DNA of 64,000 nucleotides from the NCBI GenBank assembly GCA_036265915.1, contig DATAOC010000040.1, positions 10,571 through 74,570 on the forward strand, given 5' to 3'. A program made the position numbers and the translations under genes. Origin of the DNA: Candidatus Methylomirabilota bacterium. GTDB taxonomy: Bacteria; Methylomirabilota; Methylomirabilia; Rokubacteriales; CSP1-6. Below are positions 1 to 64,000 of the stretch, one piece after another; position 1 is the first letter of the stretch, and each line of letters opens with the position of its first letter. Below the pieces are notes generated by a model. It searched no databases. It saw only the letters and a list, made by a program, of their open reading frames with translations, and was not told the origin of the DNA.

Positions 1-2
1 TT

Positions 3-680
3 CCGCCGATCACCGAGATCCTGACCGACCTCGCGGAGACGCAGCTGGCGGCGCGTTTCACGGGCCCGGCCCTCTTCGCGCTGCTCCTGTTCCTCATCAT
101 GGGCAGCTTCGCCTGCATCGAGACGCTGGTCGAGACGCTGCGGACGCGCGAGCTGAAGTTCCTCGGACAGATGCTCGCCGTCGAAGTGTTCGTGGTCTTC
201 TTCGAGGTGATGTTCCTCTACCGGGAGATGGTGGTGACCTTCGTGCCGTGGTTCGCCGAGCGACCCGCGATGACGATCGTTGCCGCCACCGGCGCCTTCG
301 TCGGTATCCGCGCGCTGACCTGGTTTCTGTTCGGGCAATACGGGACGGCGCCGCTGCTGTCATTCATCGCGCGCCGTCCACTGGTGCCGGGCGACGGCCG
401 TCCGGCGCCCACGGTGTCGGCGGCCGGCGCCGCCTGGTGGGAGGCGCCGCTGCATGACTTCAAGAACGAGATCGAGTGGCTGTACGCGAAGAGCGACCAG
501 CTCCTCGAATACCTCGCGCTGCCGGTCCTGCACGTCATGGCCGCCGCCGTGAACTTCGGGATGGTGCTCGTCGCGTCGCGCCCGGTGTTTCAGCTGCCGT
601 TCAAGCACCTCGAGGAGATTCCCGAGACCCGCACGATCCTCACCGGGCTGCACCTGCAGCCTCGCAAGTCGGCGATGTAG
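3..680 (+). CDS. Hypothetical membrane protein, 3'-partial view (the ORF enters from upstream of the window)
   Basis: Open frame from position 3 with no stop until 680. Strong GC3 codon bias. Hydrophobic segments. No family recognised. Confidence 0.5.
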   Translation, partial: PPITEILTDLAETQLAARFTGPALFALLLFLIMGSFACIETLVETLRTRELKFLGQMLAVEVFVVFFEVMFLYREMVVTFVPWFAERPAMTIVAATGAFVGIRALTWFLFGQYGTAPLLSFIARRPLVPGDGRPAPTVSAAGAAWWEAPLHDFKNEIEWLYAKSDQLLEYLALPVLHVMAAAVNFGMVLVASRPVFQLPFKHLEEIPETRTILTGLHLQPRKSAM

Positions 681-730
681 CGAAGCGGTGGCCGCCGCCC
701 GGTCGCATCGCACGCGATCGGGCGGCGCTG

Positions 731-1612
731 TCAGGGCGCGATGAACGCACGCACGATGCGCAGGAACTCCTCGAGCCGGTCGTGGTGCAGCCAGTGGCCG
801 GCACCGTCGAGACCCACCACCTTCGCCTGCCGGAAATGCGCGGCGCGGCCGTCCGCCGTCGGATCGCCGGCCCAGCTCTCCTTGCCGAAGAGCAGCAATG
901 TCGGGCAGTCGATCCGTCCCCACAGCCGCTCGATATCCCGACGCGACATGTCGTACGGCGGAAACGTCCGCACGTAGTTGTCGAACTTCCACGAGTAGGT
1001 GCCGTCCTCGTTCTGGTTGGCGCCGTGCACGGTCAGGTGGCGCGCCTGCTCGGCGCTGAGGTGCGGATTCTCCTCCTGCATGCGCCGGAATGCGTCCTCG
1101 ATGGTGGCGTAGCGCCGCGGCAGCCGTCCGGCGAGCCCTCGCTTCTCGCGAATCCACTCGTCCATCCGCTGCTCGATGGGCTTGCTCGCGCGCTCCGCGA
1201 GGCGGTCGGGCGAGGGGCCGAGGCCCTCGATGGCGACGACGCGCGCGACGGTGTCCGGATAGATGCCGGCGTAGCGCAGCGCGATGTTGCCGCCGAGCGA
1301 GTGGGCGACCAGCGTCGCCGGCGCCAGGCGCTGCTGGTGGATGAGCTGCGCGAGGTCGTACACGTAGGCGGCCATCTCGTAGTTGCCGTCGCCCGACCAC
1401 TGGCTGTCGCCGTGACCGCGCAGGTCCGGCGCCACCACGTGCCAGTCGTCGGCAAACGCCTCGGCCACCCAGTCCCAGTTGCGACAGTGATCGCGGCCCC
1501 CGTGGAGCAGCACGAGGGGCGGTGCTCCGGCGTTGCCCCAGTCGACGTAGTGCAGCCGCAGGCGCTGGGAAAAGAAGGTGTGCGAGGTGGGACCGGCGTT
1601 GCCGTCGGACAT
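731..1612 (-). CDS. Alpha/beta-fold hydrolase
   Basis: 293 aa. HGGRDHCRNWDWV..., APDLRGHGDS and HSLGG nucleophile elbow, typical of the alpha/beta hydrolase fold. Confidence 0.85.
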   Translation of the reverse strand: MSDGNAGPTSHTFFSQRLRLHYVDWGNAGAPPLVLLHGGRDHCRNWDWVAEAFADDWHVVAPDLRGHGDSQWSGDGNYEMAAYVYDLAQLIHQQRLAPATLVAHSLGGNIALRYAGIYPDTVARVVAIEGLGPSPDRLAERASKPIEQRMDEWIREKRGLAGRLPRRYATIEDAFRRMQEENPHLSAEQARHLTVHGANQNEDGTYSWKFDNYVRTFPPYDMSRRDIERLWGRIDCPTLLLFGKESWAGDPTADGRAAHFRQAKVVGLDGAGHWLHHDRLEEFLRIVRAFIAP

Positions 1613-1686
1613 GCGCCCACGGTAGCGAGCGCGGCCGCGAGCGTCAACGTCGACCGTCCCCGGCGACCGCGCTACAATGCGCGGCC

Positions 1687-2934
1687 ATGACGACGACGGT
1701 CTCCGAGCTCCGCGTCAACGGCGAGCGATTGTGGGACACCATCATGGCCTCCGCGCGCATCGGGCCGGGCCGGACGCCGACCGGATTGCGCCGCCTGGCG
1801 TTGACCGACGCCGATCGCGAGATGCGCGATCTCTTTGCACGCTGGTGTCGTGAGGCGGGCTGCGTGGTCACGGTGGACCGCATGGGCAACATGTTCGCGC
1901 GGCGTCCCGGCCGTGATGACACGATGCCGCCGGTGCTGGTCGGCAGCCATCTCGACACCCAGATCGCGGGCGGCCGCTACGACGGCATCCTCGGCGTCCT
2001 CGCCGCGCTGGAGGTCGTCCGAACGCTGAACGACGCCTCGGTGCAGACGCGGCGGCCCATCGAGATCGTCAACTGGACGAACGAAGAAGGAGCGCGCTTC
2101 CAGCCGCCGATGCTCGGCTCGGCTGTGTTCGCCGGCGTCCGCACGCTGGAGTGGGCTCACGCGCGGGCCGATGATGCGGGCCGCACGGTGGGCGAGGAGC
2201 TCGCGCGAATCGGCTACGCCGGCGCGGCGGCGGTCGGCGGCCGGCCGGTGGACGCGTACTTCGAGCTGCACATCGAGCAGGGCCCGCTGCTCGACGACAA
2301 GGGGGTGCCGGTGGGGGTGGTGGCCGGCACCTACGGTGTCCGCGGGCTGAACATCGAGGTGCGCGGAGAGACGGCGCACTCGGGACCGACGCCCATGGCC
2401 GCGCGCCGCAACGCGCTCGTCGGCGCGGCCATGCTCATCGTCGCCGTGAACGACATCGGCTGGTCATACGCGCCGGACGGCAAGGCGACGACCTCGCGCA
2501 TCGAGGTATGGCCGAACCTGGCCGGCATCCTGCCCGACTATGCGAAGGTCACCGTCGACGTCCGGCATCCGGAGGCGGCCACCGTGGACCGGATGCTCGC
2601 CGACGTGAAGCGCGCGATGGCCGACTGCGGGCAGCGCGCCCAGGTGGAGATGGCGATCGTCGAGGCGTGGCAGTTCGGCTCCGAGCGGTTCGACGCCGAG
2701 CTGGTGGACCTCATCCGGAACACGGCGGGCCGGCTCGGCACACCGTCGCTGGATCTGCCGAGCCAGGCCGGCCACGACGCGTACTACGTCTCGCGGGTGG
2801 CGCCGACCGCGATGATCTTCACGCCATGCGACGGCGGTATCTCGCACAACGAGCGGGAGAGCACGCGGCTGGCGGACGCGCTGCCCGGCGTCAACGTGCT
2901 GCTCCAGGCGGTGCTGGCGCGCGCCAACCGCTGA
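1687..2934 (+). CDS. Zn-dependent amidase of the M20 family, allantoate amidohydrolase / N-carbamoyl-L-amino-acid hydrolase type
   Basis: Translation from ATG 1687 (MTTTVSELRVNGERLWDT...) contains GSHLDTQ...GRYDGILGV and LIRNTAGRLG...GHDAYY, hallmarks of the AmaB/HyuC/AllC family. The longer ORF from 1522 has an Arg-rich junk N-terminus. Confidence 0.85.
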   Translation: MTTTVSELRVNGERLWDTIMASARIGPGRTPTGLRRLALTDADREMRDLFARWCREAGCVVTVDRMGNMFARRPGRDDTMPPVLVGSHLDTQIAGGRYDGILGVLAALEVVRTLNDASVQTRRPIEIVNWTNEEGARFQPPMLGSAVFAGVRTLEWAHARADDAGRTVGEELARIGYAGAAAVGGRPVDAYFELHIEQGPLLDDKGVPVGVVAGTYGVRGLNIEVRGETAHSGPTPMAARRNALVGAAMLIVAVNDIGWSYAPDGKATTSRIEVWPNLAGILPDYAKVTVDVRHPEAATVDRMLADVKRAMADCGQRAQVEMAIVEAWQFGSERFDAELVDLIRNTAGRLGTPSLDLPSQAGHDAYYVSRVAPTAMIFTPCDGGISHNERESTRLADALPGVNVLLQAVLARANR

Positions 2935-2948
2935 CGCGCGAGCGCTGG

Positions 2949-3350
2949 CTAGAGCCGCTCGCGCTGCTCGACGAGCTTCCAGTACGTGTCCTTGTTGAGG
3001 ATCTTGTCGCCGCGGAACTCGTAGAGATCGCAGCCCCGGTAGTCGAGCCGCTCGCCGTCGGCGCCGGTGCCGGTGACCATCCATACGGTCACCGCCCGCG
3101 ATCCCGCGATGAACTGGTCGACGTGATCCCAGCGCATGTCGGTGATGACCTTGAAGCGGTCGGCGAGGACCTTGCGCACGGCCGCCTTGCCGTGCACGCG
3201 CCGGCCGACGGGCTCCGGGCCGCGCGCCATCAGGAACGTGCAGTCCTCGGCGAAGAACGACATGATGCGATCGACGTCGCGACTGTTGAATGCGGCATTG
3301 ATGGCCTTGAGCAGCTCCGGGGTCGGTCCGGCGGCGACCTGTGTCGTCAT
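2949..3350 (-). CDS. SnoaL / NTF2-like small protein (ketosteroid-isomerase-like fold)
   Basis: 133 aa: MTTQVAAGPTPELLKAINAAFNSRDVDRIMSFFAEDCTF... Only the last 133 codons of the 869-aa ORF 2949..5558 look coding. ATG at 3350..3348. Confidence 0.7.
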   Translation of the reverse strand: MTTQVAAGPTPELLKAINAAFNSRDVDRIMSFFAEDCTFLMARGPEPVGRRVHGKAAVRKVLADRFKVITDMRWDHVDQFIAGSRAVTVWMVTGTGADGERLDYRGCDLYEFRGDKILNKDTYWKLVEQRERL

Positions 3351-3443
3351 GAGCGCCTCCTTCGGCGCTCGCAGCCTACACGGCGCGCGGCGCAGCGGAC
3401 AAGCGGTTGACACGCCGCGGGGAGCCTCCCATACTGCGGCCCC

Positions 3444-3881
3444 GTGAACAAGACCCACATCAGCCACACCAAGGATCGCGGCCGCGGTATCGATGCGCTG
3501 AAGGGCACGAGCGTGCCCGCGGTCTTCTGCGATGTCGTGAAGGTGCAGCTCAAGGAGTGCGTGATGCTGTTCGTGTCGGGCAAGCTCGGCACCAAGCCCG
3601 ACGGAACGCTGGCCGGCCGGACGATGCGCGAGCAGACGCAGCAGCTGCTGGAGAACATTCGGGAGGCGCTCCGGCACGAGGGCGCGACCATGGACGACAT
3701 CGTCCGCGTCCGCGTCTACGCCACGCAGGTGGACGCCGCCTCGCTGCGCGACATCCACGAGGTCCGCTCCACGTTCTGGTCGGAGGGAAAGTACCCGGCG
3801 AGCACGCTCGTGCGTGTCTCGCAGCTCATCCGCGACGGCGCCCTGATCGAGATCGACGCCGACGCCATCGTGGCCTCCTGA
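3444..3881 (+). CDS. RidA / YjgF / endoribonuclease L-PSP family protein
   Basis: 145 aa with the typical RidA core ...VRVRVYATQVDAASL...EIDAIA. Confidence 0.8.
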   Translation: MNKTHISHTKDRGRGIDALKGTSVPAVFCDVVKVQLKECVMLFVSGKLGTKPDGTLAGRTMREQTQQLLENIREALRHEGATMDDIVRVRVYATQVDAASLRDIHEVRSTFWSEGKYPASTLVRVSQLIRDGALIEIDADAIVAS

Positions 3882-3917
3882 GGCCAGCCGCGGCCGCGTA
3901 ACGGCCGCGCGCGACCC

Positions 3918-4886
3918 ATGGCGCGCATCCTCGTCACCGGCGCCGCCGGATTCGTCGCGGTCAACATCGCCCGCGCTCTGGCCGCGCGCGGTCATCACGT
4001 CGTCGGCTTCGATCATCGCGCCGCCGACGAGGCTGCCCGCGCCCACGCGGGCGCCAGCGTGGGCTGGCTGATCGGCGACGTGCGTGACGGTCCCGCTCTC
4101 GCGCGCGCCATCAAGACGCACGCGATCGACGTGCTGGTGCACGCGGCGGCGGTCACCGCCACCACGCCGGAGTGGGAGCGCGAGCGCGCCGCCGACGTCA
4201 TCGGCGTGAACGTGCTCGGCACGATCGCCGCGCTGGAAGCCGCTCACGCGGCCGGGGTAGGACGCATCATCGTGCTCAGCTCGGCGAGCGCGGTCGGTCG
4301 CCGCGATCCGGGCGAGCCGTTCATCCCGGAGGGCGCAGCCGCGGCGCCCGGCGACCTGTACGGCATCTCCAAGCGCGCGCTCGAGATGGTGGCCAACCGG
4401 CTGGCCGAGCTGTACGCCGCCCACGTCGTGCTCGTGCGCCTGTCCCAGCCGTATGGACCGCTGGAGCGGCCGACGCCCGACCGCGCGGCGCTGTCGCCCA
4501 TCACCGACTGGATGACGGCGGCCCACGAGGGGCGATTCCTCACCACCCCGAGCCTCGAGCTCGCCAAGGACTGGATCTACATCGACGACGTCGGCGAGGC
4601 GTTCGTCCGGCTCGCGGAGGCCGGCGAGCTGCGGCACACGCTCTACAATCTCGGTCTCGGCGAGAACGTCACCGTGCGCGCGGTGATGGACGAGATCCGT
4701 CGCGCGTGGCCCCGCATCGAGGTGAGCGTCATGCCGAACTGGCGGCCGAATCCCAATCTCGCCGAGGATCGTCTGCGGCCGCCGCTCGAGATGACGCGCC
4801 TGGCGGCCGACGTCGGCTTCCGTCCTCGCCACACGATCGCCGACGGAATTGCCCGCTACGCGGAGTGGCTGCGCGGCGGGCGCTAG
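3918..4886 (+). CDS. NAD-dependent epimerase/dehydratase (SDR, extended type)
   Basis: MARILVTGAAGFVA Rossmann motif. YGISK catalytic YxxxK. Confidence 0.85.
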   Translation: MARILVTGAAGFVAVNIARALAARGHHVVGFDHRAADEAARAHAGASVGWLIGDVRDGPALARAIKTHAIDVLVHAAAVTATTPEWERERAADVIGVNVLGTIAALEAAHAAGVGRIIVLSSASAVGRRDPGEPFIPEGAAAAPGDLYGISKRALEMVANRLAELYAAHVVLVRLSQPYGPLERPTPDRAALSPITDWMTAAHEGRFLTTPSLELAKDWIYIDDVGEAFVRLAEAGELRHTLYNLGLGENVTVRAVMDEIRRAWPRIEVSVMPNWRPNPNLAEDRLRPPLEMTRLAADVGFRPRHTIADGIARYAEWLRGGR

Positions 4887-5614
4887 GCGCGCGCGAACAG
4901 CCGTCCGAAGCCGTGGATGGGCTCGCGAGCGGCGAGGACGCGCAGTGCCGACCAGATCGTCGCCTGGTTCGAGGTCACGACCGGCTTGCCCGTCCGCCGC
5001 TCCAGCGCGTCGATGGCCTCGACGGCGCGCCACGCGGTGCATGAGCACAGCAGCGCGTCGGCGTCCGGCCGGCACGCGCGCGCCGCGAAGTCGACCACCG
5101 ACTCCGGGGTCTGGTCGTTGATACCCTGGTTGCCCGAAGCCGCCGCCTCCGGATCGCCGTCGACGTTGAGCACCTCGAAGCCGGAGGCCTCGAGATACGC
5201 GCGCAGCCGCCGGTTGTTCCAGTCGGGGTACGGCGTCGCCACCGACAGGCGTCGCGCGCCGAGCGTCCGCAGGGCATCGACCACCGAGGGCGTGGTCGCC
5301 ACCGCCGGCACACCCGCCTCTCGCGCGATCAGCGCCAGCATGTCCCGATCCCAGCCGGGACCCTTGTAGAACGAGCCGGTCGTGCATCCGTAGGCGATCA
5401 CGTCGACGCGCGCGGTGGCCAGGTAGCGCGCGCCTGACTCGATCTCGTCGTTCATGCGCTTGTAGGCGTCGTCGCCGTTGGCGTCGTTGGTCATCCACAG
5501 CCGCTGGCCGTGCACGGTCACGCCGCGCGGCACGACGAGATTGAAGTCCGCCTCGCACGTGGTGTTGGTGGAGGGCACCATCACGCCAATGCGTCGCCGC
5601 ACGCCGGAAGCCAT
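4883..5614 (-). CDS. Asp/Glu/hydantoin racemase superfamily protein (maleate isomerase / arylmalonate decarboxylase-like)
   Basis: 243 aa. RIGVMVPSTNTTCE...YGCTTGSF...LCSCTAWRAVE, the two-Cys architecture of this family. Confidence 0.75.
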   Translation of the reverse strand: MASGVRRRIGVMVPSTNTTCEADFNLVVPRGVTVHGQRLWMTNDANGDDAYKRMNDEIESGARYLATARVDVIAYGCTTGSFYKGPGWDRDMLALIAREAGVPAVATTPSVVDALRTLGARRLSVATPYPDWNNRRLRAYLEASGFEVLNVDGDPEAAASGNQGINDQTPESVVDFAARACRPDADALLCSCTAWRAVEAIDALERRTGKPVVTSNQATIWSALRVLAAREPIHGFGRLFARA

Positions 5615-5635
5615 GCGGGGATTATACGCGCGCGC

Positions 5636-6106
5636 TCAGTCCTGGAAGCCGACGAGCCGCCAGGCGTCGCCGAGACGGCGCGCCACCTCGGGCTCGCCCT
5701 GCCACGAGAGCACCGTGACCCAGCCGAGCAGCGGAAGACGCCCCGTCACCTCGCCGGTCGTGTAAACCCATGCTGCGCCGTCGACGACCTCGACGCGGTC
5801 CACCCGGACGCTCGCCCGCAGCGCCTCGTACAGCGAGTACAGCGTGACCAGGTGCTGACGCACGTCGGGCTTGGTGATACCGCCGCTGCGGTAGTTGTCG
5901 GCGAGGTACGCGAGCACACCGCCGCTGTCGCGGGCGACGAAACGTCGGCGCGCGTCCTCCACCAGCGCGCGCAGCTCTTCGGTGGTGCTCGCGGAGGCCG
6001 GCGTCGCGACGCGCGGCGTGCTGGGGCTGGCGAGCCCGGCCGGCGGCGCCACCAGCACGGCGAGCACGGCGAAGGCAGCGACGGCGAGCGCGGCGGATCG
6101 TCTCAT
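5636..6106 (-). CDS. Secreted NTF2/SnoaL-like (DUF4440-like) protein
   Basis: N-terminal signal peptide (MRRSAALAVAAFAVLAVLVAPPAG) followed by a small alpha+beta domain. GC3 bias. Confidence 0.55.
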   Translation of the reverse strand: MRRSAALAVAAFAVLAVLVAPPAGLASPSTPRVATPASASTTEELRALVEDARRRFVARDSGGVLAYLADNYRSGGITKPDVRQHLVTLYSLYEALRASVRVDRVEVVDGAAWVYTTGEVTGRLPLLGWVTVLSWQGEPEVARRLGDAWRLVGFQD

Positions 6107-6141
6107 GGGGTTCAGTGTACGGCAGCCGCCGAGGCGAGCGA

Positions 6142-7335
6142 TCAGACGACGCGGGCGCGGCGCAGCTGCTCGATGTCGGCCGGCGTGTAGCCGGCCTCGG
6201 CGAGGATCTCGTCGGTGTGCTCACCGAGCGTGGGCGGCTCGCGGTCGATGCTCGGGCTGCCGTGGGCCAGGCGGAAGCCCGCGCCCACGAGCCGGAGCCG
6301 TCCGTAGCGCGTGTCGACGTCCTGGAGCACGTCCCGTGACTCGAGCTGCGGATGCTTCACGATCTCGTCGATCTTCCACACCGTGGCGCACGGCACGTCG
6401 GCGGCCGTGAGGCGCGCCTCCCACGACTTCGGCTCGTCCTTCGCGAGGGCGGCCTCGATGACCTCGCGCAGGGCCGGCTCGTTGTCGGTGCGCGCCCGCC
6501 AGTCCTTGAAGCGCGGGTCGTCGAGGGCGTCGGCGCGGCCGATGGTCCGCATCAGGCTCGCGAACTGCTTCTCGGTGAGCACGGCGAGGACGAGGTAGCC
6601 GCTGCCGGCGCGGAAGCGGTTGGCGGTCGGCTTGCGGCTCACGGAGCCGTTGCCGATCTGCTTCTGCTCGATCCCGGCCACCGTGTACTCGGACACGGGG
6701 CCGGGAATGAACGCCAGCGCGGCGTCGAGCATGGCCACGTCGACGAACTGACCCCGGCCCGTATGCGTGCGCTGGTAGAGCGCGCTGGCGACCGCGAGGG
6801 CGGCCGTGACGCCGCCGATGGTGTCGCAGATGGCGAAGCCCGCGCGCATCGGGCCGCCCGACGGCTCGCCGGTGATCGACATGATGCCCGACATCGCCTG
6901 CAGCTTGCCGTCGAAGGCGGCCGTCGTCCGTTCGGGGCCCGTGTGGCCGAAGCCGGATACGGAACAGTAGATCAGGCGCGGATTGACGGCGGCGAGCGCG
7001 TCGTAGCCGAGCCCGAGCCGGTCCATGACGCCCGGACGGAAGTTCTCCCACACGACGTCGGCGGTCGGCACCAGGCGCTTGACGACCTCCACCGCTGCCG
7101 GCTGCCGCAGATCGAGCGTGATGCTGCGCTTGTTCGCGTTGACGGCCAGGAACGACGACGCCATCTTGCGCTCCGCCCACTCCTTGCTGATCAGCAGGTG
7201 GCGCGACTCGTCGCCCTCGTGTGATTCGATCTTGACGACGTCGGCACCGAGAAGAGCGAGCTGGTACGTCCCGTAGGGACCGGCGAGATAGCGCGTGAAG
7301 TCGAGGATGCGGACGCCCGCGAACGGCTTGCTCAT
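6142..7335 (-). CDS. Family III CoA-transferase (CaiB/BaiF type)
   Basis: MSKPFAGVRILDFTRYLAGPYGT...DVVKIES N-terminal signature and ...CSVSGFGHTGP. Its ATG (7335..7333) overlaps the upstream gene's TGA (ATGA). Confidence 0.9.
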   Translation of the reverse strand: MSKPFAGVRILDFTRYLAGPYGTYQLALLGADVVKIESHEGDESRHLLISKEWAERKMASSFLAVNANKRSITLDLRQPAAVEVVKRLVPTADVVWENFRPGVMDRLGLGYDALAAVNPRLIYCSVSGFGHTGPERTTAAFDGKLQAMSGIMSITGEPSGGPMRAGFAICDTIGGVTAALAVASALYQRTHTGRGQFVDVAMLDAALAFIPGPVSEYTVAGIEQKQIGNGSVSRKPTANRFRAGSGYLVLAVLTEKQFASLMRTIGRADALDDPRFKDWRARTDNEPALREVIEAALAKDEPKSWEARLTAADVPCATVWKIDEIVKHPQLESRDVLQDVDTRYGRLRLVGAGFRLAHGSPSIDREPPTLGEHTDEILAEAGYTPADIEQLRRARVV

Positions 7336-8237
7336 GCCTGCTCGCGCTTGGCCCTGGCCACGGCCTTGATGTCATCGAACTCGCGGCGCCGCTCAGCGAT
7401 CTGCTCGGGCGTCATGCGATCGAGGTTCGAGAAGTCGAGCTTCCAGGCCGCGTCGTCATGCCAGCGCAGCGACGACTGCACCGTCGTGCGCGCGGCCGGT
7501 GCGCTCTCCAGCACCCGCAACGCCAGCTCCAGCGTGAACGCCTGCGACGGCCGGTCGAATGGCCGTCCGGCAGAGTTGCCGAGCGGGAAGTCGCTGAAGA
7601 GGAAGCGCGGCACCCCGCAGTACTCGACGATGTCCTTGGCGCAGCCCATGATGACCGTCGGCACGCCGTTCGCCTCCAGGTGTCGCGCGACCAGACTGAC
7701 CGTCTGGTGGCAGACGGGTCAGGTCGGGACGAGGAGAGCGGCATCGGCGCCATCCTCCCGGCACCGCTCCAGCAGGCTCGGCGCGTCGACCTCCATGGTC
7801 ACGCGCTGGCTGCGATTCGTGGGGGCGCCGTGCAGCCGCGGCGTGAGCGCGCCCAGGCGGCCGCGCTTGACCGCCTGCTGCAGCTCCGCCAGCGGCAGCC
7901 ACGTGTTCGGATCCTCGGCCGTCGTGTGCACGCGATCGTAGCCGACGTGCGAGATACGCAGGTCCGGGATGGTCTCGGTGGACTCCGAGTAGACCTTGTA
8001 GAACTTGGCGGCGGCGTTGTACGGCGCGCCTGGGCCCTGCTCGCCGGCGCCCGGCTGAAAGGGCGCCGCGGTGGTGATCAGCGCGAGCCGCGCCTCGGCG
8101 AGTGGCCGACGCAGCGGCGAAAACGGCACGTCGTCGAAATGCGCCCAGCGATAGGCGCCGTACCCGAGCCGCAGATAGTAGTCGCGCGTGCGCTGCATGT
8201 ACGGAATCGGCACGTCATGCTCGGCAGCGAACGCCAT
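7332..8237 (-). CDS. GrdB/PrdB-like reductase (glycine/sarcosine/betaine/D-proline reductase selenoprotein-B family). Candidate selenoprotein with an in-frame TGA at 7719..7721 read as Sec
   Basis: ORFs 7719..8546 and 7332..7664 are in the same frame and are separated only by TGA. SD AAGGAGG lies 5 nt before ATG 8237. The downstream piece has no start or SD (the listed 'M' is GTG). GC3 bias is continuous across the TGA. Read-through gives ...ALLVPT-U-PVCHQTV... (UxxC). A stem-loop sits 11 nt after the UGA. The family call is from memory. Confidence 0.6.
7690..7708 (-). ncRNA. Putative bacterial SECIS-like stem-loop (mRNA element) for the TGA at 7719..7721
   Basis: Minus-strand RNA ACCAGAC-GGUCA-GUCUGGU: 7-bp stem, 5-nt loop containing G and U, beginning 11 nt 3' of the UGA. 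An alternative mutually exclusive hairpin is CCGUCUG-CCAC-CAGACGG. Confidence 0.45.
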
Positions 8238-8283
8238 CGGCGCCTCCTTGTACCAGGCGATGGTACACCAGGCGCCGGAACGG

Positions 8284-10077
8284 TCAGCTGGCGCGCGAGC
8301 GGGCCAGCTCCTGCTCGACGAGCGCCGCGAGATCTTCCAGTGTTCGCCGGTCGGCGTCGCTGAGGTCGCGCGGCCGGTGGTCGCCGAGACACAGCGTCCC
8401 GATGCGGTGGGGGCCGATGCGGACCGGATGGCCAGCGTAGAACCGGATACGCGGCTCGCCGGCGACGAGCGGGTTGTCGGCGAAGCGCGGATCGAGCCGG
8501 GCGTCCGGGACGACGAACGGGTCGTCGCCGTGAATCGTGTAGGCACAGAACGCCGCCTCCCGCGGCGTCTCGCGAATGTCGATGCCGCTCGTGGACTTGA
8601 ACCACTGCCGCTCCTCGTCGACGAGGGTCACCAGCGCCATCGGCACGTCGAACACCCGCCGGGCCAGGCGTGTCAGCCGATCGAACCGCTCCTCCGACGG
8701 CGTGTCGAGCAGCTGGAGCCGACGCAGCGCCTCCACCCGGTCGGGCTCGTCGACCGGCGCCGGCGCCGACACCCAGCGGCACGCCTGACGCAGCGCCCAC
8801 GCGCGAATCCGCGTGCGGGCGTACACGAGCGAGAACGGCGCCACCAGCCAGTCGGTGACGCCGGCCTCGGCTCCGCCGGCCCGGTCCGCTTCGGATTCGC
8901 GCGCGGCGACCATGACGATCGGCAGGTCGGCCGCGTCGTGCCGGAGCATGCGCGCGAGCTCGAGGCCGTCGTCGCCGCCGAGCCGGCGTCCGAGGAGCAG
9001 CAGCGAGGGGGGCGTCACGCGGACGAGGGAGACGGCCTCGTCGGGCGTCTTGGCGATCATCACCGTGAAGCCGTCGACACGCGCCGCATCGGCGAGCCGC
9101 TCGCGCAGCGCCGTCTGCGCCACCGCGACCAGGACGGACTGCGCGAGCGCTCGGCACGGCACCGCCGACTCTGCGTCCACGGGCGAGGGCGGGGCGGTCG
9201 CGTGCCGCACGGCATGCTGAGCGCCGCGCACGTCGAGCGTCTGTCCCTCCGCGGCTGCGAACAGATCGACGGTCGACGCGGTGCGCCGCGCCGCCGCGAC
9301 GACAGCGTCGAGGCCGGCGTCGTCGCGGTGCGGGTCGTGGTGGAAGAGCGCGACGCGGCGGACATCGGCGTCACGGGCGAGCGTCGCCACCGAGTCGACC
9401 GTGCTGTGCCCCCAGCCGATCTTGCTCGCGTACTCCGCGACGGTGTACTGCGCGTCGTGGATGAGGAGATCCGCTCCGGCGAGGAACTGCGCGTGGCGCC
9501 GGTCCTCGCCGGTCAGCTCGCCGGCGAGGCCCTCGGCGAGCGCGCGGCTGTGAGGCTCGTGATCGGTTGCGTACACCAGCGTGGCGCCGTCGGCCTCGAG
9601 CCGATAGCCGAGGGTGAGCGCGGGATGATTGAGATAGCGCGTGCTCACGCGGATGTCGCCGATGGCGAACTCGCCCTCCACGAGATCGTGATAGCGGACA
9701 GTGGCGGCGAACTGCTCGAGCGTGATCGGGAAATAGGTGTACTGCATCTGTCCGGCGAGCGTCTCGCGGAGCGACTCGCGCAGGCCTCGCGGCGCGTAGA
9801 CATCCCACTCGTCGCCCGGCGCGAAGAGCGGCGCGAAGAACGGAAAGCCCTGGATGTGATCCCAGTGCGTGTGCGTGATGAGGATGTGGCCGCGCCGCGG
9901 CCCCCGCTGCGCCATGAGCGCGTGCCCGAGCGCATGCGCCCCGGTGCCGCAGTCGAGCACCAGCAACAGGCCGGAATCCGAGCGCACTTCCACGCAGGAG
10001 GTATTGCCGCCGTAGCGAACGGTGCCCGCACCCGGCTTGGCGATGGAGCCCCGCGTTCCCCAGAACCGAACTCGCAT
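8284..10077 (-). CDS. Multidomain protein: MBL-fold metallo-hydrolase + pseudo-receiver + GAF domain
   Basis: 597 aa from ATG 10077 (SD AGGAGG). HTHWDH metal-binding motif. Middle REC-like domain with the phospho-acceptor position substituted (LLLLGRRL). C-terminal GAF (…FCAYTIHGDDPFVVPDARLDPRF…). Confidence 0.75.
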   Translation of the reverse strand: MRVRFWGTRGSIAKPGAGTVRYGGNTSCVEVRSDSGLLLVLDCGTGAHALGHALMAQRGPRRGHILITHTHWDHIQGFPFFAPLFAPGDEWDVYAPRGLRESLRETLAGQMQYTYFPITLEQFAATVRYHDLVEGEFAIGDIRVSTRYLNHPALTLGYRLEADGATLVYATDHEPHSRALAEGLAGELTGEDRRHAQFLAGADLLIHDAQYTVAEYASKIGWGHSTVDSVATLARDADVRRVALFHHDPHRDDAGLDAVVAAARRTASTVDLFAAAEGQTLDVRGAQHAVRHATAPPSPVDAESAVPCRALAQSVLVAVAQTALRERLADAARVDGFTVMIAKTPDEAVSLVRVTPPSLLLLGRRLGGDDGLELARMLRHDAADLPIVMVAARESEADRAGGAEAGVTDWLVAPFSLVYARTRIRAWALRQACRWVSAPAPVDEPDRVEALRRLQLLDTPSEERFDRLTRLARRVFDVPMALVTLVDEERQWFKSTSGIDIRETPREAAFCAYTIHGDDPFVVPDARLDPRFADNPLVAGEPRIRFYAGHPVRIGPHRIGTLCLGDHRPRDLSDADRRTLEDLAALVEQELARSRAS

Positions 10078-10191
10078 CAAACCCTCCTGAGCGTGCCAGA
10101 GAGAGATGCCACAAGTCGGGCGTGTGCGAAAGGCCCTGGGGAAGGCGCCTCGTCGTCGCGTATGATGGCGCCTCACCGGTGGAGGTGAGGC

Positions 10192-11088
10192 ATGGCAAAC
10201 GTGCAGCTGGCGCGGGTGGCGCGCCCGGAGGGCGCGGCGTGGGGCATCGTCGCCGACGACCACATCGAGCTCGTGGCCACGGATGCGGGGACGAACGGCG
10301 GCTTCTTCGCGTCGCTTTTGCAGCTTCCGCGCCCTGCCCGCGCGCTGGCCGAGCGTCGCCGCGGGGCGCCGTCGCTGAAGCTCGCGGACGTCGTCGCGGC
10401 GCCGGTCGGCGGCAACGCGCCGCATCTGCTGCCCCCGCTGGACCTGCAAGAAGTCTGGGCGGCGGGGGTGACGTACGAGCGCAGTCGCGTGGCGCGCATG
10501 GAGGAGACCGCGGGCGCCGAGACGTTCTACGACAAGGTCTACACGGCCGAGCGCCCCGAGCTGTTCTTCAAGGGCGCCGCTTCGCGGGTGAGCGGACACA
10601 ACGGGCCGATCCGCATCCGCCGCGACGCCACCTGGAACGTGCCGGAGCCCGAGATCGCGGTCCTGGTCACCGCGCACGGCGAGGTCGCCGGCTACTGCAT
10701 CGGCAACGACGTCAGCTCACGCGACATCGAAGGCGAGAACCCGCTCTATCTCCCGCAAGCGAAGATCTACCGGCAGTCGTGCGCGCTCGGCCCGGTGGTG
10801 TGGCTGACCGACGAGGAGTCGGCACCGGTGTTCGACATCGCCATCAGCATCCAGCGTCGCGGCGCCGTCGTCTACGACGGCAAGATCTCGACCTCGTCGA
10901 TGCGCCGGTCGTTCGCCGACCTTGCCGGCTGGCTCGTGCGCGACAACGTGTTTCCCGCCGGCGCCTACCTCCTCACCGGGACCGGGCTCGTGCCCGAGTC
11001 GGGATTCACGCTGAGCGTCGACGATCGCGTGTCGATCACCGTGCCCCGGCTGGGCACGCTGGCCAACCACGTCGTCCAGGACCCATGA
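10192..11088 (+). CDS. Fumarylacetoacetate hydrolase (FAH) family protein
   Basis: 298 aa. FAH-family C-terminal fold (…GNDVSSRDIEGENPLYLPQAKIY…). SD GGAGGTGAGG. Confidence 0.85.
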   Translation: MANVQLARVARPEGAAWGIVADDHIELVATDAGTNGGFFASLLQLPRPARALAERRRGAPSLKLADVVAAPVGGNAPHLLPPLDLQEVWAAGVTYERSRVARMEETAGAETFYDKVYTAERPELFFKGAASRVSGHNGPIRIRRDATWNVPEPEIAVLVTAHGEVAGYCIGNDVSSRDIEGENPLYLPQAKIYRQSCALGPVVWLTDEESAPVFDIAISIQRRGAVVYDGKISTSSMRRSFADLAGWLVRDNVFPAGAYLLTGTGLVPESGFTLSVDDRVSITVPRLGTLANHVVQDP

Positions 11089-11663
11089 ACGCGCACGGGC
11101 ACCTGCCCAAGGCCGATCCGGCCGAGCTGGCTCCGGAGCTGCGCCGGCGGCTCGAGGTGTGGTTCGACAAGGCCTACCGCGACGACAACCTGTTCCTCAC
11201 GCTGGCGCGCGAGCCGGCGGTGCTCGACCTGTTCCTGGGCTGGGTATCGCTGATCTACACGGAGCGCGCGCGCCTGGAGCCCAAGGTCGTGGAGCTGTGC
11301 CGCATCCGGCTCGCCGCCCGCAACGCCTGCGTGCACTGAAGCCTCGCGCGTAGCGCATCGTTGATGCGCAACGGGCTGACGGGGGCGGAGGTCGATGCAG
11401 CGCTCGGCGATCTCGACGCCGCCACGGCCCTGCCGCCGGCGACGGTGACCGCCTTGCGCCTGGCCGACCGGCTCACGGAGCCGGCGCCGCGCGTCGATCG
11501 CGAGTTCTACGCGGAGCTGCGGCGGCACTTCGACGAAGGCCAGATCCTGGCCCTCGGTGCCGCGCTGTCGGTCGCCTCGGGCTGGCAGCGTTTCATCGAG
11601 GCCTTCGGGATCCGCCCTGACGGCTGGACGGAGGCGACCCCGGTGCCCGGGCGCCCGACCTAG
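11085..11663 (+). CDS. Carboxymuconolactone decarboxylase / AhpD-like (peroxidase-related) protein. Candidate selenoprotein with an in-frame TGA at 11337..11339 read as Sec
   Basis: ATG 11085 overlaps the FAH stop (ATGA). The first 84 codons end ...RNACVH-TGA. TGA is in frame with ORF 11361..11663, whose 'M' is TTG inside the hairpin loop. Read-through gives the CxxU motif CVHU at the position of the AhpD/CMD CxxC. A hairpin begins 14 nt after the TGA. Total length about 192 aa, matching peroxidase-related CMD proteins. Confidence 0.6.
11353..11369 (+). ncRNA. Putative bacterial SECIS-like stem-loop for the TGA at 11337..11339
   Basis: GCGCAUC-GUU-GAUGCGC: perfect 7-bp stem, G/U loop, 13-nt spacer after the UGA. 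Confidence 0.45.
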
Positions 11664-11833
11664 CTCGCCGCGGCGGCGACCACGGCCTTGTCGGCGAGAC
11701 GGTGCGACCGACGACGCCGACGCTGCCACCGATAGAACGCGTACAGGGCCGCCTTGCCGAACGGCGTATCGACCGAGACGACGGCGCCGGCCGTCGTCAT
11801 GAACAGAGCCGCGATGATCCCGGGCAGCAGCAT
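11660..11833 (-). CDS. Small hypothetical membrane protein (57 aa)
   Basis: Not in the ORF track (below size cut-off). ATG 11833 preceded by AAGAGGAG. Strong GC3 bias. One TM helix, then an Arg-rich tail. Its TAG overlaps the convergent AhpD-like stop in a CTAG palindrome. Confidence 0.4.
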   Translation of the reverse strand: MLLPGIIAALFMTTAGAVVSVDTPFGKAALYAFYRWQRRRRRSHRLADKAVVAAAAS

Positions 11834-12065
11834 GACCGATTCTCCTCTTCCATTGAGACGCGTCGATCGAACAAGCAGGTGCGCATCGCAACCATGGTGC
11901 CAGTCCCAGGTCGGTGGTAAGGCGCCGGAACGCATCGCATTGAAATAACAACAGACCGATCGAGGCACGGAAAAACCTCGGGCGAGCGGCGAAGTGCCCG
12001 GGAGCCAACCGGCGCAACGCCCGAAGCGCCGGCCCGCGGCTCGCCGGTATATACTCCGGCGCGCC

Positions 12066-12743
12066 ATGAGCCTCGCGCATCCGCGCCGCCGGCCGATGCT
12101 CGTGCGCGTCGTCCGGGCTCGCGTGCGGCTGTTCGTTTCTGCCGGCGTCGCCGTCGGCGTGGCCATCCTCCTCATGGCGCTGACGGACTGGCGGGGCTTC
12201 ACACGGAGCCTGGCGGCCTGGGACGTCGGTGTTGCGCTCTACCTGATCCTGGCCCTCTCCGCGATGGCCCGCTCGGGTGTTGCCGCCATCCGCGTCAATG
12301 CGGCGGCGCAGGACGAGGGGCAGCTCGCGATCCTGCTGCTCACGGTCACGGCGGCGCTGGCGAGCCTGGCCGCCATCTTCGCCGAGCTCGGCGTCGGCGC
12401 GGTCGGCACCGCCGCGCGGCGGCCGGCCACCGTCGCCTTCGCGGCGCTGACCATCTTCCTGTCGTGGACGTTCATCCACATGATCTTCGCGCTGCACTAC
12501 GCGCACGAGTTCTACGACGCGCACACGCCCGGCGGCATGGCGTTCCCGGGTGACAGCACGGAGCCGGACTACTGGGACTTCGTGTATTTCTCCTTCGTGA
12601 TCGGCATGACCTCCCAGGTCTCGGACGTCGCGGTGACGAGTAAGCCGATCCGGCGGATGGTGGCTGCCCACGCGGTCCTGGCCTTCATCTTCAACGTCGC
12701 GCTGCTCGCGCTCAGCATCAATCTCGCCGCGCAGGCGTTCTGA
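12066..12743 (+). CDS. DUF1345 family integral membrane protein
   Basis: Multi-TM protein with ...WTFIHMIFALHYAHEFY... The ORF opens at 11994, but the first ATG with a sensible N-terminus is 12066. Confidence 0.7.
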   Translation: MSLAHPRRRPMLVRVVRARVRLFVSAGVAVGVAILLMALTDWRGFTRSLAAWDVGVALYLILALSAMARSGVAAIRVNAAAQDEGQLAILLLTVTAALASLAAIFAELGVGAVGTAARRPATVAFAALTIFLSWTFIHMIFALHYAHEFYDAHTPGGMAFPGDSTEPDYWDFVYFSFVIGMTSQVSDVAVTSKPIRRMVAAHAVLAFIFNVALLALSINLAAQAF

Positions 12744-12832
12744 CCCCCGGTGCTCTACGCTCGATGTGCAACCGCTTGCTCACTGGCGCTCGGCGATTCG
12801 CTCCCGTAGACTCGCTGGCACGGAGGTGTGTG

Positions 12833-13498
12833 ATGAAGCGACCCTTGGTGGTCCTGATCCTGTGCTGTGCCACCGCGGTGACCGTGTCGGCGTGCGCCAC
12901 GAAGAAGTTCGTGCGTGAGCAGGTCGGCATGACCGAGACCGCGCTCGGCCAGCGTGCCGATACGCAGCAGAACGAGCTGCGCCAGACGGCCGAGCGCACC
13001 AGCGCCAACGCGCAGGCCATCGATGCGGCCACGCAGCGGTTACAGACGGTCGACTCCCGCGTCGGCGAGGTCAGCGCGCTGGCTCGCGACGCGCGCGAGG
13101 AGGCGAGCGCCGTCAACCAAAAGTTCGCAAACCGCAACAAGTACGCGACGCTCGAGAAGAAGTCCGTCTACTTCGACTTCAACAAGGCGAGTCTCCGCGA
13201 CGAGGGTATGACGGAGCTCGAGGACGTGGCGAAGGCCCTCAAGGCCGATCCCAACGCGGTCGTCGAGCTGCAGGGCTACGCCGATCCGCGCGGCAACGAC
13301 GACTACAACTACCGCCTCACGCGTGACCGCGTCGACGCCGTCGTGCGGTACCTCGTGCAGCGACACGGCATCGAGCTGCACCGGGTGTCCGCGGTCGGCA
13401 TGGGCAAGGCGCCGCTCGACAACGGCGCCCGCAAGGATCGCGACACGCTGGCCAAGAGCCGCCGCGTCGACATCGTCCTGCTCGCGCCGCAGAGCTGA
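12833..13498 (+). CDS. OmpA/MotB-family lipoprotein (Pal-like, with a coiled-coil linker)
   Basis: Lipoprotein signal MKRPLVVLILCCATAVTVSAC. SD GGAGG. C-terminal OmpA peptidoglycan-binding motifs (...ELQGYADPRGNDDYNYRLTRDRVDAVVRYL...). Confidence 0.85.
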   Translation: MKRPLVVLILCCATAVTVSACATKKFVREQVGMTETALGQRADTQQNELRQTAERTSANAQAIDAATQRLQTVDSRVGEVSALARDAREEASAVNQKFANRNKYATLEKKSVYFDFNKASLRDEGMTELEDVAKALKADPNAVVELQGYADPRGNDDYNYRLTRDRVDAVVRYLVQRHGIELHRVSAVGMGKAPLDNGARKDRDTLAKSRRVDIVLLAPQS

Positions 13499-13553
13499 CG
13501 GAGCACCGGCCCGCGCGCTTGACCGAGTGCGGCAGGATGGCTAGGCTGCCGGC

Positions 13554-15146
13554 ATGATCGTCAAGGGCGCGTGGCCGGACGTCAGCATCCCCGAGGTGCC
13601 GATCACGGAGTACGTGCTGCGCCACGCGGCGCGGCTGCGTGACAAGCCGGCCATGATCGACGGCCCGAGCGGACGCACGCTCACCTACGGCCAGCTCGAG
13701 GACAGCATCCGTCGGGTGGCGACCGCCCTGTCGCGGCGCGGATTCCGCAAGGGCGATGTCTTCGCGATCTACAGCCCGAACCTGCCGGAATACGCGGTGA
13801 TCTTCAACGCGGTGGCCAGCCTCGGCGGCGTGAACACGACCGTCAATCCGCTGTACACGGCCGGCGAGCTGGCCAACCAGCTGAAGGACTCCGGCGCGCG
13901 CTTCCTGATCACCGTGCCGGCGTTCCTCGACAAGGCGCGCGAGGCCGCGGCCGCCGTCGGCCTCACCGAGGTGTACGTGTTCGGCTCCGCGGAGGGCGCA
14001 CGACCGTTTGCCGAGCTGCTGGAGGCGCCGCCGACGCCGCCCGTGGTGCGGATCGATCCCCGGCGTGACGTGGTGGCGCTGCCGTACTCGAGCGGCACCA
14101 CCGGGTTGCCCAAGGGCGTCATGCTGACGCACTACAACCTCGTCGCCAACCTGAGCCAGTGCGAGGGCGCGCGGGACTTCGACGGCTTCAAGGAGTCCGA
14201 CGTCATCATCGCCGTGCTGCCGTTCTTCCACATCTACGGCCTCGTGGTGATCATGAAGCTCGGTCTTTGCCAGGGCGGCACGATCCTCAGCATGCCCCGC
14301 TTCGACTTCGCCGAGTTCCTGGCCGCGATGCAGAAGTACCGGGTGAGCATCGCGCCGCTGGTGCCGCCCATCGTGCTCGGCATGGTCAAGAGCCCGGCTG
14401 TCCGCCGGGAGGACCTCGCCAGCGTGCGTCTCGTCTTCTCGGGCGCAGCGCCGCTGGGCGAAGACATCGCCCGCGCGCTCAGCACGAAGCTCGGCTGCCC
14501 CGTCGTGCAGGGCTACGGGATGACGGAAGCCAGCCCCGTCACGCACCTGAGCCCGACGAAGAACGCCCCGTTCCGGCCGGGCTCGATCGGCCTCGTGGTG
14601 CCGAACACGGAGGTGAAGCTGGTGGCCATCGACGGCGCCGGCGAGGTCGGCCGCGGCGAGGAAGGCGAGCTCTGGATCCGCGGGCCGCAGATCATGAAGG
14701 GCTATCTGAACCAGCCCGAGGAGACGGCGGCCGCCATCGATCCGGAAGGCTGGTACCACACCGGCGACGTCGGGTACGTGGACGACCAGGGCTGGTTCTA
14801 CATCGTCGACCGCACCAAGGAGCTCATCAAGTACAAGGGCATGCAGGTGGCACCGGCCGAGCTGGAGGCGCTGCTGCTCACCCACCCGGCCGTGCTCGAC
14901 GCCGCCGTCATCCGCAAGGCCGACGAGGAAGCGGGCGAGGTGCCCAAGGCGTTCGTCGTCCTGAAGGCCGACGCCGAGTCGCGCGCGATCACCGCCGAGG
15001 CGGTCATGGCGTTCGTTGCCGAGCGGGTGGCGCCGCACAAGCGCATCCGTCATCTGGAGTTCACGGACCAGATCCCGAAGTCGGCGTCCGGCAAGATCCT
15101 GCGGCGTCTGCTCGTGCAGAAGGAGACGGCGGCGGCGCGGCGGTGA
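13554..15146 (+). CDS. AMP-binding acyl/aryl-CoA ligase (4-coumarate-CoA ligase-like)
   Basis: YSSGTTGLPKGV, GYGMTE and ...YKGMQVAPAELE... adenylate-forming signatures. Confidence 0.9.
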   Translation: MIVKGAWPDVSIPEVPITEYVLRHAARLRDKPAMIDGPSGRTLTYGQLEDSIRRVATALSRRGFRKGDVFAIYSPNLPEYAVIFNAVASLGGVNTTVNPLYTAGELANQLKDSGARFLITVPAFLDKAREAAAAVGLTEVYVFGSAEGARPFAELLEAPPTPPVVRIDPRRDVVALPYSSGTTGLPKGVMLTHYNLVANLSQCEGARDFDGFKESDVIIAVLPFFHIYGLVVIMKLGLCQGGTILSMPRFDFAEFLAAMQKYRVSIAPLVPPIVLGMVKSPAVRREDLASVRLVFSGAAPLGEDIARALSTKLGCPVVQGYGMTEASPVTHLSPTKNAPFRPGSIGLVVPNTEVKLVAIDGAGEVGRGEEGELWIRGPQIMKGYLNQPEETAAAIDPEGWYHTGDVGYVDDQGWFYIVDRTKELIKYKGMQVAPAELEALLLTHPAVLDAAVIRKADEEAGEVPKAFVVLKADAESRAITAEAVMAFVAERVAPHKRIRHLEFTDQIPKSASGKILRRLLVQKETAAARR

Positions 15147-16276
15147 AGCGCCTGCTCCATCCCTTCGTTCTGGTCGTCACCGCCATCCTGGTCGTCGGCT
15201 ACGCGTACCTCGCGTGGCGACTCACGGCGACGCCGCTCGCCCGGATCGCGCTGGCACTGCCGTTCGCGTTGATCTGGACGGTGCCGGTCGTCTACTGGAT
15301 GGGCGATCGCGAGCACGTCGGCGCCGTGCACGAGATCGTCCACGCGAGCAGTTACCTCTGCATGGGCTGGCTGAACTTCGTGTTGGTGCTGACGGTGGCC
15401 CGCGACGCGCTGCTGCTCCTCACCGCGCTGCCGGTGTCGGCCGCGGCGGCGCACGCGGCCCTCCGGGATGACGGCGTCGGCTGGGTGCTGGTCGGTTCCG
15501 TGATCGCGCTTGCGCTCGGGGTCCTCACCGCGCGGCGGGGTCCGCACGTCCGCCGCGTCGACATCCGCGTCGACGGCCTGGCGCCCGATCTCGATGGGCT
15601 GCGCATCGCGCAGATCAGTGACCTGCACGTCGGGCCCACGATCGGGTCCGCCTACGTGCAGCGCGTCGTCGACATGACCCGCGCGCTGGCGCCCGATCTG
15701 GTCGCGCTCACCGGCGACATCGTCGATGGCTCCGTTCCGCGCCTGGCCCCGCACGTGGCGCCGCTGGGAGCGCTGGCCGGCGATCGCGCGTTCCTCGTGC
15801 TCGGCAACCACGATTACTACGCAGGCGCCGAGCGCTGGACCGCGCACTTCGAGACGATGGGATTTCGCGTGCTGCGCAACTCGCACGTCACCATCGCGCG
15901 CGGTGCGGCGCGCCTGCTGATCGGCGGCGTGATCGACTTCGCCGCGCGGATGCGGGACGCCTCCGCACGCCCGCGGCCGGACCTCGCGCGCGACGCGGCG
16001 CCGGCCGCCTACCGGGTCCTGCTCGCGCACAACCCGAAGATCGCCCCGCAGGCCGAGGAGGCGGGGTTCGACCTGCAGCTGTCGGGGCACACGCACGCCG
16101 GGCAGTTCTTCCCGTGGACGCTGGCCGTGCGCCTGATCCATGCGCCACACGCGGCCGGCCTGTCACGGCGCGGCCGCATGTGGGTCTACGTCAGCGCCGG
16201 CACCGGGACATGGGGACCGCCCGTGCGCTTCGGCACCACGCCGGAGCTGACGCTGCTGCGACTGGTCGCGACCTGA
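15143..16276 (+). CDS. Membrane-anchored metallophosphoesterase (calcineurin-like)
   Basis: GTG start overlapping the upstream stop (GTGA). N-terminal TM helices. ISDLHVG, GDIVDG, GNHDY and GHTHAG phosphoesterase motifs. Confidence 0.8.
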   Translation: MKRLLHPFVLVVTAILVVGYAYLAWRLTATPLARIALALPFALIWTVPVVYWMGDREHVGAVHEIVHASSYLCMGWLNFVLVLTVARDALLLLTALPVSAAAAHAALRDDGVGWVLVGSVIALALGVLTARRGPHVRRVDIRVDGLAPDLDGLRIAQISDLHVGPTIGSAYVQRVVDMTRALAPDLVALTGDIVDGSVPRLAPHVAPLGALAGDRAFLVLGNHDYYAGAERWTAHFETMGFRVLRNSHVTIARGAARLLIGGVIDFAARMRDASARPRPDLARDAAPAAYRVLLAHNPKIAPQAEEAGFDLQLSGHTHAGQFFPWTLAVRLIHAPHAAGLSRRGRMWVYVSAGTGTWGPPVRFGTTPELTLLRLVAT

Positions 16277-16285
16277 GGCGACGCG

Positions 16286-16813
16286 CTACGAGGCGGCGGC
16301 GCGCCGTGAGGGAGGCGGCGCGGCCACGCGCGCCGGCGGCTTGATGGCGCCGAGTCGCCGGTGATCCCAGTTCGGACAGCCGACGGCGTGGGCCACCACG
16401 ATCGACGTGAGATCGTCGTTGCAGCGAGGGCAGGCGAGCCCGCGCTCGGTGCGCACGACCCAGCCGAGACGGTACGTCTCCTGACAGCGCTCGCACGGGA
16501 CCGCGTGCTGGCTGCAGTAGAGGAACAGGATCGCGCGCGCATCGATATCCAGCACGTCGACGTGCTCGATCTCGCGCGGCACGATGATCCACCGGCCCGC
16601 CGCCAGCGCCGAGCTGCGGTCGCCGGGCGCCCGCCGCTCTTCGCGCGGGCTCGCCGCCGGCGCTGCGTCCAGGCGGCTCCCCGGCTCGGACGCGCGGCGG
16701 TCGAGCACCACGCGAATGCCCGAGCCGTCGAGCGCTTGCTGGAGACGACGGCACGCCGCCAGTTCGGCGCGAGGTACGACGACCAGGAGCGACGGTGAGG
16801 GTTGTGGGTTCAT
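16286..16813 (-). CDS. Hypothetical protein with a four-Cys zinc-ribbon-like C-terminus
   Basis: SD GGAGG 5 nt before ATG 16813. CERC...CPRC pair. No family recognised. Confidence 0.45.
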   Translation of the reverse strand: MNPQPSPSLLVVVPRAELAACRRLQQALDGSGIRVVLDRRASEPGSRLDAAPAASPREERRAPGDRSSALAAGRWIIVPREIEHVDVLDIDARAILFLYCSQHAVPCERCQETYRLGWVVRTERGLACPRCNDDLTSIVVAHAVGCPNWDHRRLGAIKPPARVAAPPPSRRAAAS

Positions 16814-16976
16814 GGGGTCCTCCGTTTCCACATCCAGACTACGAACTCGGTGCGCGCGCGACGCTGCTTTTTTCGCGGCCGTCGACGACGTGCCGAAGGG
16901 GCACGTGGCGACCGCCCGCTGCCCAGCCGTTGTTCACATGTCTCTCATCGTGCCATGCGGCGCCGATCGCTGTACG

Positions 16977-18602
16977 ATGCGCGCGATGACCAGCCCCGCG
17001 CCGCGCAGTCGGACGCTTGGCGATCTGCTCGACGAGATCGCGCAGACCCGGGCCGACGCCGATGCGGTGATCTATGCCGGCGAGCGGCTCACCTGGGCCG
17101 CCCTTCGCGCGCGCGTCGACGCCCTCGCGCGCGCGCTGCTGGCGGCCGGCGTGCGTCGCGGCGACCGCGTCGCCGTGCTGCTTCCGAACCGTCCCGAGTG
17201 GCTCGTGGCGGCGTTCGCCAGCGCCAGGATCGGCGCGGTCACCGTCGGCGTGAGCACGTTTTCGGCGCCGCCCGAGATCGCGTGGACGATCGCGCATTGC
17301 CGTCCGGCGGCGATCGTGACCATGGAGAGCTTCCGCGGACGCAGCTACCTGGCGCCGCTCTACGCGGCGTGTCCCGAGCTCGCGGCATCGACGCCGGGCG
17401 CGCTGCGCAGCGAGACGCTGCCCGAGCTGCGCGCGGTCATCGCCATCGACGCCCGCCGCCACGATGGCGTGGCGCGGCTCGATGACTTCATGACGCGCGC
17501 CTCCGAGGCGCCCGCCCGGGCGCTCGCGGACGCGCAGCGCGCCGTCACCGCGCCCGACCCGTGCTTCATCCTCTACACGTCGGGCTCGACGGCCACGCCC
17601 AAGGGCGTGGTGCTGCATCACGGCAGCCTCGTCGACAACGGCTTCGGCATCGGCGAGCGGATGCGGCTGACCGGCGCCGATCGCGTGTGGCTGGCGGTGC
17701 CGCTGTTCTGGTCCTTCGGCTCCGCCAACGCGCTGCCCGCGCTGCTGACGCACGGCGGTTCGCTCGTGCTCCAGGATGCGTTCGAGCCGGGCGAGGCGCT
17801 GGCGCTGCTGGATGAGGCGCGCTGCACCGTGTACTACGGCATGCCGAACATGGCGCGCGCGATGCTCGAGCATCCCGACCGTCGGCGCCGCGCGCTGGCC
17901 ACGATGCGCACGGGGCTCACGATCGGCCTGCCCGAGGATTTCGAGATGACGATGGACGCGGTGGCGGCGCGTGAGCTGTGCAACGTCTACGGCTCCACCG
18001 AGACCTACGGCAACTGCGCGGTGACCGACGCACACGACGACGTCACGCTCCGGCGCGAGAGCCAGGGCCGTCCGCTGCCCGGGATGACGATCCGCGTGGT
18101 CGAGCCCGAGACGGGCCGGCCGTTGCCCGCCGGCGAGGTGGGGGAGTTTCGCGTGAAGGGCCATGTGACGTCCGGCTACTACAACGACGCCGAGCAGACG
18201 CGCGCCGCGTTCGACGCCGAGGGCTTCTTCGTCACCGGCGACCGGGGGCTGATCGGCGACGACGGGCGCGTGCGGTTCCGCGGACGGCTCAAGGAGATGA
18301 TCAAGACGGGCGGCATCAACGTGGCGCCGCTGGAGGTCGAGGCCGTGCTGCTCGCCCACGTCGCCGTCAAGCAGGCGTACGTGGTCGGTGTGCCCGACCG
18401 CGTGCGCGGCGAGGTCGTGGTGGCTGCCGTCGAGTTGCACGACGGCGCGCCCGTGTCGGCGGAGGCGCTGGCCGCCCACTGCCGGCAGCGCCTGGCCGGC
18501 TACAAGGTGCCGGCACGCTTCGTGTTCCGGAAGGCCGACGAGTTTCCTCGCACGCCGACAGGCAAGGTGCAGAAGCCCCGGCTGCGTGACGAGCTCGCCT
18601 GA
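16977..18602 (+). CDS. AMP-dependent synthetase/ligase (acyl-CoA synthetase family)
   Basis: YTSGSTATPKGV, YGSTE, ...GDRG..., ...PTGKVQK. Start taken at the first ATG after the junk N-terminus (16977 or 16986). Confidence 0.85.
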   Translation: MRAMTSPAPRSRTLGDLLDEIAQTRADADAVIYAGERLTWAALRARVDALARALLAAGVRRGDRVAVLLPNRPEWLVAAFASARIGAVTVGVSTFSAPPEIAWTIAHCRPAAIVTMESFRGRSYLAPLYAACPELAASTPGALRSETLPELRAVIAIDARRHDGVARLDDFMTRASEAPARALADAQRAVTAPDPCFILYTSGSTATPKGVVLHHGSLVDNGFGIGERMRLTGADRVWLAVPLFWSFGSANALPALLTHGGSLVLQDAFEPGEALALLDEARCTVYYGMPNMARAMLEHPDRRRRALATMRTGLTIGLPEDFEMTMDAVAARELCNVYGSTETYGNCAVTDAHDDVTLRRESQGRPLPGMTIRVVEPETGRPLPAGEVGEFRVKGHVTSGYYNDAEQTRAAFDAEGFFVTGDRGLIGDDGRVRFRGRLKEMIKTGGINVAPLEVEAVLLAHVAVKQAYVVGVPDRVRGEVVVAAVELHDGAPVSAEALAAHCRQRLAGYKVPARFVFRKADEFPRTPTGKVQKPRLRDELA

Positions 18603-18664
18603 GCTCCCAGCGACAACGGCGCGGCGTTGACAGCGCGGCGCCGAGGCTGCTACACCCGGTCGGG

Positions 18665-19648
18665 ATGTCGAGCCCTCCCCGAGTCGTCATGGACCCCGGC
18701 CAGACGTACCGCCGTCTCGTACCGGTCGATCACCTGGCATCGCGCGTGACGCCGACCGACGACGTCTACGTCATCGCCCACATGGGGATCGCCCGCGTGG
18801 ACGTCGCGGCGTGGCGGCTGCGCGTCGACGGCCTCGTGGAGCGCCCGCTGGAGCTCGACTACGCCATGCTGACGCAGCTGCCGGCCACGGAGGTGACCGC
18901 CGTGCTCGAGTGCTTCGGCAACCCGGTCGAGCCGGACGTGGCGACGCGGCGGGTCGGCAACGTGGTCTGGCGGGGTGTGCGCCTCGGCGAGCTGCTCGAG
19001 CGCGCAGGCGTGAGCGCCGAAGCGCGCTACGTGTGTCCGGAGGGCCTGGACTCCGGGACGTTTGCGGGCGTCCACAGCGAGCGCTACGTCAAGGACTTGC
19101 CGCTGGCGCGCGCACTGGACGCCGACGTGCTGGTGGCGTGGGCGATGAACGGCGCGCCGCTGTCGCCGGAGCACGGCTTTCCGGCGCGCGTGTTCGTGCC
19201 CGGCTACTTCGGCACCAACGCGGTGAAGTGGCTCTGCCGGCTGACCCTCGCTGCCGAGCGTCCGGAGAGCCTCTTCACCACCCGGCTCTACAACCGCCGC
19301 GTCGACGGCGAGAGCCGTCCGGTGCGCGAGCTCGACGTCCACGCCGTCATCGTCGCGCCGGCCGACGGCGCCACGCTGCGGCCCGGGCGCCACACGATCA
19401 CCGGCTGGGCGTGGAGCGCCTGGCCCGTGCGCGCGGTGGAGGTCAGCACCGACGATGGCGCGCGGTGGCAGGACGCGGAGGTGACGCCGCGCGGCGCCGA
19501 CCATCAGTGGCAGCGGTTCACGTACGCCTGGAACGTCGCGACGCCCGGCCGCTACGCCGTGCACGCCCGCGCCGCGGATGCGCGCGGACGCGTGCAGCCG
19601 GCGGCCGGCCGCAATCGCACCCACAGCATCAGCGTCGCCGTGGCCTGA
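18665..19648 (+). CDS. Molybdopterin-dependent oxidoreductase, sulfite-oxidase family (Moco-binding + dimerisation domains), cytoplasmic
   Basis: ...LECFGNP..., ...GYFGTNAVKWL..., plus a C-terminal Ig-like domain. No signal peptide. Confidence 0.8.
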   Translation: MSSPPRVVMDPGQTYRRLVPVDHLASRVTPTDDVYVIAHMGIARVDVAAWRLRVDGLVERPLELDYAMLTQLPATEVTAVLECFGNPVEPDVATRRVGNVVWRGVRLGELLERAGVSAEARYVCPEGLDSGTFAGVHSERYVKDLPLARALDADVLVAWAMNGAPLSPEHGFPARVFVPGYFGTNAVKWLCRLTLAAERPESLFTTRLYNRRVDGESRPVRELDVHAVIVAPADGATLRPGRHTITGWAWSAWPVRAVEVSTDDGARWQDAEVTPRGADHQWQRFTYAWNVATPGRYAVHARAADARGRVQPAAGRNRTHSISVAVA

Positions 19649-19668
19649 GCCCGGCGAGGGGAGCCCCC

Positions 19669-21054
19669 ATGGCGAGCGAGCTTCATCGACGAGACTTTCT
19701 GGCCGGACTCGGCATCACCCTGGGCGGCGCGGCCCTCGGCGTCGCGGGTGACGTCGCGGTCGCCGGCGTGGCCGAGGCGCAGGATGCGGCGAAGGGCCGG
19801 ATCCCGGAGATGCCGGTGAAGTTCGGGCACATCACGATCCAGTCCGGGCCCGGGGCGATCCTGGGGCTGCCATCGCTCAAGGGCCACACGCTCGCGGCCG
19901 AGGAGATCAACGCGGCGGGCGGCCTGCTCGGCAAGCGGAGGATCGACACGCTCACGGCCGACGAGGCGGCGGGGCCCGAAGCGACCGTGAAGGAAGTCAA
20001 GCGCATGAAGCTCGTCGAGAAGATCGACTACTTCTCCGGCGTGATCGCCGCGCACAATCAGCTCGCGGTGGGGCCCGTGGTCGAGGAGCTGAAGCTCCTG
20101 ACCATCATGACCGAGGGCTGCATCGACAAGCTGTTCGAGGTCGAGGTCCCGAACCCGCGATACCTGTTCGGGATGACGAACATCCTGTCGGCCGACGGCG
20201 TCACCACCGCGCTGGCGATCGCGAAGGCGTGGCCCGACGTGAAGCGCATCGCGGTGGTGAACCCGGACTACGCGTTCGGCCGCTGGTTCCAGCTCCACTT
20301 CGACGCCGCGCGCGAGAAGCTCCTGCCCGCCTCCGAGATCGTGTCGGAGGTCTGGGCGCCGTTTCCGAACACCATCGACTTCACCTCGCACATCACGAAG
20401 ACGCTGAGCGCCCGGCCCGACCTCGTCGTCACGTCGATGTGGGGCGGCATGTACGTGTCGTTCTACAAGCAGGCGCTGCGACAGGGACTGTTCAACCACG
20501 CCCGCCTGGCCGGCAACATCAACTTCGGCGTGGTGCCGCAGGCGATCGGCAAGGACCATCCGGAAGGCGCGCTCGCCGGCGTGCATTCCAACTACCATTT
20601 CGCCTACGCGCCCGCGGCCCACTCGGCCGCCAACCGGCGGTTCGTCGCCGCCTACCAGAAGCGGTGGAACGAGTACCCGAGCTATGCGGCCGAGGCCGCG
20701 TACACGGGGCTCTATCTCTTCAAGACGGCGGTGGAGAAAGCCAACCGTGAGGTCGGCGGCTGGCCCGAGGACGACGCGATCATCAAGCAGCTGGAGGGGC
20801 TCAGCATCGAGGCGCCGGCCGGCCTCGTCACCGTGCGCAAGGAGGACCACCGCGCCTACAAGGACGTCAAGGTCGGGTTCAGCAAGAACCTGCCCGACTA
20901 CCCGTTCCCGGTCTGGGACCCGGAGCGGATCATGACCATTCCGGTGAGCACCATGACCGCGCCACCGACCTGGCCGAAGCCGGGCAAGGGGCACAACGAT
21001 CCCTCGGCGACGGTGAACTGGATCAAGACGACGTGGAAGAAGGCAGGCGCGTGA
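19669..21054 (+). CDS. HAAT-family (LivK/amide-urea type) periplasmic substrate-binding protein with a Tat signal
   Basis: MASELHRRDFLAGLGITLGGAALGVAG twin-arginine leader. Type-I periplasmic-binding fold. No cognate permease genes on this strand. Confidence 0.85.
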   Translation: MASELHRRDFLAGLGITLGGAALGVAGDVAVAGVAEAQDAAKGRIPEMPVKFGHITIQSGPGAILGLPSLKGHTLAAEEINAAGGLLGKRRIDTLTADEAAGPEATVKEVKRMKLVEKIDYFSGVIAAHNQLAVGPVVEELKLLTIMTEGCIDKLFEVEVPNPRYLFGMTNILSADGVTTALAIAKAWPDVKRIAVVNPDYAFGRWFQLHFDAAREKLLPASEIVSEVWAPFPNTIDFTSHITKTLSARPDLVVTSMWGGMYVSFYKQALRQGLFNHARLAGNINFGVVPQAIGKDHPEGALAGVHSNYHFAYAPAAHSAANRRFVAAYQKRWNEYPSYAAEAAYTGLYLFKTAVEKANREVGGWPEDDAIIKQLEGLSIEAPAGLVTVRKEDHRAYKDVKVGFSKNLPDYPFPVWDPERIMTIPVSTMTAPPTWPKPGKGHNDPSATVNWIKTTWKKAGA

Positions 21055-22082
21055 TGGCCGCGGTGAAGGTCGCGGCGGCTCACGTCGCCCCCGTGTTCCT
21101 CGATCGCGAGAAGACGGTGGCCAAGGCGTGCGCGCTCGTCGAGGAGGCCGCGCGCCACGGCGCCGCGCTCGTCGCGTTCCCCGAGACGTACGTGCCCGCC
21201 TTCCCCCTGTGGTCCGCGGTGGTGGCGCCGATCCACAACCACGACTGGTTCAAGCGCCTGGCCGCCAACAGCGTGCGCTGCCCGGGTCCCGAGCTCGACC
21301 GCATCGCGGCCGCGGCGCGGCGCCACGGTATCGTCGTGTCGGTCGGCTTCAACGAGGGAACCGCCGACAGCGTCGGCTGCATCTGGAACAGCAACGTCCT
21401 CATCGGCGAGGACGGCGCCATCCTGAACCACCACCGCAAGCTGGTGCCCACGTTCTGGGAGAAGCTGACGTGGGCCAACGGCGACGGCGCCGGCCTGCGC
21501 GTGTGCCCGACGCGGCTCGGCCGCATCGGCGTGCTGATCTGTGGCGAGAACACCAACCCGCTCGCCCGCTACACGCTGATGGCGCAGGGCGAGCAGATCC
21601 ACGTGTCGACCTATCCGCCCGTGTGGCCGACGCGCGACCCACGCGGCGGCGGCAACTACGACCTCGCCTCGGCCATCCGCATCCGTGCCGGCGCGCACTC
21701 GTTCGAGGCCAAGGCGTTCAACATCGTCGCGTCGGGCTTCCTCGACGCCGCCATGCGCGAGGAGCTCGCGACGCTGGGGCCAGAGGCGGTGCGCGTGCTG
21801 GAGCAGAGCCCGCGCGCGGTGTCGGTGGTCATCGGGCCGAGTGGCGAGCCCGTGAGTGAGGTGCTCGGCGATCACGAAGGGCTGCTCTACGCGACGATCG
21901 ACACGAGCGCGTGCGTGGAGCCCAAGCAGTTCCACGACGTGGTCGGCTACTACAACCGGTTCGACGTGTTCCACCTGACCGTCGATCGCACGCGGCAGCG
22001 GCCGGTGGCGTTCCGGGCGACCGACGGCGCGCCGCGGCCGGCGGAGCTCGACGTCGCCGACGAGCCCGCGCCGCCGGCCTGA
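21054..22082 (+). CDS. Carbon-nitrogen hydrolase, nitrilase/cyanide-hydratase branch
   Basis: ATG overlaps the SBP stop (TGATG). Glu (AFPETY), Lys (HRKLVPT) and Cys (LICGENTNP) positions of the nitrilase triad are present. Confidence 0.85.
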   Translation: MAAVKVAAAHVAPVFLDREKTVAKACALVEEAARHGAALVAFPETYVPAFPLWSAVVAPIHNHDWFKRLAANSVRCPGPELDRIAAAARRHGIVVSVGFNEGTADSVGCIWNSNVLIGEDGAILNHHRKLVPTFWEKLTWANGDGAGLRVCPTRLGRIGVLICGENTNPLARYTLMAQGEQIHVSTYPPVWPTRDPRGGGNYDLASAIRIRAGAHSFEAKAFNIVASGFLDAAMREELATLGPEAVRVLEQSPRAVSVVIGPSGEPVSEVLGDHEGLLYATIDTSACVEPKQFHDVVGYYNRFDVFHLTVDRTRQRPVAFRATDGAPRPAELDVADEPAPPA

Positions 22083-22106
22083 GCGCCGCGCGCTCCGTCT
22101 GGTCCG

Positions 22107-22814
22107 TCAGGTGCCGAGGTACGCGTGCTGCACGCGCGGGTCGGCTAGCAGCGTGTCGCGCTCACCGACCAGCACCACGCGCCCGGTCTCGAGCACGTAG
22201 CCGCGATCGCACAGCTCGAGCGCTTCGACCACGCGCTGCTCGACGAGCAGGATGGTGAGTCTGCGCGCGCGGCGGATGGCCGCGATCGCCTCGAAGATCA
22301 GCTCCACCACGCGCGGCCCGAGCCCCTGCGACGGCTCGTCGAGCAGCAGCAGATCCGGCCGAGCCATCAGCGCGCGGCCGATGGCGAGCATCTGCTGCTC
22401 GCCGCCCGACAGCGAGCCCGCGAGCTGCGTACGCCGCTCTCGGAGCACCGGGAAGAGCGCATAGACGACGTCGAGGCTCTCGGCCCGCTGCGGGCGCGCC
22501 GCCGGGCGGAAGGAGCCCATCTCGAGATTTTCCAGCACGCTCATCGAGGGAAACACGCGGCGCCCCTCCGGCACGTGGGCGATGCCGAGCCGCGCGCGGG
22601 CGTGCGCGCGAAGCGCGCCGATGTCGGCGCCGCGGTACTCGATGCGCCCGGCCGCCGGCGCGACGCCGCCGCCGATCGCCCGCAGCAGCGTCGTCTTGCC
22701 AGCGCCGTTCGGCCCGACGATGGTGACGAACTCGCCCTCGCCGACGGCGAGCGACGCGTCGACGATCGCGTGGAGCCCACCGTACGAGACGCTAAGCCCG
22801 GAGACCGTCAGCAT
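22107..22814 (-). CDS. livF: HAAT-family ABC ATP-binding protein (LivF-like)
   Basis: Walker A GPNGAGKTT. LSGGEQQ signature. Short LivF-type length. Confidence 0.9.
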   Translation of the reverse strand: MLTVSGLSVSYGGLHAIVDASLAVGEGEFVTIVGPNGAGKTTLLRAIGGGVAPAAGRIEYRGADIGALRAHARARLGIAHVPEGRRVFPSMSVLENLEMGSFRPAARPQRAESLDVVYALFPVLRERRTQLAGSLSGGEQQMLAIGRALMARPDLLLLDEPSQGLGPRVVELIFEAIAAIRRARRLTILLVEQRVVEALELCDRGYVLETGRVVLVGERDTLLADPRVQHAYLGT

Positions 22815-24555
22815 GGCGAAGCCAGCGCTTGCCGAGGTAGGCCTCGATCACGGTGGGGTCGCGCACGACGTCGTTCGGCGCGCCCTCCGCGATGCGGCGG
22901 CCGTGATCGAGCACGACGAGCCGATCGACCAGCGGCACCACCGCGTACATCGTGTGCTCGATGATGACGACAGTCACGCCGGACTCGCGCAGTCGTCGGA
23001 CGAGCGCGGCCATCGTCTCGACGCCGTCGCGGGAGAGCCCGGCCAGCGGCTCGTCCAGCAGGATGAGCTCCGGGACGCTGGCCAGGCAGCGGGCCAGCTC
23101 CATCAGCCGCAGGTCCAGCGTGGTGAGGCCGGACGGAACGTCGTCGGCGCGCGACGTGAGCCCGACCGTCTCCAGCGCCGCGAGCGCGCGCTCGCGCGCG
23201 GCGGCGGTCGCCCGCTCGTGCGCGAAGGCGCCGACCATCACGTTGTCGAGGACGGTGAGCTGAGGAAACGTCCGGACGACCTGGAACGTGCGGCCGATGC
23301 CGCGACGGCAGACGGCGCTCGGCCGCAGGCCGACGATGCTCTCGCCACGGTACCGCACGTCGCCCGCGTCGGGTCCGAGGAAGCCGTTGAGCACGTTGAA
23401 GAGCGTCGTCTTGCCGGCGCCGTTCGGGCCGATGACGCCGAGAACCTCGCCTGTGCGCACGGTGAAGCTCACGTCGTCGAGCGCGTGCAGACCGAGGAAC
23501 GCGCGCGACACACCGGCCACCTCGAGCAGCGTGCCGCCCGGCGCGGCCGACGCGCGGCCGGGCGGCGCCGCGACGGCGTGCGGCTTCGCCATCGCGGGCG
23601 CGCGCTCGCCGACGGGCCGCCGCCGGCGGAGCGCGTGCAGGCGCCAGTAGATGCCCTCGGGGGCGAACAGCGTGACGACGACCAGCGCGGCGCCGTACAC
23701 GACGCCCTGGATGCCGGGCAGCCGGTCGCCGACGGTGGCGTCCAGCGTCTCGCTCAGCGGCACCATGATCACGGCGCCGATGAGCGGCCCCCATTTGCTG
23801 CCGATGCCGCCGACGAGGCAGACGACGAGCGTCTGGACGATGACGAGGACGCCGAAGACGGCCTCCGGCGTGACGACGAACAGGATCGCGTGCGCGTAGA
23901 TGGCGCCGATCACGGCGGCGGGCGCGGCGCTGAGCATGTAGGCGAGCATCTTGGCGCGGAACGTGTCGACGCCGGCGGCCTCGGCCGCCTGCTCGTTGGC
24001 GCGCAGCGCGCGCAGCGCGTAGCCGAGTCGCGAGCCCTCGATCCAGTCCGACAGCAGCAGGGTGCCGGCGAGCGCGGCCAGCGCGAGCAGGTCGTAGACG
24101 CGCGGATCCCCGAACTGCATGAACGCGGCCGGGCGGTCGCGCACCATGGGTATCGACACTTCCTGGTAGCCGAGGTAGTCCATCACGATGCGGAAGATGA
24201 GCGGATAGGCGAGCGTGGCGAGCGCGAAGTAGATTCCCGCCAGGCGGAAGGTCGGCAGCCCGATGAGGACGGCGGCCAGCACCGCCGCCAGCGCGCCCAC
24301 GAGCATGCCGAGCCACGGGCTGAGCCGTGCGGTGACGACGAGCAGCACCGTGACGTACGCCCCGATCCCGAAGAACGCCTGATGGCCGAACGACGTCTGG
24401 CCCGCATAGCCGCTGATGATGTTCCAGGCGAGGCCCATGGTGGCCCACACGAGGACCAGCGTGAAGATGCGGTGGTGGTAACGCTCGCCGAGGGCGAAGG
24501 CAACGGCCACGCCGAGCAGCACCACCAGCGCCATCGGCAGCAGCCGCCGCATCAC
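22792..24555 (-). CDS. Fused HAAT-family permease-ATPase (LivM-LivG fusion)
   Basis: N-terminal LivM-type TM domain followed by a LivG-type ATPase (GPNGAGKTT...LAGLS...). Confidence 0.9.
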   Translation of the reverse strand: MMRRLLPMALVVLLGVAVAFALGERYHHRIFTLVLVWATMGLAWNIISGYAGQTSFGHQAFFGIGAYVTVLLVVTARLSPWLGMLVGALAAVLAAVLIGLPTFRLAGIYFALATLAYPLIFRIVMDYLGYQEVSIPMVRDRPAAFMQFGDPRVYDLLALAALAGTLLLSDWIEGSRLGYALRALRANEQAAEAAGVDTFRAKMLAYMLSAAPAAVIGAIYAHAILFVVTPEAVFGVLVIVQTLVVCLVGGIGSKWGPLIGAVIMVPLSETLDATVGDRLPGIQGVVYGAALVVVTLFAPEGIYWRLHALRRRRPVGERAPAMAKPHAVAAPPGRASAAPGGTLLEVAGVSRAFLGLHALDDVSFTVRTGEVLGVIGPNGAGKTTLFNVLNGFLGPDAGDVRYRGESIVGLRPSAVCRRGIGRTFQVVRTFPQLTVLDNVMVGAFAHERATAAARERALAALETVGLTSRADDVPSGLTTLDLRLMELARCLASVPELILLDEPLAGLSRDGVETMAALVRRLRESGVTVVIIEHTMYAVVPLVDRLVVLDHGRRIAEGAPNDVVRDPTVIEAYLGKRWLRHADGLRA

Positions 24556-25442
24556 ACGGCGCGCAGTCGCCGGCCGAACAGCCCTTGCGGTCTCAGGTAG
24601 AGCACCAGCAGGAAGGTGACGAACACGCCGACGTTCTGCAGCTGGAACGGCAGCACGAGCAGCGTGAGCGACTGCACGAGCCCGATGAGCAGTCCGCCCG
24701 CGAACGCGCCGGGGATGGAGCCGAGCCCGCCCAGCACGACCGCGACGAACATCAGCACGATGAAGTTCACGGCCACCGTCGGCTCGATCGGATGGTACGT
24801 CGCGAGCAGGCCGCCGGCGGCGGCGACGAGGGCGATGCCGACGCCGAAGGCGAGGCCGTGCATGGCGCGGACATCGATGCCCTGGTAGGCAGCCGCCTCC
24901 GGATCGTCAGCGGCGGCGCGCAGCGCCTTGCCGAGATCTGTGCGCGTGAGGAAGACGTACACGCCGGCGGCCAGCACCAGCGCCATGGCGAACGCGTACG
25001 AGCGCGCCTGGTTCAGCAGCAGGCCGCCCACGGCGAAGGCGTGCGTGGCGTACGCGGTCCGGATGCCGCGCGGCATCGGCGTCAGCAGCATGGTGGCGCC
25101 GTTGGTGACGATGAGCGACAGCCCGAGGGTGAGGATCAGCTGCGCGTCCATCAGCCGCTGGGCGTCGCCGCCACCGGTGACGTGAACCAGCAGCGTCCGG
25201 TGCACGAGCACGCCGAGCAGGAAGAACGGCGGGATCACGACGAGCGCGCCGAGGAGCGGATCGACGCCGGCCAGGGCCAGGAAGTACGTGACGTACATCC
25301 CGAGCATCATGAAATCGCCCTGAGCGAAGTTGACCACGCGCATGACGCCGAAGATCAGCGCCAGCCCGATGCTCATGAGCGCGTAGACGCCGCCCACGAG
25401 CAGGCCCGTCACGACGTACTGCGCGAGATCGGCCGCCGCCAC
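24552..25442 (-). CDS. livH: HAAT-family permease (LivH-like)
   Basis: 296-aa polytopic membrane protein with LivH architecture. 4-nt overlap with the next gene. Confidence 0.9.
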   Translation of the reverse strand: MAAADLAQYVVTGLLVGGVYALMSIGLALIFGVMRVVNFAQGDFMMLGMYVTYFLALAGVDPLLGALVVIPPFFLLGVLVHRTLLVHVTGGGDAQRLMDAQLILTLGLSLIVTNGATMLLTPMPRGIRTAYATHAFAVGGLLLNQARSYAFAMALVLAAGVYVFLTRTDLGKALRAAADDPEAAAYQGIDVRAMHGLAFGVGIALVAAAGGLLATYHPIEPTVAVNFIVLMFVAVVLGGLGSIPGAFAGGLLIGLVQSLTLLVLPFQLQNVGVFVTFLLVLYLRPQGLFGRRLRAV

Positions 25443-25448
25443 CCGCCG

Positions 25449-26663
25449 CTACTTGGCGCCGTGCCAGTTGGGCTTGCGCGTCGCGTACTCCGCCGGCACC
25501 ACCGTGAACGGCTCGCCGTTCTGCCACTGCACGATGATCGGCGCCGCCCCGATGCGCCGGCCGCGCTCGTCGTACTTGATGCGCCCGGGCGCCAGGGTGG
25601 TGGCGGCGGGTCCCGTTCGCAGATCGAGCTTGGCCACCGCGTCGCGGATGGCCCGGGGATCGGCGGACTTCGCCATCTCCGCCGCTTCCTTGATGATCCA
25701 GACGTGCGCGTACGCCATGAGCGGATCCTGCGTCATGAACGGCTCGCCCGTGCGCTCGGTGAAGCGCTTGACCAGCTCCTCCTGACCCTTCAGCGGGTGC
25801 GCGGCGACCACCGACATGATGTTGTCGAGCAGCTCCTTGCCGACGGTCTTGACGTACTCGGGCGTGACCAGCCAGGCGCCGACGCCCTGGATCGGCACCT
25901 TGACGCCGAACTCCTTCACTTTCTGCAGCACCTGGATCGAGTCCGGGAAGTTGGTGGCGCCGTAGAAGACGATGTCGGGCTGCGTTCCGCGAAGCTTCTG
26001 CACGATGGCGGTGGCGTCGGCGAGCGGCGGCGTCCACACCTCGTCCACGACGATCTCGATGCCCTTGGCCTTGAGCAGCTTCTCGCGCAGCGGCTTGAAG
26101 AAGAACACGGTGGCCGCGGTGTTGTCGCCGACGATGGCGGCCTTCCGGATCGGCTGGTTGTTGCGCTTCGCGAGGTCGACCACGAGGTCCAGCGCCTGCT
26201 CGGCCTGCACGGAGGACACGGGGCTCGTCTGGAACGTGTACTTGAAGCCGCGCTCCGTGATCGAGTCCGCGTAGGAGAGCGTGAACCACGGCACCTCGAG
26301 GCGCTCGGCGACCTCGGTCACGCCGAGCGTGAACGAGCTGAGCCAGGCGCCGATGCCGGCGCTGATCTTCTCGCGCGTCAGCGCGCGCTGGGCCGCGCTC
26401 ACGGCCTTCTCCACGCTATCGCCGGCGTCCGCCTCGCGCAGCACCAGCTTGGCGCCGCCGAGGGCCTTGATCCCGCCCTGCGCGTTGATCTCGGCGATCG
26501 CCATCTCGGCGCCCATCTTCTTGAGCTGCCCCTGGCGCGCCCAGCGCCCGGAGAGCGGCACCACCAGCGCGATCTTCACGTCGTCGGCCGCGCGGGCGGT
26601 GAGGGGAAGCAGCGTCATCGGCGCCGCCAGCAGCACGGCGAGCAGGAGCGCGAGTGGCTTCAT
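25449..26663 (-). CDS. HAAT-family periplasmic substrate-binding protein (LivK-like)
   Basis: Signal peptide MKPLALLLAVLLAAPMTLLPLTARA. SD AGGAG before ATG 26663 (confirmed by counting 404 aa back from the stop). Confidence 0.9.
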   Translation of the reverse strand: MKPLALLLAVLLAAPMTLLPLTARAADDVKIALVVPLSGRWARQGQLKKMGAEMAIAEINAQGGIKALGGAKLVLREADAGDSVEKAVSAAQRALTREKISAGIGAWLSSFTLGVTEVAERLEVPWFTLSYADSITERGFKYTFQTSPVSSVQAEQALDLVVDLAKRNNQPIRKAAIVGDNTAATVFFFKPLREKLLKAKGIEIVVDEVWTPPLADATAIVQKLRGTQPDIVFYGATNFPDSIQVLQKVKEFGVKVPIQGVGAWLVTPEYVKTVGKELLDNIMSVVAAHPLKGQEELVKRFTERTGEPFMTQDPLMAYAHVWIIKEAAEMAKSADPRAIRDAVAKLDLRTGPAATTLAPGRIKYDERGRRIGAAPIIVQWQNGEPFTVVPAEYATRKPNWHGAK

Positions 26664-26674
26664 CGATCGTCTCC

Positions 26675-27430
26675 TCAGGAGTAATTCGGGGTGCGTTTCT
26701 CGAGAAAGGCGCGGACGCCCTCCTTGAAGTGCGCGCTGCGCCGCACGCGATCGCCGAGCTCCTGCTCGAGCGCCTCGCGGGACATCGCGTGGTCCGCGAT
26801 GGTGCTGCTGATCTGCTGCTTCACCGCTTGCACGGCGGCCGGGCTGTTGGCCGCGATCGTCTCCGCCGTCTCCAGCGCCCACGCCATGAGCCGGTCGGCC
26901 GGCACCACGCGGTTCACCAGCCCGATGCGTGCGGCCTCCGTCGCATCGATGAGCCGTCCGGTCAGCAGGAGCTCCATCGCGTGCACGTGGCCGATTTGCT
27001 GCACGAGCTTCACGGTGGCGCCGCCGAACGGATAGATCGACCAGCGGACTTCCGGCAGTCCGAAGCGCGCATGCGGCGCGGCCGCTCGCACGTCGGTCGA
27101 GAGCAGCAGCTCGAGCCCGCCGGCCACGCAGTCGCCGTTGACGGCCGCCACGATCGGCTTGGCGTACGGCCGGTTCTTGAGCAGCGCGTGGCTGACCATG
27201 CGCGCCATCGCCGGCTCGGCGGAGAGATCGCCGCTCACGTCGGCGCCCGCGCTGAACGCGCGCTCGCCCGCGCCGGTCAGCACGATGCACCGGCAGGCGT
27301 CGCGCTCGAGGCGATCCCACAGGGCGGCCAGCTCGGCCATCATCGCGCGCGGCATCGCGTTGCGGCGCGGCTGGTTGTCGATGGTCACCACGACGACGTG
27401 GGGCCCGTGCGGCTCCGCGCGCAGCTCCAT
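26675..27430 (-). CDS. Enoyl-CoA hydratase/isomerase (crotonase fold)
   Basis: 251 aa. ...GAGERAFSAGADV... oxyanion-hole motif. ATG 27430 overlaps the upstream stop. Confidence 0.85.
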   Translation of the reverse strand: MELRAEPHGPHVVVVTIDNQPRRNAMPRAMMAELAALWDRLERDACRCIVLTGAGERAFSAGADVSGDLSAEPAMARMVSHALLKNRPYAKPIVAAVNGDCVAGGLELLLSTDVRAAAPHARFGLPEVRWSIYPFGGATVKLVQQIGHVHAMELLLTGRLIDATEAARIGLVNRVVPADRLMAWALETAETIAANSPAAVQAVKQQISSTIADHAMSREALEQELGDRVRRSAHFKEGVRAFLEKRTPNYS

Positions 27431-28413
27431 CAGCCGCGCCGCTCCGGCACGACGATGATCTTGCCGTGCGCCTTGCGGTCGGTGAGCAGGCGGATCGCGT
27501 CGGTTCCGCGGGAGAGCGGCAGCCGGTGCGTGACCAGCGGCCGTACGCGGCCGGCCGCGTACCAGGCGAGCAGCTCGTCCACCGAGCGCTGCAGCTTGTC
27601 CGGCGCGTGCCAGCGGAAATAGCGGAGGGACGAGCCGAGCGCCGCGCGATGCTTCACGAGCAGACGGTTGGCCGGGATGCTCGGGATGCCGCCGACGAAG
27701 CCGATCAGCAGTATCCGGCCCCCCCAGCCGAGTGACGAGAGCGCGGCGTCGAACAGGTCGCCGCCGACGGGATCGAAGCACACGTCGGCGCCCTTGCCGT
27801 CGGTGAGCGCCATCACGCGCTCCGTCAGCTTCTCGGTGGCGTAATCGATGGTGGCATCGGCCCCGTGCTCGCGCGCCACCGCCAGCTTGGCCGCGGTGCT
27901 CGCGGCGGCGATGACGCGCGCGCCCATCGCCTTGCCGATCTCGACCGCCGTCAGGCCGACGCCACCCGCCGCGCCGAGCACGAGCAGCGTCTCGCCCGCT
28001 TCGAGCCGGCCCTGCCACCGGATCGCGACGTGGCTCGAGAGGTAGGCGATCGGAAACGCGCCCGCCTGGTCGAACGGCATCGCGTCGGGGATCGCGAACG
28101 TCTCGGCCTCGTCGGCGAGCGCCTGCTCGGCAAAGCCGCCGTAAGCGAGAATGGCCATGACGCGGTCGCCGGCGCGGAAGCGCGTGACGCCCTCGCCGCA
28201 GCGGGCCACCACGCCGGCCGTCTCCAGGCCGGGGCTGAAGGGAAATTCCGGGCGCGTCTGGTACTTGCCGGCGACCATGATGGCATCGGCGTAGTTCACG
28301 CCGGTGGCCGCGACGTCGATCACCAGCTGGCCGGGCTCCGGCGTCGGCGGCGGCAGCTCTTCGAGCTTCAGGTCGTCCACGGGTCCCCATGCGCGACAGA
28401 CGAGGGCTTTCAT
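27430..28413 (-). CDS. NADPH:quinone oxidoreductase / zinc-type medium-chain dehydrogenase
   Basis: 327 aa. MKALVCRAWGP.... ...VLGAAGGVGL... cofactor motif. Confidence 0.85.
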   Translation of the reverse strand: MKALVCRAWGPVDDLKLEELPPPTPEPGQLVIDVAATGVNYADAIMVAGKYQTRPEFPFSPGLETAGVVARCGEGVTRFRAGDRVMAILAYGGFAEQALADEAETFAIPDAMPFDQAGAFPIAYLSSHVAIRWQGRLEAGETLLVLGAAGGVGLTAVEIGKAMGARVIAAASTAAKLAVAREHGADATIDYATEKLTERVMALTDGKGADVCFDPVGGDLFDAALSSLGWGGRILLIGFVGGIPSIPANRLLVKHRAALGSSLRYFRWHAPDKLQRSVDELLAWYAAGRVRPLVTHRLPLSRGTDAIRLLTDRKAHGKIIVVPERRG

Positions 28414-28479
28414 CGTCCCGGAAGCATACACGGGAGCGCTCGCTTGCGGGATGGCCGCGGGCGATGCAGACTTCGCCCG

Positions 28480-29529
28480 ATGCGCGTTCGCGTCCACATG
28501 CGCGTTCCCGGCACCGCGCCGATGCCCGAGCTCATGCGCCTCATCGGCGGGATCGAGCGTGCGGGCTTCGATGGCGCCGGCATCCTGGACAGCCAGCTCC
28601 TGTCGCGCGACACGTTCGTCGTGCTCGCACAGGCGGCGACGCACACGTCGCGACTGGAGCTGTTTCCCGCAGTGACGAATCCGCTGACGCGTCACGCCTC
28701 CGTCCTGGCCGGCGCCATCCAGAGCGTCGAGGAGCTGGCGCCGGGGCGCGTCAAGTTCGTGATGGGCACCGGCTACACGTCCGCCAGCACGATCGGCCGC
28801 CGCCCGGCCACGCTGTCGGAGATGCGCGAGTGCCTGCTGCGCGTGCGCGCGCTCCTCGCCGGCGACGCCGTCGACTTCGGCGGCACGCCGGGCCGCCTCG
28901 CGTTCGCCGCGAAGCGACCGATCCCGCTGATCATGGCCGCGTCGGGGCCGAAGGCGATCGAGCTCGCGGGCGAGGTCGCCGACGGCGTGCTGTTGCTGGT
29001 CGGCTTCAATCAGGGCATCGTCACGCGCGCGCTCGAGCACCTCGAGCGAGGGGCCAGGCGCGGCGGCCGGCGGCTCGCGGACCTCGAGATCATCTGGGCG
29101 GTGCGCATCGCGACAGCGCCGACCACGGCCGAGGCGCGGCGACTGGCGCGGCCGACGGCCGTGCACTGGGGCGTCCTGCGCTGGGGCGGACACTGGCTCG
29201 AGCCCGCCGGCGTGCGGCTGCCGAAGCTCGAGATCCCGGCCGCCGTTCACGCGGTCTACCCGGACCTCTCGCACGCGCACGACTGGGAAGCGGCCATCGC
29301 CGCCACCGCCTTCGTCTCCGACGACGTGGTCGCCGAGCTGTGCGATGCCCTCGGCCTCGTCGGCGCGCCGGCCGAGTGCGGCGCGCGCATCGCGGCGATG
29401 ACGAAGCTCGGCGTCCGGAACCTCTACTTGATGCCCGTGCTGACGTTCGCGCCGCCGCAGCAAGAGATCGCCGCGTTCCGCGACGTCGTCTTCCCGCGGC
29501 TGCGCGAGCTTGGCCTCAGAGCGCCCTGA
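28480..29529 (+). CDS. LLM-class flavin/F420-dependent oxidoreductase (luciferase-like)
   Basis: ...AGFDGAGILDSQL... and the TIM-barrel LLM pattern. Start taken after the divergent upstream gene. Confidence 0.8.
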   Translation: MRVRVHMRVPGTAPMPELMRLIGGIERAGFDGAGILDSQLLSRDTFVVLAQAATHTSRLELFPAVTNPLTRHASVLAGAIQSVEELAPGRVKFVMGTGYTSASTIGRRPATLSEMRECLLRVRALLAGDAVDFGGTPGRLAFAAKRPIPLIMAASGPKAIELAGEVADGVLLLVGFNQGIVTRALEHLERGARRGGRRLADLEIIWAVRIATAPTTAEARRLARPTAVHWGVLRWGGHWLEPAGVRLPKLEIPAAVHAVYPDLSHAHDWEAAIAATAFVSDDVVAELCDALGLVGAPAECGARIAAMTKLGVRNLYLMPVLTFAPPQQEIAAFRDVVFPRLRELGLRAP

Positions 29530-30967
29530 GGAAGGCCACCAGGTCGGCCTTCTGCTGGTCGCTGAGCTTCAGCTCGAAGCGGTTGTCGTAGAAGTTCACC
29601 ACCTCGGCCAGCGTGGCGGCGGCGCCGTTGTGGAAGTACGGAGCGCGCCCGGACAGGCCGCGCAGGATCGGTCCCTTGAATCGCCCGATGTCGCTCCACT
29701 TGCCGGTGATCAGCGCCCGGCCGGGATCCGTGGTCACCTTCGTCCGGCGCGTCGTCTTGTTCCGCAACGTGTACACGGGCATGTCGCCGACGACGAGGCC
29801 GAAGCGATTGCGCAGGCTGCCGCGCACCGGCGGGTCGGCGACGCCGATGTCGAGTGGCGCCGGCACCGAGTGGTCCCCGGCGTGCGGCGTGTCGTGGCAG
29901 GTGCTGCACGTCCCCGTCACGACGCGCACGTTGAAATCGTCGTTGATGCCGGCCACGTTCGTGATCCTGATCGGTAGCGTGTTGAACAGCGTCTCGCCGC
30001 GGGCGATGGCCGCGCGTGCCTCGTCGCGAGCGCTGCCGCGCGCGCCCTGCCAGCCCTCGAACTCGGTGAAGACGACAGGGTCGAAGTTCGGGTTCTTCCC
30101 GGTGCAGTTCGCTCCGTTGGCGTCGCAGCCGAGCGGATCGTTGCCACCGAATTCGAACGGCTCCGTCGCAAGGACGTCCGGCCCGCCCGCCGCGCCGTCC
30201 GCCGCCAGGTTGCCCGCGCGCCGGTCGACGAGCTGGGCGGTGAAGAGCCCGAGCTCGTAGTTGACGATGGCGCCGCGCTGCGCGGGCGCGACGTCGTTCG
30301 GCGACTGCGCGTGCCCGGTGGTCGCGTCGTTCGCCTGCTTCGAAAGATCGAAGTGGATCGCCGCCGCGTTGCCCCGCTGGTCGGTCTCGCGCCCGTCCCA
30401 CATGACCGTGCTGAGGAAGGTCAGGTTGGTGGAGGGCAACGGACGTCGAAAGAGCGACAGCTCCGTGCTGCTGGCGAACCGGTAAGGGTCGTCCACGCGC
30501 ACGAGCTCGAACTCGGCGCCCGGCGGAATGCCCATGCCGACGCGGATCACGCCCTTGGTGAGCAGCATGCTGTAGGCCGCCAGCCGGGCGAGCGGCGTCG
30601 AGACGTCGGCCTCCGGAGAATTTGCGCCGTCGTTCGTCCGGAAGATCGGATCGGTGCCGCCCGTGCTCAGGAAGCGCGCCCGGACGGCGGCCGGCGTGAT
30701 CGTCATGTTCGTCTTCGGATCGTGGCAGGTGACGCAGCGGCGCCCGTTGCTCCCGAGCTCCTGGTAGAACGGGTTGCCGTCGTCCACCACGGGGCCGCCC
30801 ACGTGAATCGTCCGCGCCACGCCGGCGTCGTTCCGCGACTCGACGCTGGAGTCGCCCGAGGACGCCGGGCCGGCGGCGCGCGCGGCGGACGCGACGAGCG
30901 CGGCGAGCGCGGCGACGAAGAGGACCGGAATGATCGACACTGCAGACGCGCGAGTGGTGAATCGCAT
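29516..30967 (-). CDS. Secreted di-haem c-type cytochrome oxidoreductase (CCP/MauG-superfamily or DUF1111-like)
   Basis: Signal peptide. Two CxxCH motifs (CVTCHD, CSTCHD) about 260 aa apart. 483 aa. Confidence 0.7.
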   Translation of the reverse strand: MRFTTRASAVSIIPVLFVAALAALVASAARAAGPASSGDSSVESRNDAGVARTIHVGGPVVDDGNPFYQELGSNGRRCVTCHDPKTNMTITPAAVRARFLSTGGTDPIFRTNDGANSPEADVSTPLARLAAYSMLLTKGVIRVGMGIPPGAEFELVRVDDPYRFASSTELSLFRRPLPSTNLTFLSTVMWDGRETDQRGNAAAIHFDLSKQANDATTGHAQSPNDVAPAQRGAIVNYELGLFTAQLVDRRAGNLAADGAAGGPDVLATEPFEFGGNDPLGCDANGANCTGKNPNFDPVVFTEFEGWQGARGSARDEARAAIARGETLFNTLPIRITNVAGINDDFNVRVVTGTCSTCHDTPHAGDHSVPAPLDIGVADPPVRGSLRNRFGLVVGDMPVYTLRNKTTRRTKVTTDPGRALITGKWSDIGRFKGPILRGLSGRAPYFHNGAAATLAEVVNFYDNRFELKLSDQQKADLVAFLRAL

Positions 30968-31093
30968 CGGATCTCCCTCGAGAAAAACGGAGTCGGCGGC
31001 TGTTCGGCGCTTACATCGCACGAGGTGCCAAGCGTCGTCAAGCACCAGGGGCCGGCCGGCGGCTCGCGGCCGACCGCCACGCTCGAGGCCGGC

Positions 31094-31702
31094 TCAGAGC
31101 GCGATCAGACCCTGACGGACACCGACCGCCACGGCCTCGGTGCGGCTGCGCGCGCGCAGCTTGTCGAGCACCGAGGCGACGTGGAACTTCACCGTGTTGC
31201 GGGAGATCTTGAGCCGGATGGCGATCGCGCGATTGCTGAGCCCCTCCGCCATCATCTCCAGAACCTCGACCTCGCGCGATGTCAGCGCGCTCGCCGTGCC
31301 GTCCGCGCCGGCGGTCGCGGGCCCGGCGAGCGCGTCGGGATCGACGACGAGCAGCCCCGCCCGCGTCGCGGCCACCGCCGCGGACAGCTCGTCGGGGCCG
31401 GCGTCGGCGCGGAGCACGGCGCGCACGCCGGCGCGACGAAGACGCGCCGTCCAGGCGGCGCGCGGCGCCGACGTCACCAGCACGATCGCCGGGGGCGGCG
31501 CCAGCCGGAGGCCGTCGAGTAGCCGAATGGCGGTCGCCAGCGGCATCGCGAGGATGACGACCGCCGTCGGATGCCGAGCACGCAACGCGTGCAGCGCGCC
31601 GGCCTCGATCACGGAGACGGAAAAGCTCGCGTTCGCGCGCAGCATCGCTTCCGTGCGGGCTCCGGTCACCGCCGTGTCGGCGACGACGAAGACGGACGTC
31701 AC
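31094..31702 (-). CDS. LuxR/FixJ-family transcriptional regulator with an atypical (pseudo-)receiver domain
   Basis: C-terminal HTH (...LTSREVEVLEMMAEGLSNRAIA...). N-terminal receiver-like domain whose phospho-acceptor position is Ala (VVILAMPL). GTG start overlaps the upstream stop (GTGA). Confidence 0.7.
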   Translation of the reverse strand: MTSVFVVADTAVTGARTEAMLRANASFSVSVIEAGALHALRARHPTAVVILAMPLATAIRLLDGLRLAPPPAIVLVTSAPRAAWTARLRRAGVRAVLRADAGPDELSAAVAATRAGLLVVDPDALAGPATAGADGTASALTSREVEVLEMMAEGLSNRAIAIRLKISRNTVKFHVASVLDKLRARSRTEAVAVGVRQGLIAL

Positions 31703-32265
31703 GGCGCTGTCAGCCCCGCCGCTCGCGCGAACGCGATGACCCGCGCGACCGGCACCGCCAGCGCGAGGCCGCCGGCGACCATCGCGTTGAGTCCGACGAC
31801 GGCGCCCGACACGTCGGCGAGCGGGCCACCCGAGTTGCCGGGCGCCAGCCGCACGTCGGCGTGAATCCACGGCACGCCGCCCGGTACGATCGGCGCCATG
31901 GCGTGGACGATGCCGGTGGTCACCGCGCCGCGCACCCCGAGCGGGTGACCGACGGCGACCACCAGCGAGCCGACGCGCGCCGGCGTCGTCGCGAGCGTCG
32001 CAGGGGCCAAGCCGGTGCCGCCGACCTCGAGCAAGGCGAGGTCCGCTTCGCGGTCACGCGCCACGATGCGGGCGGCGAGACGGACACCATCCATCAATCG
32101 TATCGCCACGCGCGGTGTGCCGACGACGTGCGCGCTCGTCACCACGTGGCCCCGCGGCCACAGGACCCCCGAGCCGAGCCCGCCACGCTCGCCGCTGATC
32201 TCCACCGTGATGCGGCGCAGCGCCTCCGCCACGCCGGCGAAGTCGAGCGCCGCGTCGGGCATCAT
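31699..32265 (-). CDS. Trypsin-like serine protease domain protein (S1C, no PDZ)
   Basis: His (TSAHVV), Asp (DLALL) and Ser (GNSGGPL) of a chymotrypsin-fold triad. ATGA overlap with the upstream gene. Confidence 0.75.
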   Translation of the reverse strand: MMPDAALDFAGVAEALRRITVEISGERGGLGSGVLWPRGHVVTSAHVVGTPRVAIRLMDGVRLAARIVARDREADLALLEVGGTGLAPATLATTPARVGSLVVAVGHPLGVRGAVTTGIVHAMAPIVPGGVPWIHADVRLAPGNSGGPLADVSGAVVGLNAMVAGGLALAVPVARVIAFARAAGLTAP

Positions 32266-33119
32266 CGGGGCGAGCGTTCGCCGACGGTCACGGAGACGTC
32301 ACGCGGCTCGCCGCCCCGCACGATCGCCGCGACGACCGCCTGTCCGACCTGCTGGGGGCGCAGCACGGCTCGCAGATCCAGCGGCTCGGTGACGGCGGCG
32401 CCGCCGACCGCCACGACGATGTCGCCGATGAGCAGGCCGGCGCGCGCGGCCGGGCTGTCGGGCTGGACATCGACCACGATGACCGCCGTGCGCTGCTCGG
32501 TGCCGAGCCGCGTGCGCAGCGCCTCGCCCAGGCGCACCTGCTGGGTACCGACGCCGAGGTACGGCCGCGGCAGGTGACCGCGCCGCAGCAGCTCCTGCAC
32601 GGTGCGCTCGACCGTCGCCGCCGGGATGGCGAGCTGCAGATGGCGGCCGGAGCCGGAGGTCGTGATTCCCGCGACATGTCCGCGGACGTCCACGAGCGGG
32701 CCGCCCGAGAAGCCCGGATAGAGCGTGAGGTCGAGGCGCAGGACACTGTCGTCGATGGCGCTGATCACGCCCCAGCTCGCGCGCGGGCCACGGCCGACCG
32801 CGAGCACGATGTGGCCCACACGCGGTGCATCCGACGCGACGTCGGCGACGGCGAGGGGGCCGCCGTCGATCCGCAGCACGGCGAGGTCGATGGCGGGGTC
32901 GCGGCCGGCGACGGTCGCGGATATCGTCCGGCCGTCCGGCGCGGTGACGGTCACGTCCTCGTCGAGCTCGACCGTATGGTCCGCCGTGACGACGAGGCCC
33001 GACCGCCAGTGCACGCCGGTGGACCCGACACGGCGCCGGCCGTTGACGCCCACGACGGCGCGGCTCGCATGCTCGACCGCGCCCGCAAGATCGTTGGAGA
33101 GGCTCAGTAGTGTGTTCAT
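32262..33119 (-). CDS. HtrA/DegP-like serine protease with a C-terminal PDZ domain
   Basis: TADHTV, DLAVLRI, GFSGGPL triad. PDZ-like ...GLLIGDIVVAVGG.... Confidence 0.8.
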   Translation of the reverse strand: MNTLLSLSNDLAGAVEHASRAVVGVNGRRRVGSTGVHWRSGLVVTADHTVELDEDVTVTAPDGRTISATVAGRDPAIDLAVLRIDGGPLAVADVASDAPRVGHIVLAVGRGPRASWGVISAIDDSVLRLDLTLYPGFSGGPLVDVRGHVAGITTSGSGRHLQLAIPAATVERTVQELLRRGHLPRPYLGVGTQQVRLGEALRTRLGTEQRTAVIVVDVQPDSPAARAGLLIGDIVVAVGGAAVTEPLDLRAVLRPQQVGQAVVAAIVRGGEPRDVSVTVGERSPR

Positions 33120-33239
33120 GCCGTCAGCATGCGCGCCGACGTGCGAGCAGGGAACCGCCCGAACGGACGGGCCCGGTCGTGCAAAGGACGCTCCGACGAG
33201 GCACAATATCGGCTCAACCACCCGTTGAAGGAGCCGCAC

Positions 33240-33719
33240 ATGGCGAAGGTCAAGCCGATCCCCGAGGGTCACAACAGCGTGTCACCCTATCTGATCGTGG
33301 ACGGTGCGGAGCGCGCGCTCGATTTCTACAAGAAGGCGTTCGGCGCCACGGAATTGTTCCGACACGGCGGTCCGGACGGCAAGATCGGCCACGCCGAGGT
33401 GCGCATCGGCGACACCGTCGTCATGCTGGCCGATGTTCACCCGGAGTTCGACGCCAACGGTCCCCGCCATTTCGGCGGCTCGCCGGTCAGCCTGCATCTG
33501 TACGTCGAGGACGTCGACGCCGTCGCGGGGCGCGCCATTGCGGCCGGCGCCAAGGTGAAGCGGCCGGTGGCCGACCAGTTCTACGGCGACCGTCTCGGAA
33601 CGCTGGAGGACCCGTTCGGCCATACCTGGCACGTCTCGACGCACATCGAGGACGTCTCCGCCGAAGAGCTCGGCCGCCGCGCGGCCGCGGCGATGCAGGA
33701 CCGGAAGAAGAGCTCGTAA
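33240..33719 (+). CDS. VOC-family (glyoxalase/bleomycin-resistance/PhnB-like) protein
   Basis: SD AAGGAG 7 nt before the ATG. Paired beta-alpha-beta-beta-beta modules. Confidence 0.75.
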   Translation: MAKVKPIPEGHNSVSPYLIVDGAERALDFYKKAFGATELFRHGGPDGKIGHAEVRIGDTVVMLADVHPEFDANGPRHFGGSPVSLHLYVEDVDAVAGRAIAAGAKVKRPVADQFYGDRLGTLEDPFGHTWHVSTHIEDVSAEELGRRAAAAMQDRKKSS

Positions 33720-33730
33720 GGAGGCTCGAC

Positions 33731-34738
33731 ATGCGCGCGGATCGCGTGATCTCGACCATCGACTTCCACACCGCGGGCATCGGCATGCGTCTGGTCACGA
33801 GCGGCGTTGGCCGCCTGCCGGGCGACACCATCGCCGACAAGCGGCGCTGGTTCCAGGAGCACCTCGATCATCTGCGCACGGGCCTCTGTCTGGAGCCGCG
33901 CGGGCATCGCGGGATGCTCATCGCCGTCATGACCGAGCCGGTCACGCCGGCCGCGCAGTTCGGGCTGTTCTTCATCTACCCCGGCGGGTACTACGTCTCG
34001 TGCGGCGAGGGCACGATCGGTGCGGCCACGGTGGCCGTCGAGACGGGCATGGTGCCGCGCGCCGGCGCCGAGACGACGATCGTCATCGACACCGAGGCAG
34101 GGCCGGTCGAGACGCTCGCCCGCTCGGATGGTGATCGCGTGAGCGCGGTCACGCTCAGGTGGGCGCCCTCGTTCGTCGCGCTCGCGGAACAGCCGGTGGA
34201 GGTGGAGAGCGTCGGCGAGCTCGCGGTAAACATCGCGGTCGGGGTCGGCAACGTCTTCGCGGTGGTCGAGGCCGACGCGCTCGGCGTTCGCGTGCGGCGC
34301 GAGCAGGCGCGGCGCATCGCCCAGCGCGGCATGGCCGTGCGCGAGGCGGTCAACGCGCAGCTGCAGGTCGACGTGCCCGGCCTCGGCAAGACGAGCGTCG
34401 ACAACGTGCTCGTCCACGAGCTGCCGGATCGCGATCGCGTGTCGCCGAACGCGCTCGTCTGGGGCCCCGGCCAGGTGGATGCGGCGCCGTGCGGCTCGGG
34501 CACCTGCGCGCGCATGGCGCTGTTCCACGCGCGCGGCCTGCTGGGCGTGGGGGAGACGTTCACGAGCCGGGGGCTGCTCGGCCTCGATTTCACCGGGCGG
34601 ATCGCCGGCGAGACGACTGTGGAGGGTCGGCGCGCCATCCTGCCCGAGGTCACCGGCACCGCATATCTCACCGGCTTCGGGCAGGTGCTGTTCGATCCCA
34701 CCGATCCGCTGCGCACGGGTTACCTGCTGGACGCGTGA
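33731..34738 (+). CDS. Proline racemase / 4-hydroxyproline 2-epimerase family protein (both catalytic Cys present)
   Basis: SD AAGGAGG. ...YYVSCGEGTIG... and ...APCGSGTCARMA... (Cys/Cys, i.e. a racemase/epimerase rather than a dehydratase). Confidence 0.85.
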   Translation: MRADRVISTIDFHTAGIGMRLVTSGVGRLPGDTIADKRRWFQEHLDHLRTGLCLEPRGHRGMLIAVMTEPVTPAAQFGLFFIYPGGYYVSCGEGTIGAATVAVETGMVPRAGAETTIVIDTEAGPVETLARSDGDRVSAVTLRWAPSFVALAEQPVEVESVGELAVNIAVGVGNVFAVVEADALGVRVRREQARRIAQRGMAVREAVNAQLQVDVPGLGKTSVDNVLVHELPDRDRVSPNALVWGPGQVDAAPCGSGTCARMALFHARGLLGVGETFTSRGLLGLDFTGRIAGETTVEGRRAILPEVTGTAYLTGFGQVLFDPTDPLRTGYLLDA

Positions 34739-34748
34739 GGAGCTCGCG

Positions 34749-35999
34749 ATGAAGACGCTCGTGCTCGGTGGCGGGGTGGTCGGCGTCACGACCGCGTACT
34801 TCCTGGCCAAGGCGGGCCACGAGGTGATGCTGCTGGAGCAGCAGGAGGAGCTCGGACTCGAGGCGACCGGAGGCAACGCCGGCATCATCGCGCCCGGTCA
34901 CTCGTTCGCGTGGGCCTCGCCGCGCGCGCCGCGCATGCTGTGGCAGTCGCTGCGCGGCGGTGAGACGGCCATCCGCCTGCGTCTGTCGGCTGACCCTCAG
35001 CTCTACACCTGGGGGCTGCGGTTCCTGCGCGAGTGCACGTCCGAGCGCGCGCGGCGCAACACGCTCGTGAAGCTGCGGCTGTGCCAGTACAGCCAGCGCG
35101 TGCTCAACGACGTCGTGCGCGCCGAGGCCATCGAGTACCACGCCATCACGCGGGGCGCGCTCTACCTGCACCGCGACCCGGCCGAGCTCGAGGCGGGCAT
35201 CAAGAAGATGGCGCTGCTCGCCGAGCACGGACAGAAGCAGGAGATCCTCGACGCCGCGGGCGTTGCGCGCCTGGAGCCGGCCTTCGAGCCCGTGAAGTCC
35301 AAGATCGCCGGCGCCATCCGCGACGTCGGCGACTCGAGCGGCGACTCGCGCCTGTTCACGCAGGAGCTCGGCCGCGTCGCGCGCGACAAGCACGGCGTCA
35401 GCATCCGGCTCGGCACGCGCGTCAACGCGCTCCGCGCGGATGGCGACCGCATCGCGGGCGTGGTGACGAGCGCCGGCGTGCTCACCGCCGACAGCTACGT
35501 GCTCGCGCTGGGCGTCGGGGCGCCGGCGGTGGCGCGCACCGCGGGCGTGCGGCTGCCGATCTATCCGGCCAAGGGCTACTCGTCGACGTTCCCGCTCAAG
35601 GCCGGTGGGCTGGCGCCCAGCATCTCCGGCGTCGACGAGCAGTGGCTGGTCGGCTGGTCGCGGCTCGGAGACCGGCTGCGGCTGACCTCCACCGCGGAGT
35701 TCGCCGGCTACGACTGGGGCTGGACGCCGCGCGACTTCAACAACATCCTGCGCCTGGCGCGTGATCTGTTTCCCGACGCCGCGGAGTACGATCGCGGCGA
35801 GTACCGTGCGTGCCTGCGGCCGATGACGCCCGACGGGCCACCCATTCTCGGCGTGGGCCGGCACCGAAACCTGTTCTTCAACTGTGGACACGGCCACATG
35901 GGGTGGACGATGGCATGCGGCACCGCCCGCATCGTGACCGACCTCATGACCGGTCGCATGCCGGAGCTCGACCTGGAGGGTCTCACCGTCCGGCGCTGA
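34749..35999 (+). CDS. FAD-dependent D-amino-acid dehydrogenase family oxidoreductase (DadA-like; could be D-hydroxyproline dehydrogenase)
   Basis: MKTLVLGGGVVGVTTAYFLAKAG dinucleotide-binding motif. SD GAGGAG. Confidence 0.85.
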   Translation: MKTLVLGGGVVGVTTAYFLAKAGHEVMLLEQQEELGLEATGGNAGIIAPGHSFAWASPRAPRMLWQSLRGGETAIRLRLSADPQLYTWGLRFLRECTSERARRNTLVKLRLCQYSQRVLNDVVRAEAIEYHAITRGALYLHRDPAELEAGIKKMALLAEHGQKQEILDAAGVARLEPAFEPVKSKIAGAIRDVGDSSGDSRLFTQELGRVARDKHGVSIRLGTRVNALRADGDRIAGVVTSAGVLTADSYVLALGVGAPAVARTAGVRLPIYPAKGYSSTFPLKAGGLAPSISGVDEQWLVGWSRLGDRLRLTSTAEFAGYDWGWTPRDFNNILRLARDLFPDAAEYDRGEYRACLRPMTPDGPPILGVGRHRNLFFNCGHGHMGWTMACGTARIVTDLMTGRMPELDLEGLTVRR

Positions 36000-36015
36000 A
36001 CCGGGCGCCGCCGCG

Positions 36016-36723
<708 letters not shown>

Positions 36724-36728
36724 CAGGG

Positions 36729-38702
36729 CTATCGCGGCGCCGCCGGCGCCGGGGCCTCGAGGGCGGCGCCGGTGCCGAGGTATGCCTCGATCACGCGCGG
36801 GTGGCGCTGGATCTCCGCCGGCGTGCCCTCGGCGATGCGGGTGCCGTAATCGAGCACGGTGATGCGGTCGGAGATGCCCATGACCACTTCCATGTCGTGC
36901 TCGATGAGCAGGATCGAGAGCGCCAGCTCGCGCCGCAGCAGGCCGATGAGGTCGGTCAGCGTCTCCGTCTCGCGCGGATTCATGCCGGCCGTCGGCTCGT
37001 CGAGCAGCAGCAGGCGCGGCTCGGTCGCGAGCGCGCGGGCGATCTCGAGCCGCCGCTGATCGCCGTACGGCAGGTTGCGCGCGAGGTCGTCCGCCTTGCC
37101 GGCGAGGCCGACGAAGACAAGGAGCTCGCGCGCCCGCTCGCGCGCGCGGGCTTCCTCGACCCGCACGCTCGGCGGCCGCAGCACCGCGCCGGCAACGGTG
37201 GCCGACAGGCGGCAGTGCTCGCCGACCAGGACGTTGTCGAGCACCGTCATTTGCGGGAACAGACGGATGGACTGAAAGGTCCGCGCGATGCCGCGCGCCA
37301 CCACCGCATTCGGCCGCAGCCCGACCAGGCTCGCGCCGGCGAACGTGATCCGACCCTCGTCGGGTCGCACGAGCCCGGTCACCACGTTGAAGAACGTCGT
37401 CTTGCCGGCGCCGTTGGGGCCGATCAGCCCGACGATCGCCGCCGGCGGGACGACGAGATCGACCGCGTTGAGCGCGAGCACGCCGCCGAAGTGCTTCGTG
37501 AGGCCGGCGACCTCGAGCAGCGACGTCGCCGCCGTTGGCGCCCGGCCATCGCGTAGCCAGGCCGGGATCGCCTCGACGCGAGGCGGCGGCGCCGGCGCGG
37601 CCGGAGCCGGCTCCTCCGGCCCCTCGTCGGTGGCCACGGGCCGCATGCGCCGCCCGGCGAGGCCCTGTGGGCGCAGCAGCATGACGAGGACGAGGCCGAG
37701 CCCGAAGAAGAACCAGCGCCAGAGCGTGAGATCCGCCGTGGCGAGGGCGGGAACGCCGAGCGTGCGTCCGGCGGCGCGCACGAAGAACGTGGTCTGGGTC
37801 AGCACCACGCGGTCGAAGACGGTGATCAGCATCGCGCCGAGGACAACGCCGCCGAGGCTGCCGGCGCCGCCGAGCACGACCATGCACAGCAGCATGATCG
37901 ACACCTGGAACTCGAACGCACCCGGCGTGATCGCCTGTAGCTTCGCCGCGTAGATCGAGCCCGCGAAGCCGGAGAACGAGGCGCCGAGCGCGAAGGCCAG
38001 CAGCTTGGTCGAGACCGGGTTGACGCCGGTGCAGTCCGCGGCCGTCTCGTCCTCGCGGATGGCCATCCACGCGCGACCCAGGCGCGAGTCGCGCAGGCGG
38101 CTCATCGCCCACAGCGACAGCGCGCCGACGATGAGGATGAGGAAGTACCACGGCACGGGATCGGTCTCGAACGGCACGCCGGGCAGGTACGGACGGCCCA
38201 CGGGGTTGACGCCGTTCTCGCCACCCGTGAGATTCAGCCGCTCGATCGGGCGCCAGCCACCGATGTCGATGGTGACGTCTCCGAGATTGCGGATGGCCAC
38301 CGGGATGATCTCGCCGAAGCCGAGCGTGATGATGGCCAGGTAATCGCCGCGCACGCGCAGGGTCGGGGCGCCGATCACGACGCCGAGCAGCGCCGAGACC
38401 GCGGCCGCCACCCAGATGCAGAGCCAGAAGCTCCACGCGTGGCCGTAGAGCGGCGAGCCCAGCACCGGCGAGTTGAGCAGTCCCATCGCGTAGGCGCCGA
38501 TGGCGAAGAACGCCGCGTACCCGAGGTCCAGCAGCCCCGCGTAGCCGACCACGATGTTCAGACCGAGCGCGAGCAGCACGTAGATCATGCCGTCGGAGAC
38601 GGCGTGCACGGTGTGCAGCCCGAGGGCGGCGTCCAGGAACGGATAGGCCGTCAGCGCGATGACGAGCAGGAGCGGGCCACGCCAGTCACGCCTTGTCGGC
38701 AC
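36729..38702 (-). CDS. Fused HAAT-family permease-ATPase (LivM-LivG), second copy
   Basis: TM domain + GPNGAGKTT...LPYGDQRRLEIARAL. The start at 38702 is uncertain (17-nt overlap with livH). Confidence 0.85.
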   Translation of the reverse strand: MPTRRDWRGPLLLVIALTAYPFLDAALGLHTVHAVSDGMIYVLLALGLNIVVGYAGLLDLGYAAFFAIGAYAMGLLNSPVLGSPLYGHAWSFWLCIWVAAAVSALLGVVIGAPTLRVRGDYLAIITLGFGEIIPVAIRNLGDVTIDIGGWRPIERLNLTGGENGVNPVGRPYLPGVPFETDPVPWYFLILIVGALSLWAMSRLRDSRLGRAWMAIREDETAADCTGVNPVSTKLLAFALGASFSGFAGSIYAAKLQAITPGAFEFQVSIMLLCMVVLGGAGSLGGVVLGAMLITVFDRVVLTQTTFFVRAAGRTLGVPALATADLTLWRWFFFGLGLVLVMLLRPQGLAGRRMRPVATDEGPEEPAPAAPAPPPRVEAIPAWLRDGRAPTAATSLLEVAGLTKHFGGVLALNAVDLVVPPAAIVGLIGPNGAGKTTFFNVVTGLVRPDEGRITFAGASLVGLRPNAVVARGIARTFQSIRLFPQMTVLDNVLVGEHCRLSATVAGAVLRPPSVRVEEARARERARELLVFVGLAGKADDLARNLPYGDQRRLEIARALATEPRLLLLDEPTAGMNPRETETLTDLIGLLRRELALSILLIEHDMEVVMGISDRITVLDYGTRIAEGTPAEIQRHPRVIEAYLGTGAALEAPAPAAPR

Positions 38703-39624
38703 TGGCCTCCCCCATGAGCCCGCGCGGGCGGAAGACGAGCACCACGATGAGAATCGAGAAGACGATGGCGTTCGTCCAGCGCGCGGAGACGTACTGGTCG
38801 CTCCACGCCGACAGGAAGCCGATCAACAGCCCGCCCAGCGCCGCACCGCTCATGCTGCCGATGCCGCCGAGGACGGCCGCCGTGAACGCGCGCAGACCGG
38901 CCTGGTAGCCCATCCACCACTGGCCGATGTTGTAGTACATGCCCTGAATGATCCCGGCCGCGCCCGCGAGCGCACCGCCGACGAAGAAGGTGATGAGGAT
39001 CATGCGCTCGACGTCGATGCCCATCGCCTGTGCGGTCTCGCGGTCCTGGGCCGTGGCGCGCATGGCCTTGCCCCAGCGCGTGTGCGTCACGAAGTAGTGC
39101 AGGCCGAGCATGAGGGGCACGGTGGCGACCACGACCAGCACGTCCTTCGTGGTGATGAAGATGGCGGAGTCCACGCCGAACCACTCGCGCAGGATGTCGA
39201 CCGACGGGAACACGTCAGGATAGGCGATCGGGGCCGGTCCCTTCCACAGCAGCGCCACGTTCTCCAGCATGAACGACACACCGATGGCGGTGATGAGCGG
39301 CGCCAGCCGGGTGGATCGCCGCAGCGGGCGGTAGGCCACGCGGTCGATGGCGACGTTCAGCGCCGCCGTCGACAGCATCGTGAGCAGGAAGACCAGCGGC
39401 AAGACGGTGAGGAGCTGCCAGCCGGCGAGGGCGCCGCTCACGCCGAGCAGCGTGAACCACATCAGCGAGATGAACAGCCCCAGCATGAAGACGTCGCCGT
39501 GGGCGAAGTTGATGAGCTCGATGATCCCGTAGACCATCGTGTAGCCGAGCGCGATCAGCGCAAAGACCGCCCCGCGGGTCAGGCCGTTGATGCTCTGCTG
39601 AACCAGAACTTCCCACCAGGTCAT
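38686..39624 (-). CDS. livH: HAAT-family permease (LivH-like), second copy
   Basis: Start at ATG 39624 (MTWWEVLVQQSINGL...). The upstream part of the ORF is an Arg/Ala junk translation of the repeat region. Confidence 0.85.
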   Translation of the reverse strand: MTWWEVLVQQSINGLTRGAVFALIALGYTMVYGIIELINFAHGDVFMLGLFISLMWFTLLGVSGALAGWQLLTVLPLVFLLTMLSTAALNVAIDRVAYRPLRRSTRLAPLITAIGVSFMLENVALLWKGPAPIAYPDVFPSVDILREWFGVDSAIFITTKDVLVVVATVPLMLGLHYFVTHTRWGKAMRATAQDRETAQAMGIDVERMILITFFVGGALAGAAGIIQGMYYNIGQWWMGYQAGLRAFTAAVLGGIGSMSGAALGGLLIGFLSAWSDQYVSARWTNAIVFSILIVVLVFRPRGLMGEASADKA

Positions 39625-39630
39625 ATCGAG

Positions 39631-39657
39631 ATGGGGGGCCCCGATATGGCCCCCCAT
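39631..39657 (-). promoter_or_regulatory. Perfect 10-bp GC hairpin immediately 5' of the livH start codon. Its loop is complementary to the start-codon region
   Basis: ATGGGGGGCC-CCGATAT-GGCCCCCCAT. The loop ATATCGG can alternatively pair with CGATAT spanning the AUG (39622..39629). Confidence 0.5.
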
Positions 39658-39661
39658 ACCC

Positions 39662-39836
39662 CCCAGCGCTCGGCGCGCCGCGGCGAAGCCGCGGCGCGCC
39701 GCGGGAGCCGGACCACCGTCTGCGAGCGTCGTGCGCGCCCGCGCTCGGCGCGCCGCGGCGAAGCGGTGGCGCGCCTCCGGAGCCGGACCCTGCGCTCGGC
39801 ACGTCGCGGACAAGCCGCGACGTGCCTCGACGGGCG
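39662..39836 (-). repeat. Intra-operon tandem repeat (about 75 nt x2, imperfect) carrying two perfect 12-bp GC-rich palindromes (REP-like / mRNA-stabiliser-like)
   Basis: Units begin GCGCTCGGCGCGCCGCGGCGAAG (39666 and 39741). Hairpins GGCGCGCCGCGG-CGAAG-CCGCGGCGCGCC (39672..39700) and GGCACGTCGCGG-ACAAG-CCGCGACGTGCC (39798..39826). Confidence 0.7.
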
Positions 39837-39852
39837 CACCACAGTGGCCGCG

Positions 39853-41118
39853 CTACTCGAGGATCGTCTCGAAGGCGAACTTGCAGCCGAGGGGCGAGTC
39901 GGCTTTCACGGCCTTGAAGCCCGACATGGTGTCGTAGTCGACGTCACCGTTCTCGTCGAAGCTCCACTTGCCGTTGATGCCCTCGAAGTTCTTGGTGGAC
40001 GCGATCGCCTTGCGCAGGGCCTCTCGCTTGGCGGTCGGGTCCTTGGCGCGCTCGATCTCGGACGCGGCGCGCTTGATGGCCTCGATGATCACGCGGCCGC
40101 CCTCGGCGGCATAGAGCGCGTAGGACGTCGGCTCCTTGCCGAACTTCGCCTTGTACGTCTCGTAGGTCTTGGCGCCGACGCCGCGCATCTTCTCGAACGG
40201 CAGGCCGGCGAACGTGATGCGCATGTCGGTCGCGAGGGCGGCGTCGCAGGTGGCGCCCTTCAGCAGCTCCTCCTCGAGCAGGCCGTCCGGGCCCATGAAG
40301 CGCGTGCGCGGCGACGTCAGGCCGACCTCCTTCATCTGACGAATCACGACCTGGGCGCCGGTCTCGATGACGCCGCCGAGGTAGACGAGATCCGCACCGC
40401 TGGCGCGGATCTTCGTGAGCACCGGCTTCTGGTCCGGCTGCTTCCAGTCGATGCCTTCGTTGGCCACGACCGGCAGCCCGAGCTTCTTCGCGGTCGCCTC
40501 GAAGACGTCGGCGATGCCCTTGCCGTACAGCTCCTGGTCGTTGAGGATGTAAACCTTCTTCACGCCCATCCGCTTGGCCCACTTGGCGGCCACCGCGCCC
40601 TGGATGTCGTCGGCCGGGATCGGACGGAAGTAGTTCACGAACCCGGCCGGCCGGTAGATCTCGGGCTCGCCGGGTGCGGCGCCCCGCTTCTTCGTGAGGC
40701 CGGGGTAGGTGTTGGCCGGCGTCATCTGCGCCATGTGCGCGCGGTTCGTGATGGGGATCGAGACCTTGGCCGCGCCGGAGTTGTAGGTGCCGATGTAGAC
40801 GATGGCGAGCGGATCGGCGACCGCCTTGTTGGCGTTCTCCGCCTCCACGGCGCCGTCCCACTTGCCGGTCTGCGGCGAGGCGTCGTCGAGGTTCACGACC
40901 TCCAGGCAGTAGCCGGCGACGACGCCGTTGACCTCGGACACGGCGAGATCGACGCCGTTCTTCATGCCGGTGCCCTCGGGCAGCATCGCGCCCTGCATCG
41001 GCCACGACGTGTAGAAGCGGAGCTTGCCCTTGGGACACTGCTGGGCGGAGGCGCTGCCGCCGGCGGCGGCGACACTGAGCAGCACGACGGCGAGGGCGAT
41101 GGAGCGGGACACTCTCAT
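39853..41118 (-). CDS. HAAT-family periplasmic substrate-binding protein (LivK/UrtA-like)
   Basis: Signal peptide MRVSRSIALAVVLLSVAAAGGSASA. Lys-rich, with less extreme codon usage than neighbouring genes. Confidence 0.9.
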   Translation of the reverse strand: MRVSRSIALAVVLLSVAAAGGSASAQQCPKGKLRFYTSWPMQGAMLPEGTGMKNGVDLAVSEVNGVVAGYCLEVVNLDDASPQTGKWDGAVEAENANKAVADPLAIVYIGTYNSGAAKVSIPITNRAHMAQMTPANTYPGLTKKRGAAPGEPEIYRPAGFVNYFRPIPADDIQGAVAAKWAKRMGVKKVYILNDQELYGKGIADVFEATAKKLGLPVVANEGIDWKQPDQKPVLTKIRASGADLVYLGGVIETGAQVVIRQMKEVGLTSPRTRFMGPDGLLEEELLKGATCDAALATDMRITFAGLPFEKMRGVGAKTYETYKAKFGKEPTSYALYAAEGGRVIIEAIKRAASEIERAKDPTAKREALRKAIASTKNFEGINGKWSFDENGDVDYDTMSGFKAVKADSPLGCKFAFETILE

Positions 41119-41218
41119 GATGGACCTCCGCGCTCGGAGTTATGATCCGGAACGCCTATGGGCCGCGCGTACGAGACTAGACTATGACTGCTCGCTCCTT
41201 GTCAACCGAGGTGAGGCG

Positions 41219-42046
41219 ATGGCACGACCGCACGTGATCTACCAGGCGAAGCCGGGCTCGGCGCTCGAGGTCGACCGCCGCTTCTATGGGCAGCTGGCTC
41301 CCGAGCAAGGCAAGCGCAAGCTCGTGGAGCAATTCGTCATCCCGCGCCGTTCGGGGCGGGCGTGGCCGGTGCGCGCCGGCCAGATCTTCCGCATCGTGGC
41401 CCTCGAGGGGCCCCAGGTGGCGGATCTGAACGTCTGGAGCCTCGCCAACCCGCGCGAGCGGTTCTGGGCGTCGCGCTCGCGCCAGCTCCATCAGGCTCAC
41501 GTCTCGACGTTCGACCGGCTGTGGTCCTGCCTGCCGTACCTGCGGCCGATGCTGACCATCGTCGCCGACACCGTGAGGTATCCCCGTGACGAGGACGGCG
41601 GCGGCTGTCACGATCTCCTCGGCACGCGGTGCGATCCGTACGTGCACAAGCTGCTCAACGGCGAGGAGCTCGACGTGTGCTGCCACAGCAATCTCGTGCG
41701 CGCCGTCCTGCCGTATCACCTCACCGAGCTCGACGTGCACGACGTGCTGAACGTCTTCCAGGTGACGGGGCTCACGCCCGAGGGACGCTACTTCACCAAG
41801 CCCAGCCCGGCGAAGCAGGGGGACTTCATCGAGTTCTTCGCGGAGCTCGACGTGCTCGTCGCGCTGTCGAACTGCCCGCACGGCGACATGTCGCGGCCGG
41901 TCTGGGGCCCCGACGCCGGCGACGGCGCCGACATCTGTCGCCCGCTCGGCATCGAGGTCTGGCAGCCGGTGCCCGAGGCGCTCGCCGGCTGGCGCTCACC
42001 ATCGCCCTCCGATTACCAGGGCGCCCACGGGCTGCACGCGCGATGA
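41219..42046 (+). CDS. DUF1989 protein (urea-carboxylase-associated protein 1-like)
   Basis: SD GAGGTGAGG. ...RAGQIFRIVALEGPQVADLNVWS...ERF...PMLTIVADTV...CHDLLGTRCD.... Paralogous to the next gene. Family call from memory. Confidence 0.6.
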   Translation: MARPHVIYQAKPGSALEVDRRFYGQLAPEQGKRKLVEQFVIPRRSGRAWPVRAGQIFRIVALEGPQVADLNVWSLANPRERFWASRSRQLHQAHVSTFDRLWSCLPYLRPMLTIVADTVRYPRDEDGGGCHDLLGTRCDPYVHKLLNGEELDVCCHSNLVRAVLPYHLTELDVHDVLNVFQVTGLTPEGRYFTKPSPAKQGDFIEFFAELDVLVALSNCPHGDMSRPVWGPDAGDGADICRPLGIEVWQPVPEALAGWRSPSPSDYQGAHGLHAR

Positions 42047-42636
42047 GCCGCCAGACGATCCCGGCCCGGAAAGGCACGGCGGCGCGCGTGCGCGCCGGAC
42101 AGCACGTTCGCATCATCAATACCCACGGCACCCAGGTCGTCGACGCGTGGGCGTTCAACGCGCAGGACCCGAGCGAGTGGATGGCCATGGAGGCCAGCCG
42201 CGCGTGGTTCCTGAGGCTCGCGGCCGCCGTCGGCGACTCCTTCGTCACCAATCGCCGGCGGCCGATCCTCACGCTGGTCGAGGACACCTCACGCTGCGCG
42301 CACGACACGCTGATGGCGCCCTGCGACGCCGACCGCTACGGCCTCCTCGGCGTGAAGGGATACCACGACAACTGCCGCGACAACCTGCACGCCGCCCTCG
42401 GCGAGCTCGGCGTGAAGGTTCCGGCCACGCCGCCGTCGCTGAACGTCTTCATGAACATCCCGTGGACGCCGGAAGGCCGACTGAGCTGGGGCGAGCCGCT
42501 CTCGCCGCCGGGCAGCTACGCGCTCTTCCGCGCGGAGATGGAGCTCATCGTGGCGTTCTCGGCGTGTCCGCAAGATATCTTGCCGATCAACGGACGCACG
42601 GGCACCACGACCGAGGCGCACTTCACCATCGAGTAG
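42043..42636 (+). CDS. DUF1989 protein (urea-carboxylase-associated protein 2-like)
   Basis: ATGA overlap with the preceding gene. ...[23 protein letters not shown]...[10 protein letters not shown]...HDTLMAPCD.... Confidence 0.6.
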
Positions 42637-42736
42637 CAGTGCCTCCGGTGTCGCGGTGCGGGCGCGCGCCCGCGCCGACGGCAGCCGAGGCTCGCGCCGC
42701 GGAGTCGCTGCGCCCGCATGAGTACAATGAGCCGGC

Positions 42737-43423
42737 ATGTCGCTTCCGGCGCTGGAGCTCCGCCACGTCAGCAAGTCGTACCGCGAGGGCGAGGTCGAGC
42801 GCACGGTGCTGCGCGACGTGTCGCTGTCCATCGCCCCCGGCGAGATCGTTGTGCTGGTCGGGCGGAGCGGGTCGGGAAAGTCGACGCTGCTCAATGTCAT
42901 TGCCGGCATCGACCGGCCGACGGCGGGTAGCGTCCACGTGGCGGGTACCGAGCTCACGGCGCTGGACGAGCAAGCGCGGACGCGGTTTCGGCGCGCGCAC
43001 ATCGGGTTCGTGTTCCAGTTCTTCAATCTCATCCCGCTCCTCACGGTGGAGGAGAATCTGCTGCTGCCGCTCGATCTCAACGGGCGCGCGGATGCCAAGG
43101 GAGTGGCGCGCGCACGTGAGCTGCTGGAGCGGGTCGGCCTCGGCGGGCGCGGCGCCAGCTTTCCCGAGCGGCTGTCCGGGGGCGAGCAGCAGCGCGTCGC
43201 CATCGCGCGCGCGCTCGTTCACGAGCCGGCGCTGATCCTGGCCGACGAGCCGACGGGGAATCTCGACGTCGAGACGGCCACCGCCGTGCTCGATCTGCTC
43301 GACACGCTCGCGCGCGCGACAGGCCGTACGGTCGTGATGGCGACGCACAGCCGCGAGGTCGTCGGCGTCGCCGACCGGATCTTCGCGGTGCAGCGGGGAG
43401 TGCTGGTGGAGCAGCCGCGGTGA
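42737..43423 (+). CDS. ABC transporter ATP-binding protein (LolD/MacB/AttE type)
   Basis: GRSGSGKST Walker [20 protein letters not shown]. Confidence 0.9.
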
Positions 43424-45966
43424 GTCGCCAGCTCGCGCGGGTGGCGTTACGACAGCTGTCCACGCACCCGTGGCAGCTCGGCCTGGCCATCCTCGGCATC
43501 GCGCTCGGCGTGGCGGTGGCGGTCGCCATCGATCTCGCCAACGGCAGCGCGCTGCGCGCGTTCTCGCTCAGCACCGAGGCGGTCAGCGGCAAGGCGACGC
43601 ACCAGATCGTCGGCGGGCCGTCGGGATTGTCCGACGACGTGTATCGACGGCTCCGGCTCGAGCTCGGGGTGCGGCGCGCGGCGCCGATCGTCGAGGGCGA
43701 CGTGTCCGTCGCCGGTGAGCGGACGCGCACGTTTCATCTGCTCGGAATCGATCCGTTCGTGGATGGCGACTTCCGCCCGTTTCTGGCGGGCGATGAGCGC
43801 GGCGGCTCCCGCGGGCGCAGTGCGCTCGCGCGCGCGGCGGATCTGGTGGCCCGTCGCGGCACCGCGCTGGCGGCCGCGTCCGCGGGGCTGCCCATCGGCG
43901 CCTCGCTCGCCATCGACGTCGCCGGCCAGCGTCGGACGCTGACGATGGTCGGCGTGCTCGAGCCGGCCGATCCGGCCAGCGCCCGCGCCCTCGACGGCCT
44001 GCTGGTGACGGACATCGCCACCGCGCAGGAGACGCTCGGCGCGCTGGGCCGTCTGTCGCGCATCGATCTGATCGTGGCCGACGACCCGGCCGGGCATGCT
44101 CTGCTCACGCGCGTGGCCGGCGCGCTGCCGCCAGGCGCGGACCTCGTGTCGGCGGGCGCGACGGCGGGAGCGACCGCGCGCATGATCCTCGCCTTCCAGT
44201 GGAACCTCGCCGCGCTGTCGCTGCTGGCGCTCGTGGTCGGGATGTTCCTCATCTACCAGACGATGACGTTCTCGGTGGTGCAGCGGAGGCCGCTGATCGG
44301 CGCGCTGCGCGCGCTCGGCGTGACGCGCGGCGAGGTGTTCACGCTGGTGATGAGCGAGGCGCTCGTCATCGGCGTCGTCGGCACGCTCGCGGGGCTGGCC
44401 CTCGGCTGGGCGATGGCGCAGGGGCTGCTGCGTCTGGTGACGCGGACGATCAACGACCTCTACTTCGTCGTGTCCGTGCGCGAGGTGGCCCTGGACCCGC
44501 TCGCGGTGGCCAAGAGCGTGCTGCTCGGCATCGGCGCCACCGCGCTGGCCGCGCTGCCGCCGGCGCTGGAGGCCACGGCCGCGCCGCCGCGCGTGGTCAT
44601 GAGCCGCGCCGCGCTGGAGACGCGCGCCCGCGGCCGGGCGCGCGTCGCGGCGGTGGTCGGCGCGCTCGTGCTGCTCACGGGGGCGGTCGTGCTCGCCGCA
44701 CCCGGCGGCATCGTCGTCGGCTTCCTCGGCCTCTTCGCGGTGATGGTCGGCTGCGCGCTCGTCACGCCGGCCGCCGCGCTCGTGCTGCTGCGGCCGATTC
44801 ACCACGTGGCCGGTGCTCTGTTCGGCATGCTGGGCCGGCTCGCCACGCGCAGCATCGTCGCCGCGCTGTCGCGCACGTCGGTGGCGATGGCGGCGCTGAT
44901 GATCGCGGTGGCCGCGGCAATCGGCGTCGGCGTCATGATCGCCAGCTTCCGCGAGGCGGTGACGACCTGGCTCGAGGGAACCCTGCGGGCCGACGTCTAC
45001 GTCTCGGCGCCGAGCCTCGTCGGCAGCCGGCCCGACGCCACGCTCGATCCCGCGCTCGTCGCGCGCCTGGCCGGCACGCCCGGCGTGGCGCACGTGACCA
45101 CTTCGCGCGGAGCGATCGTGCAGAGCCCGCGCGGGCCGGTGCAGGTGGTGGCGCTCGACGTCGATCCGGACCGGCCGCCGCGCTGGCGGTTTCGCGACGG
45201 CAGCGCGTCCGGCGTGTGGCACGGCAGCGCGGTGCTCGTCTCCGAGCCGTTCGCGAACCGCCACGACACGCGCGCCGGGGGCGTCGTACGCCTGCGCACC
45301 GACCACGGCGAGCAGGAGTTCCGCGTGGCCGGCGTCTTCTACGACTACGGCTCGAGCGCCGGCGTGGTGGTCATGCACCGGCGCACGTACGACCGCGCGT
45401 GGAACGACCGGCGCATCTCGAGCCTGGCGCTCGAGGCCGCGCCCGGCGTGGACGTGGACGCGCTGGTGGCAGCGGTCCGCGCGCGGGCGGCGGGCGGGCC
45501 GACGCTCGTGATCCGCTCCAACCGCGCGCTGCGCGAGGCCTCGCTCCAGATCTTCGATCGCACATTCGCGATCACCGGCGTGCTTCGCACGCTCAGCGTC
45601 GTCGTCGCCTTCGTCGGGATGCTGGCTGCGCTGATGGCCCTGCAGCTCGAGCGCACCCGCGAGATCGGCGTGCTCCGCGCGCTCGGGCTGACGCCGGGCC
45701 AGGTGTGGGGACTCGTGACGGCGCAGTCGGGGATCCTCGGCCTCCTGGCCGGCGTGCTCGCCGTGCCGAGCGGGCTCCTGATGGCGGCCGTGCTCGTCTT
45801 CGTCATCAACCGGCGCTCGTTCGGCTGGACGATGTCGATCGATCCATCACCGCCGATCCTGCTGCAGGGCGTGGCGCTCTCCGTGCTCGCGGCGTTGCTG
45901 GCGGGTCTCTATCCCGCGTGGAGGATGGCGAGCGCGCCGCCGGCGGAGTCGCTGCGCGATGAGTAA
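43420..45966 (+). CDS. ABC transporter permease with two FtsX domains (MacB/AttFG-like), 848 aa
   Basis: GTGA overlap with the ATPase gene. Duplicated 4-TM FtsX modules separated by large periplasmic domains. Confidence 0.85.
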   Translation: MSRQLARVALRQLSTHPWQLGLAILGIALGVAVAVAIDLANGSALRAFSLSTEAVSGKATHQIVGGPSGLSDDVYRRLRLELGVRRAAPIVEGDVSVAGERTRTFHLLGIDPFVDGDFRPFLAGDERGGSRGRSALARAADLVARRGTALAAASAGLPIGASLAIDVAGQRRTLTMVGVLEPADPASARALDGLLVTDIATAQETLGALGRLSRIDLIVADDPAGHALLTRVAGALPPGADLVSAGATAGATARMILAFQWNLAALSLLALVVGMFLIYQTMTFSVVQRRPLIGALRALGVTRGEVFTLVMSEALVIGVVGTLAGLALGWAMAQGLLRLVTRTINDLYFVVSVREVALDPLAVAKSVLLGIGATALAALPPALEATAAPPRVVMSRAALETRARGRARVAAVVGALVLLTGAVVLAAPGGIVVGFLGLFAVMVGCALVTPAAALVLLRPIHHVAGALFGMLGRLATRSIVAALSRTSVAMAALMIAVAAAIGVGVMIASFREAVTTWLEGTLRADVYVSAPSLVGSRPDATLDPALVARLAGTPGVAHVTTSRGAIVQSPRGPVQVVALDVDPDRPPRWRFRDGSASGVWHGSAVLVSEPFANRHDTRAGGVVRLRTDHGEQEFRVAGVFYDYGSSAGVVVMHRRTYDRAWNDRRISSLALEAAPGVDVDALVAAVRARAAGGPTLVIRSNRALREASLQIFDRTFAITGVLRTLSVVVAFVGMLAALMALQLERTREIGVLRALGLTPGQVWGLVTAQSGILGLLAGVLAVPSGLLMAAVLVFVINRRSFGWTMSIDPSPPILLQGVALSVLAALLAGLYPAWRMASAPPAESLRDE

Positions 45967-47095
45967 GCCGGCGCTCGGCCTGGCTCTCGCAATCGCCGCG
46001 CTCGGGGCGGCGCTGCTCGCGTGGTGGCCGTCATCCGGACGCCCGCCCATCCGCGCGACGGTGGCCGTGCAGGAGGCGCTGGCCGACGACCGCGCCGGCT
46101 TCGCGCGCGCGCTCGCGCCACGGCCGATGTCGTTCCCCGCCGACCACGGACCACACCCGGATTTCCGGACCGAGTGGTGGTATTACACCGGCAATCTGCG
46201 GACCGGTGCCGGGCGTCACTTCGGGTTCCAGCTGACGTTCTTTCGCGTGGCCTTGTCGCCGGAGGAAGAGGCGCGTGGCTCGGAGTGGGCGAGCCGTCAG
46301 CTGTACTTCGCCCACTTCGCGCTGACCGACACCGCCGGCCAGCGTTTCCACGCCTTCCGCCGCATGAGCCGCGAGGCGCTCGGCCTGGCCGGCGCCTCCG
46401 CGACGCCGTTCCGCGTGTGGGTCGAGGACTGGTCGGCGGACGGCGACGGGCGCTCGGCGCGGCTGCGCGCGAGCGACGGTGACGTCGCGATCGACCTCGA
46501 GGTCGCCGCCGCCAAGCCCGTCGTCCTGCAGGGCGACCATGGCCTCAGCGCGAAGGGGCCGGGCGCCGGCAACGCGTCCTTCTATTATTCATTCACGCGG
46601 ATGCCGACGCGTGGCGTCGTCCGCCTCGGCGGCGAGATGCTCGACGTCACCGGCGAGGCATGGATGGACCGGGAGTGGAGCACGAGCGGCCTCGGCCCCG
46701 GCGTCAAGGGGTGGGACTGGTTCGCGCTACAGCTCGACGACGGACGCGAGCTGATGTTCTACCTGCTGCGGCACGCCGACGGCTCGGCGGATCCGCTCAG
46801 CGCGGGAACGCTGGTCACCGCGGATGGCACCGTGCAGCGCCTGCAAGCACGCGACGTACGGATCGAGCCGCGCGCGGAATGGACGAGTCCGCGCACGCGC
46901 GTGCGCTATCCGGCGCGCTGGGTCGTCAGCGTGCCCTCCGCCGACGTGCGGGTCGACGTGCAGCCGCGGCTGGCCGATCAGGAGCTCGTCGTCGGCACGC
47001 GGTACTGGGAGGGCGCGGTGGCCGTGGTCGGCACCGCCGCCGGCGCGCCGCTCACGGGCCACGGCTACGTGGAGCTCGTCGGCTACGGTGAGTGA
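45959..47095 (+). CDS. AttH-like lipocalin / CrtC (hydroxyneurosporene-synthase-like) domain protein
   Basis: Signal/anchor MSKPALGLALAIAALGAALLAWW. ...TEWWYYTGNL...FGFQLTFFR.... 8-nt overlap with the permease. Confidence 0.65.
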   Translation: MSKPALGLALAIAALGAALLAWWPSSGRPPIRATVAVQEALADDRAGFARALAPRPMSFPADHGPHPDFRTEWWYYTGNLRTGAGRHFGFQLTFFRVALSPEEEARGSEWASRQLYFAHFALTDTAGQRFHAFRRMSREALGLAGASATPFRVWVEDWSADGDGRSARLRASDGDVAIDLEVAAAKPVVLQGDHGLSAKGPGAGNASFYYSFTRMPTRGVVRLGGEMLDVTGEAWMDREWSTSGLGPGVKGWDWFALQLDDGRELMFYLLRHADGSADPLSAGTLVTADGTVQRLQARDVRIEPRAEWTSPRTRVRYPARWVVSVPSADVRVDVQPRLADQELVVGTRYWEGAVAVVGTAAGAPLTGHGYVELVGYGE

Positions 47096-47588
47096 GCGAA
47101 CGTTCCGCCGCGTGGTGGTGACGGGGCGGCTGGACGATGCGGCGGCATCGCGCGCGGCGGCCGAGATCTTGACCCTCGACGCCGCCGGTGATGCGCCCAT
47201 CGAGCTGGTCGTCGACAGCGGCGATGGCACGCTGGAAGCGGCCTTCACGCTCATCGACGCGATGGAGGCGGCGCGCGCGCCGATTCGCGCGCTGTGCCGG
47301 GGGCAGGTGGGCGGCCCGGCCATCGCCGTCGTCGCCGCCGCGCAGCATCGGAGGGCGCTGCCGCATACCCGGTTCAGGCTCTCGGCGCCGGTCGTGCGCC
47401 TGTCGGGCACGCCCGCGCACCTCGTGGCGGAAAGCCAGGCACAGCGGGCGCTGCTGTGGCGGCTGCAAGGACGCCTGGCGCGCGTGACCGGCCGCGCCCC
47501 CGAGGACATCGCCGACGACATGCGTCGCGGCCGCTACCTCGACGCGCGCGAGGCGCTCGACTACCGGCTCATCGACGCGGTCGGTTGA
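47088..47588 (+). CDS. ClpP/crotonase-fold protein resembling ClpP but with a degenerate catalytic triad
   Basis: Aligns by eye to ClpP (…IELVVDSGDGTLEAAFTLIDAM…YRLIDAV), but the Ser and His positions read GQVGGPA and RLSAP. GTG start candidates at 47088 or 47112. 5' end uncertain. Confidence 0.45.
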   Translation: MSERTFRRVVVTGRLDDAAASRAAAEILTLDAAGDAPIELVVDSGDGTLEAAFTLIDAMEAARAPIRALCRGQVGGPAIAVVAAAQHRRALPHTRFRLSAPVVRLSGTPAHLVAESQAQRALLWRLQGRLARVTGRAPEDIADDMRRGRYLDAREALDYRLIDAVG

Positions 47589-47622
47589 CCGCGCGCGGCG
47601 GCGTGTCTACCGTGAAGTCGTC

Positions 47623-48201
47623 ATGCCCCGCGCAGGCTCCCCGAAACTCAGCAGCTGGCGGCGCCAGGCCGTCCGTCACATCGTCGCAGTGCGTCGGGCA
47701 ACGCTCGCGTTCATCGCGCACGTGCCCGAGGCGGAGATTCGCCGACCGCGCACACAAGACCGGTGGTCGGTGAAGGACGTGCTCGCGCATCTGCTGGCCT
47801 GCGACGAGGAGACCGTTCGCCGGTTTCGTCTCATCGCGCGCGGCCAGGCGCGCCGCATCCACTGGTTCGAGAGCATGGCGGATGCGGATCGATTCAACGC
47901 GCGCTCGGTGGCCCGGCTGCGTCGTCTCGACCTGCGGGCGCTCCGTCGGCGGATGAGCCGCGCCCACGTCCAGCTCCTCGACCAGCTGCAGCGCCTGCCG
48001 GTCGAGGCGCTCGACGATCCTTCCCACGCCTACCCCGTGGTCGAATGGCTTCCCGAGCCTGGCTGGAAGCACGAGGCCGATCACATCGGCGACGTGCGGA
48101 GGTGGTGGCGGACGCACCGGCGGTCAGCCTCTGGTCATTCCGCCTCGACGAGGCTGGTCAGAAACGTGCCGGGCCGGCCGAAGCGTCGCCGGAAAGCGTG
48201 A
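47623..48201 (+). CDS. DinB/YfiT-like (DinB_2) four-helix-bundle metal-binding protein
   Basis: ...WSVKDVLAHL... and ...EADHIGD... His motifs. C-terminal basic tail. Confidence 0.55.
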   Translation: MPRAGSPKLSSWRRQAVRHIVAVRRATLAFIAHVPEAEIRRPRTQDRWSVKDVLAHLLACDEETVRRFRLIARGQARRIHWFESMADADRFNARSVARLRRLDLRALRRRMSRAHVQLLDQLQRLPVEALDDPSHAYPVVEWLPEPGWKHEADHIGDVRRWWRTHRRSASGHSASTRLVRNVPGRPKRRRKA

Positions 48202-48271
48202 CATGGCGCGTAGTTAGCTGACGACGAGCCGGGCACGCGGCTTGCCTCTGTCCAGGGCTCGGGAGGCCGCA

Positions 48272-48694
48272 ATGGCGATGACCGAGCAAGGCTCCATCCT
48301 CGTGGTCGACGACGAGCCGCACGTGAGCGAGCTGCTGCAGGAGTTCTTCGTGGAGCTCGGCTACTCGGTCGACGTGGCGAGCACCGGCGACGAGGCCTTC
48401 CGGCGCGCCGAATCCCGGCGGCCCGACGCGGTGATCCTCGACATGCGCCTGCCGGACACGACCGGCGATCAGCTGCTCCGCCGCCTCCGCACCCTCGACG
48501 ATTCGCTGCCGATCGTGATGCTGAGCGGCGATGCCGACGACGAGGTGGCGCGCCGGACACTGGCCGCCGGCGCCACGCAGTATCTCTGCAAGCCATTCGA
48601 CTTCGACGTGCTGCAGCGCACGATCAGCGGCGCCGTGGACGCCGTGCGCGAGCACCACCCGGCCGCCACCGGCTGCACGAGTGTCGCGCGGTGA
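48272..48694 (+). CDS. Single-domain response regulator (CheY-like receiver)
   Basis: SD GGGAGG. ILVVDDE, DAVILDMRLPD (acceptor Asp present), and the conserved Lys in CKPFD. Confidence 0.85.
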   Translation: MAMTEQGSILVVDDEPHVSELLQEFFVELGYSVDVASTGDEAFRRAESRRPDAVILDMRLPDTTGDQLLRRLRTLDDSLPIVMLSGDADDEVARRTLAAGATQYLCKPFDFDVLQRTISGAVDAVREHHPAATGCTSVAR

Positions 48695-48861
48695 TGGCGG
48701 AGGCCGGCGCGTCGAGCCGGTGCTGCGCGGTCTGCGGCCGGGCGCTGGAGGGCAGCGAGGCGCTGATCGGCATCCCGGATCTCATGATCGAAATGCACGA
48801 AACCTGCTACCGACGCTCGCAAGAGACGAAAAAGCCGACACCACCCAAAGTGCCCGAATAA
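48694..48861 (+). CDS. Micro-ORF (55 aa), Cys-rich zinc-ribbon-like, translationally coupled to the response regulator
   Basis: TGATG overlap. MAEAGASSRCCAVCGRALEGS...MIEMHETCYRRSQETKKPTPPKVPE. The 3' half is noticeably AT-richer than its surroundings. Below the ORF-track cut-off. Confidence 0.3.
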   Translation: MAEAGASSRCCAVCGRALEGSEALIGIPDLMIEMHETCYRRSQETKKPTPPKVPE

Positions 48862-48958
48862 TTGCCGAAGTCCCCCACGCCCTCTTCTATAGTCGAGCCA
48901 TGAGTCTCGGGAGCGCCCGGTAGCCCTCGACCTTCCGGAGGGTCCGCTTCGGCGCCGC

Positions 48959-51529
48959 TTGCGCCGCCGGCTCTGGTGCCTGGCCTTCGCGGTGTCCATC
49001 GTGATGGGCGTCGGGCCGCCCGCGACGTACTACGTGCTGGCGTCGCGCCGCTTGCACGATGCCGCGCAGGGACACGCCCGCGAGGTGGCCGCCCAGGTCG
49101 CGGCCGGACGCACGCCGGATCTCGCCGAGATGCTCGCGCGTGAGCCGGAGATCCTCGGCCTTCGCCTCCTCGACGCGCAGGGCACCTCGCTCGCCGTTGC
49201 CGCCGGTCCCGGCCGCGCACGCTGGTGGAACAGCCGCGCGCCGCGAGGGACGGCCCCGGTCGCGTCGGCCTCCGTCGGCGCCCGTGCGGTCGAGGCGGCC
49301 ATGCGCCGCGACGTGGTGCTGAAGACGACGCTGGGCTTCCTCATCCTCTCGTCGGTGACGGGCAGCGCGCTGGCGATCCTGCTCTACGTGCTGCCGCTCG
49401 CCGTGGTCGCACAGATGGAAGCGCGCAACCGGCGGCTGGTGGCCGAGCGCGAGGCGCTGGCCACCATCGAGCGCGAGCTCACGGCCGAGCTCGAGCGCGA
49501 CCGGCTGTTGCGGCTCATCGTCGATCACGCCAGCGCGCTGTTCAATGGCAACGGCGCCATCTACCTGCTCGACGAGCACGACAAGCTCGTGCCGAGCGCG
49601 TGGACCGACGGCGGGGCCTTCAGCGACGTGCACATCCCGCTGGGCCAGGGCTTCGTCGGCAGCTCGGCCAAGGCCCGGCAGCCACTGCTGGTCGACGACT
49701 ATCCGACCTCACCGTACGCGCTGCCCGAGTTCGTGGCCATCGGCCTGCGGTCGGCCATCACCCAGCCGCTCGTGATCCGCGACGAGCTGCTCGGCGTGAT
49801 CGCCATGAACCGTCTCGGCCGCGATGCGCCGGCGTTCTCCAGCGACGACGTGGAGCGGCTGAAGAGCTTCGCCGCGCAGGCGGCGATCGCCTTGCAGAAC
49901 GCGCGGCTGTTCGCCGACAACCGACGGCAGGTCGAGAGCCTGTCGGTCCTGCACGAGCTGTCGCGTGCGGTGACCGGCGAGCTCGAGCGCACGGCGCTGG
50001 TGGAAGCCATCGGGCGGGAGCTCGTGCGCGTGCACGGCGTGCGCGAGATCTTCGTCGTGCTGATGCCGGCGGGCGCCGAGGCTCCCGTCATCGCGCTGCA
50101 CGCGCCGACCGGACGGGAGTCGATCGATCCCGACAAGGTGCACAAGCTGGCGCTCATGGTGCTGCAGGCGGGCCGAGCGGTGCGCATCGACCCCGCGCTG
50201 GTCGGCGGCGACGTCGAGCAGGCGGCAGCGGCGCGCAGCTGGCTCGGCGTGCCGATGATCAGCGGCAATGCCGACCACGGCGCGCTGCTCGTCGCCGGCG
50301 ATAGCGTGTTTCACGACGCCGACGAGCGCTTGCTCACCGACATCGGCCAGCTGGGCGGCCTGGCTCTGCGCAGCGCGCGGCTCTTCGAGGAGCGCGGCCA
50401 GGCCTACGCCGAGCTCGCGGCCGCCCAGGACTCCCTGCTGCGGGCGGAAAAGCTGCGCGCGCTCGGCGAGATGGCGTCCGGGGTCGCGCACGACTTCAAC
50501 AACCTCCTCGCCGCCATCTGCGGACGCACGCAGCTCCTGCTGGGCCGCATCGACGACCCCGCGCACACGAAGTCGCTGCAGGCCATCAAGCGCGCGGCCG
50601 ACGACGGCGTGCACACGGTGCGCCGCCTCCAGGAGTTCACGCGCATCCGGCGCGACCAGCCGTTTGCCGCCGTCGATCTCAACGAGGTCGTTCGGGGCGC
50701 GCTGGAGGTGACGGAGACGCGGCGCGAGGAGGCGCACAGCCGCGGCATCACGCTGACGGTGGAGACCGCGCTCGCCCCGCTGCCACCTATCAGCGGCGAC
50801 GCCGCCGAGCTCCGCGAGGTGGTGACCAACCTCATCCTCAACGCGATCGACGCCATGCCCGAGGGCGGGCGCCTCCGGCTGGCCTCCTCGGTGGACGAGG
50901 CGGAGGTGGAGCTGCGCATCGAGGACACGGGAATGGGCATGACGGACGAAGTGCGCCGGCGGCTGTTCGACCCGTTCTTCACGACGAAGGGAAGCAAGGG
51001 CACCGGTCTCGGCCTGTCGATCACGTATGGCATCGTGTCGCGCCACGGCGGGCGTGTCCACGTTGAGAGCGAGCCGGGCGCAGGCTCGACGTTCCGGCTG
51101 CGCTTTCCCCGCCGCGCCGATGCGACCGACGCCGACGTGCCCGCGCGGGAGACGGCCGCCGCCGACGTGCGGCCGCTCCGCTGCCTCGTGGTCGACGACG
51201 ACGAGGAGGTGGCCAGCGCGCTCGCCGACCTGCTCACCGACAGCGGCCACGAGGTGGTGGTGGCCACGAAGAGCACCGAGGCACTCACCGTCATCGCACG
51301 GCAGCCGCTCGACATCGTGTTCAGCGACCTCGCCATGCCCGACATGTCGGGCTGGCAGCTGGCGCGGGCGGTGAAGACGGCGGCCCCTCAGCTGCCCGTC
51401 GTGTTGATCACCGGCTTCGGCGTGGAGCTCACCGCGGAAGAATGCCGCGCCAGCCACGTCGATGCGGTGCTCGCCAAGCCCGTCGAGCTCGTGGATCTCC
51501 TGACGGTGGCCGCGCGCCTTACCCGGTGA
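48959..51529 (+). CDS. Hybrid sensor histidine kinase (TM + 2x GAF + HisKA + HATPase_c + receiver)
   Basis: H-box ...MASGVAHDFNNLL.... G-boxes ...DTGMGM...GSKGTGLGLSI.... C-terminal ...VVDDDEEV...DIVFSDLAMPDMSG.... TTG/ATG start uncertain (48959 or 49004). Confidence 0.85.
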   Translation: MRRRLWCLAFAVSIVMGVGPPATYYVLASRRLHDAAQGHAREVAAQVAAGRTPDLAEMLAREPEILGLRLLDAQGTSLAVAAGPGRARWWNSRAPRGTAPVASASVGARAVEAAMRRDVVLKTTLGFLILSSVTGSALAILLYVLPLAVVAQMEARNRRLVAEREALATIERELTAELERDRLLRLIVDHASALFNGNGAIYLLDEHDKLVPSAWTDGGAFSDVHIPLGQGFVGSSAKARQPLLVDDYPTSPYALPEFVAIGLRSAITQPLVIRDELLGVIAMNRLGRDAPAFSSDDVERLKSFAAQAAIALQNARLFADNRRQVESLSVLHELSRAVTGELERTALVEAIGRELVRVHGVREIFVVLMPAGAEAPVIALHAPTGRESIDPDKVHKLALMVLQAGRAVRIDPALVGGDVEQAAAARSWLGVPMISGNADHGALLVAGDSVFHDADERLLTDIGQLGGLALRSARLFEERGQAYAELAAAQDSLLRAEKLRALGEMASGVAHDFNNLLAAICGRTQLLLGRIDDPAHTKSLQAIKRAADDGVHTVRRLQEFTRIRRDQPFAAVDLNEVVRGALEVTETRREEAHSRGITLTVETALAPLPPISGDAAELREVVTNLILNAIDAMPEGGRLRLASSVDEAEVELRIEDTGMGMTDEVRRRLFDPFFTTKGSKGTGLGLSITYGIVSRHGGRVHVESEPGAGSTFRLRFPRRADATDADVPARETAAADVRPLRCLVVDDDEEVASALADLLTDSGHEVVVATKSTEALTVIARQPLDIVFSDLAMPDMSGWQLARAVKTAAPQLPVVLITGFGVELTAEECRASHVDAVLAKPVELVDLLTVAARLTR

Positions 51530-52049
51530 GCGCCGCGCGGCCGTCGCGCGGCAGCGGTGGTCGAACCTCGTTGCCCGAGAAGAGCACCGTCACCACGATC
51601 TCCAGCGGAAAGTCGCCGAACAGCCCGTGACAGCCGATGGCCGTGCGCGTGGGCAGCCCGCGCTCGCCGTAGAGCTCCACGAAGAGATCCACGGCGCCGT
51701 TGATCACGCGCGGCTGCTCCTTGAAGCCCGGGTCCGAGTTCACGAACCCGAGGAGCTGGATGATCCGCTCGACGCGATCGAGATCGCCGAGCGCGTATTT
51801 CATGGCGCCCAGGCTCATGAGCGCGGCATAGCGCGCGGCCTCGTAGCCCTCGGCCAGCGTCAGGTCCTTGCCGAGGAACCCTTGCTTGAATGGCTTGCCG
51901 TCCTTGAGCGGCACGGTGCCCGACAGGTAGAGGACGTTCTGCACGGCCACGTGGGAGACGAACTTGGCGCCGGAGGGGTTGGTCGTATAGAACTGCGCGA
52001 GGTCGGGCACCACGAGCCCGAGGCGGTCCAGCGCTTTCTCGATGAGCAT
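51519..52049 (-). CDS. RidA-family protein
   Basis: 176 aa. ...RTAIGCHGLFGD... C-terminal RidA-like motif. Confidence 0.65.
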   Translation of the reverse strand: MLIEKALDRLGLVVPDLAQFYTTNPSGAKFVSHVAVQNVLYLSGTVPLKDGKPFKQGFLGKDLTLAEGYEAARYAALMSLGAMKYALGDLDRVERIIQLLGFVNSDPGFKEQPRVINGAVDLFVELYGERGLPTRTAIGCHGLFGDFPLEIVVTVLFSGNEVRPPLPRDGRAALTG

Positions 52050-52067
52050 GGTCGGGGGGTCGCCTCC

Positions 52068-52988
52068 TCACGCGCCGCGAGGCGCGAGCGCTTCCATCTG
52101 GCGGAAAACGTCGGTGACCGAGCACTGCGACAGCTGGAACGTCGGGTCGAGGAACACCTCGGTGGCGCCGGCGTCCTCGTAGCGCTTCACGTCGTCGCGA
52201 ATGTCCTCGAGCGAGCCGCAGAAGACCGCGCGGTGCTTGCTCTGTGCCGCGGAGGTGACCTTGAACGAGCCGCGCGAGGCGACCATGACGCGGGCCGGAT
52301 CGCGCCCGGCGCCGGCGGCGTGCTCGCGCACGCGGCGCACGATGTGGGCGAGCTTCTCCGGCGCCATGTTGCCGCCCGTATAGCCGTCGCCGAAGCGCCC
52401 GGCGCGACGGAACGACGGCTCGCTGTAGCCGCCGATGAGCAGCGGCGGCCGTGGCTTCTGCAGCGGCTTGGGCTCCACGCGCGAGGACGGAACGAAGTAG
52501 AACACGCCCTTGAACGTCACCTCGGGTTGCGTCCAGATCGCGTCGAGACACTGGATGAACTCGTCGGCGCGCTCGCCGCGCTGCGCGAATGGCGTGCCGG
52601 CGGCGTCGTATTCGTCGCGCGACCAGCCGATGCCGAGCCCGACCGTGAGCCGCCCGCCCGACATGATGTCGAGCGTGGCCAGCTGCTTGCCGAGCACGAT
52701 CGGCGAGTAGAAGGGCGCCACCAGGACGCTGGTGCCGAGCCGCACGCGCCGGGTCTGCGCGGCCAGGAAGGCGAGGGTGACGATGGGGTCGAAGGTGGAG
52801 CGGAAGGGCTCCGGCCACGCCTCGTTGACGGCGCCGTAGTAGGTGTTGAGCGGAGAGACGGGACACAGCAGCCTCTGAAAGACCCACAGCGAGTGATAGC
52901 CGAGCGCTTCGGCGTGCCGTGCCAGCGCGCTGACGTTGTCAGCGGTGGCCGCCGCTCCGCCGATCGGAAGACCAAAGCCCAGCTTCAT
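52068..52988 (-). CDS. LLM-class F420-dependent oxidoreductase
   Basis: MKLGFGLPIGG..., ...GYHSLWVFQ..., ...VGLGIGW... Confidence 0.8.
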   Translation of the reverse strand: MKLGFGLPIGGAAATADNVSALARHAEALGYHSLWVFQRLLCPVSPLNTYYGAVNEAWPEPFRSTFDPIVTLAFLAAQTRRVRLGTSVLVAPFYSPIVLGKQLATLDIMSGGRLTVGLGIGWSRDEYDAAGTPFAQRGERADEFIQCLDAIWTQPEVTFKGVFYFVPSSRVEPKPLQKPRPPLLIGGYSEPSFRRAGRFGDGYTGGNMAPEKLAHIVRRVREHAAGAGRDPARVMVASRGSFKVTSAAQSKHRAVFCGSLEDIRDDVKRYEDAGATEVFLDPTFQLSQCSVTDVFRQMEALAPRGA

Positions 52989-53130
52989 GGCACCGCCTGC
53001 TAAAGGCTGTGAGCTTTAAAGTTCGGTTTTCGGCGCCGTTCCGCCCGGCGCGCCCGATGGTAGGTGAAGAACCAAAGTTCAGTCAATTTTTTTCTCCATT
53101 CCGACGCAAAAGCGATTTAGAGTCGGGCTC

Positions 53131-54366
53131 TTGATGACCCTGCGGTCTCACGCGAGCCAGTCCCTCATCGCGACCTTCGTCACCCTCGCCTTCGCCTACG
53201 GCGTCTGGTACGCGTACTCGGTGTTTCTGGTGGCGCTGGCGGAGGAGTTTCACTGGAGCCGCTCGCTGCTGGCCGGCGCCTTCGCGCTCTTCGCGCTCGT
53301 GCACGGACTCTCGAGCCCGCCCCTCGGCTGGCTCGCCGATCGGCTCGGCCCGCGACGCGTCTTCGTGGCGGGCGGCACCGTGCTCGCGGTCGCCCTCGTC
53401 GTCGACGGCGCTGTGACCCGGCCCTTGCATCTCTATCTCGGCTTCGGCGTGCTGACCTCGCTCGGGGTGACGGCGACGGCGCTGGTGCCGTCGGTGGTCC
53501 TCATCCGGGGCTGGTTCCCGCGGCGGTTCGGGACCGCGCTCGGCATCGCCTCGGCCGGCATCGGCGTCGGCATCTTCGCGGTGGTGCCGCTGTGCCAGGC
53601 GATGATCGACGCCGTCGGCTGGCGCTGGGCGTTCCGGGTGCTGGCCGCGCTCATCGCCGCCTGGATGATCCCGGCGGCGCTGGCGCTCGTGCGGGATCCG
53701 CCGGCGTGCACGCCCCGTCCGCTGCGCGAGCCGGAGGAGCCGACCCTCGCCACCGCGCTCGCGCAGGGCTCATTCTGGCTGCTGGCGACGGCACAGTTCT
53801 GCGGCAACTTCGTGTGCCAGATGCTGCTCGTGCACCAGGTCGCGTTTCTCGTCGACAACGGCATTCCGGCCATGGCCGCCGCCAGTGTCGCCGGTCTGGT
53901 GGGCCTGGCCAGCGTCTTCGCGAAGGTCGGCAGCGGCTGGGCCGCCGACGTCCTCGGGCGCCGCCAGACGTTCACGACGGGGATGGTCGTCGTGCTCGCG
54001 AGCGTCGGCCTGCTCGGCCTGGTCGCGCTGAGTCCGCAGCTGACCACCGTCTATGTGTACGGCGTGCTCATGGGGATCGGCTACGCCGCCACCGTGCCCA
54101 TCATGCCGACCGTGATCAGCGACGTCTTCCGCGGCGTGCGCTTCGGCTCGATCTTCGGCTCGCTGCACCTCGCCAACGCGATCGGCGGCGCCGCCGGCGC
54201 CTGGTTGGCGGGCACCGTGTTCGACGCCACCGGCGGCTACACGCTGTCGTTCGCGGCGGCCGCCATCGCGGCCGTGCTGGCGATCGCCGGCGTCTGGCTC
54301 GCGCAGCCGATGCGCGCGCCGGCCCGCGAGCCGCTCCGCACGCCGGTCGATCAGTCGGCGCACTGA
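53131..54366 (+). CDS. MFS transporter
   Basis: 12-TM organisation with an MFS loop motif (...GWLADRLGPRRV...). Confidence 0.85.
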   Translation: MMTLRSHASQSLIATFVTLAFAYGVWYAYSVFLVALAEEFHWSRSLLAGAFALFALVHGLSSPPLGWLADRLGPRRVFVAGGTVLAVALVVDGAVTRPLHLYLGFGVLTSLGVTATALVPSVVLIRGWFPRRFGTALGIASAGIGVGIFAVVPLCQAMIDAVGWRWAFRVLAALIAAWMIPAALALVRDPPACTPRPLREPEEPTLATALAQGSFWLLATAQFCGNFVCQMLLVHQVAFLVDNGIPAMAAASVAGLVGLASVFAKVGSGWAADVLGRRQTFTTGMVVVLASVGLLGLVALSPQLTTVYVYGVLMGIGYAATVPIMPTVISDVFRGVRFGSIFGSLHLANAIGGAAGAWLAGTVFDATGGYTLSFAAAAIAAVLAIAGVWLAQPMRAPAREPLRTPVDQSAH

Positions 54367-54374
54367 GCGCGGCG

Positions 54375-57300
54375 CTACATCCGGCGGACGCGCTCCACCG
54401 TCGCCTGCATCTGCTCCACGCGCGACCACCGCCGCAGCGACTCGGCGAGCGCGGGCTCGGGGGCGGCGGCCGCGATGGCGACGAGCGTTCGCTCCGCGAG
54501 CTCGGCGGCCGCCCGCGCCTTCTCGGCGGCCCCGAGCTGCATGTTGGCGCGCGCGAGCACGTCGGCGGCCTGCCACGTCAGGGTCGGGTAGGCGATCCGC
54601 CGCGCGATGCTCACCGCACGATCCAGGCTGGCCACGGCGGCCGCCGCGTCGCCGGCGCGCAGCGCGATCTCGCCGCGCCGCGCATGGAACCAGCCCACGT
54701 ACTTCAGCGAGTCCGTCTGCTCGGCCTCGGCCAGGCCGCGATCGGCGAGCGTCAGCGCCTCCTCGTCGCGACCGAGCGCCATGAGCGCGGTGGTGATGCC
54801 GAACGAGAGGTGGATCGCCCAGCGCCAGCGGTGCGCGCCGAAGGCCTTGCGCGCGCGCTCGAGCGTCTGCTCGAAGAGCGCGAGCGCGGGCTGGGGCCCC
54901 TTGAGCGCGAGGTCGCTGAAGCCGAGGTCGATGAGGGCGCTGATCTCCACGTTGCCGTTCTTGATGCGGCGGCCGATGTCGCGGCTCTCGCTGTTGACGT
55001 CGACGGCGCCCGCGAAGTCGCCATACTCCTGCCGCAGCCACCCGAAGGTGTTGCCCATGCGGGCGAACATGAAATGGTTCTCGCGGTCGCGCGCGAGGGC
55101 GCGGCCCTGGGCGAGCGTGTCCCACGCGACGCGATAGTCGCCTCGGCCGATGTGCGCGAAGCAGCGGTTCGACATCGCGAACACCTCGCTGAAGCCGTCG
55201 TGGATCTCGCGCGCCGCCCTCTCGGTATCGAGCGACATGGCGATGGCGTCGTCGAAGCGGCCCTGCCAGCACCGCTGGACGCCGAGCAGCGGCGCCACCT
55301 GCACCACGATGTCTCGATGCTGGCCCCGGCGCGCCAGCGCCACCGCCTCGTCGAACTCCGCCTCGGCCTCGGTGAGGCGCGCCTGCATCTGATCGAGCGA
55401 GCCCAGCAGGAACAGCGTGCGCGCCAGCAGGCGCTCGTCGCCGATCTCGCGTGCGATCTCGTGCGCCCGGCGCACGTTCGTTTCGAGCTCGCCGATCTCG
55501 TCCCACGACAAGGCCATGTAGTGGCAGTAGGCGATCTCGGCGTACGCCTCCGCCTCCAGCCGCCGATCGCCGTCGGCGCGCGCGTACTCGAGCATCTTGC
55601 GCGCGTCGGCGCGCGCCTCGTCCAGCCGTGCCACCGTGGTGAGGACCTGCGCACGGCGCTGGTGCACCTCCGCCAGCCGCGCCCCGGCCACCGGCGGGGT
55701 CGCGCGGGCGCCCGCCTCCAGCGCGCGCGTATACCAGTCGAGCGCGGTGGTGTTGGCCGACGCCTCGCGCGCGCGCGCGCCGGAGCGGACGAGGTAGTCG
55801 AACGCCTTCGCCCACTCCTCACCCTCCGAGAAGTGGTGGGCGAGCTCCTCGTAGTGCTCGGCGAGCCGGTCCGGATAGAGCTCCTCCAGCGCGAAGGCCA
55901 CGCTGCGGTGCAGCTCGCGCCGCCGCTCGCGGAGCAGGCTGTTGTAGGCGACGTCCTGGATCACGGCGTGCTTGAAGATGTAGGCCGGCTCCGGGAGCAG
56001 GCCCTCCTGGTAGATGATCTCCAGCGCCTGCAGCTCGCGCAGCAGCCCGTCGAGCTGCTGGCTCATCCCCGACACGCGGCTGAGCAGCCTCACCAGGAAC
56101 TGCCGGCCGATGACCGAGGCCAGCTGCACCGCGCGCTTGCCCTCGTCGCCGAGCCGATCCAGGCGCGCCATGATGATGTCGTGGATCGTCTCCGGTACGT
56201 CGATCGTCTCGGGGCCGCTCACGAGCACCAGGCGATCGCCCTCGCGCCGCACCACACCGAGGTCGAGCAGCGTCTTGGCGACCTCCTCGATGAAGAGCGG
56301 CACGCCCTCGGCTTTCTGGGTCAGCGCGGCCAGCAGCTCGGGCGGCAGATCGGCGACCCCGAGCACGCCGCGGGCGACGGCGAGCGCGTCGGCGGCGCCC
56401 AGCGTCGTGAGCGAGATCGTCGTGTAATAGCTGCGCGAGCCGAACGGCGGCGCGTAGCCGATGCGGTAGGTGAGGATCACCATCACGGCCACGCCGGCGA
56501 GCGACTCCATCAGCGAGCCGAGGAACTCCTCGCTGCCGGAGTCCATCCAGTGCAGATCCTCGACCACGAGCACCACCGGCCGCAGCTGCGCGCCGCGCAT
56601 GGTGAGCGCGCGCAGCGCGGCGAAGGCCAGCCGCCGGCGATTTGGCGCATCCATCGCGGTGACCGTCGGGTCGCCGGGATCGACCGAGAGCAGGTAGCGG
56701 ATGAACGGCACGTGCGCCTCGAGGCCGCCCATGCGCCGCGTGAGCGCCTCGATCTTGGCGATGATCTCCGGCTCGCCGTCGAACTCCTCGATCCCGAAAT
56801 TCTTCCGCAGCAGGTCGATCAGCGGCAGGAACGGAATCGACTGCCCGAAGGAGACGCACTGGCCTTCCACCCAGCTCACGGGACGCCCCGCGTCCGCCAG
56901 CCGCCGGCGGAACTCGTAGAGCAGCCGCGACTTCCCCATGCCCGCATCGCCGACGAGGAACACCGCCTGGCCGTGGCCGGCCTCGACGTCGGCGAAGCGC
57001 GCGAGCAGCGTCTGCAGCTCGCGGTCGCGGCCGACGAACGGGGTGAGACCGCGCTCGTGGCCGACCGCGACGCGCGAGCGCGCGCCGCGCGTGCGCACGA
57101 CCTGCCATGCCCGCACGGGCTCGTGGCCCTTCACCTCGAGGCGGCCGAGGTCGAGCGTCTCGAAGAAGCCCTCGATCGCCCGGTGCGTTGCCTCGCTCAC
57201 GACCACCGTGCCCGGGCGCGCCGTCTGCTGCATCCGCGCCGCGAGGTTCGTGGTGTCGCCGACCGCCGTGTAGTCCATGCGCAGGTCGTCACCGATGGCG

Positions 57301-57914
57301 CCGACCACGACGGCGCCGGTGTTGATGCCGATCCGCATGGCCAGCGAGAGCCCGAGCTCGGCGCGCAGGGCCGCCGCATAATCGGCCATCGCGCGCTGGA
57401 TGCCGAGCGCGGCGTGCACGGCGCGGCGCGCGCTGTCCTCGTGCGCGATCGGCGCGCCGAACAGCGCCATCACGCCGTCGCCCGTGTACTGGTTGATCGT
57501 GCCCTCGAAGCGGTGGACCTCGGCGGTGATCCGCTCGAAGCAGCCGTTGATGATCCGGTGGACCTCCTCGGGATCGCGCTTCTCGGCGAGGCTGGTGAAG
57601 CCCGCGACATCAGCGAAGAGGACGGTGACCTGACGGCGCTCACCCTCGATTGCTGACCGCGACTTCAGAATTTTGTCGGCGAGGTGCTTGGGCGTGTAGG
57701 CGGCCGCACCGGAGGTCGCCGGCGGAGCCGGCGGGACTGCCGGCGCGGGCGCGTCCTGCAGGCTCTTGCCGCAGTGGCCGCAGAAGCGGAAGTCGGGTGG
57801 AACCTCGGCGCCACAGTGCGCGCACCGCGTGGCGAGCGCGCCGCCGCAGCGGCCGCAGAATTTCATGCCGGCCGGGCTTTCGAAGCCGCACTGCGGACAG
57901 CGCGCGGAGGCCAT
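54375..57914 (-). CDS. Class III adenylate/guanylate cyclase fused to an AAA/NB-ARC-like ATPase and TPR repeats, with an N-terminal double zinc ribbon
   Basis: CPQCG...CGRCG...CAHCG...CGHCG. Cyclase core ...VTVLFADVAGFT...YTGDGVMALFG.... P-loop GDAGMGKS. Long C-terminal helical repeats. Confidence 0.85.
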   Translation of the reverse strand: MASARCPQCGFESPAGMKFCGRCGGALATRCAHCGAEVPPDFRFCGHCGKSLQDAPAPAVPPAPPATSGAAAYTPKHLADKILKSRSAIEGERRQVTVLFADVAGFTSLAEKRDPEEVHRIINGCFERITAEVHRFEGTINQYTGDGVMALFGAPIAHEDSARRAVHAALGIQRAMADYAAALRAELGLSLAMRIGINTGAVVVGAIGDDLRMDYTAVGDTTNLAARMQQTARPGTVVVSEATHRAIEGFFETLDLGRLEVKGHEPVRAWQVVRTRGARSRVAVGHERGLTPFVGRDRELQTLLARFADVEAGHGQAVFLVGDAGMGKSRLLYEFRRRLADAGRPVSWVEGQCVSFGQSIPFLPLIDLLRKNFGIEEFDGEPEIIAKIEALTRRMGGLEAHVPFIRYLLSVDPGDPTVTAMDAPNRRRLAFAALRALTMRGAQLRPVVLVVEDLHWMDSGSEEFLGSLMESLAGVAVMVILTYRIGYAPPFGSRSYYTTISLTTLGAADALAVARGVLGVADLPPELLAALTQKAEGVPLFIEEVAKTLLDLGVVRREGDRLVLVSGPETIDVPETIHDIIMARLDRLGDEGKRAVQLASVIGRQFLVRLLSRVSGMSQQLDGLLRELQALEIIYQEGLLPEPAYIFKHAVIQDVAYNSLLRERRRELHRSVAFALEELYPDRLAEHYEELAHHFSEGEEWAKAFDYLVRSGARAREASANTTALDWYTRALEAGARATPPVAGARLAEVHQRRAQVLTTVARLDEARADARKMLEYARADGDRRLEAEAYAEIAYCHYMALSWDEIGELETNVRRAHEIAREIGDERLLARTLFLLGSLDQMQARLTEAEAEFDEAVALARRGQHRDIVVQVAPLLGVQRCWQGRFDDAIAMSLDTERAAREIHDGFSEVFAMSNRCFAHIGRGDYRVAWDTLAQGRALARDRENHFMFARMGNTFGWLRQEYGDFAGAVDVNSESRDIGRRIKNGNVEISALIDLGFSDLALKGPQPALALFEQTLERARKAFGAHRWRWAIHLSFGITTALMALGRDEEALTLADRGLAEAEQTDSLKYVGWFHARRGEIALRAGDAAAAVASLDRAVSIARRIAYPTLTWQAADVLARANMQLGAAEKARAAAELAERTLVAIAAAAPEPALAESLRRWSRVEQMQATVERVRRM

Positions 57915-57934
57915 GCGAAATTATACGCGCCGCG

Positions 57935-58921
57935 CTACGGGATGACCTCGTCGGCGCGCAGCAGCAGCGGCGGGGGGATCGTCAGCCGCAGCGCCTTCGC
58001 CGTCTTCACGTTGATGACCAGCTCGAGCTTCGTCGGCTGCTCCACCGGGAGATCGGCGGGCCGCGCGCCCTTGAGGATCTTGTCCGCATAGGCGGCCGCC
58101 TGCCGGTACATGCTGGCGAGGCTGGCGCCATAGAACATCAGTCCGCCCGCGTCGACGTAGTCGCGACCGCCGTAGACGGCCGGGAGCCGTCGCCGGGCCG
58201 CCAGCTCGACGATCCGCTTGCGGTGGGTGATGAACAACGGGTTGGTCTGCACGAGGAGCGCCTCCATGTGCTCACGCGCCATGGCCGCGAATGCCGGCTC
58301 GAGCTCGCTCGCCTGCCGTGCCTCGAAGACGCGCAGCGCGAGCCCCAGCGCGTGGGTGGCCGCGTCCTTCTCGCTCTCGAGAGCGGCGCTGTACTGCGTC
58401 GTGTAGAACGACGCCGGATTGACGAGCACGGCGACGCGGGACAGGCGGGGGACGGCCTCCTTCAAGAGCTCGAGGCGCTTGAGGTCCAGCGTCTGGCCGA
58501 GGGCGGTGACGCCGGTCACGTTGCCGCCGGGGCGCGCCAGGCTCGTCACGAGGCCGTCGTGGACCGGATCGCCCGTGGTGACGATGACGATCGGAATGGT
58601 CGCCGTCGCCTGCCGGGCCGCCAGCGCCCCCGGACTCGATCCGGTGAGGATCAGATCGACGCGTTGTCGCACGAGCTCGGCCGCCAGCGCCGGCAGCCGC
58701 TCGCCCTTGCCGTCGGCGAAGCGCGTCTCGACGGTGAACGTCGTTCCCTCCGCCCAGCCGAGCGCTCGCATGCCTTGCTTGAACGCCTCGATGTGCGGGG
58801 AGTCGGCCTCGACGGACAGCGGAGTGAGGCGGCCGATGCGCACGGGCCTTCGCGCCTCCTGCGCGGCCACGTGGAACGCGGTTCGGCGCGCGCGCATTTC
58901 TACAACGACCTCTGCAATCAA
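57935..58921 (-). CDS. ABC-transporter substrate-binding-like protein (DUF534 / ABC_sub_bind family), apparently lacking a signal peptide
   Basis: ...RRPVRIGRLTPLS... core. The frame closes 11 codons upstream of the TTG at 58921. No hydrophobic leader in any frame. The first ATG is 58897. Confidence 0.5.
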   Translation of the reverse strand: MIAEVVVEMRARRTAFHVAAQEARRPVRIGRLTPLSVEADSPHIEAFKQGMRALGWAEGTTFTVETRFADGKGERLPALAAELVRQRVDLILTGSSPGALAARQATATIPIVIVTTGDPVHDGLVTSLARPGGNVTGVTALGQTLDLKRLELLKEAVPRLSRVAVLVNPASFYTTQYSAALESEKDAATHALGLALRVFEARQASELEPAFAAMAREHMEALLVQTNPLFITHRKRIVELAARRRLPAVYGGRDYVDAGGLMFYGASLASMYRQAAAYADKILKGARPADLPVEQPTKLELVINVKTAKALRLTIPPPLLLRADEVIP

Positions 58922-58977
58922 TTCCGCATTGCGCCGTCCCGTGCGCGTGCTCTACGGTACGTCGCCGGGAGGCAGGC

Positions 58978-60465
58978 ATGAGGCACTCGGCATGGATGGT
59001 GGCGGCGCTCGCGCTGGCCGTGGCAGCGCCGGACGCGAGCGCACAGACGGCGGCGCGCGGATTTCCCGACGGCCTCGACGAGGCGCTCGGGAGCAAGTTC
59101 AAGGCCTCGGGACGTCGACCGGTGCCGCGATTCCCGCGCCGCGGCTCCGATGCGCTGAGCGTGCTGCGGCAGTGGAACGACATCGCCATCGACGCGAGCG
59201 GCCTCGATCACACGCCCGTCGCGCCGGGCGAGAGCCGCATCTTCGGCGAGCAGCTCGGCCCCACGCGCGCCAGCCGGGCCATGGCCATCGTCCACATCGC
59301 GATGTTCGACGCGGTCAACGCCATCGCCGGCCGGTACCAGCCGTACAGCTCGCTGGCGCCGGTGACCGGCCCGGCGTCGATGACCGCGGCCATCGCGCAG
59401 GCGGCGCGCGACACGCTGGCGGCGCTGTTTGCCTCGCAGGCCGCGTCGTTCGACGAGCTGCTTGCGGCGGAGCTGCACGGGATCTCGGACGGGCCTGCGA
59501 AATCGGCCGGCGTCGCGCTCGGTCGCGCGGCGGCGACGGCCATCCTGGAGCGGCGCGCCGGGGACGGCGCCGACCATGCGGAGCCGCGCGTGGGCATCGA
59601 CTTCATCACGAGCACGGCGCCCGGCAAGTGGCGTCAGGACCCGATCAGCGCGGGGCCGCTGGCGCTCGGAGCGCGCTGGGGCGGCGTCACACCGTTCGTG
59701 CTGCAGTCGAGCACGCAATTCCGCGTTCCCGAACCGCCCGCGGCGGACAGCCGTCAGTACGCGCGCGCGTTCGAGGAAGCGCGACAGCTCGGCGGCGACG
59801 GCGTGGTCACCCCGACCCAGCGCAATGCCGAGGAGACGTTCGCCGGCACCTTCTGGGCGTATGACGGCACGCCGAGCCTCTGCGCGCCGCCGCGGCTCTA
59901 CAACCAGCTCACCGTGCAGATCGCCGAGCAGATGAGGTCGGACGTCGTCGAGCTCGCGCGTCTGCTCGCGCTCGTGAACGTGGCGCTGGCGGACGCCGGC
60001 ATCGCGGCGTGGGAGTCGAAGTTCCATTACCAGGTCGGCCGGCCGGTCACCGTCATCCGCGAGGCCGGCGCCGATCCGACGTTCACGCCGCTCGGCGCGC
60101 CGGCCAGCAACCTGCACGGCCCGAATTTCACGCCGCCGTTCCCGGCCTATCCCTCGGGCCACGCCGCGTTCGGCGGCGCGCTGTTCCAGATGCTCCGGCA
60201 CGTCTACCGCACGGACCGCATCGCCTTCACCTTCGTGTCGGACGAGTACAACGGCCTCACCGAAGATCACACGGGCGCCGTGCGGCCGCTGCATCCGCGG
60301 ACATTCTCGTCGCTCTCCGAGGCCGAGGAGGAGAACGGTCAGAGCCGCATCTATCTCGGCATCCACTGGGCCTTCGACAAGAACCAGGGCATCGCCCAGG
60401 GCCGCCGCGTGGCCGACTACGTCTTCCGCAACGCGTTCCTGCCGCGGCGCGGTGACGACCGCTAG
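58978..60465 (+). CDS. Secreted PAP2-superfamily protein of the vanadium-haloperoxidase / acid-phosphatase-related type
   Basis: Signal peptide MRHSAWMVAALALAVAAPDASA. C-terminal ...PSGHAAFGGA...HWAFD... PAP2 motifs. Confidence 0.65.
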   Translation: MRHSAWMVAALALAVAAPDASAQTAARGFPDGLDEALGSKFKASGRRPVPRFPRRGSDALSVLRQWNDIAIDASGLDHTPVAPGESRIFGEQLGPTRASRAMAIVHIAMFDAVNAIAGRYQPYSSLAPVTGPASMTAAIAQAARDTLAALFASQAASFDELLAAELHGISDGPAKSAGVALGRAAATAILERRAGDGADHAEPRVGIDFITSTAPGKWRQDPISAGPLALGARWGGVTPFVLQSSTQFRVPEPPAADSRQYARAFEEARQLGGDGVVTPTQRNAEETFAGTFWAYDGTPSLCAPPRLYNQLTVQIAEQMRSDVVELARLLALVNVALADAGIAAWESKFHYQVGRPVTVIREAGADPTFTPLGAPASNLHGPNFTPPFPAYPSGHAAFGGALFQMLRHVYRTDRIAFTFVSDEYNGLTEDHTGAVRPLHPRTFSSLSEAEEENGQSRIYLGIHWAFDKNQGIAQGRRVADYVFRNAFLPRRGDDR

Positions 60466-60515
60466 GCACCGTTTCAGGGCGGCGTAGGATGGAGAGACAG
60501 CAGGAGGTACCGCCG

Positions 60516-60902
60516 ATGACGATCCGCCTCGACCACACCATCGTGCCGGCCAGGGACAAGGGGGCGTCGGCCCGGTTCTTCGCGGAGATCTTCGGCCTCG
60601 AGGTGAAGCCCGGCGACGGCTACTTCGCGCAGGTCCAGGTCAACGACACGCTGACCCTCGACTTCTCCGACGACGTGGACGACGGGGACGGCAGCAGCCA
60701 GCATTACGCGTTCCACGTCAGCGACGCCGAGTTCGACGCGATCTTCGCCCGCGTCAAGGCCAAGGGCATCGCGTATGGCGCCGGGCCGGACCATCACACG
60801 GACGGCAAGATCAACCGGCGGCGCGGCGGCCGTGGGTTCTACTTCGAGGATCCGTACGGCCACCTGCTGGAGGTGATGACGGTGGCGGAGACGGGGAGCT
60901 AG
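60516..60902 (+). CDS. VOC-family (glyoxalase-like) protein
   Basis: SD GCAGGAGG 8 nt before ATG 60516. ...HYAFHV...FYFEDPYGHLLEV.... Confidence 0.7.
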   Translation: MTIRLDHTIVPARDKGASARFFAEIFGLEVKPGDGYFAQVQVNDTLTLDFSDDVDDGDGSSQHYAFHVSDAEFDAIFARVKAKGIAYGAGPDHHTDGKINRRRGGRGFYFEDPYGHLLEVMTVAETGS

Positions 60903-62626
60903 CGCGCGCGGCGGAGCCTCGCGCGGAGGGCCTTCGTCTCGACCTCGTCGACGGCGCCGCCGTCGAGCGTGAGCACCACGCCGTAGTCGGCGGCCGTCGC
61001 GATCTTGCCGTCCTTCAGATCGGCCAGCACGGCCGCCGGCTCGCGCTCGAGCGGATCACCGTACCCGGCGCCTCCGGCGATGTACTCCCACAGCTGATCG
61101 CCCGGATGCAGCACGATCATCTTCTTCGACGGCAGCTCCTCGCGCGTGCCGTCCTTGCGCACGATGAACGCATGCGCGCGTGCCCCGGGCGCGCCGCCCT
61201 CGAGTCCCCACGGCGAGGACGCGAAGCGCTCGCCGCGATGGGAGACCATCACGTCGGTGGTGGTCGCCTCGTAGACCTTCTCGAGGCCGAGGCCGCCGCG
61301 GAACCGGCCGGCGCCGCCGGAGCCGCGCCACAGACGCGCGCGGGGGATGCGGAGCGGGAAGTTCATCTCCACCGACTCCACGGGGATGTTCATGCAGTTC
61401 GAGACGTCCGTCTCGATGGTGTCGATGCCGTCCTTGCTCGGCCGCGCGCCCATGCCGCCGGCGGCGAGCTCGCTGGCCACGAACGGACGATCGGTCTCGG
61501 GATCGCGGCCGCCGAACGCCATGACCAGCAGCGTGCCGGAGTTCGCGGCCGGCATCTTGCCGGGTAGCGCGCCCACCAGCGCCCCGAGGATCGTGTCGGC
61601 GATGCGCTTGATGGTCGCCGTGCGGCAGCTCACCGGCGCCGGCGGCCGCGGGTTCACCAGCGTCCCTTCCGGCAGGATCGCGTCCACCGCGCGGAAGCAG
61701 CCGCCGTTGTTCGGGATGGACGCGTCGGAGATGGCGCGCACCGCGTAGTAGACGGCCGACATGGTCGACGCCGGTACGGAATTGAACGGCCCGCCCACCT
61801 GCGCATCGGTGCCCGTGAAGTCGAATGTCATCGCGGAGCCGCGCACGCGGAGGGTGACCGCGATCTTGACCGGCTGGCCGATGTTCACGCCGTCGTCGTC
61901 CAGCCAGTCCTCGAACGCGTAGTCGCCGTCGGGGATCGTCTCGATCTGCGCGCGCGTCAGGCGCTCGGCGCGCGCCAGCAGCTCCTCGATGTACTCGACC
62001 ACCGTCGCCGCGCCGTGCGCGGCAAACAGCTCGCGCAGCCGGACGCCGCCGAGTCGTCCGGCCGCGACCTGCGCCATGAGATCACCGGTGAAGACGTCCG
62101 GCAGCCGCACGTTCCGCGTGAGCAGCCGGAAGAGGTTCTCGTCCAGCTCGCCGGCGCGGAAGAGCTGGGTGGGCGGGATGATGACCCCTTCCTGGTAAAG
62201 CTCGGTGGCGTCGGTCGGCACGCTGCCCGGCGTGCGTCCACCCACATCCTGGTGATGGCACATCGTGCAGGCGAGGGCGACGGCGTGCCCATCCGCGAAG
62301 ACCGGGACGGCGAGCGTGATGTCGGGCAGATGCGTGCCGCCGTCGTACGGATCGTTCAGCAGGAACGCGTCGCCCTCGCGCATCGCGGCCGGCGGGAACG
62401 CGCGCACGATGCGCTGGGCCGCGAACTGCAGCGCACCCAGGTGAATCGGGATCGCGGCCGCCTGCGCAATGGTCTCGCCGCCCGTGTTGAAGAGCGCGGC
62501 GGAGGCGTCGAGGCCCTCCTTGACGATCGGCGAGGCGGCGCTCTTCAGCAGCGTCAGCTCCATCTCGTCGGCGATGGCGTCCAGGCGATTGCGCAGCACC
62601 TCGAGCAGGATGGGATCGATGCTCAT
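60899..62626 (-). CDS. hyuB: Hydantoinase B / 5-oxoprolinase B subunit family protein (HyuB)
   Basis: 575 aa from ATG 62626 (SD GGAGAG; ATGA overlap with hyuA). The rest of ORF 60899..63664 is Arg-rich junk. Confidence 0.85.
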   Translation of the reverse strand: MSIDPILLEVLRNRLDAIADEMELTLLKSAASPIVKEGLDASAALFNTGGETIAQAAAIPIHLGALQFAAQRIVRAFPPAAMREGDAFLLNDPYDGGTHLPDITLAVPVFADGHAVALACTMCHHQDVGGRTPGSVPTDATELYQEGVIIPPTQLFRAGELDENLFRLLTRNVRLPDVFTGDLMAQVAAGRLGGVRLRELFAAHGAATVVEYIEELLARAERLTRAQIETIPDGDYAFEDWLDDDGVNIGQPVKIAVTLRVRGSAMTFDFTGTDAQVGGPFNSVPASTMSAVYYAVRAISDASIPNNGGCFRAVDAILPEGTLVNPRPPAPVSCRTATIKRIADTILGALVGALPGKMPAANSGTLLVMAFGGRDPETDRPFVASELAAGGMGARPSKDGIDTIETDVSNCMNIPVESVEMNFPLRIPRARLWRGSGGAGRFRGGLGLEKVYEATTTDVMVSHRGERFASSPWGLEGGAPGARAHAFIVRKDGTREELPSKKMIVLHPGDQLWEYIAGGAGYGDPLEREPAAVLADLKDGKIATAADYGVVLTLDGGAVDEVETKALRARLRRAR

Positions 62627-64000
62627 GGCGCTCTCCGCAGCCTCAGGTTGGCGGCCTCGTCCACGAGCGCGGTGACGCCCGGCGGGACGACGGTCGTGGT
62701 GTCCGTCTGCTCCACGATGGCGGGGCCGGTGAGACGCGCCCCGATCGGCAGCCGCGCGCGCTCGTAGATCGGCGTGACCACGAAGCCGTCGAAGTACGCG
62801 CGCCGCTCGCCGAGCCTGGCCTCCTCGAGGCTGCCGTCCGCGCGCGCCGCCGGCGTGATCACCGGCCGCGGCAGCGGGAACGTGTGCACGGCGCGGAAGT
62901 TGACGAACTCGACCGGCTGCTGCGCGCGCGCGTAGCCGTACACGCGCTCGTGCACGGCGTGGAAGGCGGCCACCGCGGCCGGCACGCCGGCGGCCGTCAG
63001 CGGCGCCGTGACCGCGACCTCGAGCTCGTAGGCCTGTCCCACGTAGCGCATGTCGGCGCTGTAGGCCACGCGGACCTCGGACGCGGGCACGCCTTCCTCC
63101 CGCATGCGGGCGCGGCCGCTGGCGTCGAGCTCGGCGAGGCACGCGTTGACGGCGCCCAGGTCGGCGGCGTCGGTCGTCGCCTGCAGCGTGCGCGCGTGGT
63201 GATGCTCGATGGCGGCGGCCAGGAGCCCGAAGGCGGCCAGCACGCCCGGCGCCTCGGGCACCAGCACTTCGGCCATGCCGATCTCTGCGGCGAGCGCGGC
63301 GCCGTGCACGGGGCCGGCGCCGCCGAGCACGAGCAGCGCGAACCGGCGCGGGTCGTAGCCGCGCTTGATGGTCACCAGGCGGATCTGATCGGCCATGCGC
63401 GCGTTGACGACGCGATGGATGCCGGCCGCCGCCGCCACCGGGTCGAGGCCGAGCCGGCGACCGATGTGCGCCATCGCCCGCTCCGCGGCCACCACGTCGA
63501 GGCTCATGGCGCCGCCGGCGAAGCGCGCGGGGTTGAGATAGCCGAGGACGACGCTGGCGTCGGTCACGGTCGCCTCGTCGCCGCCGCGCGCATAGCAGGC
63601 CGGGCCGGGCTCGGCGCCGGCGCTGCGCGGACCGACGCGCAGCCCACCGGCGGCGTCGATCCACGCGATGCTGCCGCCGCCGGCGCCGATGGTGTTCACG
63701 TCGACCATCGGCGTGCGCACGGGATAGGGGCCGATGGCGCCCTCGCTGATCAGCAGCGGCTTGCCGTCGCGGACGAGCGCGACGTCGTTGCTGGTGCCGC
63801 CCATGTCGAGCGAGACGAAATCGCGCACGCCCGCGCGCTCGGCGGCGAACGCCGCGCCGATGACGCCACCGGCGGGACCGGACAGGAACAGGGTGACCGG
63901 CTGCTGCGCCGCCAGCGCGGCCGACACGATGCCGCCGCGCGAGCGCATGATGAGCGGCGGCGCCGGCACGCCGAGCGCGCGCAACGCCTCGGCGAGGCCC
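62623..64000 (-). CDS. hyuA: Hydantoinase A / N-methylhydantoinase A family protein (HyuA), 5' end beyond the window
   Basis: ...LSGPAGGVIGA..., ...SLDMGGTS.... Frame open to the window edge. Confidence 0.85.
   Translation of the reverse strand, partial: GLAEALRALGVPAPPLIMRSRGGIVSAALAAQQPVTLFLSGPAGGVIGAAFAAERAGVRDFVSLDMGGTSNDVALVRDGKPLLISEGAIGPYPVRTPMVDVNTIGAGGGSIAWIDAAGGLRVGPRSAGAEPGPACYARGGDEATVTDASVVLGYLNPARFAGGAMSLDVVAAERAMAHIGRRLGLDPVAAAAGIHRVVNARMADQIRLVTIKRGYDPRRFALLVLGGAGPVHGAALAAEIGMAEVLVPEAPGVLAAFGLLAAAIEHHHARTLQATTDAADLGAVNACLAELDASGRARMREEGVPASEVRVAYSADMRYVGQAYELEVAVTAPLTAAGVPAAVAAFHAVHERVYGYARAQQPVEFVNFRAVHTFPLPRPVITPAARADGSLEEARLGERRAYFDGFVVTPIYERARLPIGARLTGPAIVEQTDTTTVVPPGVTALVDEAANLRLRRAP

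Follow-up and report, generated by a model that had tools for sequence, protein, structure and literature searches.

An in-frame UGA in a Methylomirabilota genome is very probably a selenocysteine codon in a gene of the GrdB/PrdB superfamily

We analysed a stretch of 64,000 nucleotides (hereafter the window) from a Methylomirabilota bacterium and conclude with high confidence that its minus-strand interval 8237-7332 is one gene, encoding a 301-residue selenoprotein of the GrdB/PrdB superfamily. Judged from sequence comparison, the in-frame TGA of this gene is very probably a real selenocysteine codon. The find is correct but largely an ordinary one, as this family of selenoproteins was already known from environmental DNA in 2005, and the current understanding of selenoproteins is not overturned by the present results.

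The frame opens with an ATG at 8237-8235 and runs to a TGA stop at 7334-7332; as read directly, its sole interruption is the TGA at 7721-7719. A Shine-Dalgarno sequence, AAGGAGG (8243..8249, minus strand), precedes the ATG with a spacer of 5 nt, and the 5' end is the only place in the continuous frame where such a sequence and an ATG occur together. The initial annotation had described the frame and its start in the same way. The first 172 codons (7722..8237, minus strand) are PrdB/GrdB-like, with homologues aligning from about residue 5 and the Pfam GRDB domain covering residues 30-172. The UGA (7719..7721, minus strand), predicted to be read as selenocysteine, is residue 173 and occupies a conserved, Cys-aligned column. 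The remaining 128 codons (7335..7718, minus strand), which precede the stop, continue in the same frame and are homologous in all relatives. The length of 301 residues counts the TGA position. The read-through context, ...ALLVPT-U-PVCHQTV..., holds the UxxC-type motif that had been claimed (U-P-V-C), and the peptide spanning it in the read-through product would be DAALLVPT-U-PVCHQTVSLVAR. GC3 is 0.92 in the 50 codons 5' of the TGA and 0.94 in the 50 codons 3' of it, which bears out the earlier description of a coding bias that crosses the TGA uninterrupted. The TGA is kept in three independent assemblies of the organism (contigs from three different JGI samples). These differ at five nucleotides, all downstream of the TGA and all synonymous in the read-through frame, and purifying selection acts on the frame downstream of the UGA. 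A screen of the window for other in-frame TGA candidates returned two, both of which are ordinary gene junctions.

Alignment with homologues, the check that the initial annotation had suggested, gives Cys at the TGA column in 20/20 of the closest full-length proteins (64-74% identity), with this Cys opening an invariant C-P-V-C-H-Q motif. At the DNA level, a pattern with TGA at this motif codon finds matches in at least 120 species-representative genomes from many phyla; the matches listed include Alpha-, Beta-, Gamma- and Deltaproteobacteria, Acidimicrobiales, Dehalococcoidia, Methylomirabilota/Rokubacteria, Binatia, Spirochaetales and Myxococcota. In loci not cut by a contig end, the homologous frame flanking the TGA is open for about 160-200 codons upstream and about 125-135 codons downstream. 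An unbiased TGH pattern searched in metagenomes yielded 79 TGA versus 40 TGY among the first 119 matches. Homologues that end at the TGA position had been named as evidence against a selenoprotein; instead, at least 199 loci carry TGA at this column with a homologous open frame on either side. The GC content exceeds 65% in 73 of 199 Sec-form loci, and the rarity implied earlier for selenoproteins in GC-rich, non-clostridial genomes does not hold for this abundant environmental family (PMC1088965, PMC2398784).

A SECIS hairpin follows the UGA at 7687..7711 (minus strand; z = -3.4), shows covariation and is confined to Sec-forms. Its 7-bp stem pairs 7708-7702 with 7696-7690 (ACCAGAC-GGUCA-GUCUGGU, 7708-7690) and carries the tetraloop GGUC (7701-7698), in which a G:C pair closes a GU, with A 7697 bulged; two outer pairs (G-C and C-G) join 7711-7710 to 7688-7687. 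The stem and the GU loop are as first proposed, while the start lies 10 nt after the UGA rather than 11. The segment 7708-7690 alone folds at -10.4 kcal/mol (z = -3.45), or at -13.1 kcal/mol with the two outer pairs (7711-7687; z = -3.40), and minimum-energy folding of the 42 nt beginning at the UGA also yields the hairpin (-18.9 kcal/mol, z = -2.39). When 3 nt 5' of the UGA are added, a competing hairpin that contains the UGA is preferred and the fold is no better than shuffles (z = -0.56); the hairpin was therefore validated by comparison across sequences and not from one sequence.

The hairpin is conserved among the Sec-forms of the family, where it lies 10-12 nt after the UGA and combines a 7-bp stem with an N-GU-N' tetraloop and a bulge on the 3' side. 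Pairing holds in 95.3% of cells across 100 distinct Sec-form sequences and falls to 22-37% if the partner is slid by 1-3 columns. Compensatory cells number 50, compared with 13.5 +/- 2.9 in shuffles, and the covariation score is 0.209, compared with 0.119; neither observed value is reached in any of 500 shuffles. With the U of the UGA numbered as position 0, the compensatory changes lie at four pairs: 14:30 (CG 62, UA 26), 17:27 (GC 84, AU 8), 18:26 and 20:23 (CG 83, GC 9, AU 2, UA 1). At position 26, U is found in 96% of Sec-forms and in 7.5% of Cys-forms; among Sec-forms, 99-100% have G at position 29 and 97-100% have G21-U22 (7700/7699 in the window). Synonymous sites are frozen solely in Sec-forms, and the hairpin is absent from Cys-forms. 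The window hairpin itself includes an AGU codon for Ser, in a genome of 71% GC, and a compensated G20:C23 loop pair. We applied as SECIS criterion a stem-loop just downstream of the UGA with a conserved G(U) in its apical loop about 16-37 nt away, and the hairpin at 7711-7687 is of this kind: G20 and G21 sit 18-19 nt past the A of the UGA. The geometry also fits the general description of bacterial SECIS elements, which combine a 6-8-bp stem with a conserved G in the loop, about 20 nt past the UGA (PMC4605307). The bacterial SECIS geometry seen by the initial annotation in a single sequence thus belongs to a conserved, covarying element limited to TGA-forms. Comparison of Sec- with Cys-forms gives the family consensus UGA, 12 nt, CAGAC, N-GU-N', R, GUCUG. 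Rfam searches of the whole window at gathering thresholds, and of 7600-7780 at E <= 10, returned no SECIS or other credible match, only chance miRNA/snoRNA matches. A regulatory role for the competing, UGA-containing hairpin was weighed and rejected, because the variable pair of that hairpin, 8:17, holds in just 58% of Sec-forms and the remainder is fixed by Val-Cys and Gln-Thr codons.

Three other readings of the locus were weighed. The one that survives best, itself highly improbable, is a split gene whose 172-aa piece, ending at the UGA, assembles non-covalently with a 105-110-aa piece initiated at GTG 7664 or ATG 7649. Automatic gene callers do give products of 172 aa and 105 aa on identical metagenome contigs, the second beginning at ATG 7649, and separate initiation is compatible with the sequence, there being a GGAGG (7677-7673) 8 nt upstream of GTG 7664. 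The earlier statement that the downstream piece has no Shine-Dalgarno sequence is therefore not accurate. However, the GGAGG simply coincides with conserved Leu-Glu-Ala codons, and the 19-24 codons that separate the TGA from the internal starts (PVCHQTVSLVARHLEANGVPTV) belong to the best-conserved part of the family. The resolving Cys176 is encoded in this interval and would be lost in a split, and the two of the five differences among the assemblies that fall there are both synonymous. Furthermore, the junction codon is always TGA, TGC or TGT across 240 loci, and a gap is never seen.

Slightly less credible still is a pseudogene, that is, a Cys-form gene with a recent TGC-to-TGA nonsense mutation whose downstream 128 codons are decaying. 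In the closest homologues from the protein database, a single C-to-A change would convert the Cys codon to TGA, but at least 199 loci across many phyla have this TGA, and the nearest relative at the DNA level (L154, 83% identity) is likewise a Sec-form. The window also carries the Sec-form-specific hairpin with its AGU Ser codon and compensated G20:C23, and the downstream frame is intact, with a GC3 of 0.91 across the C-terminal 128 codons and 5/5 polymorphisms among the three assemblies synonymous. Decoding of the UGA as something other than selenocysteine, through reassignment (Trp/Gly) or through hairpin-stimulated near-cognate read-through (Cys/Trp), is comparably implausible: downstream hairpins can in general stimulate read-through, but UGA terminates the selenoprotein gene, the upstream gene and other window genes and is therefore a stop codon in this genome, the site is the redox Cys of a CxxC motif and so a classical site of Sec/Cys exchange, the hairpin has SelB-type features with its apical-loop GU about 20 nt from the UGA (PMC4605307), and the family has been catalogued as UxxC selenoproteins (PMC2398784).

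No selA, selB, selD or tRNA-Sec gene lies in the 64-kb window, for which ARAGORN reported zero tRNAs. SelA, SelD and SelB signature motifs were found neither in the window nor in 243 loci, a weak negative. A tRNA-SeC gene does lie about 125 nt from the Sec-form homologue in another locus (L119).

Insertion of selenocysteine would be expected to follow the known bacterial mechanism. By the time the ribosome arrives at the UGA (7721-7719), the upstream competing hairpin should already be unwound, which would leave the hairpin at 7711-7687 free to fold at the mRNA entrance. Its exposed GU loop would be the expected binding site of SelB-GTP with Sec-tRNA(Sec), which would insert selenocysteine in competition with RF2 and so yield the active-site motif U-P-V-C. 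An AlphaFold2 model built on a 21-sequence alignment (pLDDT 63.8, moderate confidence) places residue 173 between a strand (166-170) and a helix (177-189). Sec173 would sit between the strand and the helix N-terminus, three residues before Cys176, an arrangement usual for a selenol/thiol redox pair. If the chemistry resembles that of GrdB/PrdB, the selenolate may attack a substrate carbon and the neighbouring Cys may then resolve the adduct by forming a selenide-sulfide. We infer both the SelB-dependent insertion in this organism and the catalytic roles of Sec and Cys. Neither sequence nor profile searches found a match in the PDB, and Foldseek of the model against it likewise gave none at E <= 0.001; no conclusion is therefore drawn from the fold beyond local secondary structure.

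Directly downstream is a gene for a family-III (CaiB/Frc-type) CoA-transferase (6142..7335, minus strand; Pfam CoA_transf_3, 387.6 bits), whose ATG overlaps the selenoprotein stop (ATGA). The same arrangement is found in 24 of the 51 loci of the clade with at least 60% identity. After a 35-nt gap comes a gene for a 156-aa protein with a hydrophobic N-terminus (5636..6106, minus strand), which has no Pfam match, is seen only in contigs of the same organism and probably belongs to the same operon. An arylmalonate decarboxylase / Asp-Glu racemase superfamily gene (4883..5614, minus strand; Amdase 128.7 bits, Asp_Glu_race 37.2 bits) starts 21 nt past it and is the last of the apparent operon. Pfam scans of about 53 ORFs in the 64 kb found no Prd/Grd partner families, in agreement with the initial view that the gene stands outside any Grd/Prd operon. 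Neighbours in more distant Sec-form loci include enoyl-CoA hydratase, acyl-CoA dehydrogenase and acyl-CoA ligase; only clear neighbour clusters, identified by eye, are reported, and antisense shadow ORFs of the GC-rich DNA contaminated the all-against-all clustering of neighbouring ORFs. Judged purely by gene context, the apparent co-transcription with a family-III CoA-transferase, the substrate is most likely a carboxylic acid or a CoA-thioester handled by that enzyme. More speculatively, and at less than even odds, the selenoprotein and its translationally coupled CoA-transferase might be the core of a selenium-dependent reductive pathway, so far uncharacterised, that acts on CoA-activated or carboxylic substrates in aerobic soil and ocean bacteria. 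If this were true, the reaction would be unlike that of any Stickland reductase, and the pathway would explain the high environmental abundance of the selenoprotein family.

The initial GrdB/PrdB assignment holds at the superfamily level: the protein passes Pfam PF07355 GRDB with 27.7 bits against a cut-off of 22 (residues 30-172). Its best-scoring curated family is PrdB, TIGR04483 (E = 3e-22, 205/238 profile positions aligned), and it falls below the cut-offs of that equivalog (79.2 bits against 300), of the selenoprotein-B subfamily TIGR01918 (31.9 against 65.45) and of GrdB, TIGR01917 (31.2 against 602). The window enzyme is not D-proline or glycine reductase. The label 'proline reductase' is probably wrong for its subfamily, because the locus and its relatives lack the other proline-reductase components and are linked to CoA-ester enzymes; we found no published experimental data on this subfamily. 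For annotation, the 172-aa and 105-aa pieces should be joined, with Sec at residue 173, as should those at hundreds of MAG loci, and the family-specific SECIS consensus can be used to find and correct such genes.

Comparison with known systems begins with the hairpin. Like the window element, the SECIS elements of E. coli fdhF and Moorella thermoacetica fdhA are stem-loops soon after the UGA that expose a GU in the apical loop, and the window loop GGUC is presumably identical to theirs. An unpaired bulged nucleotide beside the upper stem is typical of fdhF/fdhA-type elements. In the window, however, the bulge (A24) is on the 3' side, right after the tetraloop, and the consensus loop of the present family is CGUG, not GGUC; SelB binding here is a prediction.

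Among proteins, PrdB of Clostridium sticklandii and C. difficile shares with the window protein a Sec in a UxxC motif. D-proline reductase PrdB is a selenoprotein that reductively cleaves a C-N bond alpha to a carboxyl group (PMC13188914). The window protein is about 60 residues longer, and the neighbours of PrdB (the PrdA pyruvoyl subunit, PrdC, PrdD/E and proline racemase) are missing near its gene, which has a CoA-transferase instead. GrdB, GrdF and GrdH (TIGR01917/01918, NF040794/5) are homologous in their C-terminal half (profile positions about 207-403 of about 431) and have their Sec at the corresponding position, in a UxxC(xxC) motif. Their profiles, however, give the window protein only 31-38 bits, far under cut-offs of 65-800. 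With 301 aa against about 430 aa for GrdB, it is without the N-terminal 200 or so residues, and the window has no GrdA, GrdE, GrdC/D or thioredoxin system genes.

By its domain, motif and distribution, compared with published tables, we infer that the window gene is a member of the environmental 'PrdB' family known since 2005 (Zhang, Fomenko & Gladyshev 2005; Zhang & Gladyshev 2008; PMC1088965, PMC2398784). In these surveys, 'proline reductase PrdB' (pfam07355, UxxC) is listed among the most abundant environmental selenoproteins, with Sec-to-Cys counts of 42 to 1 for the Sargasso Sea and 235 to 110 for GOS (PMC1088965, PMC2398784). The window family likewise has the pfam07355 domain with a UxxC Sec, widespread non-clostridial, aerobic hosts, and Cys-forms that the Sec-forms outnumber or rival. 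Those papers name the family by homology only; the CoA-transferase pairing and the present SECIS consensus are not in them. FarB/FarE of Synergistota (PMC10838667) differ from the window locus in being full-length GrdB/GrdE pairs of anaerobes that feed a glycine-reductase system and have no CoA-transferase. They are candidates for fluoroacetate reductive dehalogenases, with proposed C-F cleavage alpha to a carboxyl group, and offer a parallel as GrdB-family selenoproteins proposed to have been recruited to non-amino-acid substrates (PMC10838667).

The gene under study opens on the minus strand at an ATG (8237), 5 nt downstream of a Shine-Dalgarno motif read from the sequence (AAGGAGG, 8249-8243). 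Its frame runs to an in-frame TGA at 7721-7719 and continues unchanged to a stop TGA at 7334-7332; the two pieces in the ORF table thus share one frame and are parted by the TGA exactly as the initial annotation had them. The GC3 bias that it described as uninterrupted is 0.92 in the 50 codons 5' and 0.94 in the 50 codons 3' of the TGA. Read-through yields 301 residues and puts the TGA in the context ...ALLVPT-U-PVCHQTV.... We consider it very probable that this UGA is a selenocysteine (Sec) codon, as first proposed, a reading supported by a Cys-aligned column, the presence of TGA in many homologous loci and a covarying hairpin. Pseudogene, split gene and non-Sec decoding are unlikely even when taken together.

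Scored with Cys in place of the stop, the product passes the Pfam GRDB cut-off (27.7 bits vs 22) but fails those of NCBIfam PrdB TIGR04483 (79 vs 300), TIGR01918 (31.9 vs 65) and GrdB TIGR01917 (31 vs 602). The GrdB/PrdB family call of the initial annotation thus stands at the level of Pfam and not at that of the NCBIfam models. A protein search returned at least 8000 homologues at E <= 0.001, the top matches being full-length (300-318 aa) and 67-75% identical. The TGA column, whose alignment with homologues had been put forward as a check, is Cys in 20 of 20 aligned full-length homologues and lies within an invariant C-P-V-C-H-Q motif.

A DNA pattern with TGA fixed and conserved downstream residues (TGA CCN GTN TGY CAY CAR N15 GCN MGN CAY YTN GAR) has one match in the window and none in shuffles. 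With one genome per species, it matched at least 120 loci, in hosts that include Alpha-, Beta-, Gamma- and Deltaproteobacteria, Acidimicrobiales, Dehalococcoidia, Methylomirabilota/Rokubacteria, Binatia, Spirochaetales, Myxococcota and others. An open homologous frame flanks the TGA on both sides in all loci listed, so homologues do not end at this position. A split gene would need independent initiation of the downstream piece, and start signals are present: GTG 7664 has GGAGG at 8-nt spacing (7664-7677, minus strand), contrary to the initial annotation, and automatic gene callers begin a 105-aa ORF at ATG 7649-7647 (minus strand). However, the TGA is kept in three independent metagenome assemblies of the same organism, whose five differences from the window all lie 3' of the TGA and are all synonymous when the frame is read through; two occur in the stretch that separates the TGA from the possible internal starts, which argues against a split gene as well as a pseudogene. 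When TGA, TGC or TGT was allowed at the junction codon, the 119 metagenome matches listed comprised 79 TGA and 40 TGY; together with the spread of TGA across species genomes, this excludes a pseudogene arising by recent nonsense mutation.

Across 240 loci, the residue before the junction is Asn in 38 of 41 Cys-forms (loci with TGC or TGT), and L, V, N, S, M, T or I in Sec-forms (loci with TGA), the window having Thr (7722-7724). Either clade structure or selection on the codon context of the UGA may account for this difference. Two Cys-/Sec-form pairs (L219-L145 and L209-L010) are mutual nearest neighbours at 72-80% protein identity, and their sequences indicate that switching between Sec and Cys has probably been repeated and recent.

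The proposed SECIS, the hairpin 3' of the UGA that would direct Sec insertion, is ACCAGAC-GGUCA-GUCUGGU (7708-7690, minus strand) and begins 10 nt after the UGA, rather than 11 as first given. Folded alone it has an energy of -10.4 kcal/mol (z = -3.45), or -13.1 kcal/mol with two outer pairs (z = -3.40), and the 42 nt beginning at the UGA have it as their minimum-energy fold. With three extra 5' nucleotides, the fold prefers a competing hairpin that includes the UGA and uses the same CAGAC arm (CUGACC.GUCUG / CAGAC.GGUCAG, 7695-7722, minus strand), at an energy no better than shuffles; a single sequence is therefore insufficient to establish the SECIS. Because its variable pair is kept in only 58% of Sec-forms, the competing hairpin looks like a by-product of the Val-Cys and Gln-Thr codons.

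Comparison among Sec-forms favours the SECIS hairpin. Counting the U of UGA as 0, synonymous sites are frozen as C at 20 (87%), G21-U22 (100%), G at 23 (83%), G at 25 (100%), U at 26 (95%) and G at 29 (100%), while adjoining third positions are free to vary. Cys-forms are relaxed at these sites, with U at 26 in 7.5%, pair 19:25 in 55% and pair 20:23 in 30%. The structure ..........((.((((((((..).))))))).))....... was scored on 100 distinct Sec-form sequences: pairing holds in 95.3% of cells, vs 22-37% with the partner slid by 1-3 columns, and 50 cells are doubly changed, vs 13.5 +/- 2.9 in shuffles, none of 500 reaching 50. Compensatory changes occur at 14:30 (CG/UA), 17:27 (GC/AU), 18:26 (AU/UA) and 20:23 (CG/GC/AU/UA). 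Since 20:23 encloses a GU dinucleotide, the stem is capped by an N-GU-N' tetraloop with an unpaired purine on its 3' side. The window has the minority but compensated G20:C23 version, and a Ser codon AGU in the hairpin despite the 71% GC of the genome. Its loop reads GGUC, as does that of the SECIS in E. coli fdhF and in Moorella fdhA. No Rfam model matches the hairpin. The SECIS-like geometry suggested initially is borne out by this covariation and by agreement with the general bacterial SECIS, whose stem spans 6-8 bp and whose conserved loop G lies about 20 nt 3' of the UGA (PMC4605307).

The stop of the predicted selenoprotein gene and the ATG of a family-III CoA-transferase gene share bases (ATGA; minus strand; Pfam 387.6 bits). 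The CoA-transferase gene is followed after 35 nt by a gene for a 156-aa protein with no family match and, after a further 21 nt, by an arylmalonate-decarboxylase/racemase-superfamily gene. The nearest named relatives of both proteins are from Rokubacteria/Methylomirabilota MAGs (73-76% identity for the predicted selenoprotein, 79-84% for the CoA-transferase), the phylum from which the window probably derives. A metallo-beta-lactamase/receiver/GAF gene (8284-~10100, minus strand) ends 46 nt upstream and may be co-transcribed with the apparent selenoprotein operon; Anti-Pycsar_Apyc1 is one of the Pfam matches recorded for the identical metagenome protein. Neither Prd nor Grd partners were detected by Pfam scans of ~53 ORFs from across the window, in line with the placement of the gene outside such an operon, and SelA, SelB and SelD were likewise absent from these scans; the window contains no tRNA. 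In one MAG labelled Enterobacteriaceae, a tRNA-SeC gene (L119:2267-2362) lies ~125 nt from a Sec-form homologue. Among loci with sufficient downstream DNA, 24 of the 51 in the >=60%-identity clade (15/28 Sec-forms, 9/23 Cys-forms) are followed directly by a same-strand family-III CoA-transferase, as are 0 of 109 more distant Sec-forms. Recurrent neighbours of distant Sec-form homologues, judged by eye from representative sequences rather than by Pfam, look like enoyl-CoA hydratase (14 loci), SDR (14), acyl-CoA synthetase/ligase (9) and acyl-CoA dehydrogenase (9), as in L185, L039, L183 and L059.

Elsewhere in the window, two AMP-binding acyl-CoA ligase genes precede a sulfite-oxidase-type molybdopterin oxidoreductase (13545-19648); with the CoA-transferase, these ligases make the region rich in acid-activation enzymes. 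Two separate Liv-type (branched-chain amino acid) ABC transporter clusters (22107-27320 and 36729-41139) each contain fused permease-ATPase genes and a periplasmic binding protein. A 1181-aa regulator (54375-57920, minus strand) combines a double zinc ribbon, an adenylate/guanylate cyclase domain, an AAA ATPase domain and TPR repeats.

An AlphaFold2 model of moderate confidence (pLDDT 63.8, pTM 0.68) places residue 173, the UGA position, between a strand (166-170) and a helix (177-189); this predicted placement is typical of a CxxC/UxxC redox pair. Structure searches returned neither a solved homologue nor a significant fold match. By the canonical bacterial mechanism, SelB would compete with RF2 at the UGA and, guided by the hairpin, insert Sec there. 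If the chemistry resembles that of GrdB/PrdB (PMC13188914), Sec173 would act as nucleophile in a reductive cleavage or reduction and Cys176 would resolve the adduct, possibly on a CoA-transferase-linked substrate. A second analogy for a reductive role comes from C-F cleavage, for which GrdB-like proteins are proposed to have been recruited (PMC10838667).

GC-rich genomes are not unusual hosts, as GC content is above 65% in 73 of 199 Sec-form loci; the initial remark that selenoproteins are uncommon in such genomes does not hold for this family. In the Sargasso Sea, "proline reductase PrdB" (pfam07355, UxxC) ranked third among selenoprotein families by abundance (42 Sec-forms, 1 Cys-form; PMC1088965), and it was among the top GOS families (235 Sec-forms, 110 Cys-forms; PMC2398784); Anaeromyxobacter and Geobacter, too, are listed as having "proline reductase" selenoproteins (PMC1794560). 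The gene is therefore very probably a correctly detected, additional member of an already catalogued selenoprotein family. Beyond the literature found, our analysis adds a family-specific SECIS consensus with covariation, a subfamily that falls outside PrdB and GrdB as these are defined, and the coupling to a CoA-transferase.

Follow-up and report, generated by a model that had tools for sequence, protein, structure and literature searches.

The DNA analysed here, called the window, is a stretch of 64,000 nucleotides from a Candidatus Methylomirabilota bacterium (GCA_036265915.1, DATAOC010000040.1:10571-74570), a soil bacterium of the Rokubacteria/Methylomirabilota type. The locus contains the following genes and hairpins:

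4883-5614, minus strand: Amdase/Asp-Glu-racemase (EutA-like) gene (Pfam Amdase, 128.7 bits)
5636-6106, minus strand: gene for a 156-aa protein matching no Pfam family; its N-terminus looks like a signal peptide when the sequence is read by eye
6142-7335, minus strand: family III (CaiB/BaiF-type) CoA-transferase gene, CoA_transf_3 (PF02515, 387.6 bits)
7332-8237, minus strand: PrdB/GrdB-like candidate selenoprotein gene, 301 codons, with a single in-frame TGA at 7719-7721 (U173, in the motif U-P-V-C)
7691-7707, minus strand: putative bSECIS-type hairpin (CCAGAC-GGUCA-GUCUGG) in the PrdB-like gene
8284-10077, minus strand: gene for a protein with metallo-beta-lactamase (MBL), pseudo-receiver (REC) and GAF domains (Pfam Lactamase_B_2, Response_reg and GAF)
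10192-11088, plus strand: FAH-family gene (PF01557, 66 bits)
11085-11663, plus strand: AhpD-core/CMD-family candidate selenoprotein gene, 192 codons, with a single in-frame TGA at 11337-11339 (U85, in the motif C-V-H-U)
11353-11369, plus strand: putative bSECIS-type hairpin (GCGCAUC-GUU-GAUGCGC) in the AhpD-like gene

All gene coordinates given in a preliminary description of this locus were reproduced. The MBL-REC-GAF gene lies upstream of the PrdB-like gene, across the 46-nt gap reported there (8238-8283), and both of the ATGA couplings it named were found, one between the PrdB-like and CoA-transferase genes (7332-7335), the other between the FAH and AhpD-like genes (11085-11088). The minus- and plus-strand genes diverge from an intergenic region of 114 nt (10078-10191). 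The two selenocysteine (Sec) genes are about 3.6 kb apart, on opposite strands and in separate transcription units. Gaps of 35 nt and 21 nt separate the three minus-strand genes from the CoA-transferase gene downstream, and the genes for the 156-aa protein and the Amdase may share its transcript; they stay in the neighbourhood only in close relatives (L090, L091, L096 and L097).

Both TGAs are located at the redox cysteine of homologous proteins, CPVC being replaced by UPVC in the PrdB-like protein and CVHC by CVHU in the AhpD-like protein. Tblastn alignments of 85-86% identity run uninterrupted across the TGA, and the in-frame TGAs go well past what chance would give. When the PrdB-like protein is aligned with its 120 best database homologues, all of them have cysteine in the column of U173. 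At the gene level, codon 173 is TGA in 38 and TGC or TGT in 45 of the 83 copies, which were taken from 80 GTDB loci and two contigs of the source organism. For the AhpD-like gene, the codon of U85 is TGA in 80 of 80 metagenome loci, so that every sampled locus is a Sec form; its distant full-length homologues have CVHC, while close ones have been called as fragments broken at the TGA.

If one or both TGAs were real stops, whether because a gene is split, has become a pseudogene or was wrongly sequenced, the locus would be an ordinary catabolic cluster. Gene callers have indeed split both genes (into pieces of 172 and 105 aa in the JGI annotation), and many database entries are fragments. However, the same TGA is present in the 38 PrdB-like gene copies (36 independent species-level genomes and two source-organism contigs) and in the 80 metagenome loci, the protein is conserved also past the TGA, the remaining homologues have a cysteine codon in the same column, the conserved hairpin is present only where the codon is TGA, and three independent assemblies of the identical sequence are concordant. 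This reading is effectively refuted already, and we give it a negligible probability. A reassignment of UGA to tryptophan or glycine throughout the genome (code 4 or 25), instead of Sec at specific sites, is extremely improbable as well. Some relatives of the AhpD-like protein in the database (P0123-P0127) have glycine translated at the TGA position, for which the use of code 25 by a gene caller is the best explanation. In homologues the column is cysteine, not tryptophan or glycine. In the window, 35 of 54 predicted open reading frames terminate with TGA, including some whose Pfam match runs complete to that stop; since UGA is thus the usual stop, an alternative code is not the explanation.

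Each TGA is followed within the coding sequence by a hairpin with G-U in its apical loop. In the PrdB-like gene, the hairpin starts 11 nt past the UGA and has six base pairs, and 99.5% of the cells in an alignment of 31 distinct Sec-form sequences are paired, with one compensatory change, C-G to U-A, in three sequences. All six pairs can form in 29 of 30 Sec forms versus 2 of 45 Cys forms. Within the hairpin, the entropy of third codon positions is 0.17 bit for Sec forms and 1.01 for Cys forms, against 1.30 for both outside it. Synonymous freezing specific to the hairpin is thus seen only in the Sec forms. When the PrdB-like mRNA of the window itself is folded to minimum energy, a competing hairpin that takes in the UGA is preferred. 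In the AhpD-like gene, the hairpin starts 13 nt past the UGA and is paired in 100% of cells over 55 distinct sequences. Its changes are all compatible with wobble pairing (in 24 sequences U-G for U-A, and once each G-U for G-C and U-G for C-G), and its nucleotides are near-invariant, versus variable synonymous sites in the flanks. Covariation is thin: in the two hairpins, which are mostly invariant, it amounts to a single compensatory pair plus three changes of the wobble type. An Rfam search returned no model matching the hairpins.

The spacing and 17-nt size of both hairpins agree with the minimal E. coli fdhF SECIS, reportedly defined by Liu and colleagues in 1998. Position within the reading frame, a distance of 11-13 nt from the UGA, an upper stem-loop of about 17 nt and G-U in the apical loop are what we take to be the likeness to the fdhF type. 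The fdhF SECIS is unrelated in sequence to the putative hairpins of the window, and no bulged U is evident in the latter.

Judged from these sequences, both TGAs are Sec codons and neither errors nor pseudogenes, as the preliminary description had argued from their closeness. Here the reading follows from the interchange of Cys and Sec at the exact codon, the recurrence of the TGA, the uninterrupted homology, the conserved SECIS-type hairpins and the synonymous freezing confined to Sec forms. No selA, selB, selD or tRNA-Sec gene was found in the 64-kb window, so that we infer the Sec trait of the organism and do not see it.

The PrdB-like protein matches the Pfam GRDB family (PF07355) with 27.7 bits, above the gathering threshold of 22. 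Its residues 30-172 correspond to positions 207-347 of the 347 of the profile, which therefore ends at the residue just before Sec, consistent with the same Sec position. The NCBIfam model of PrdB (TIGR04483) gives 79.2 bits (E = 3e-22 over about 210 residues), short of its cut-off of 300, while the GrdB-type models TIGR01917, TIGR01918, NF040794 and NF040795 give 31-38 bits against cut-offs of 65-800. None of the Pfam families of PrdA, GrdA, GrdE, GrdC and GrdD was found in the scanned window proteins, nor in representatives of the 10 clusters of recurrent neighbours, drawn from the 80 loci, to which that scan applied. We call the protein an orphan because such partners were not found and its scores lie far below the equivalog cut-offs of PrdB and GrdB. 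The window also yielded no thioredoxin gene. When the predicted fold was compared with the PDB, no informative match was found.

The CoA-transferase matches PF02515 over its full length (profile positions 2-366 of 366). It reaches none of the NCBIfam equivalog cut-offs, the best being succinate-glutarate CoA-transferase with 286 versus 750 bits. All 10 of the 10 Rokubacteria loci have its gene immediately downstream of the PrdB-like one, as do 22 of 34 Sec forms versus 6 of 43 Cys forms. Adjacency was found in 28 of the 77 informative loci, which belong to Rokubacteria and Alpha-, Beta- and Gammaproteobacteria. The CoA-transferase is the only broadly conserved partner of the PrdB-like gene. 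On the ATGA overlap and the adjacency across Rokubacteria and Proteobacteria, the two genes are a genuine pair, coupled in translation and conserved in evolution. The other recurrent neighbours of PrdB-like genes reflect housekeeping synteny, such as ClpA, ClpS and FemAB.

The AhpD-like protein matches PF02627 with 29.7 bits (gathering threshold 23) and CMD proteins of the PDB with an E-value of 1.5e-6, the CxxC of entries 7xw1, 2ijc and 2o4d being aligned to C82 and U85. The active-site signature of AhpD is E-x11-C-x2-C-x3-H. In the window protein, E70 and C82 are present, Sec85 takes the place of the second cysteine, the histidine position is occupied by Arg89, and a histidine (His84) lies inside the motif. 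Scores against the peroxidase-related model TIGR01926 (28 bits, cut-off 81.8) and the YciW-related (seleno)protein model NF053654 (29.7 bits, cut-off 310) stay below the cut-offs.

The receiver domain of the MBL-REC-GAF protein scores 43 bits in Pfam. In an alignment with CheY, D57, T87 and K109 are replaced by Gly363, alanine and alanine; the phospho-acceptor is missing, the domain is not of a phosphorylatable type, and the label pseudo-receiver was well chosen. A weak match to NF041851 and the Pfam tag Apyc1, which the identical gene has in JGI, suggest a weak resemblance of the MBL part to cyclic-nucleotide phosphodiesterases, and the protein probably serves in signalling. Its linkage to the PrdB-like gene is limited to L001/L002, from the same organism, and L096/L097. 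The FAH protein has only weak NCBIfam matches, to the AraD1/GguC family.

The preliminary description had proposed a co-regulated, selenium-dependent redox/CoA module. Neighbourhood comparison supports a conserved pair of PrdB-like and CoA-transferase genes; a single co-regulated module of five genes is not supported by it. Across 80 genomes with a PrdB-like gene, 10 Rokubacteria included, the surrounding 10 kb or so contained neither an AhpD-like nor an FAH gene outside the source lineage, and the MBL-REC-GAF gene gave just two partial hits. From the side of the AhpD-like gene, an FAH gene is upstream in only 7 of the 57 loci with upstream sequence, all at least 83% identical, and in 14 of 57 that place is taken by an unrelated MBL-fold gene. 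Most AhpD-like loci have other neighbours, such as an MBL-fold gene, a permease or transporters.

A pathway uniting all five (or seven) genes under common, selenium-dependent regulation could nevertheless be imagined, for example with the AhpD-like CxxU protein as a dedicated reductant recycling the Se-S form of the PrdB-like enzyme, the FAH protein and CoA-transferase processing the carbon skeleton, and MBL-REC-GAF as regulator. A CxxU partner for a UxxC enzyme would be chemically sensible, and the two units share the divergent intergenic region. The complete layout is repeated in the closely related metagenome contigs L096 and L097 and only there. In two others (L088 and L090), it is rearranged but still close, with the CoA-transferase gene about 2 kb beyond the AhpD-like gene. 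Four informative close relatives, with two different arrangements among them, have the CoA-transferase gene no further than about 2-4 kb from the AhpD-like gene; this persistent closeness hints at selective linkage, which a reading as mere synteny may undervalue. However, the MBL-REC-GAF, FAH and AhpD-like genes accompany the pair only in close relatives (83-88% identity), so that the supporting loci are not independent observations. Synteny within a single lineage fits the linkage pattern at least as well as a functional module. On the sampled genomes, the closeness of the two units appears to be a feature of the lineage and not a conserved selenium module, and we regard a single pathway as unlikely.

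We consider it probable that the locus contains two genuine Sec genes in two divergent units, each with its own SECIS, and that their proximity is lineage-specific. Each UGA would be recoded by its own predicted SelB-type hairpin inside the coding sequence. The core of the minus-strand unit would be the orphan PrdB-like protein, with U173-x-x-C176, and the coupled family III CoA-transferase. For both Sec proteins, substrate and chemistry are what we purely infer. An acyl-CoA would be made or consumed by the CoA-transferase, and with this as substrate the selenolate may perform either reductive cleavage of the PrdB type or a redox step between thiol and selenol. A pyruvoyl partner (PrdA/GrdE) would not be involved, and the resulting Se-S bond could be re-reduced by a cellular thiol system. 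In the plus-strand unit, an FAH-fold enzyme would be coupled to an AhpD-core protein with Sec for the second cysteine of CxxC, possibly a selenol-based disulfide or peroxide reductase. A bolder proposal, which we think quite unlikely, is that the orphan PrdB-like UxxC seleno/thiol protein and the CoA-transferase constitute a widespread, uncharacterised two-enzyme system of Rokubacteria and Alpha-, Beta- and Gammaproteobacteria. It would cleave a C-X bond of a CoA-activated acid reductively, in the manner of PrdB, with the thioester in the role that the pyruvoyl cofactor has in Stickland reductases. The source lineage would have recruited the neighbouring AhpD-like CxxU selenoprotein as the reductant of this system.

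With D-proline reductase PrdB and with GrdB (GrdB/GrdF/GrdH), the PrdB-like protein has in common its homology, Sec as the first residue of UxxC and the coexistence of Sec and Cys forms. GrdB, however, has UxxCxxC and about 430 aa, while the protein described here has U-P-V-C-H-Q-T, lacks the third cysteine and is 301 aa long. The PrdB and GrdB systems include a pyruvoyl proprotein (PrdA/GrdE), GrdA, GrdC/D and PrdC, none of which was found near the PrdB-like gene, whose partner is a family III CoA-transferase instead. Its hosts are Rokubacteria and mostly aerobic Proteobacteria, whereas those of PrdB and GrdB are Stickland fermenters. The AhpD-like protein shares with the AhpD-core/CMD proteins 7xw1, 2ijc and 2o4d (PA0269) the E...CxxC arrangement, aligned to E70 and C82-x-x-U85, and with the catalogued "AhpD-like 2 / CMD domain" selenoproteins the CxxU motif.

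Both protein families have already been catalogued as selenoproteins (PMC1088965, PMC2398784, PMC13188914). A "Proline reductase PrdB" selenoprotein family is known from the surveys of the Sargasso Sea and GOS metagenomes (PMC1088965, PMC2398784), and "AhpD-like 2" was commoner in the non-marine samples of the latter. Like the gene described here, that PrdB family belongs to pfam07355, has UxxC and is found in free-living bacteria, with many forms of both the Sec and the Cys kind. The marine alphaproteobacterial MAGs L029, L033 and L034 have the TGA and hairpin of our gene as well. Our gene probably belongs to the same orphan family; the surveys report neither the linkage to a CoA-transferase nor members from Rokubacteria. 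As the preliminary description had supposed, no described pathway of this composition was found in the searched literature. Described selenoprotein operons include grdA-grdB, prdB-prdC, frhA-frhD-hdrA, Prx-like/AhpD-like, SAO and Tso (review PMC13188914). The pairing of PrdB-like and AhpD-like genes is absent from the operons of that review. These operons likewise have two selenoprotein genes within a few kb, but in the window the two genes are located on opposite strands and in different units, and their co-localisation is limited to one lineage.

Open reading frame listing, translation and scans with Pfam and NCBIfam profiles place all the genes named in the preliminary description where it had put them, in a minus-strand series and a divergent plus-strand pair:

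10077 to 8284, minus strand: protein with MBL, receiver and GAF domains (Pfam/NCBIfam)
8283 to 8238, minus strand: 46-nt gap between this gene and the PrdB-like frame
8237 to 7332, minus strand: PrdB/GrdB-like open reading frame with a single internal TGA at 7721 to 7719 (open reading frame listing, translation, Pfam/NCBIfam)
7335 to 6142, minus strand: family III CoA-transferase, ATGA overlap with the PrdB-like frame (Pfam)
minus strand, after a 35-nt gap behind the CoA-transferase gene: 156-amino-acid protein, its amino-terminus, as read from the sequence, resembling a signal peptide
minus strand, after a further 21-nt gap: Amdase/EutA-like protein (Pfam)
10192 to 11088, plus strand: FAH-family gene, divergent from the minus-strand genes (Pfam)
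11085 to 11663, plus strand: CMD/AhpD-like open reading frame, ATGA overlap with the FAH gene, with a single internal TGA at 11337 to 11339 (Pfam)

Just downstream of this cluster (13554–19648, plus strand) are two acyl-CoA synthetase (AMP-binding) genes and a sulfite-oxidase-type molybdopterin oxidoreductase. Elsewhere, the window contains two branched-chain amino-acid ABC transporter sets, luciferase-like monooxygenases and, at 54375–57914, a 1179-amino-acid zinc-ribbon/adenylate-cyclase/AAA/TPR protein. Its G+C content is about 71% throughout. Sequence identical to the window is present in JGI soil metagenome contigs, and the nearest genomes are Candidatus Rokuibacteriota/Methylomirabilota MAGs.

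Both internal UGA codons bear the hallmarks of SelB/SECIS recoding. At the TGA column of the PrdB-like protein, cysteine is found in all 120 best database relatives (67–75% identity over the full length), which have the motif C-P-V-C versus U-P-V-C in the window. A codon survey of 80 species-representative genome loci and two contigs of the source organism, amounting to 83 gene copies, revealed TGA at this position in 38 copies and TGC or TGT in 45; all ten Rokubacteria have the TGA form, as do many Alpha- and Gammaproteobacteria. For the AhpD-like protein, the few full-length relatives contain C-V-H-C, and the CxxC of solved CMD-family proteins aligns to C82 and U85. Its close relatives (75–89% identity) have all been called as fragments split at the TGA, either carboxy-terminal, starting from the first methionine after it, or amino-terminal, ending in CVH; the codon is TGA in 80 out of 80 metagenome loci (65–88% identity). 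Alignments by tblastn cross both TGAs at 85–86% identity. True stops or pseudogenes were considered and rejected: cysteine at the same column in homologues, homology across the TGA and conserved hairpins bear out the selenocysteine assignment of both codons. TGA is the ordinary stop here, ending 35 of the 54 predicted open reading frames, and a reassigned genetic code (4 or 25) is therefore ruled out. A tRNA-Sec was not found by ARAGORN in the window, nor were selA, selB and selD in motif and Pfam scans of its approximately 50 proteins. Four database relatives of the AhpD-like protein (P0123, P0124, P0125 and P0127) have been deposited with glycine at the selenocysteine position (CVH-G-SLARSASL), most likely by a gene caller using code 25, in which UGA is glycine; such a translation is an annotation artefact that masks selenoproteins.

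Each UGA is followed by a hairpin with G-U in its loop:

7707 to 7691, minus strand: PrdB-like hairpin CCAGAC-GGUCA-GUCUGG, 11 nt after the UGA (comparative analysis)
11353 to 11369, plus strand: AhpD-like hairpin GCGCAUC-GUU-GAUGCGC, 13 nt after the UGA

The 11–13-nt spacing and 17-nt size match those of the minimal E. coli fdhF SECIS. Among 31 distinct Sec-form sequences, 99.5% of the cells of the PrdB-like hairpin are paired, and in three of them the closing C-G pair is changed to U-A. The comparison with Cys forms is the decisive control: all six pairs are possible in 29 of 30 Sec forms versus two of 45 Cys forms, and the third-codon-position entropy within the hairpin is 0.17 bit in Sec forms versus 1.01 bit in Cys forms, with 1.30 bit outside it in Sec and Cys forms alike. 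In 55 distinct sequences, every cell of the AhpD-like hairpin is paired (100%), and its variation is wobble-compatible throughout, including an A/G change that replaces methionine with valine, yet retains U-A/U-G pairing. The PrdB-like element was identified by comparative analysis, single-sequence folding not being diagnostic: minimum free energy folding of the region favours another hairpin, one containing the UGA, with a non-significant z-score. This 7-bp competitor (CCGUCUG/CAGACGG, 7700–7722, minus strand), the minimum free energy structure of the window sequence, arises from the codon choices GTC...ACG; it draws the UGA region into pairing and shares sequence with the 5' arm of the SECIS. 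It is absent from most relatives; it is presumably present in one PrdB-like genome locus (L009) identical over 7700–7722, the folding being that of the window only. Rfam searches of the whole window at gathering thresholds, and of both SECIS regions at permissive E-values, gave nothing relevant.

Gene neighbourhoods were compared at 80 PrdB-like genome loci (of at least 582) and 80 AhpD-like metagenome loci (of at least 397), by tblastn with the window proteins and by de novo clustering of neighbouring open reading frames. Across the PrdB-like loci the CoA-transferase is the only broadly conserved partner, lying directly downstream (within 200 nt) in 10 of 10 Rokubacteria, 22 of 34 Sec forms and 6 of 43 Cys forms; in three of the 22 Sec-form loci, a more distant family III paralogue (less than 50% identity) occupies its position. 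The excess in Sec over Cys forms may reflect phylogeny rather than function; the counts are uncorrected for relatedness. Housekeeping synteny of the Bradyrhizobium type accounts for the other recurrent neighbours (ClpA/ClpS, FemAB-like, TrmO, AzlC and others). A Rokuibacteriota MAG contig (L013, JBOHQB010000540.1) contains two PrdB-like Sec paralogues about 5 kb apart (L013:10508 and L013:15852), both with TGA and the same hairpin; the CoA-transferase follows only the first (L013:10508). The ATGA overlap and the adjacency in Rokubacteria and Sec forms confirm the proposed unit: the family III CoA-transferase and this UxxC member of the PrdB/GrdB superfamily are translationally coupled, a reasonably conserved and undescribed pairing. 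In the window, a CxxU AhpD-core protein is likewise coupled to an FAH-fold enzyme.

The preliminary description had gone further, joining both Sec genes, the MBL-REC-GAF gene, the CoA-transferase and the FAH gene into one co-regulated, selenium-dependent module. While the selenocysteine assignments and the PrdB-like/CoA-transferase unit stand, this five-gene module does not: within about 10 kb of the PrdB-like gene in the 80 genome loci, no AhpD-like or FAH gene occurs outside the source lineage, and FAH is the upstream neighbour of the AhpD-like gene in only 7 of 57 informative loci, all closest relatives (at least 83% identity). In 14 of the 57, the upstream gene is an unrelated 352-amino-acid MBL-fold gene (Lactamase_B plus B_lactamase-like_C), and a cytosine/purine/allantoin-type permease often adjoins the AhpD-like gene, often downstream. 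This MBL-fold/permease context belongs to more distant Sec-form relatives (L102–L162) and differs from the FAH pairing of the window. The complete layout recurs in two AhpD-like metagenome loci only (L096 and L097); the CoA-transferase of L088 and L090 is encoded on the opposite strand, about 2 kb past the AhpD-like gene, and in L090 and L091 FAH and the Amdase-like gene face each other directly. The two units thus stay near each other within one lineage despite rearrangement, but the evidence for linkage is weak, because loci so closely related are not independent observations. A general selenium module has no support; as proposed, it would not extend past one lineage.

In the MBL-REC-GAF protein, residues D57, T87 and K109 of CheY align with Gly363, alanine and alanine of the receiver domain; the phospho-acceptor aspartate is absent, and the label pseudo-receiver is therefore correct. 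The MBL domain has a weak NCBIfam match to a cyclic-nucleotide-degrading phosphodiesterase and is tagged as Pfam Anti-Pycsar_Apyc1 on the identical JGI gene. The protein is probably a signalling protein, and these matches, together with the GAF domain, suggest an enzyme of cyclic-nucleotide signalling, not of metabolism.

In the PrdB-like protein, Sec173 would be the nucleophile and Cys176 the resolving residue, as in PrdB; the substrate may be a carboxylate or acyl-CoA on which the CoA-transferase also acts, without a pyruvoyl subunit. The AhpD-like protein would be a selenol-based reductase. An AlphaFold model of a Cys homologue of the PrdB-like protein (pLDDT 79, pTM 0.83) has no significant match in the PDB, and PDB searches with the protein and its profile found no sequence relative. 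The CoA-transferase pairing is a concrete, testable lead to the substrate class of this orphan 'PrdB' family, which has no known function despite its abundance in ocean and soil metagenomes.

Literature searches on GrdB-like or PrdB-like proteins with a CoA-transferase, on PF07355 and on Rokubacteria with selenocysteine gave no relevant description. Neither the PrdB-like/CoA-transferase pair nor the PrdB-like/AhpD-like cluster is in that literature or among the selenoprotein operons listed in PMC13188914, in keeping with the earlier statement that no described pathway of this exact composition was known. Annotation routinely breaks both Sec genes into truncated fragments (JGI splits both, and some entries give glycine for UGA), so the window is a clean example for correcting the annotation of soil Rokubacteria selenoproteomes. 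The Pfam GRDB profile (PF07355, 347 positions) stops exactly at residue 172, one before Sec173; judging by this end point, the sequences used to build the model appear to have been cut off at the UGA, and the model therefore cannot score the family's conserved carboxy-terminal half.

The PrdB-like protein is neither a true PrdB nor a true GrdB: it misses the equivalog cut-offs widely, lacks UxxCxxC and has no partner subunits in the window, where motif and Pfam scans of approximately 50 proteins found no PrdA or GrdA/GrdE/GrdC/D, nor a thioredoxin system. Compared to the AhpD signature, the AhpD-like protein retains E70, C82 and U85, with an arginine in place of the signature histidine. Public pipelines already label PrdB-like relatives 'glycine/betaine/sarcosine/D-proline reductase family selenoprotein B', and both families are in selenoproteome catalogues (PMC1088965, PMC2398784, PMC13188914). 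The Sargasso Sea and GOS surveys count 'Proline reductase PrdB' (pfam07355, UxxC) among their most abundant families (PMC1088965, PMC2398784), and 'AhpD-like 2 / CMD domain' (pfam02627, CxxU) is commoner in non-marine samples (PMC1088965, PMC2398784, PMC13188914). The two proteins are new members of known selenoprotein kinds, from an under-studied phylum.

Follow-up and report, generated by a model that had tools for sequence, protein, structure and literature searches.

A Predicted AhpD-Like Selenoprotein Gene with a Conserved In-Frame UGA and a Covarying SECIS-Like Hairpin

In the window, i.e., the whole 64-kb stretch of DNA analyzed here, positions 11085..11663 of the forward strand most probably constitute a single gene, which encodes an AhpD-like thiol/selenol oxidoreductase of the CMD fold with 192 residues and whose UGA at 11337-11339 is recoded to selenocysteine (Sec). 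We assign this reading a probability of about 0.9. A CxxU motif at this place had been proposed by an earlier note on the bare sequence, and the comparative data support it: the UGA stands on a Cys column, it is conserved among relatives, and the hairpin behind it is both conserved and covarying. Judged from its sequence, the gene is a new member of the AhpD-like/CMD-like CxxU selenoproteins, families known since 2005, and current knowledge is not overturned by the finding.

Gene Layout and Reading Frame

The complete gene (11085..11663, + strand) comprises 192 codons, including Sec85, followed by the stop codon TAG at 11661-11663. Its ATG (11085-11087) overlaps the TGA stop (11086-11088) of an upstream ORF of the FAA hydrolase family (10192..11088, + strand, matched by PF01557), forming an ATGA at 11085..11088. 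The N-terminus, MNAHGHLPKADP, aligns to the homologue starts MANEHG.LPKADP and MNEHGHLPKA. The first 84 aa end with ...AARNACVH, the lone in-frame TGA of the ORF (11337-11339) lies within C-V-H-TGA, and the frame then stays open for 107 more codons up to the TAG, with no stop between. Third-position GC (GC3) is 0.98 in the 180 nt 5' and 0.90 in the 180 nt 3' of the TGA; thus, the frame appears to be coding on either side. The single in-frame TGA, the ORF, the ATGA overlap and the hairpin described below all lie where the earlier note had placed them.

Synteny is local only and confined to the closest MAGs. Neither the FAA hydrolase gene nor the other neighbors are conserved partners according to tblastn and all-against-all clustering of flanking ORFs, and no ahpC was seen beside the AhpD-like gene.

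Distribution of the UGA Column among Relatives

A TGA in the same column, in frame and with conserved protein on either side, occurs at 28 related loci. The MAGs that carry them represent at least eight lineages: Methylomirabilota/Rokuibacteriota, which provide the closest relatives, Acidimicrobiia, Binatia, Dormiibacterota, Eisenbacteria, Entotheonellaceae, Deferrimicrobiaceae, Desulfobacteraceae, and Acidoferrum. C-V-H-TGA is invariant in 29 sequences (the 28 loci and the window), and the seven codons from the TGA to the first Met (SLARSAS) are protein-conserved and in frame in every one of the 29. Of the best 120 database relatives, 109 comprise only one half, with the cut exactly at the UGA column (97 C-terminal halves and 12 N-terminal ones, the latter ending with ...CVH), while four read through with Cys and five with Gly. 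With 109 of the 120 closest clusters cut at the UGA as against four with Cys, the Sec form may be the rule in this C-V-H-U...R clade.

Nearly all databases list the halves as separate gene calls, and UGA is the commonest stop codon of the window, so that the TGA might be taken for a true stop. There would then be two small genes of 84 aa and about 100 aa, each translated on its own, with the second started at TTG 11361 or by re-initiation; their products may assemble as a split CMD domain. We consider this very improbable. The split would cut within the CxxC motif, the SLARSAS codons behind the TGA are conserved as protein, and homologues with TGC at the column read straight through. Furthermore, TTG 11361 is the first start-like codon 3' of the TGA, and, as remarked in the earlier note, it is preceded by no Shine-Dalgarno-like sequence.

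Uninterrupted Cys-containing homologues are represented by P0001, P0002, P0006, and P0039, which have Cys at the U column in the form C-V/L-H-C; the column codon is TGC in the DNA of the Cys homologues L038 and L039. TGC and TGA are one base apart, and some relatives (L040-L043) are clearly decayed and have lost the N-terminal half, as could be expected if the window carried a pseudogene or a sequencing or assembly error, namely a TGC>TGA nonsense change in an ordinary Cys-type CMD gene. However, 28 MAG loci, independent of one another and spread over many phyla, have this very TGA between stretches of intact, conserved coding sequence, GC3 downstream of the TGA is still 0.90, and the hairpin is under selection (see below). 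These comparative data effectively refute this explanation, and its likelihood is negligible.

Gly occupies the UGA column in P0003-P0005, P0007, and P0052, as would be seen with a genome-wide reassignment of UGA to Gly or Trp (genetic codes 25 or 4). Yet these Gly residues are real GGA codons where DNA was read, which rules out a code-25 translation artefact in the P0003-type proteins. In the window itself, 24 of the 38 called, well-supported ORFs end in TGA, and in ORFs such as those of the CoA-transferase, FAA hydrolase, and DUF1345 protein, the Pfam match extends to the final position of the profile or nearly to it. Reassignment is refuted by this stop-codon usage, and we give it next to no weight. 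Other same-frame TGA junctions, at 3879-3881 (+), 52068-52070 (-), and 5636-5638 (-), were considered and turned out to be ordinary stops between adjacent genes.

The Gly clade is a minor one. It looks derived, since its genes are partly decayed and the SECIS hairpin is retained, possibly as a fossil; in this light, it does not refute the selenocysteine reading.

A SECIS-Like Hairpin under Selection

Behind the UGA lies a perfect hairpin, GCGCAUC-GUU-GAUGCGC (11353..11369, + strand), which begins 13 nt past the UGA and consists of a stem of 7 bp (11353-11359 / 11363-11369) and a 3-nt apical loop GUU (11360-11362). The published bacterial SECIS model (PMC13188914) imposes four constraints: a loop of 3-9 nt with a G in its first two positions, an upper stem of 4-16 bp, a distance of 16-37 nt from UGA to loop, and a minimum free energy (MFE) of at most -7.5 kcal/mol. 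The window hairpin agrees with all of them: the loop has 3 nt and G first, the stem 7 bp, the spacing is 20 nt, and the UGA plus 41 nt fold with an MFE of -19.8 kcal/mol.

Taken by itself, the hairpin of the window sequence is mildly unusual and only modestly better than chance: a 44-nt fold yields z = -2.15, and of the 707 TGA trinucleotides on the same strand, 18 (2.5%) are followed, at SECIS distance, by a perfect 7-bp hairpin whose loop contains a G. It rises above chance because it is conserved and covaries in the relatives. Across 20 sequences, the stem is paired in 140 of 140 cells. Two stem pairs show compensatory changes (AU>GC and GC>UA/UG), by which the amino acids change too, and the observed score is reached by none of 500 shuffles. 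The codons of the hairpin are frozen (TTG in 18/18, GCA in 14/18 sequences) while flanking codons vary freely, and both are rare in the genes of the window, TTG accounting for 2.3% of the codons for Leu and GCA for 3.2% of those for Ala. The hairpin is thus under purifying and compensatory selection at the RNA level. It is lost in the TGC (Cys) homologues, and this conserved tie to the TGA speaks against a true stop as well. In the C-V-H-U...R clade, the SECIS for this one UGA comes in two different forms (groups A and B). The case is a clear example from nature of how an RNA hairpin inside a coding region limits the choice of codons and even of amino acids.

Rfam contains no family for the hairpin when the whole window is scanned at gathering thresholds, and a scan of 11280-11440 at E ≤ 10 returned chance miRNA and snoRNA matches only. 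A possible lower-stem extension (GC.CGU ... ACG.GC, 11346..11376, + strand) appears in the single-sequence fold of the window; its role is uncertain, since the consensus fold of the relatives does not recover it.

Downstream structures can in general stimulate read-through. A full-length, selenium-free protein might therefore arise by near-cognate insertion of Trp or Cys, or by suppressor-type decoding, stimulated by the hairpin; the window shows no visible Sec machinery, which would suit such a reading. We deem it about as improbable as the true stop. The column is a redox-active position with Cys in homologues, the hairpin fits a bSECIS model of the SelB type, down to the G of the loop and the spacing, a Sec family with the same CxxU motif is documented (PMC1088965, PMC2398784), and a PrdB-like gene in the window, from another known selenoprotein family, is arranged in the same way.

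Family Assignment, Fold, and Active Site

The fused 192-aa product matches Pfam CMD (PF02627) with 29.7 bits against a gathering threshold of 23, over residues 54-128 and thus across the TGA, whereas the 84-aa and 107-codon halves taken singly match no Pfam family. This bears out the claim in the earlier note that the halves form one CMD domain of which neither is complete alone, and it is a further point against two separate genes. The profile of the family aligns to the AhpD-core structure 2prr with an E-value of 4.6e-16 over profile positions 8-179; there, the U column coincides with the second Cys in the C-L-Y-C of 2prr.

As a stand-in for the window protein, we used the AlphaFold model of the Cys homologue P0001 (66% identical; pLDDT 83). 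This model shows the all-helical AhpD-core fold. Foldseek retrieved 2prr, 2ijc, 3c1l, and 6k40 with it, each at probability 1.00 and with TM-scores of up to 0.76; against 2prr, the TM-score is 0.69-0.76 over 177-184 columns, a coverage by which both halves build one domain.

General Pfam CMD is the sole family model passed by the AhpD-like clade. Two curated models stay far below their cut-offs, with 28.0 bits versus 81.8 for TIGR01926 (peroxidase-related enzyme) and 29.7 versus 310 for NF053654 (YciW-related (seleno)protein), and NF041047 and NF041238 are absent from the NCBIfam matches at E up to 1. The gamma-carboxymuconolactone decarboxylase itself was also considered as an assignment. This enzyme type needs a three-helix motif without CxxC (PMC3141380); since the window protein has the CxxC-type motif of the AhpD branch, decarboxylase activity is not expected.

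AhpD-like proteins are characterized by a Glu 12 residues before the first Cys, the CxxC motif, and a His four residues past the second Cys. In the window protein, Glu70 (codon 11292..11294, + strand) precedes Cys82 by 12 residues, and the motif takes the form Cys82-Val83-His84-Sec85 (TGC GTG CAC TGA, 11328..11339, + strand), in which Sec, the predicted product of the UGA at 11337..11339 (+ strand), stands in for the second Cys. At the relay-His position, however, it has Arg89 (codon 11349..11351, + strand), aligned opposite H in the profile alignment to 2prr. Arg is found here in 20/20 group-A sequences; in the Cys forms, the residue is K, R or Q. As the conserved relay His is replaced by Arg, AhpD-type chemistry is not guaranteed.

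Further Signs of Probable Selenocysteine Usage in the Window

A PrdB-like gene situated 3.6 kb from the AhpD-like gene contains a second in-frame UGA of the window. This UGA falls on the known UxxC position and has a SECIS-like hairpin of its own. A PDB sequence search with the PrdB-like protein gave nothing useful. Pfam and NCBIfam scans of about 45 ORFs of the 64-kb window found no SelA, SelB or SelD, and ARAGORN found no tRNA, including tRNA-Sec, in the window. The AhpD-like and PrdB-like genes together likely mark the source organism as a selenocysteine user; one MAG of the Methylomirabilota/Rokuibacteriota phylum is predicted to have 63 selenoprotein genes (PMC13188914).

Proposed Mechanism and Implications

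We propose that the 17-nt hairpin, with its loop starting 20 nt past the UGA, acts as a bacterial SECIS. A complex of SelB, GTP, and Sec-tRNA(Sec) would bind it as the ribosome arrives at UGA 11337-11339, which would be decoded as Sec85. In the resulting protein, Sec85 would take the place of the second Cys of the AhpD CxxC, and the Cys82-Val-His-Sec85 center would alternate between the selenol/thiol and the selenenylsulfide state. Glu70 and His84 occupy proton-relay positions of AhpD, with Arg89 in place of the relay histidine. Candidate substrates are a peroxide, a peroxiredoxin partner, or a disulfide.

Having Arg in place of the relay His could reflect an active site rewired in a way that the low pKa of the selenol made possible, or even required, and it is a detail by which the design of Sec and Cys active sites could be compared experimentally. 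With regard to annotation, the window gene and about a hundred database entries are presently split into fragments labeled 'hypothetical' or 'alkylhydroperoxidase family', which ought to be joined as one selenoprotein.

Comparison with Known Systems

AhpD-like/CMD-like CxxU selenoproteins were described from the Sargasso Sea in 2005 by Zhang & Gladyshev (PMC1088965), followed in 2008 by 'AhpD-like 1' (COG2128) and 'AhpD-like 2' (pfam02627) in the GOS study by the same authors (PMC2398784). A 2026 review lists them under TIGR01926, PF02627, NF041047, and NF041238 (PMC13188914). With these proteins, the window protein has in common the CMD/AhpD fold, predicted Sec as the second position of CxxC, Cys-containing homologues, and a bacterial SECIS-type hairpin in the coding region just 3' of the UGA. 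In contrast, the window clade has C-V-H-U followed by Arg at +4, where known AhpD-like proteins have His. Tentatively, and with rather less confidence than doubt, one might regard the C-V-H-U...R clade as a distinct sub-family of AhpD-like selenoproteins that has not been described separately; under that reading, it may belong to lineages of soil and groundwater (Methylomirabilota/Rokuibacteriota, Acidimicrobiia, Binatia, and others).

Concerning the hairpin, both the E. coli fdhF-type SECIS with the bSECISearch model and the window sequence place a stem-loop within the ORF just past the UGA. The window loop fits the bSECISearch pattern N1-G-[G|U]-N-N2, with G first, U second, and a closing C-G pair. 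Its sequence is unrelated to the fdhF SECIS and no bulged U is evident; binding of SelB is putative.

Two AhpD-like proteins, M. tuberculosis AhpD (MtAhpD; PDB 1knc/1gu9) and P. aeruginosa PA0269 (2o4d/2ijc), presumably share the helix-turn-helix active site with the window protein. PA0269 is a profile and fold match, while MtAhpD is a weak fold match (TM 0.42-0.46 with the P0001 model). Their relay residues are Glu118, Cys130, and His137 in MtAhpD and Glu36, Cys48, and His55 in PA0269, and in a comparison of six AhpD-like structures, the relay His (His137/His55) was called invariant (PMC3141380). The spacing from Glu70 to Cys82 (12 residues) equals that of Glu118-Cys130 and Glu36-Cys48, and the C-x-H-C form of MtAhpD, Cys130-Ser-His132-Cys133, corresponds to Cys82-Val-His84-Sec85. 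The window protein differs from both by the predicted Sec for the second Cys and by Arg89 for His137/His55.

The best match by profile and fold is 2prr ('alkylhydroperoxidase AhpD core: uncharacterized peroxidase-related protein'), a TIGR01926-type protein of about 190 aa. It agrees with the window protein in length and in its single-domain architecture at an identity of about 26%, and its C-L-Y-C-V-V-A-H retains both the Cys and the relay His at the two positions where the window protein is predicted to carry Sec85 and carries Arg89.

Gene Layout and Domain Composition

The AhpD-like gene (11085..11663, forward strand) starts with an ATG at 11085 that overlaps the TGA stop (11086-11088) of an upstream FAA-hydrolase-family ORF of 298 aa, which matches PF01557. 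This ATGA coupling is confined to the window and is not kept in relatives. An N-terminal piece of 84 codons ends with ...AARNACVH and is followed by TGA at 11337-11339; 107 further codons in the same frame extend to the TAG at 11661-11663. The earliest start-like codon 3' of the TGA is TTG 11361, and inspection of the sequence upstream of it revealed nothing resembling a Shine-Dalgarno motif. In coordinates, overlap, in-frame TGA and TTG, our sequence check agrees with the earlier note. Third-position GC amounts to 0.98 in the 180 nt 5' and 0.90 in the 180 nt 3' of the TGA (window GC content, 71%), such that both flanks look coding in the frame of this gene.

The mechanical ORF list of this region contains the long overlapping antisense ORFs 8284..10677 (reverse strand) and 10122..11339 (forward), which are typical high-GC artefacts. 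The apparent real genes are 8287..10077 (reverse, start near 10077), encoding a metallo-beta-lactamase/response-regulator/GAF protein, and, in place of 10122..11339, the FAA-hydrolase-family gene 10192..11088 (forward).

When both pieces are joined across the TGA, with U written as C, the fused product scores 29.7 bits against Pfam CMD (cut-off 23) over residues 54-128, and the match crosses the TGA, whereas neither half searched singly gave a Pfam match. This is what the earlier note had claimed, namely one CMD domain of which neither piece is complete alone. The family profile matches PDB 2prr ("AhpD core, peroxidase-related protein") with E 4.6e-16 over profile positions 8-179 and places N-Q-C-v-h-C-s-l-a-r opposite N-Q-C-L-Y-C-V-V-A-H. 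The TGA column hence corresponds to the second Cys of the CxxC redox motif, as had been proposed from the sequence. A structure was modelled for the database Cys homologue P0001, which is 66% identical to the window protein and stands in for it. The all-helical model (mean pLDDT 83, pTM 0.78) can be aligned with 177-184 columns of 2prr (TM 0.69-0.76); further structural matches are PA0269, Mlr4105, and the AhpD of D. radiodurans. Judged by this model, both halves are parts of a single AhpD-core domain.

Conservation of the UGA Codon in Relatives

Relatives were classified among the 120 best cluster representatives of the protein search. Of these, 97 are C-terminal halves, in most cases with the Met of ...SLMR as the called start, and 12 are N-terminal halves ending exactly with ...C-V-H; four relatives read through with Cys, five with Gly, and two were unclassified. 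In the species-representative genome collection, a TGA was found at the Sec column in 28 loci, always in frame and with the protein conserved on either side. The MAGs concerned are labelled Methylomirabilota/Rokuibacteriota, Acidimicrobiia/Actinomycetota, Binatia, Dormiibacterota, Eisenbacteria, Entotheonellaceae, Deferrimicrobiaceae, Desulfobacteraceae, and Acidoferrum. The closest relatives (74-77% identity) belong to Methylomirabilota/Rokuibacteriota MAGs, and an AMP-binding gene near the AhpD-like gene has a counterpart of about 80% identity in the related loci L001 and L002. Uninterrupted Cys homologues, of the kind that the earlier note had proposed to look for, do occur, and the DNA of two of them (L038, L039) has genuine TGC codons at this column.

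These relatives bear on the reading of the two pieces as separate genes. It is contradicted by the codons between the pieces, which are conserved and always in frame, by the Cys homologues, which run straight through, by the second piece, which has no ribosome-binding site, and by the halves, neither of which is a domain by itself. A reassignment of UGA in the genetic code is contradicted by stop-codon usage: UGA ends 24 of the 38 well-supported window ORFs, in several of which the Pfam match extends to the profile end. UGA is a normal stop elsewhere in the window, which excludes such a change.

Two further sequences were encountered. At about 6190-6200 of an Acidobacteria MAG contig (L032, JAJYIU010000027.1), a CMD-family gene of 32% identity also carries TGA, in frame, at the Sec column (N-H-C-D-Y-TGA-L-A-S-H), and its residue at +4 is still the canonical relay His. 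This gene is a candidate for an independent CxxU AhpD-like selenoprotein. P0050, an ENA protein of 260 aa, continues through the region in another frame (…CTEASRAAHRWCARGSTEPEVQQALGDL…); the probable cause is a frameshift in the gene call or a misassembly across TGA and hairpin.

A SECIS-Type Hairpin under Selection

The perfect hairpin GCGCAUC-GUU-GAUGCGC announced by the earlier note lies at 11353-11369 (forward strand), 13 nt after the UGA. It falls within every constraint of the bacterial SECIS model (PMC13188914): an apical loop of 3 nt (GUU; model 3-9 nt), an upper stem of 7 bp (4-16 bp), a G at loop position 1 (required in the first two positions), 20 nt from UGA to loop (16-37 nt), and an MFE of -19.8 kcal/mol (<= -7.5 kcal/mol). 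Loop and closing C-G pair together conform to the common pattern N1-G-[G|U]-N-N2. By itself, the hairpin stands out only slightly: 18 of 707 TGA trinucleotides on the same strand (2.5%) are followed at SECIS distance by a perfect stem of 7 bp whose loop contains a G, and the 44-nt fold has z = -2.15.

The stronger signal is comparative. In group A, which comprises the window gene and 19 relatives sharing the hairpin, 140/140 cells of the 7-bp stem are paired. At two stem pairs both partners differ: A-U is replaced by G-C in three sequences, and G-C by U-A or U-G in two. Neither the observed pairing nor the observed covariation was reached in any of 500 shuffles, and sliding the stem partners reduced pairing to 11-46%. 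The compensating changes recode both arms (SASLMR to SASLAR, SASLTR, SSSLMG, or SSSLMS), and this alteration of amino acids speaks for selection at the RNA level. Inside the hairpin, synonymous sites are frozen, while conserved Ala, Arg, and Leu codons flanking it vary freely among synonyms. The Ser codons AGC and TCG (each 20/20 sequences) are not rare in window genes; TTG (18/18) and GCA (14/18) represent 2.3% of Leu and 3.2% of Ala codons there. In the four GCG sequences, G replaces A at the 27/35 stem pair, compensated to G-C in three and forming a G-U wobble in one. The hairpin no longer exists in the Cys homologues (L038: AGC GGC TCG CTG ATG AAG). These sequence comparisons show the hairpin to be an RNA element that is under selection and linked to the UGA. 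A pseudogene or sequencing error is contradicted by this selection and by the 28 independent loci, in which the sequence on either side of the TGA is intact.

The earlier note had held that a sense codon other than Cys would speak against Sec. Such a codon exists in a minor clade, Gly (GGA), one base from TGA (L037:242, L040:3649, L041:2710, L042:1726, L043:2684). These variants still carry the perfect hairpin GCGCATC-GTT-GATGCGC, and L040-L043 no longer have the N-terminal half, the remnant occurring on 37 contigs. The most plausible reading is that these copies are derived and in part decaying, and the SECIS of this clade looks like a fossil, retained in a gene copy that is decaying or has been repurposed.

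A sub-group of nine loci (L020-L028; 51-52% identical, mostly Methylomirabilota/Rokuibacteriota) keeps the UGA with a different hairpin, CCUCGGC-CGUGN-GCCGGGG, 16 nt after the UGA and spanning about 16-45 nt, its covariation being thin (one compensatory pair in 9 sequences). The same Sec codon thus appears to be served by two non-homologous SECIS solutions.

Possible Selenocysteine Use and a Second Candidate Gene

A scan of about 45 ORFs in the 64 kb of the window gave no SelA, SelB, or SelD, and no tRNA was found there. A PrdB/GrdB-like ORF (7332..8237, reverse strand) contains a TGA in frame at 7719-7721, where the sequence reads LLVPT-U-PVC (UxxC). Pfam GRDB aligns up to the residue that immediately precedes this TGA, and its profile ends there too; the match of the NCBIfam PrdB model TIGR04483 (residues 39-249) extends across the TGA. 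The UGA is followed by the 7-bp hairpin ACCAGAC-GGUCA-GUCUGGU at a UGA-to-loop distance of 17 nt. PrdB is among the established selenoproteins with a UxxC motif (PMC2398784), and we regard this ORF as a candidate second selenoprotein gene, which would indirectly support the organism as a Sec user. A Methylomirabilota MAG has been predicted to have 63 selenoprotein genes (PMC13188914).

In the Methylomirabilia MAG locus L028, a GrdB/PrdB-like in-frame TGA (4639, forward; ...LVGSAD-TGA-GSCTSW...VPTAVMGT) sits 1.6 kb upstream of the AhpD-like gene and echoes the two-gene pairing of the window.

Three other TGAs have coding-like sequence on either side in the same frame and could be mistaken for recoding sites. 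All were rejected as ordinary stops: 3879-3881 (forward) between RidA-like and epimerase genes, 52068-52070 (reverse) between luciferase-like and RidA-like genes, and 5636-5638 (reverse) between an upstream ORF and an arylmalonate-decarboxylase-like gene.

Proposed Mechanism and Relation to Known Families

A single ORF with AhpD-core homology, whose conserved UGA occupies the redox Cys column ahead of a SECIS-type hairpin under RNA-level selection, is the observed basis of the following proposal. SelB-GTP-Sec-tRNA(Sec) would bind the hairpin and insert Sec at codon 85, and Cys82 and Sec85 would form the selenenylsulfide/selenol-thiol redox pair of the product. In MtAhpD, Cys133 is the attacking nucleophile; by this analogy, Sec85 would be the nucleophile in the window protein. 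Comparison of flanking genes among relatives revealed no ahpC-like or other conserved partner gene.

CxxU AhpD-like (COG2128/TIGR01926) and CMD-domain (PF02627) selenoproteins were described from the Sargasso Sea in 2005 with 27 and 4 sequences (PMC1088965). In the GOS data they were among the most abundant families (AhpD-like 1, 299 sequences; AhpD-like 2, 70; PMC2398784), and they are included in a 2026 review and BSepDB (PMC13188914, PMC13326102). The earlier note's statement that AhpD-like proteins are a known selenoprotein family in other bacteria is confirmed by these reports, and its inference of a selenoprotein was right by protein, comparative and hairpin evidence. Read-through of the UGA without Sec is unlikely in view of the SECIS-type hairpin and the known family. 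As these families are already published, the window gene is an unannotated further member; a selenoprotein specialist would not find it surprising.

AhpD-like proteins have a five-residue proton relay, whose His is described as invariant in six structures compared (PMC3141380). The relay Glu, 12 residues before the first Cys, is Glu118 in MtAhpD, Glu36 in PA0269, and Glu70 in the window protein, with identical Glu-to-first-Cys spacing. The first Cys is Cys130, Cys48, and Cys82, the residue preceding the second Cys is His132, Tyr50, and His84, and the second Cys is Cys133, Cys51, and Sec85, respectively. In contrast, the relay His at +4 (His137, His55) is replaced by Arg89 in the window protein, by Arg in 20/20 group-A sequences, and by Lys, Arg, or Gln in the Cys forms. 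The clade also scores under the cut-offs of the curated NCBIfam models, and, set apart by these scores and the Arg-for-His change, it may deserve a sub-family of its own.
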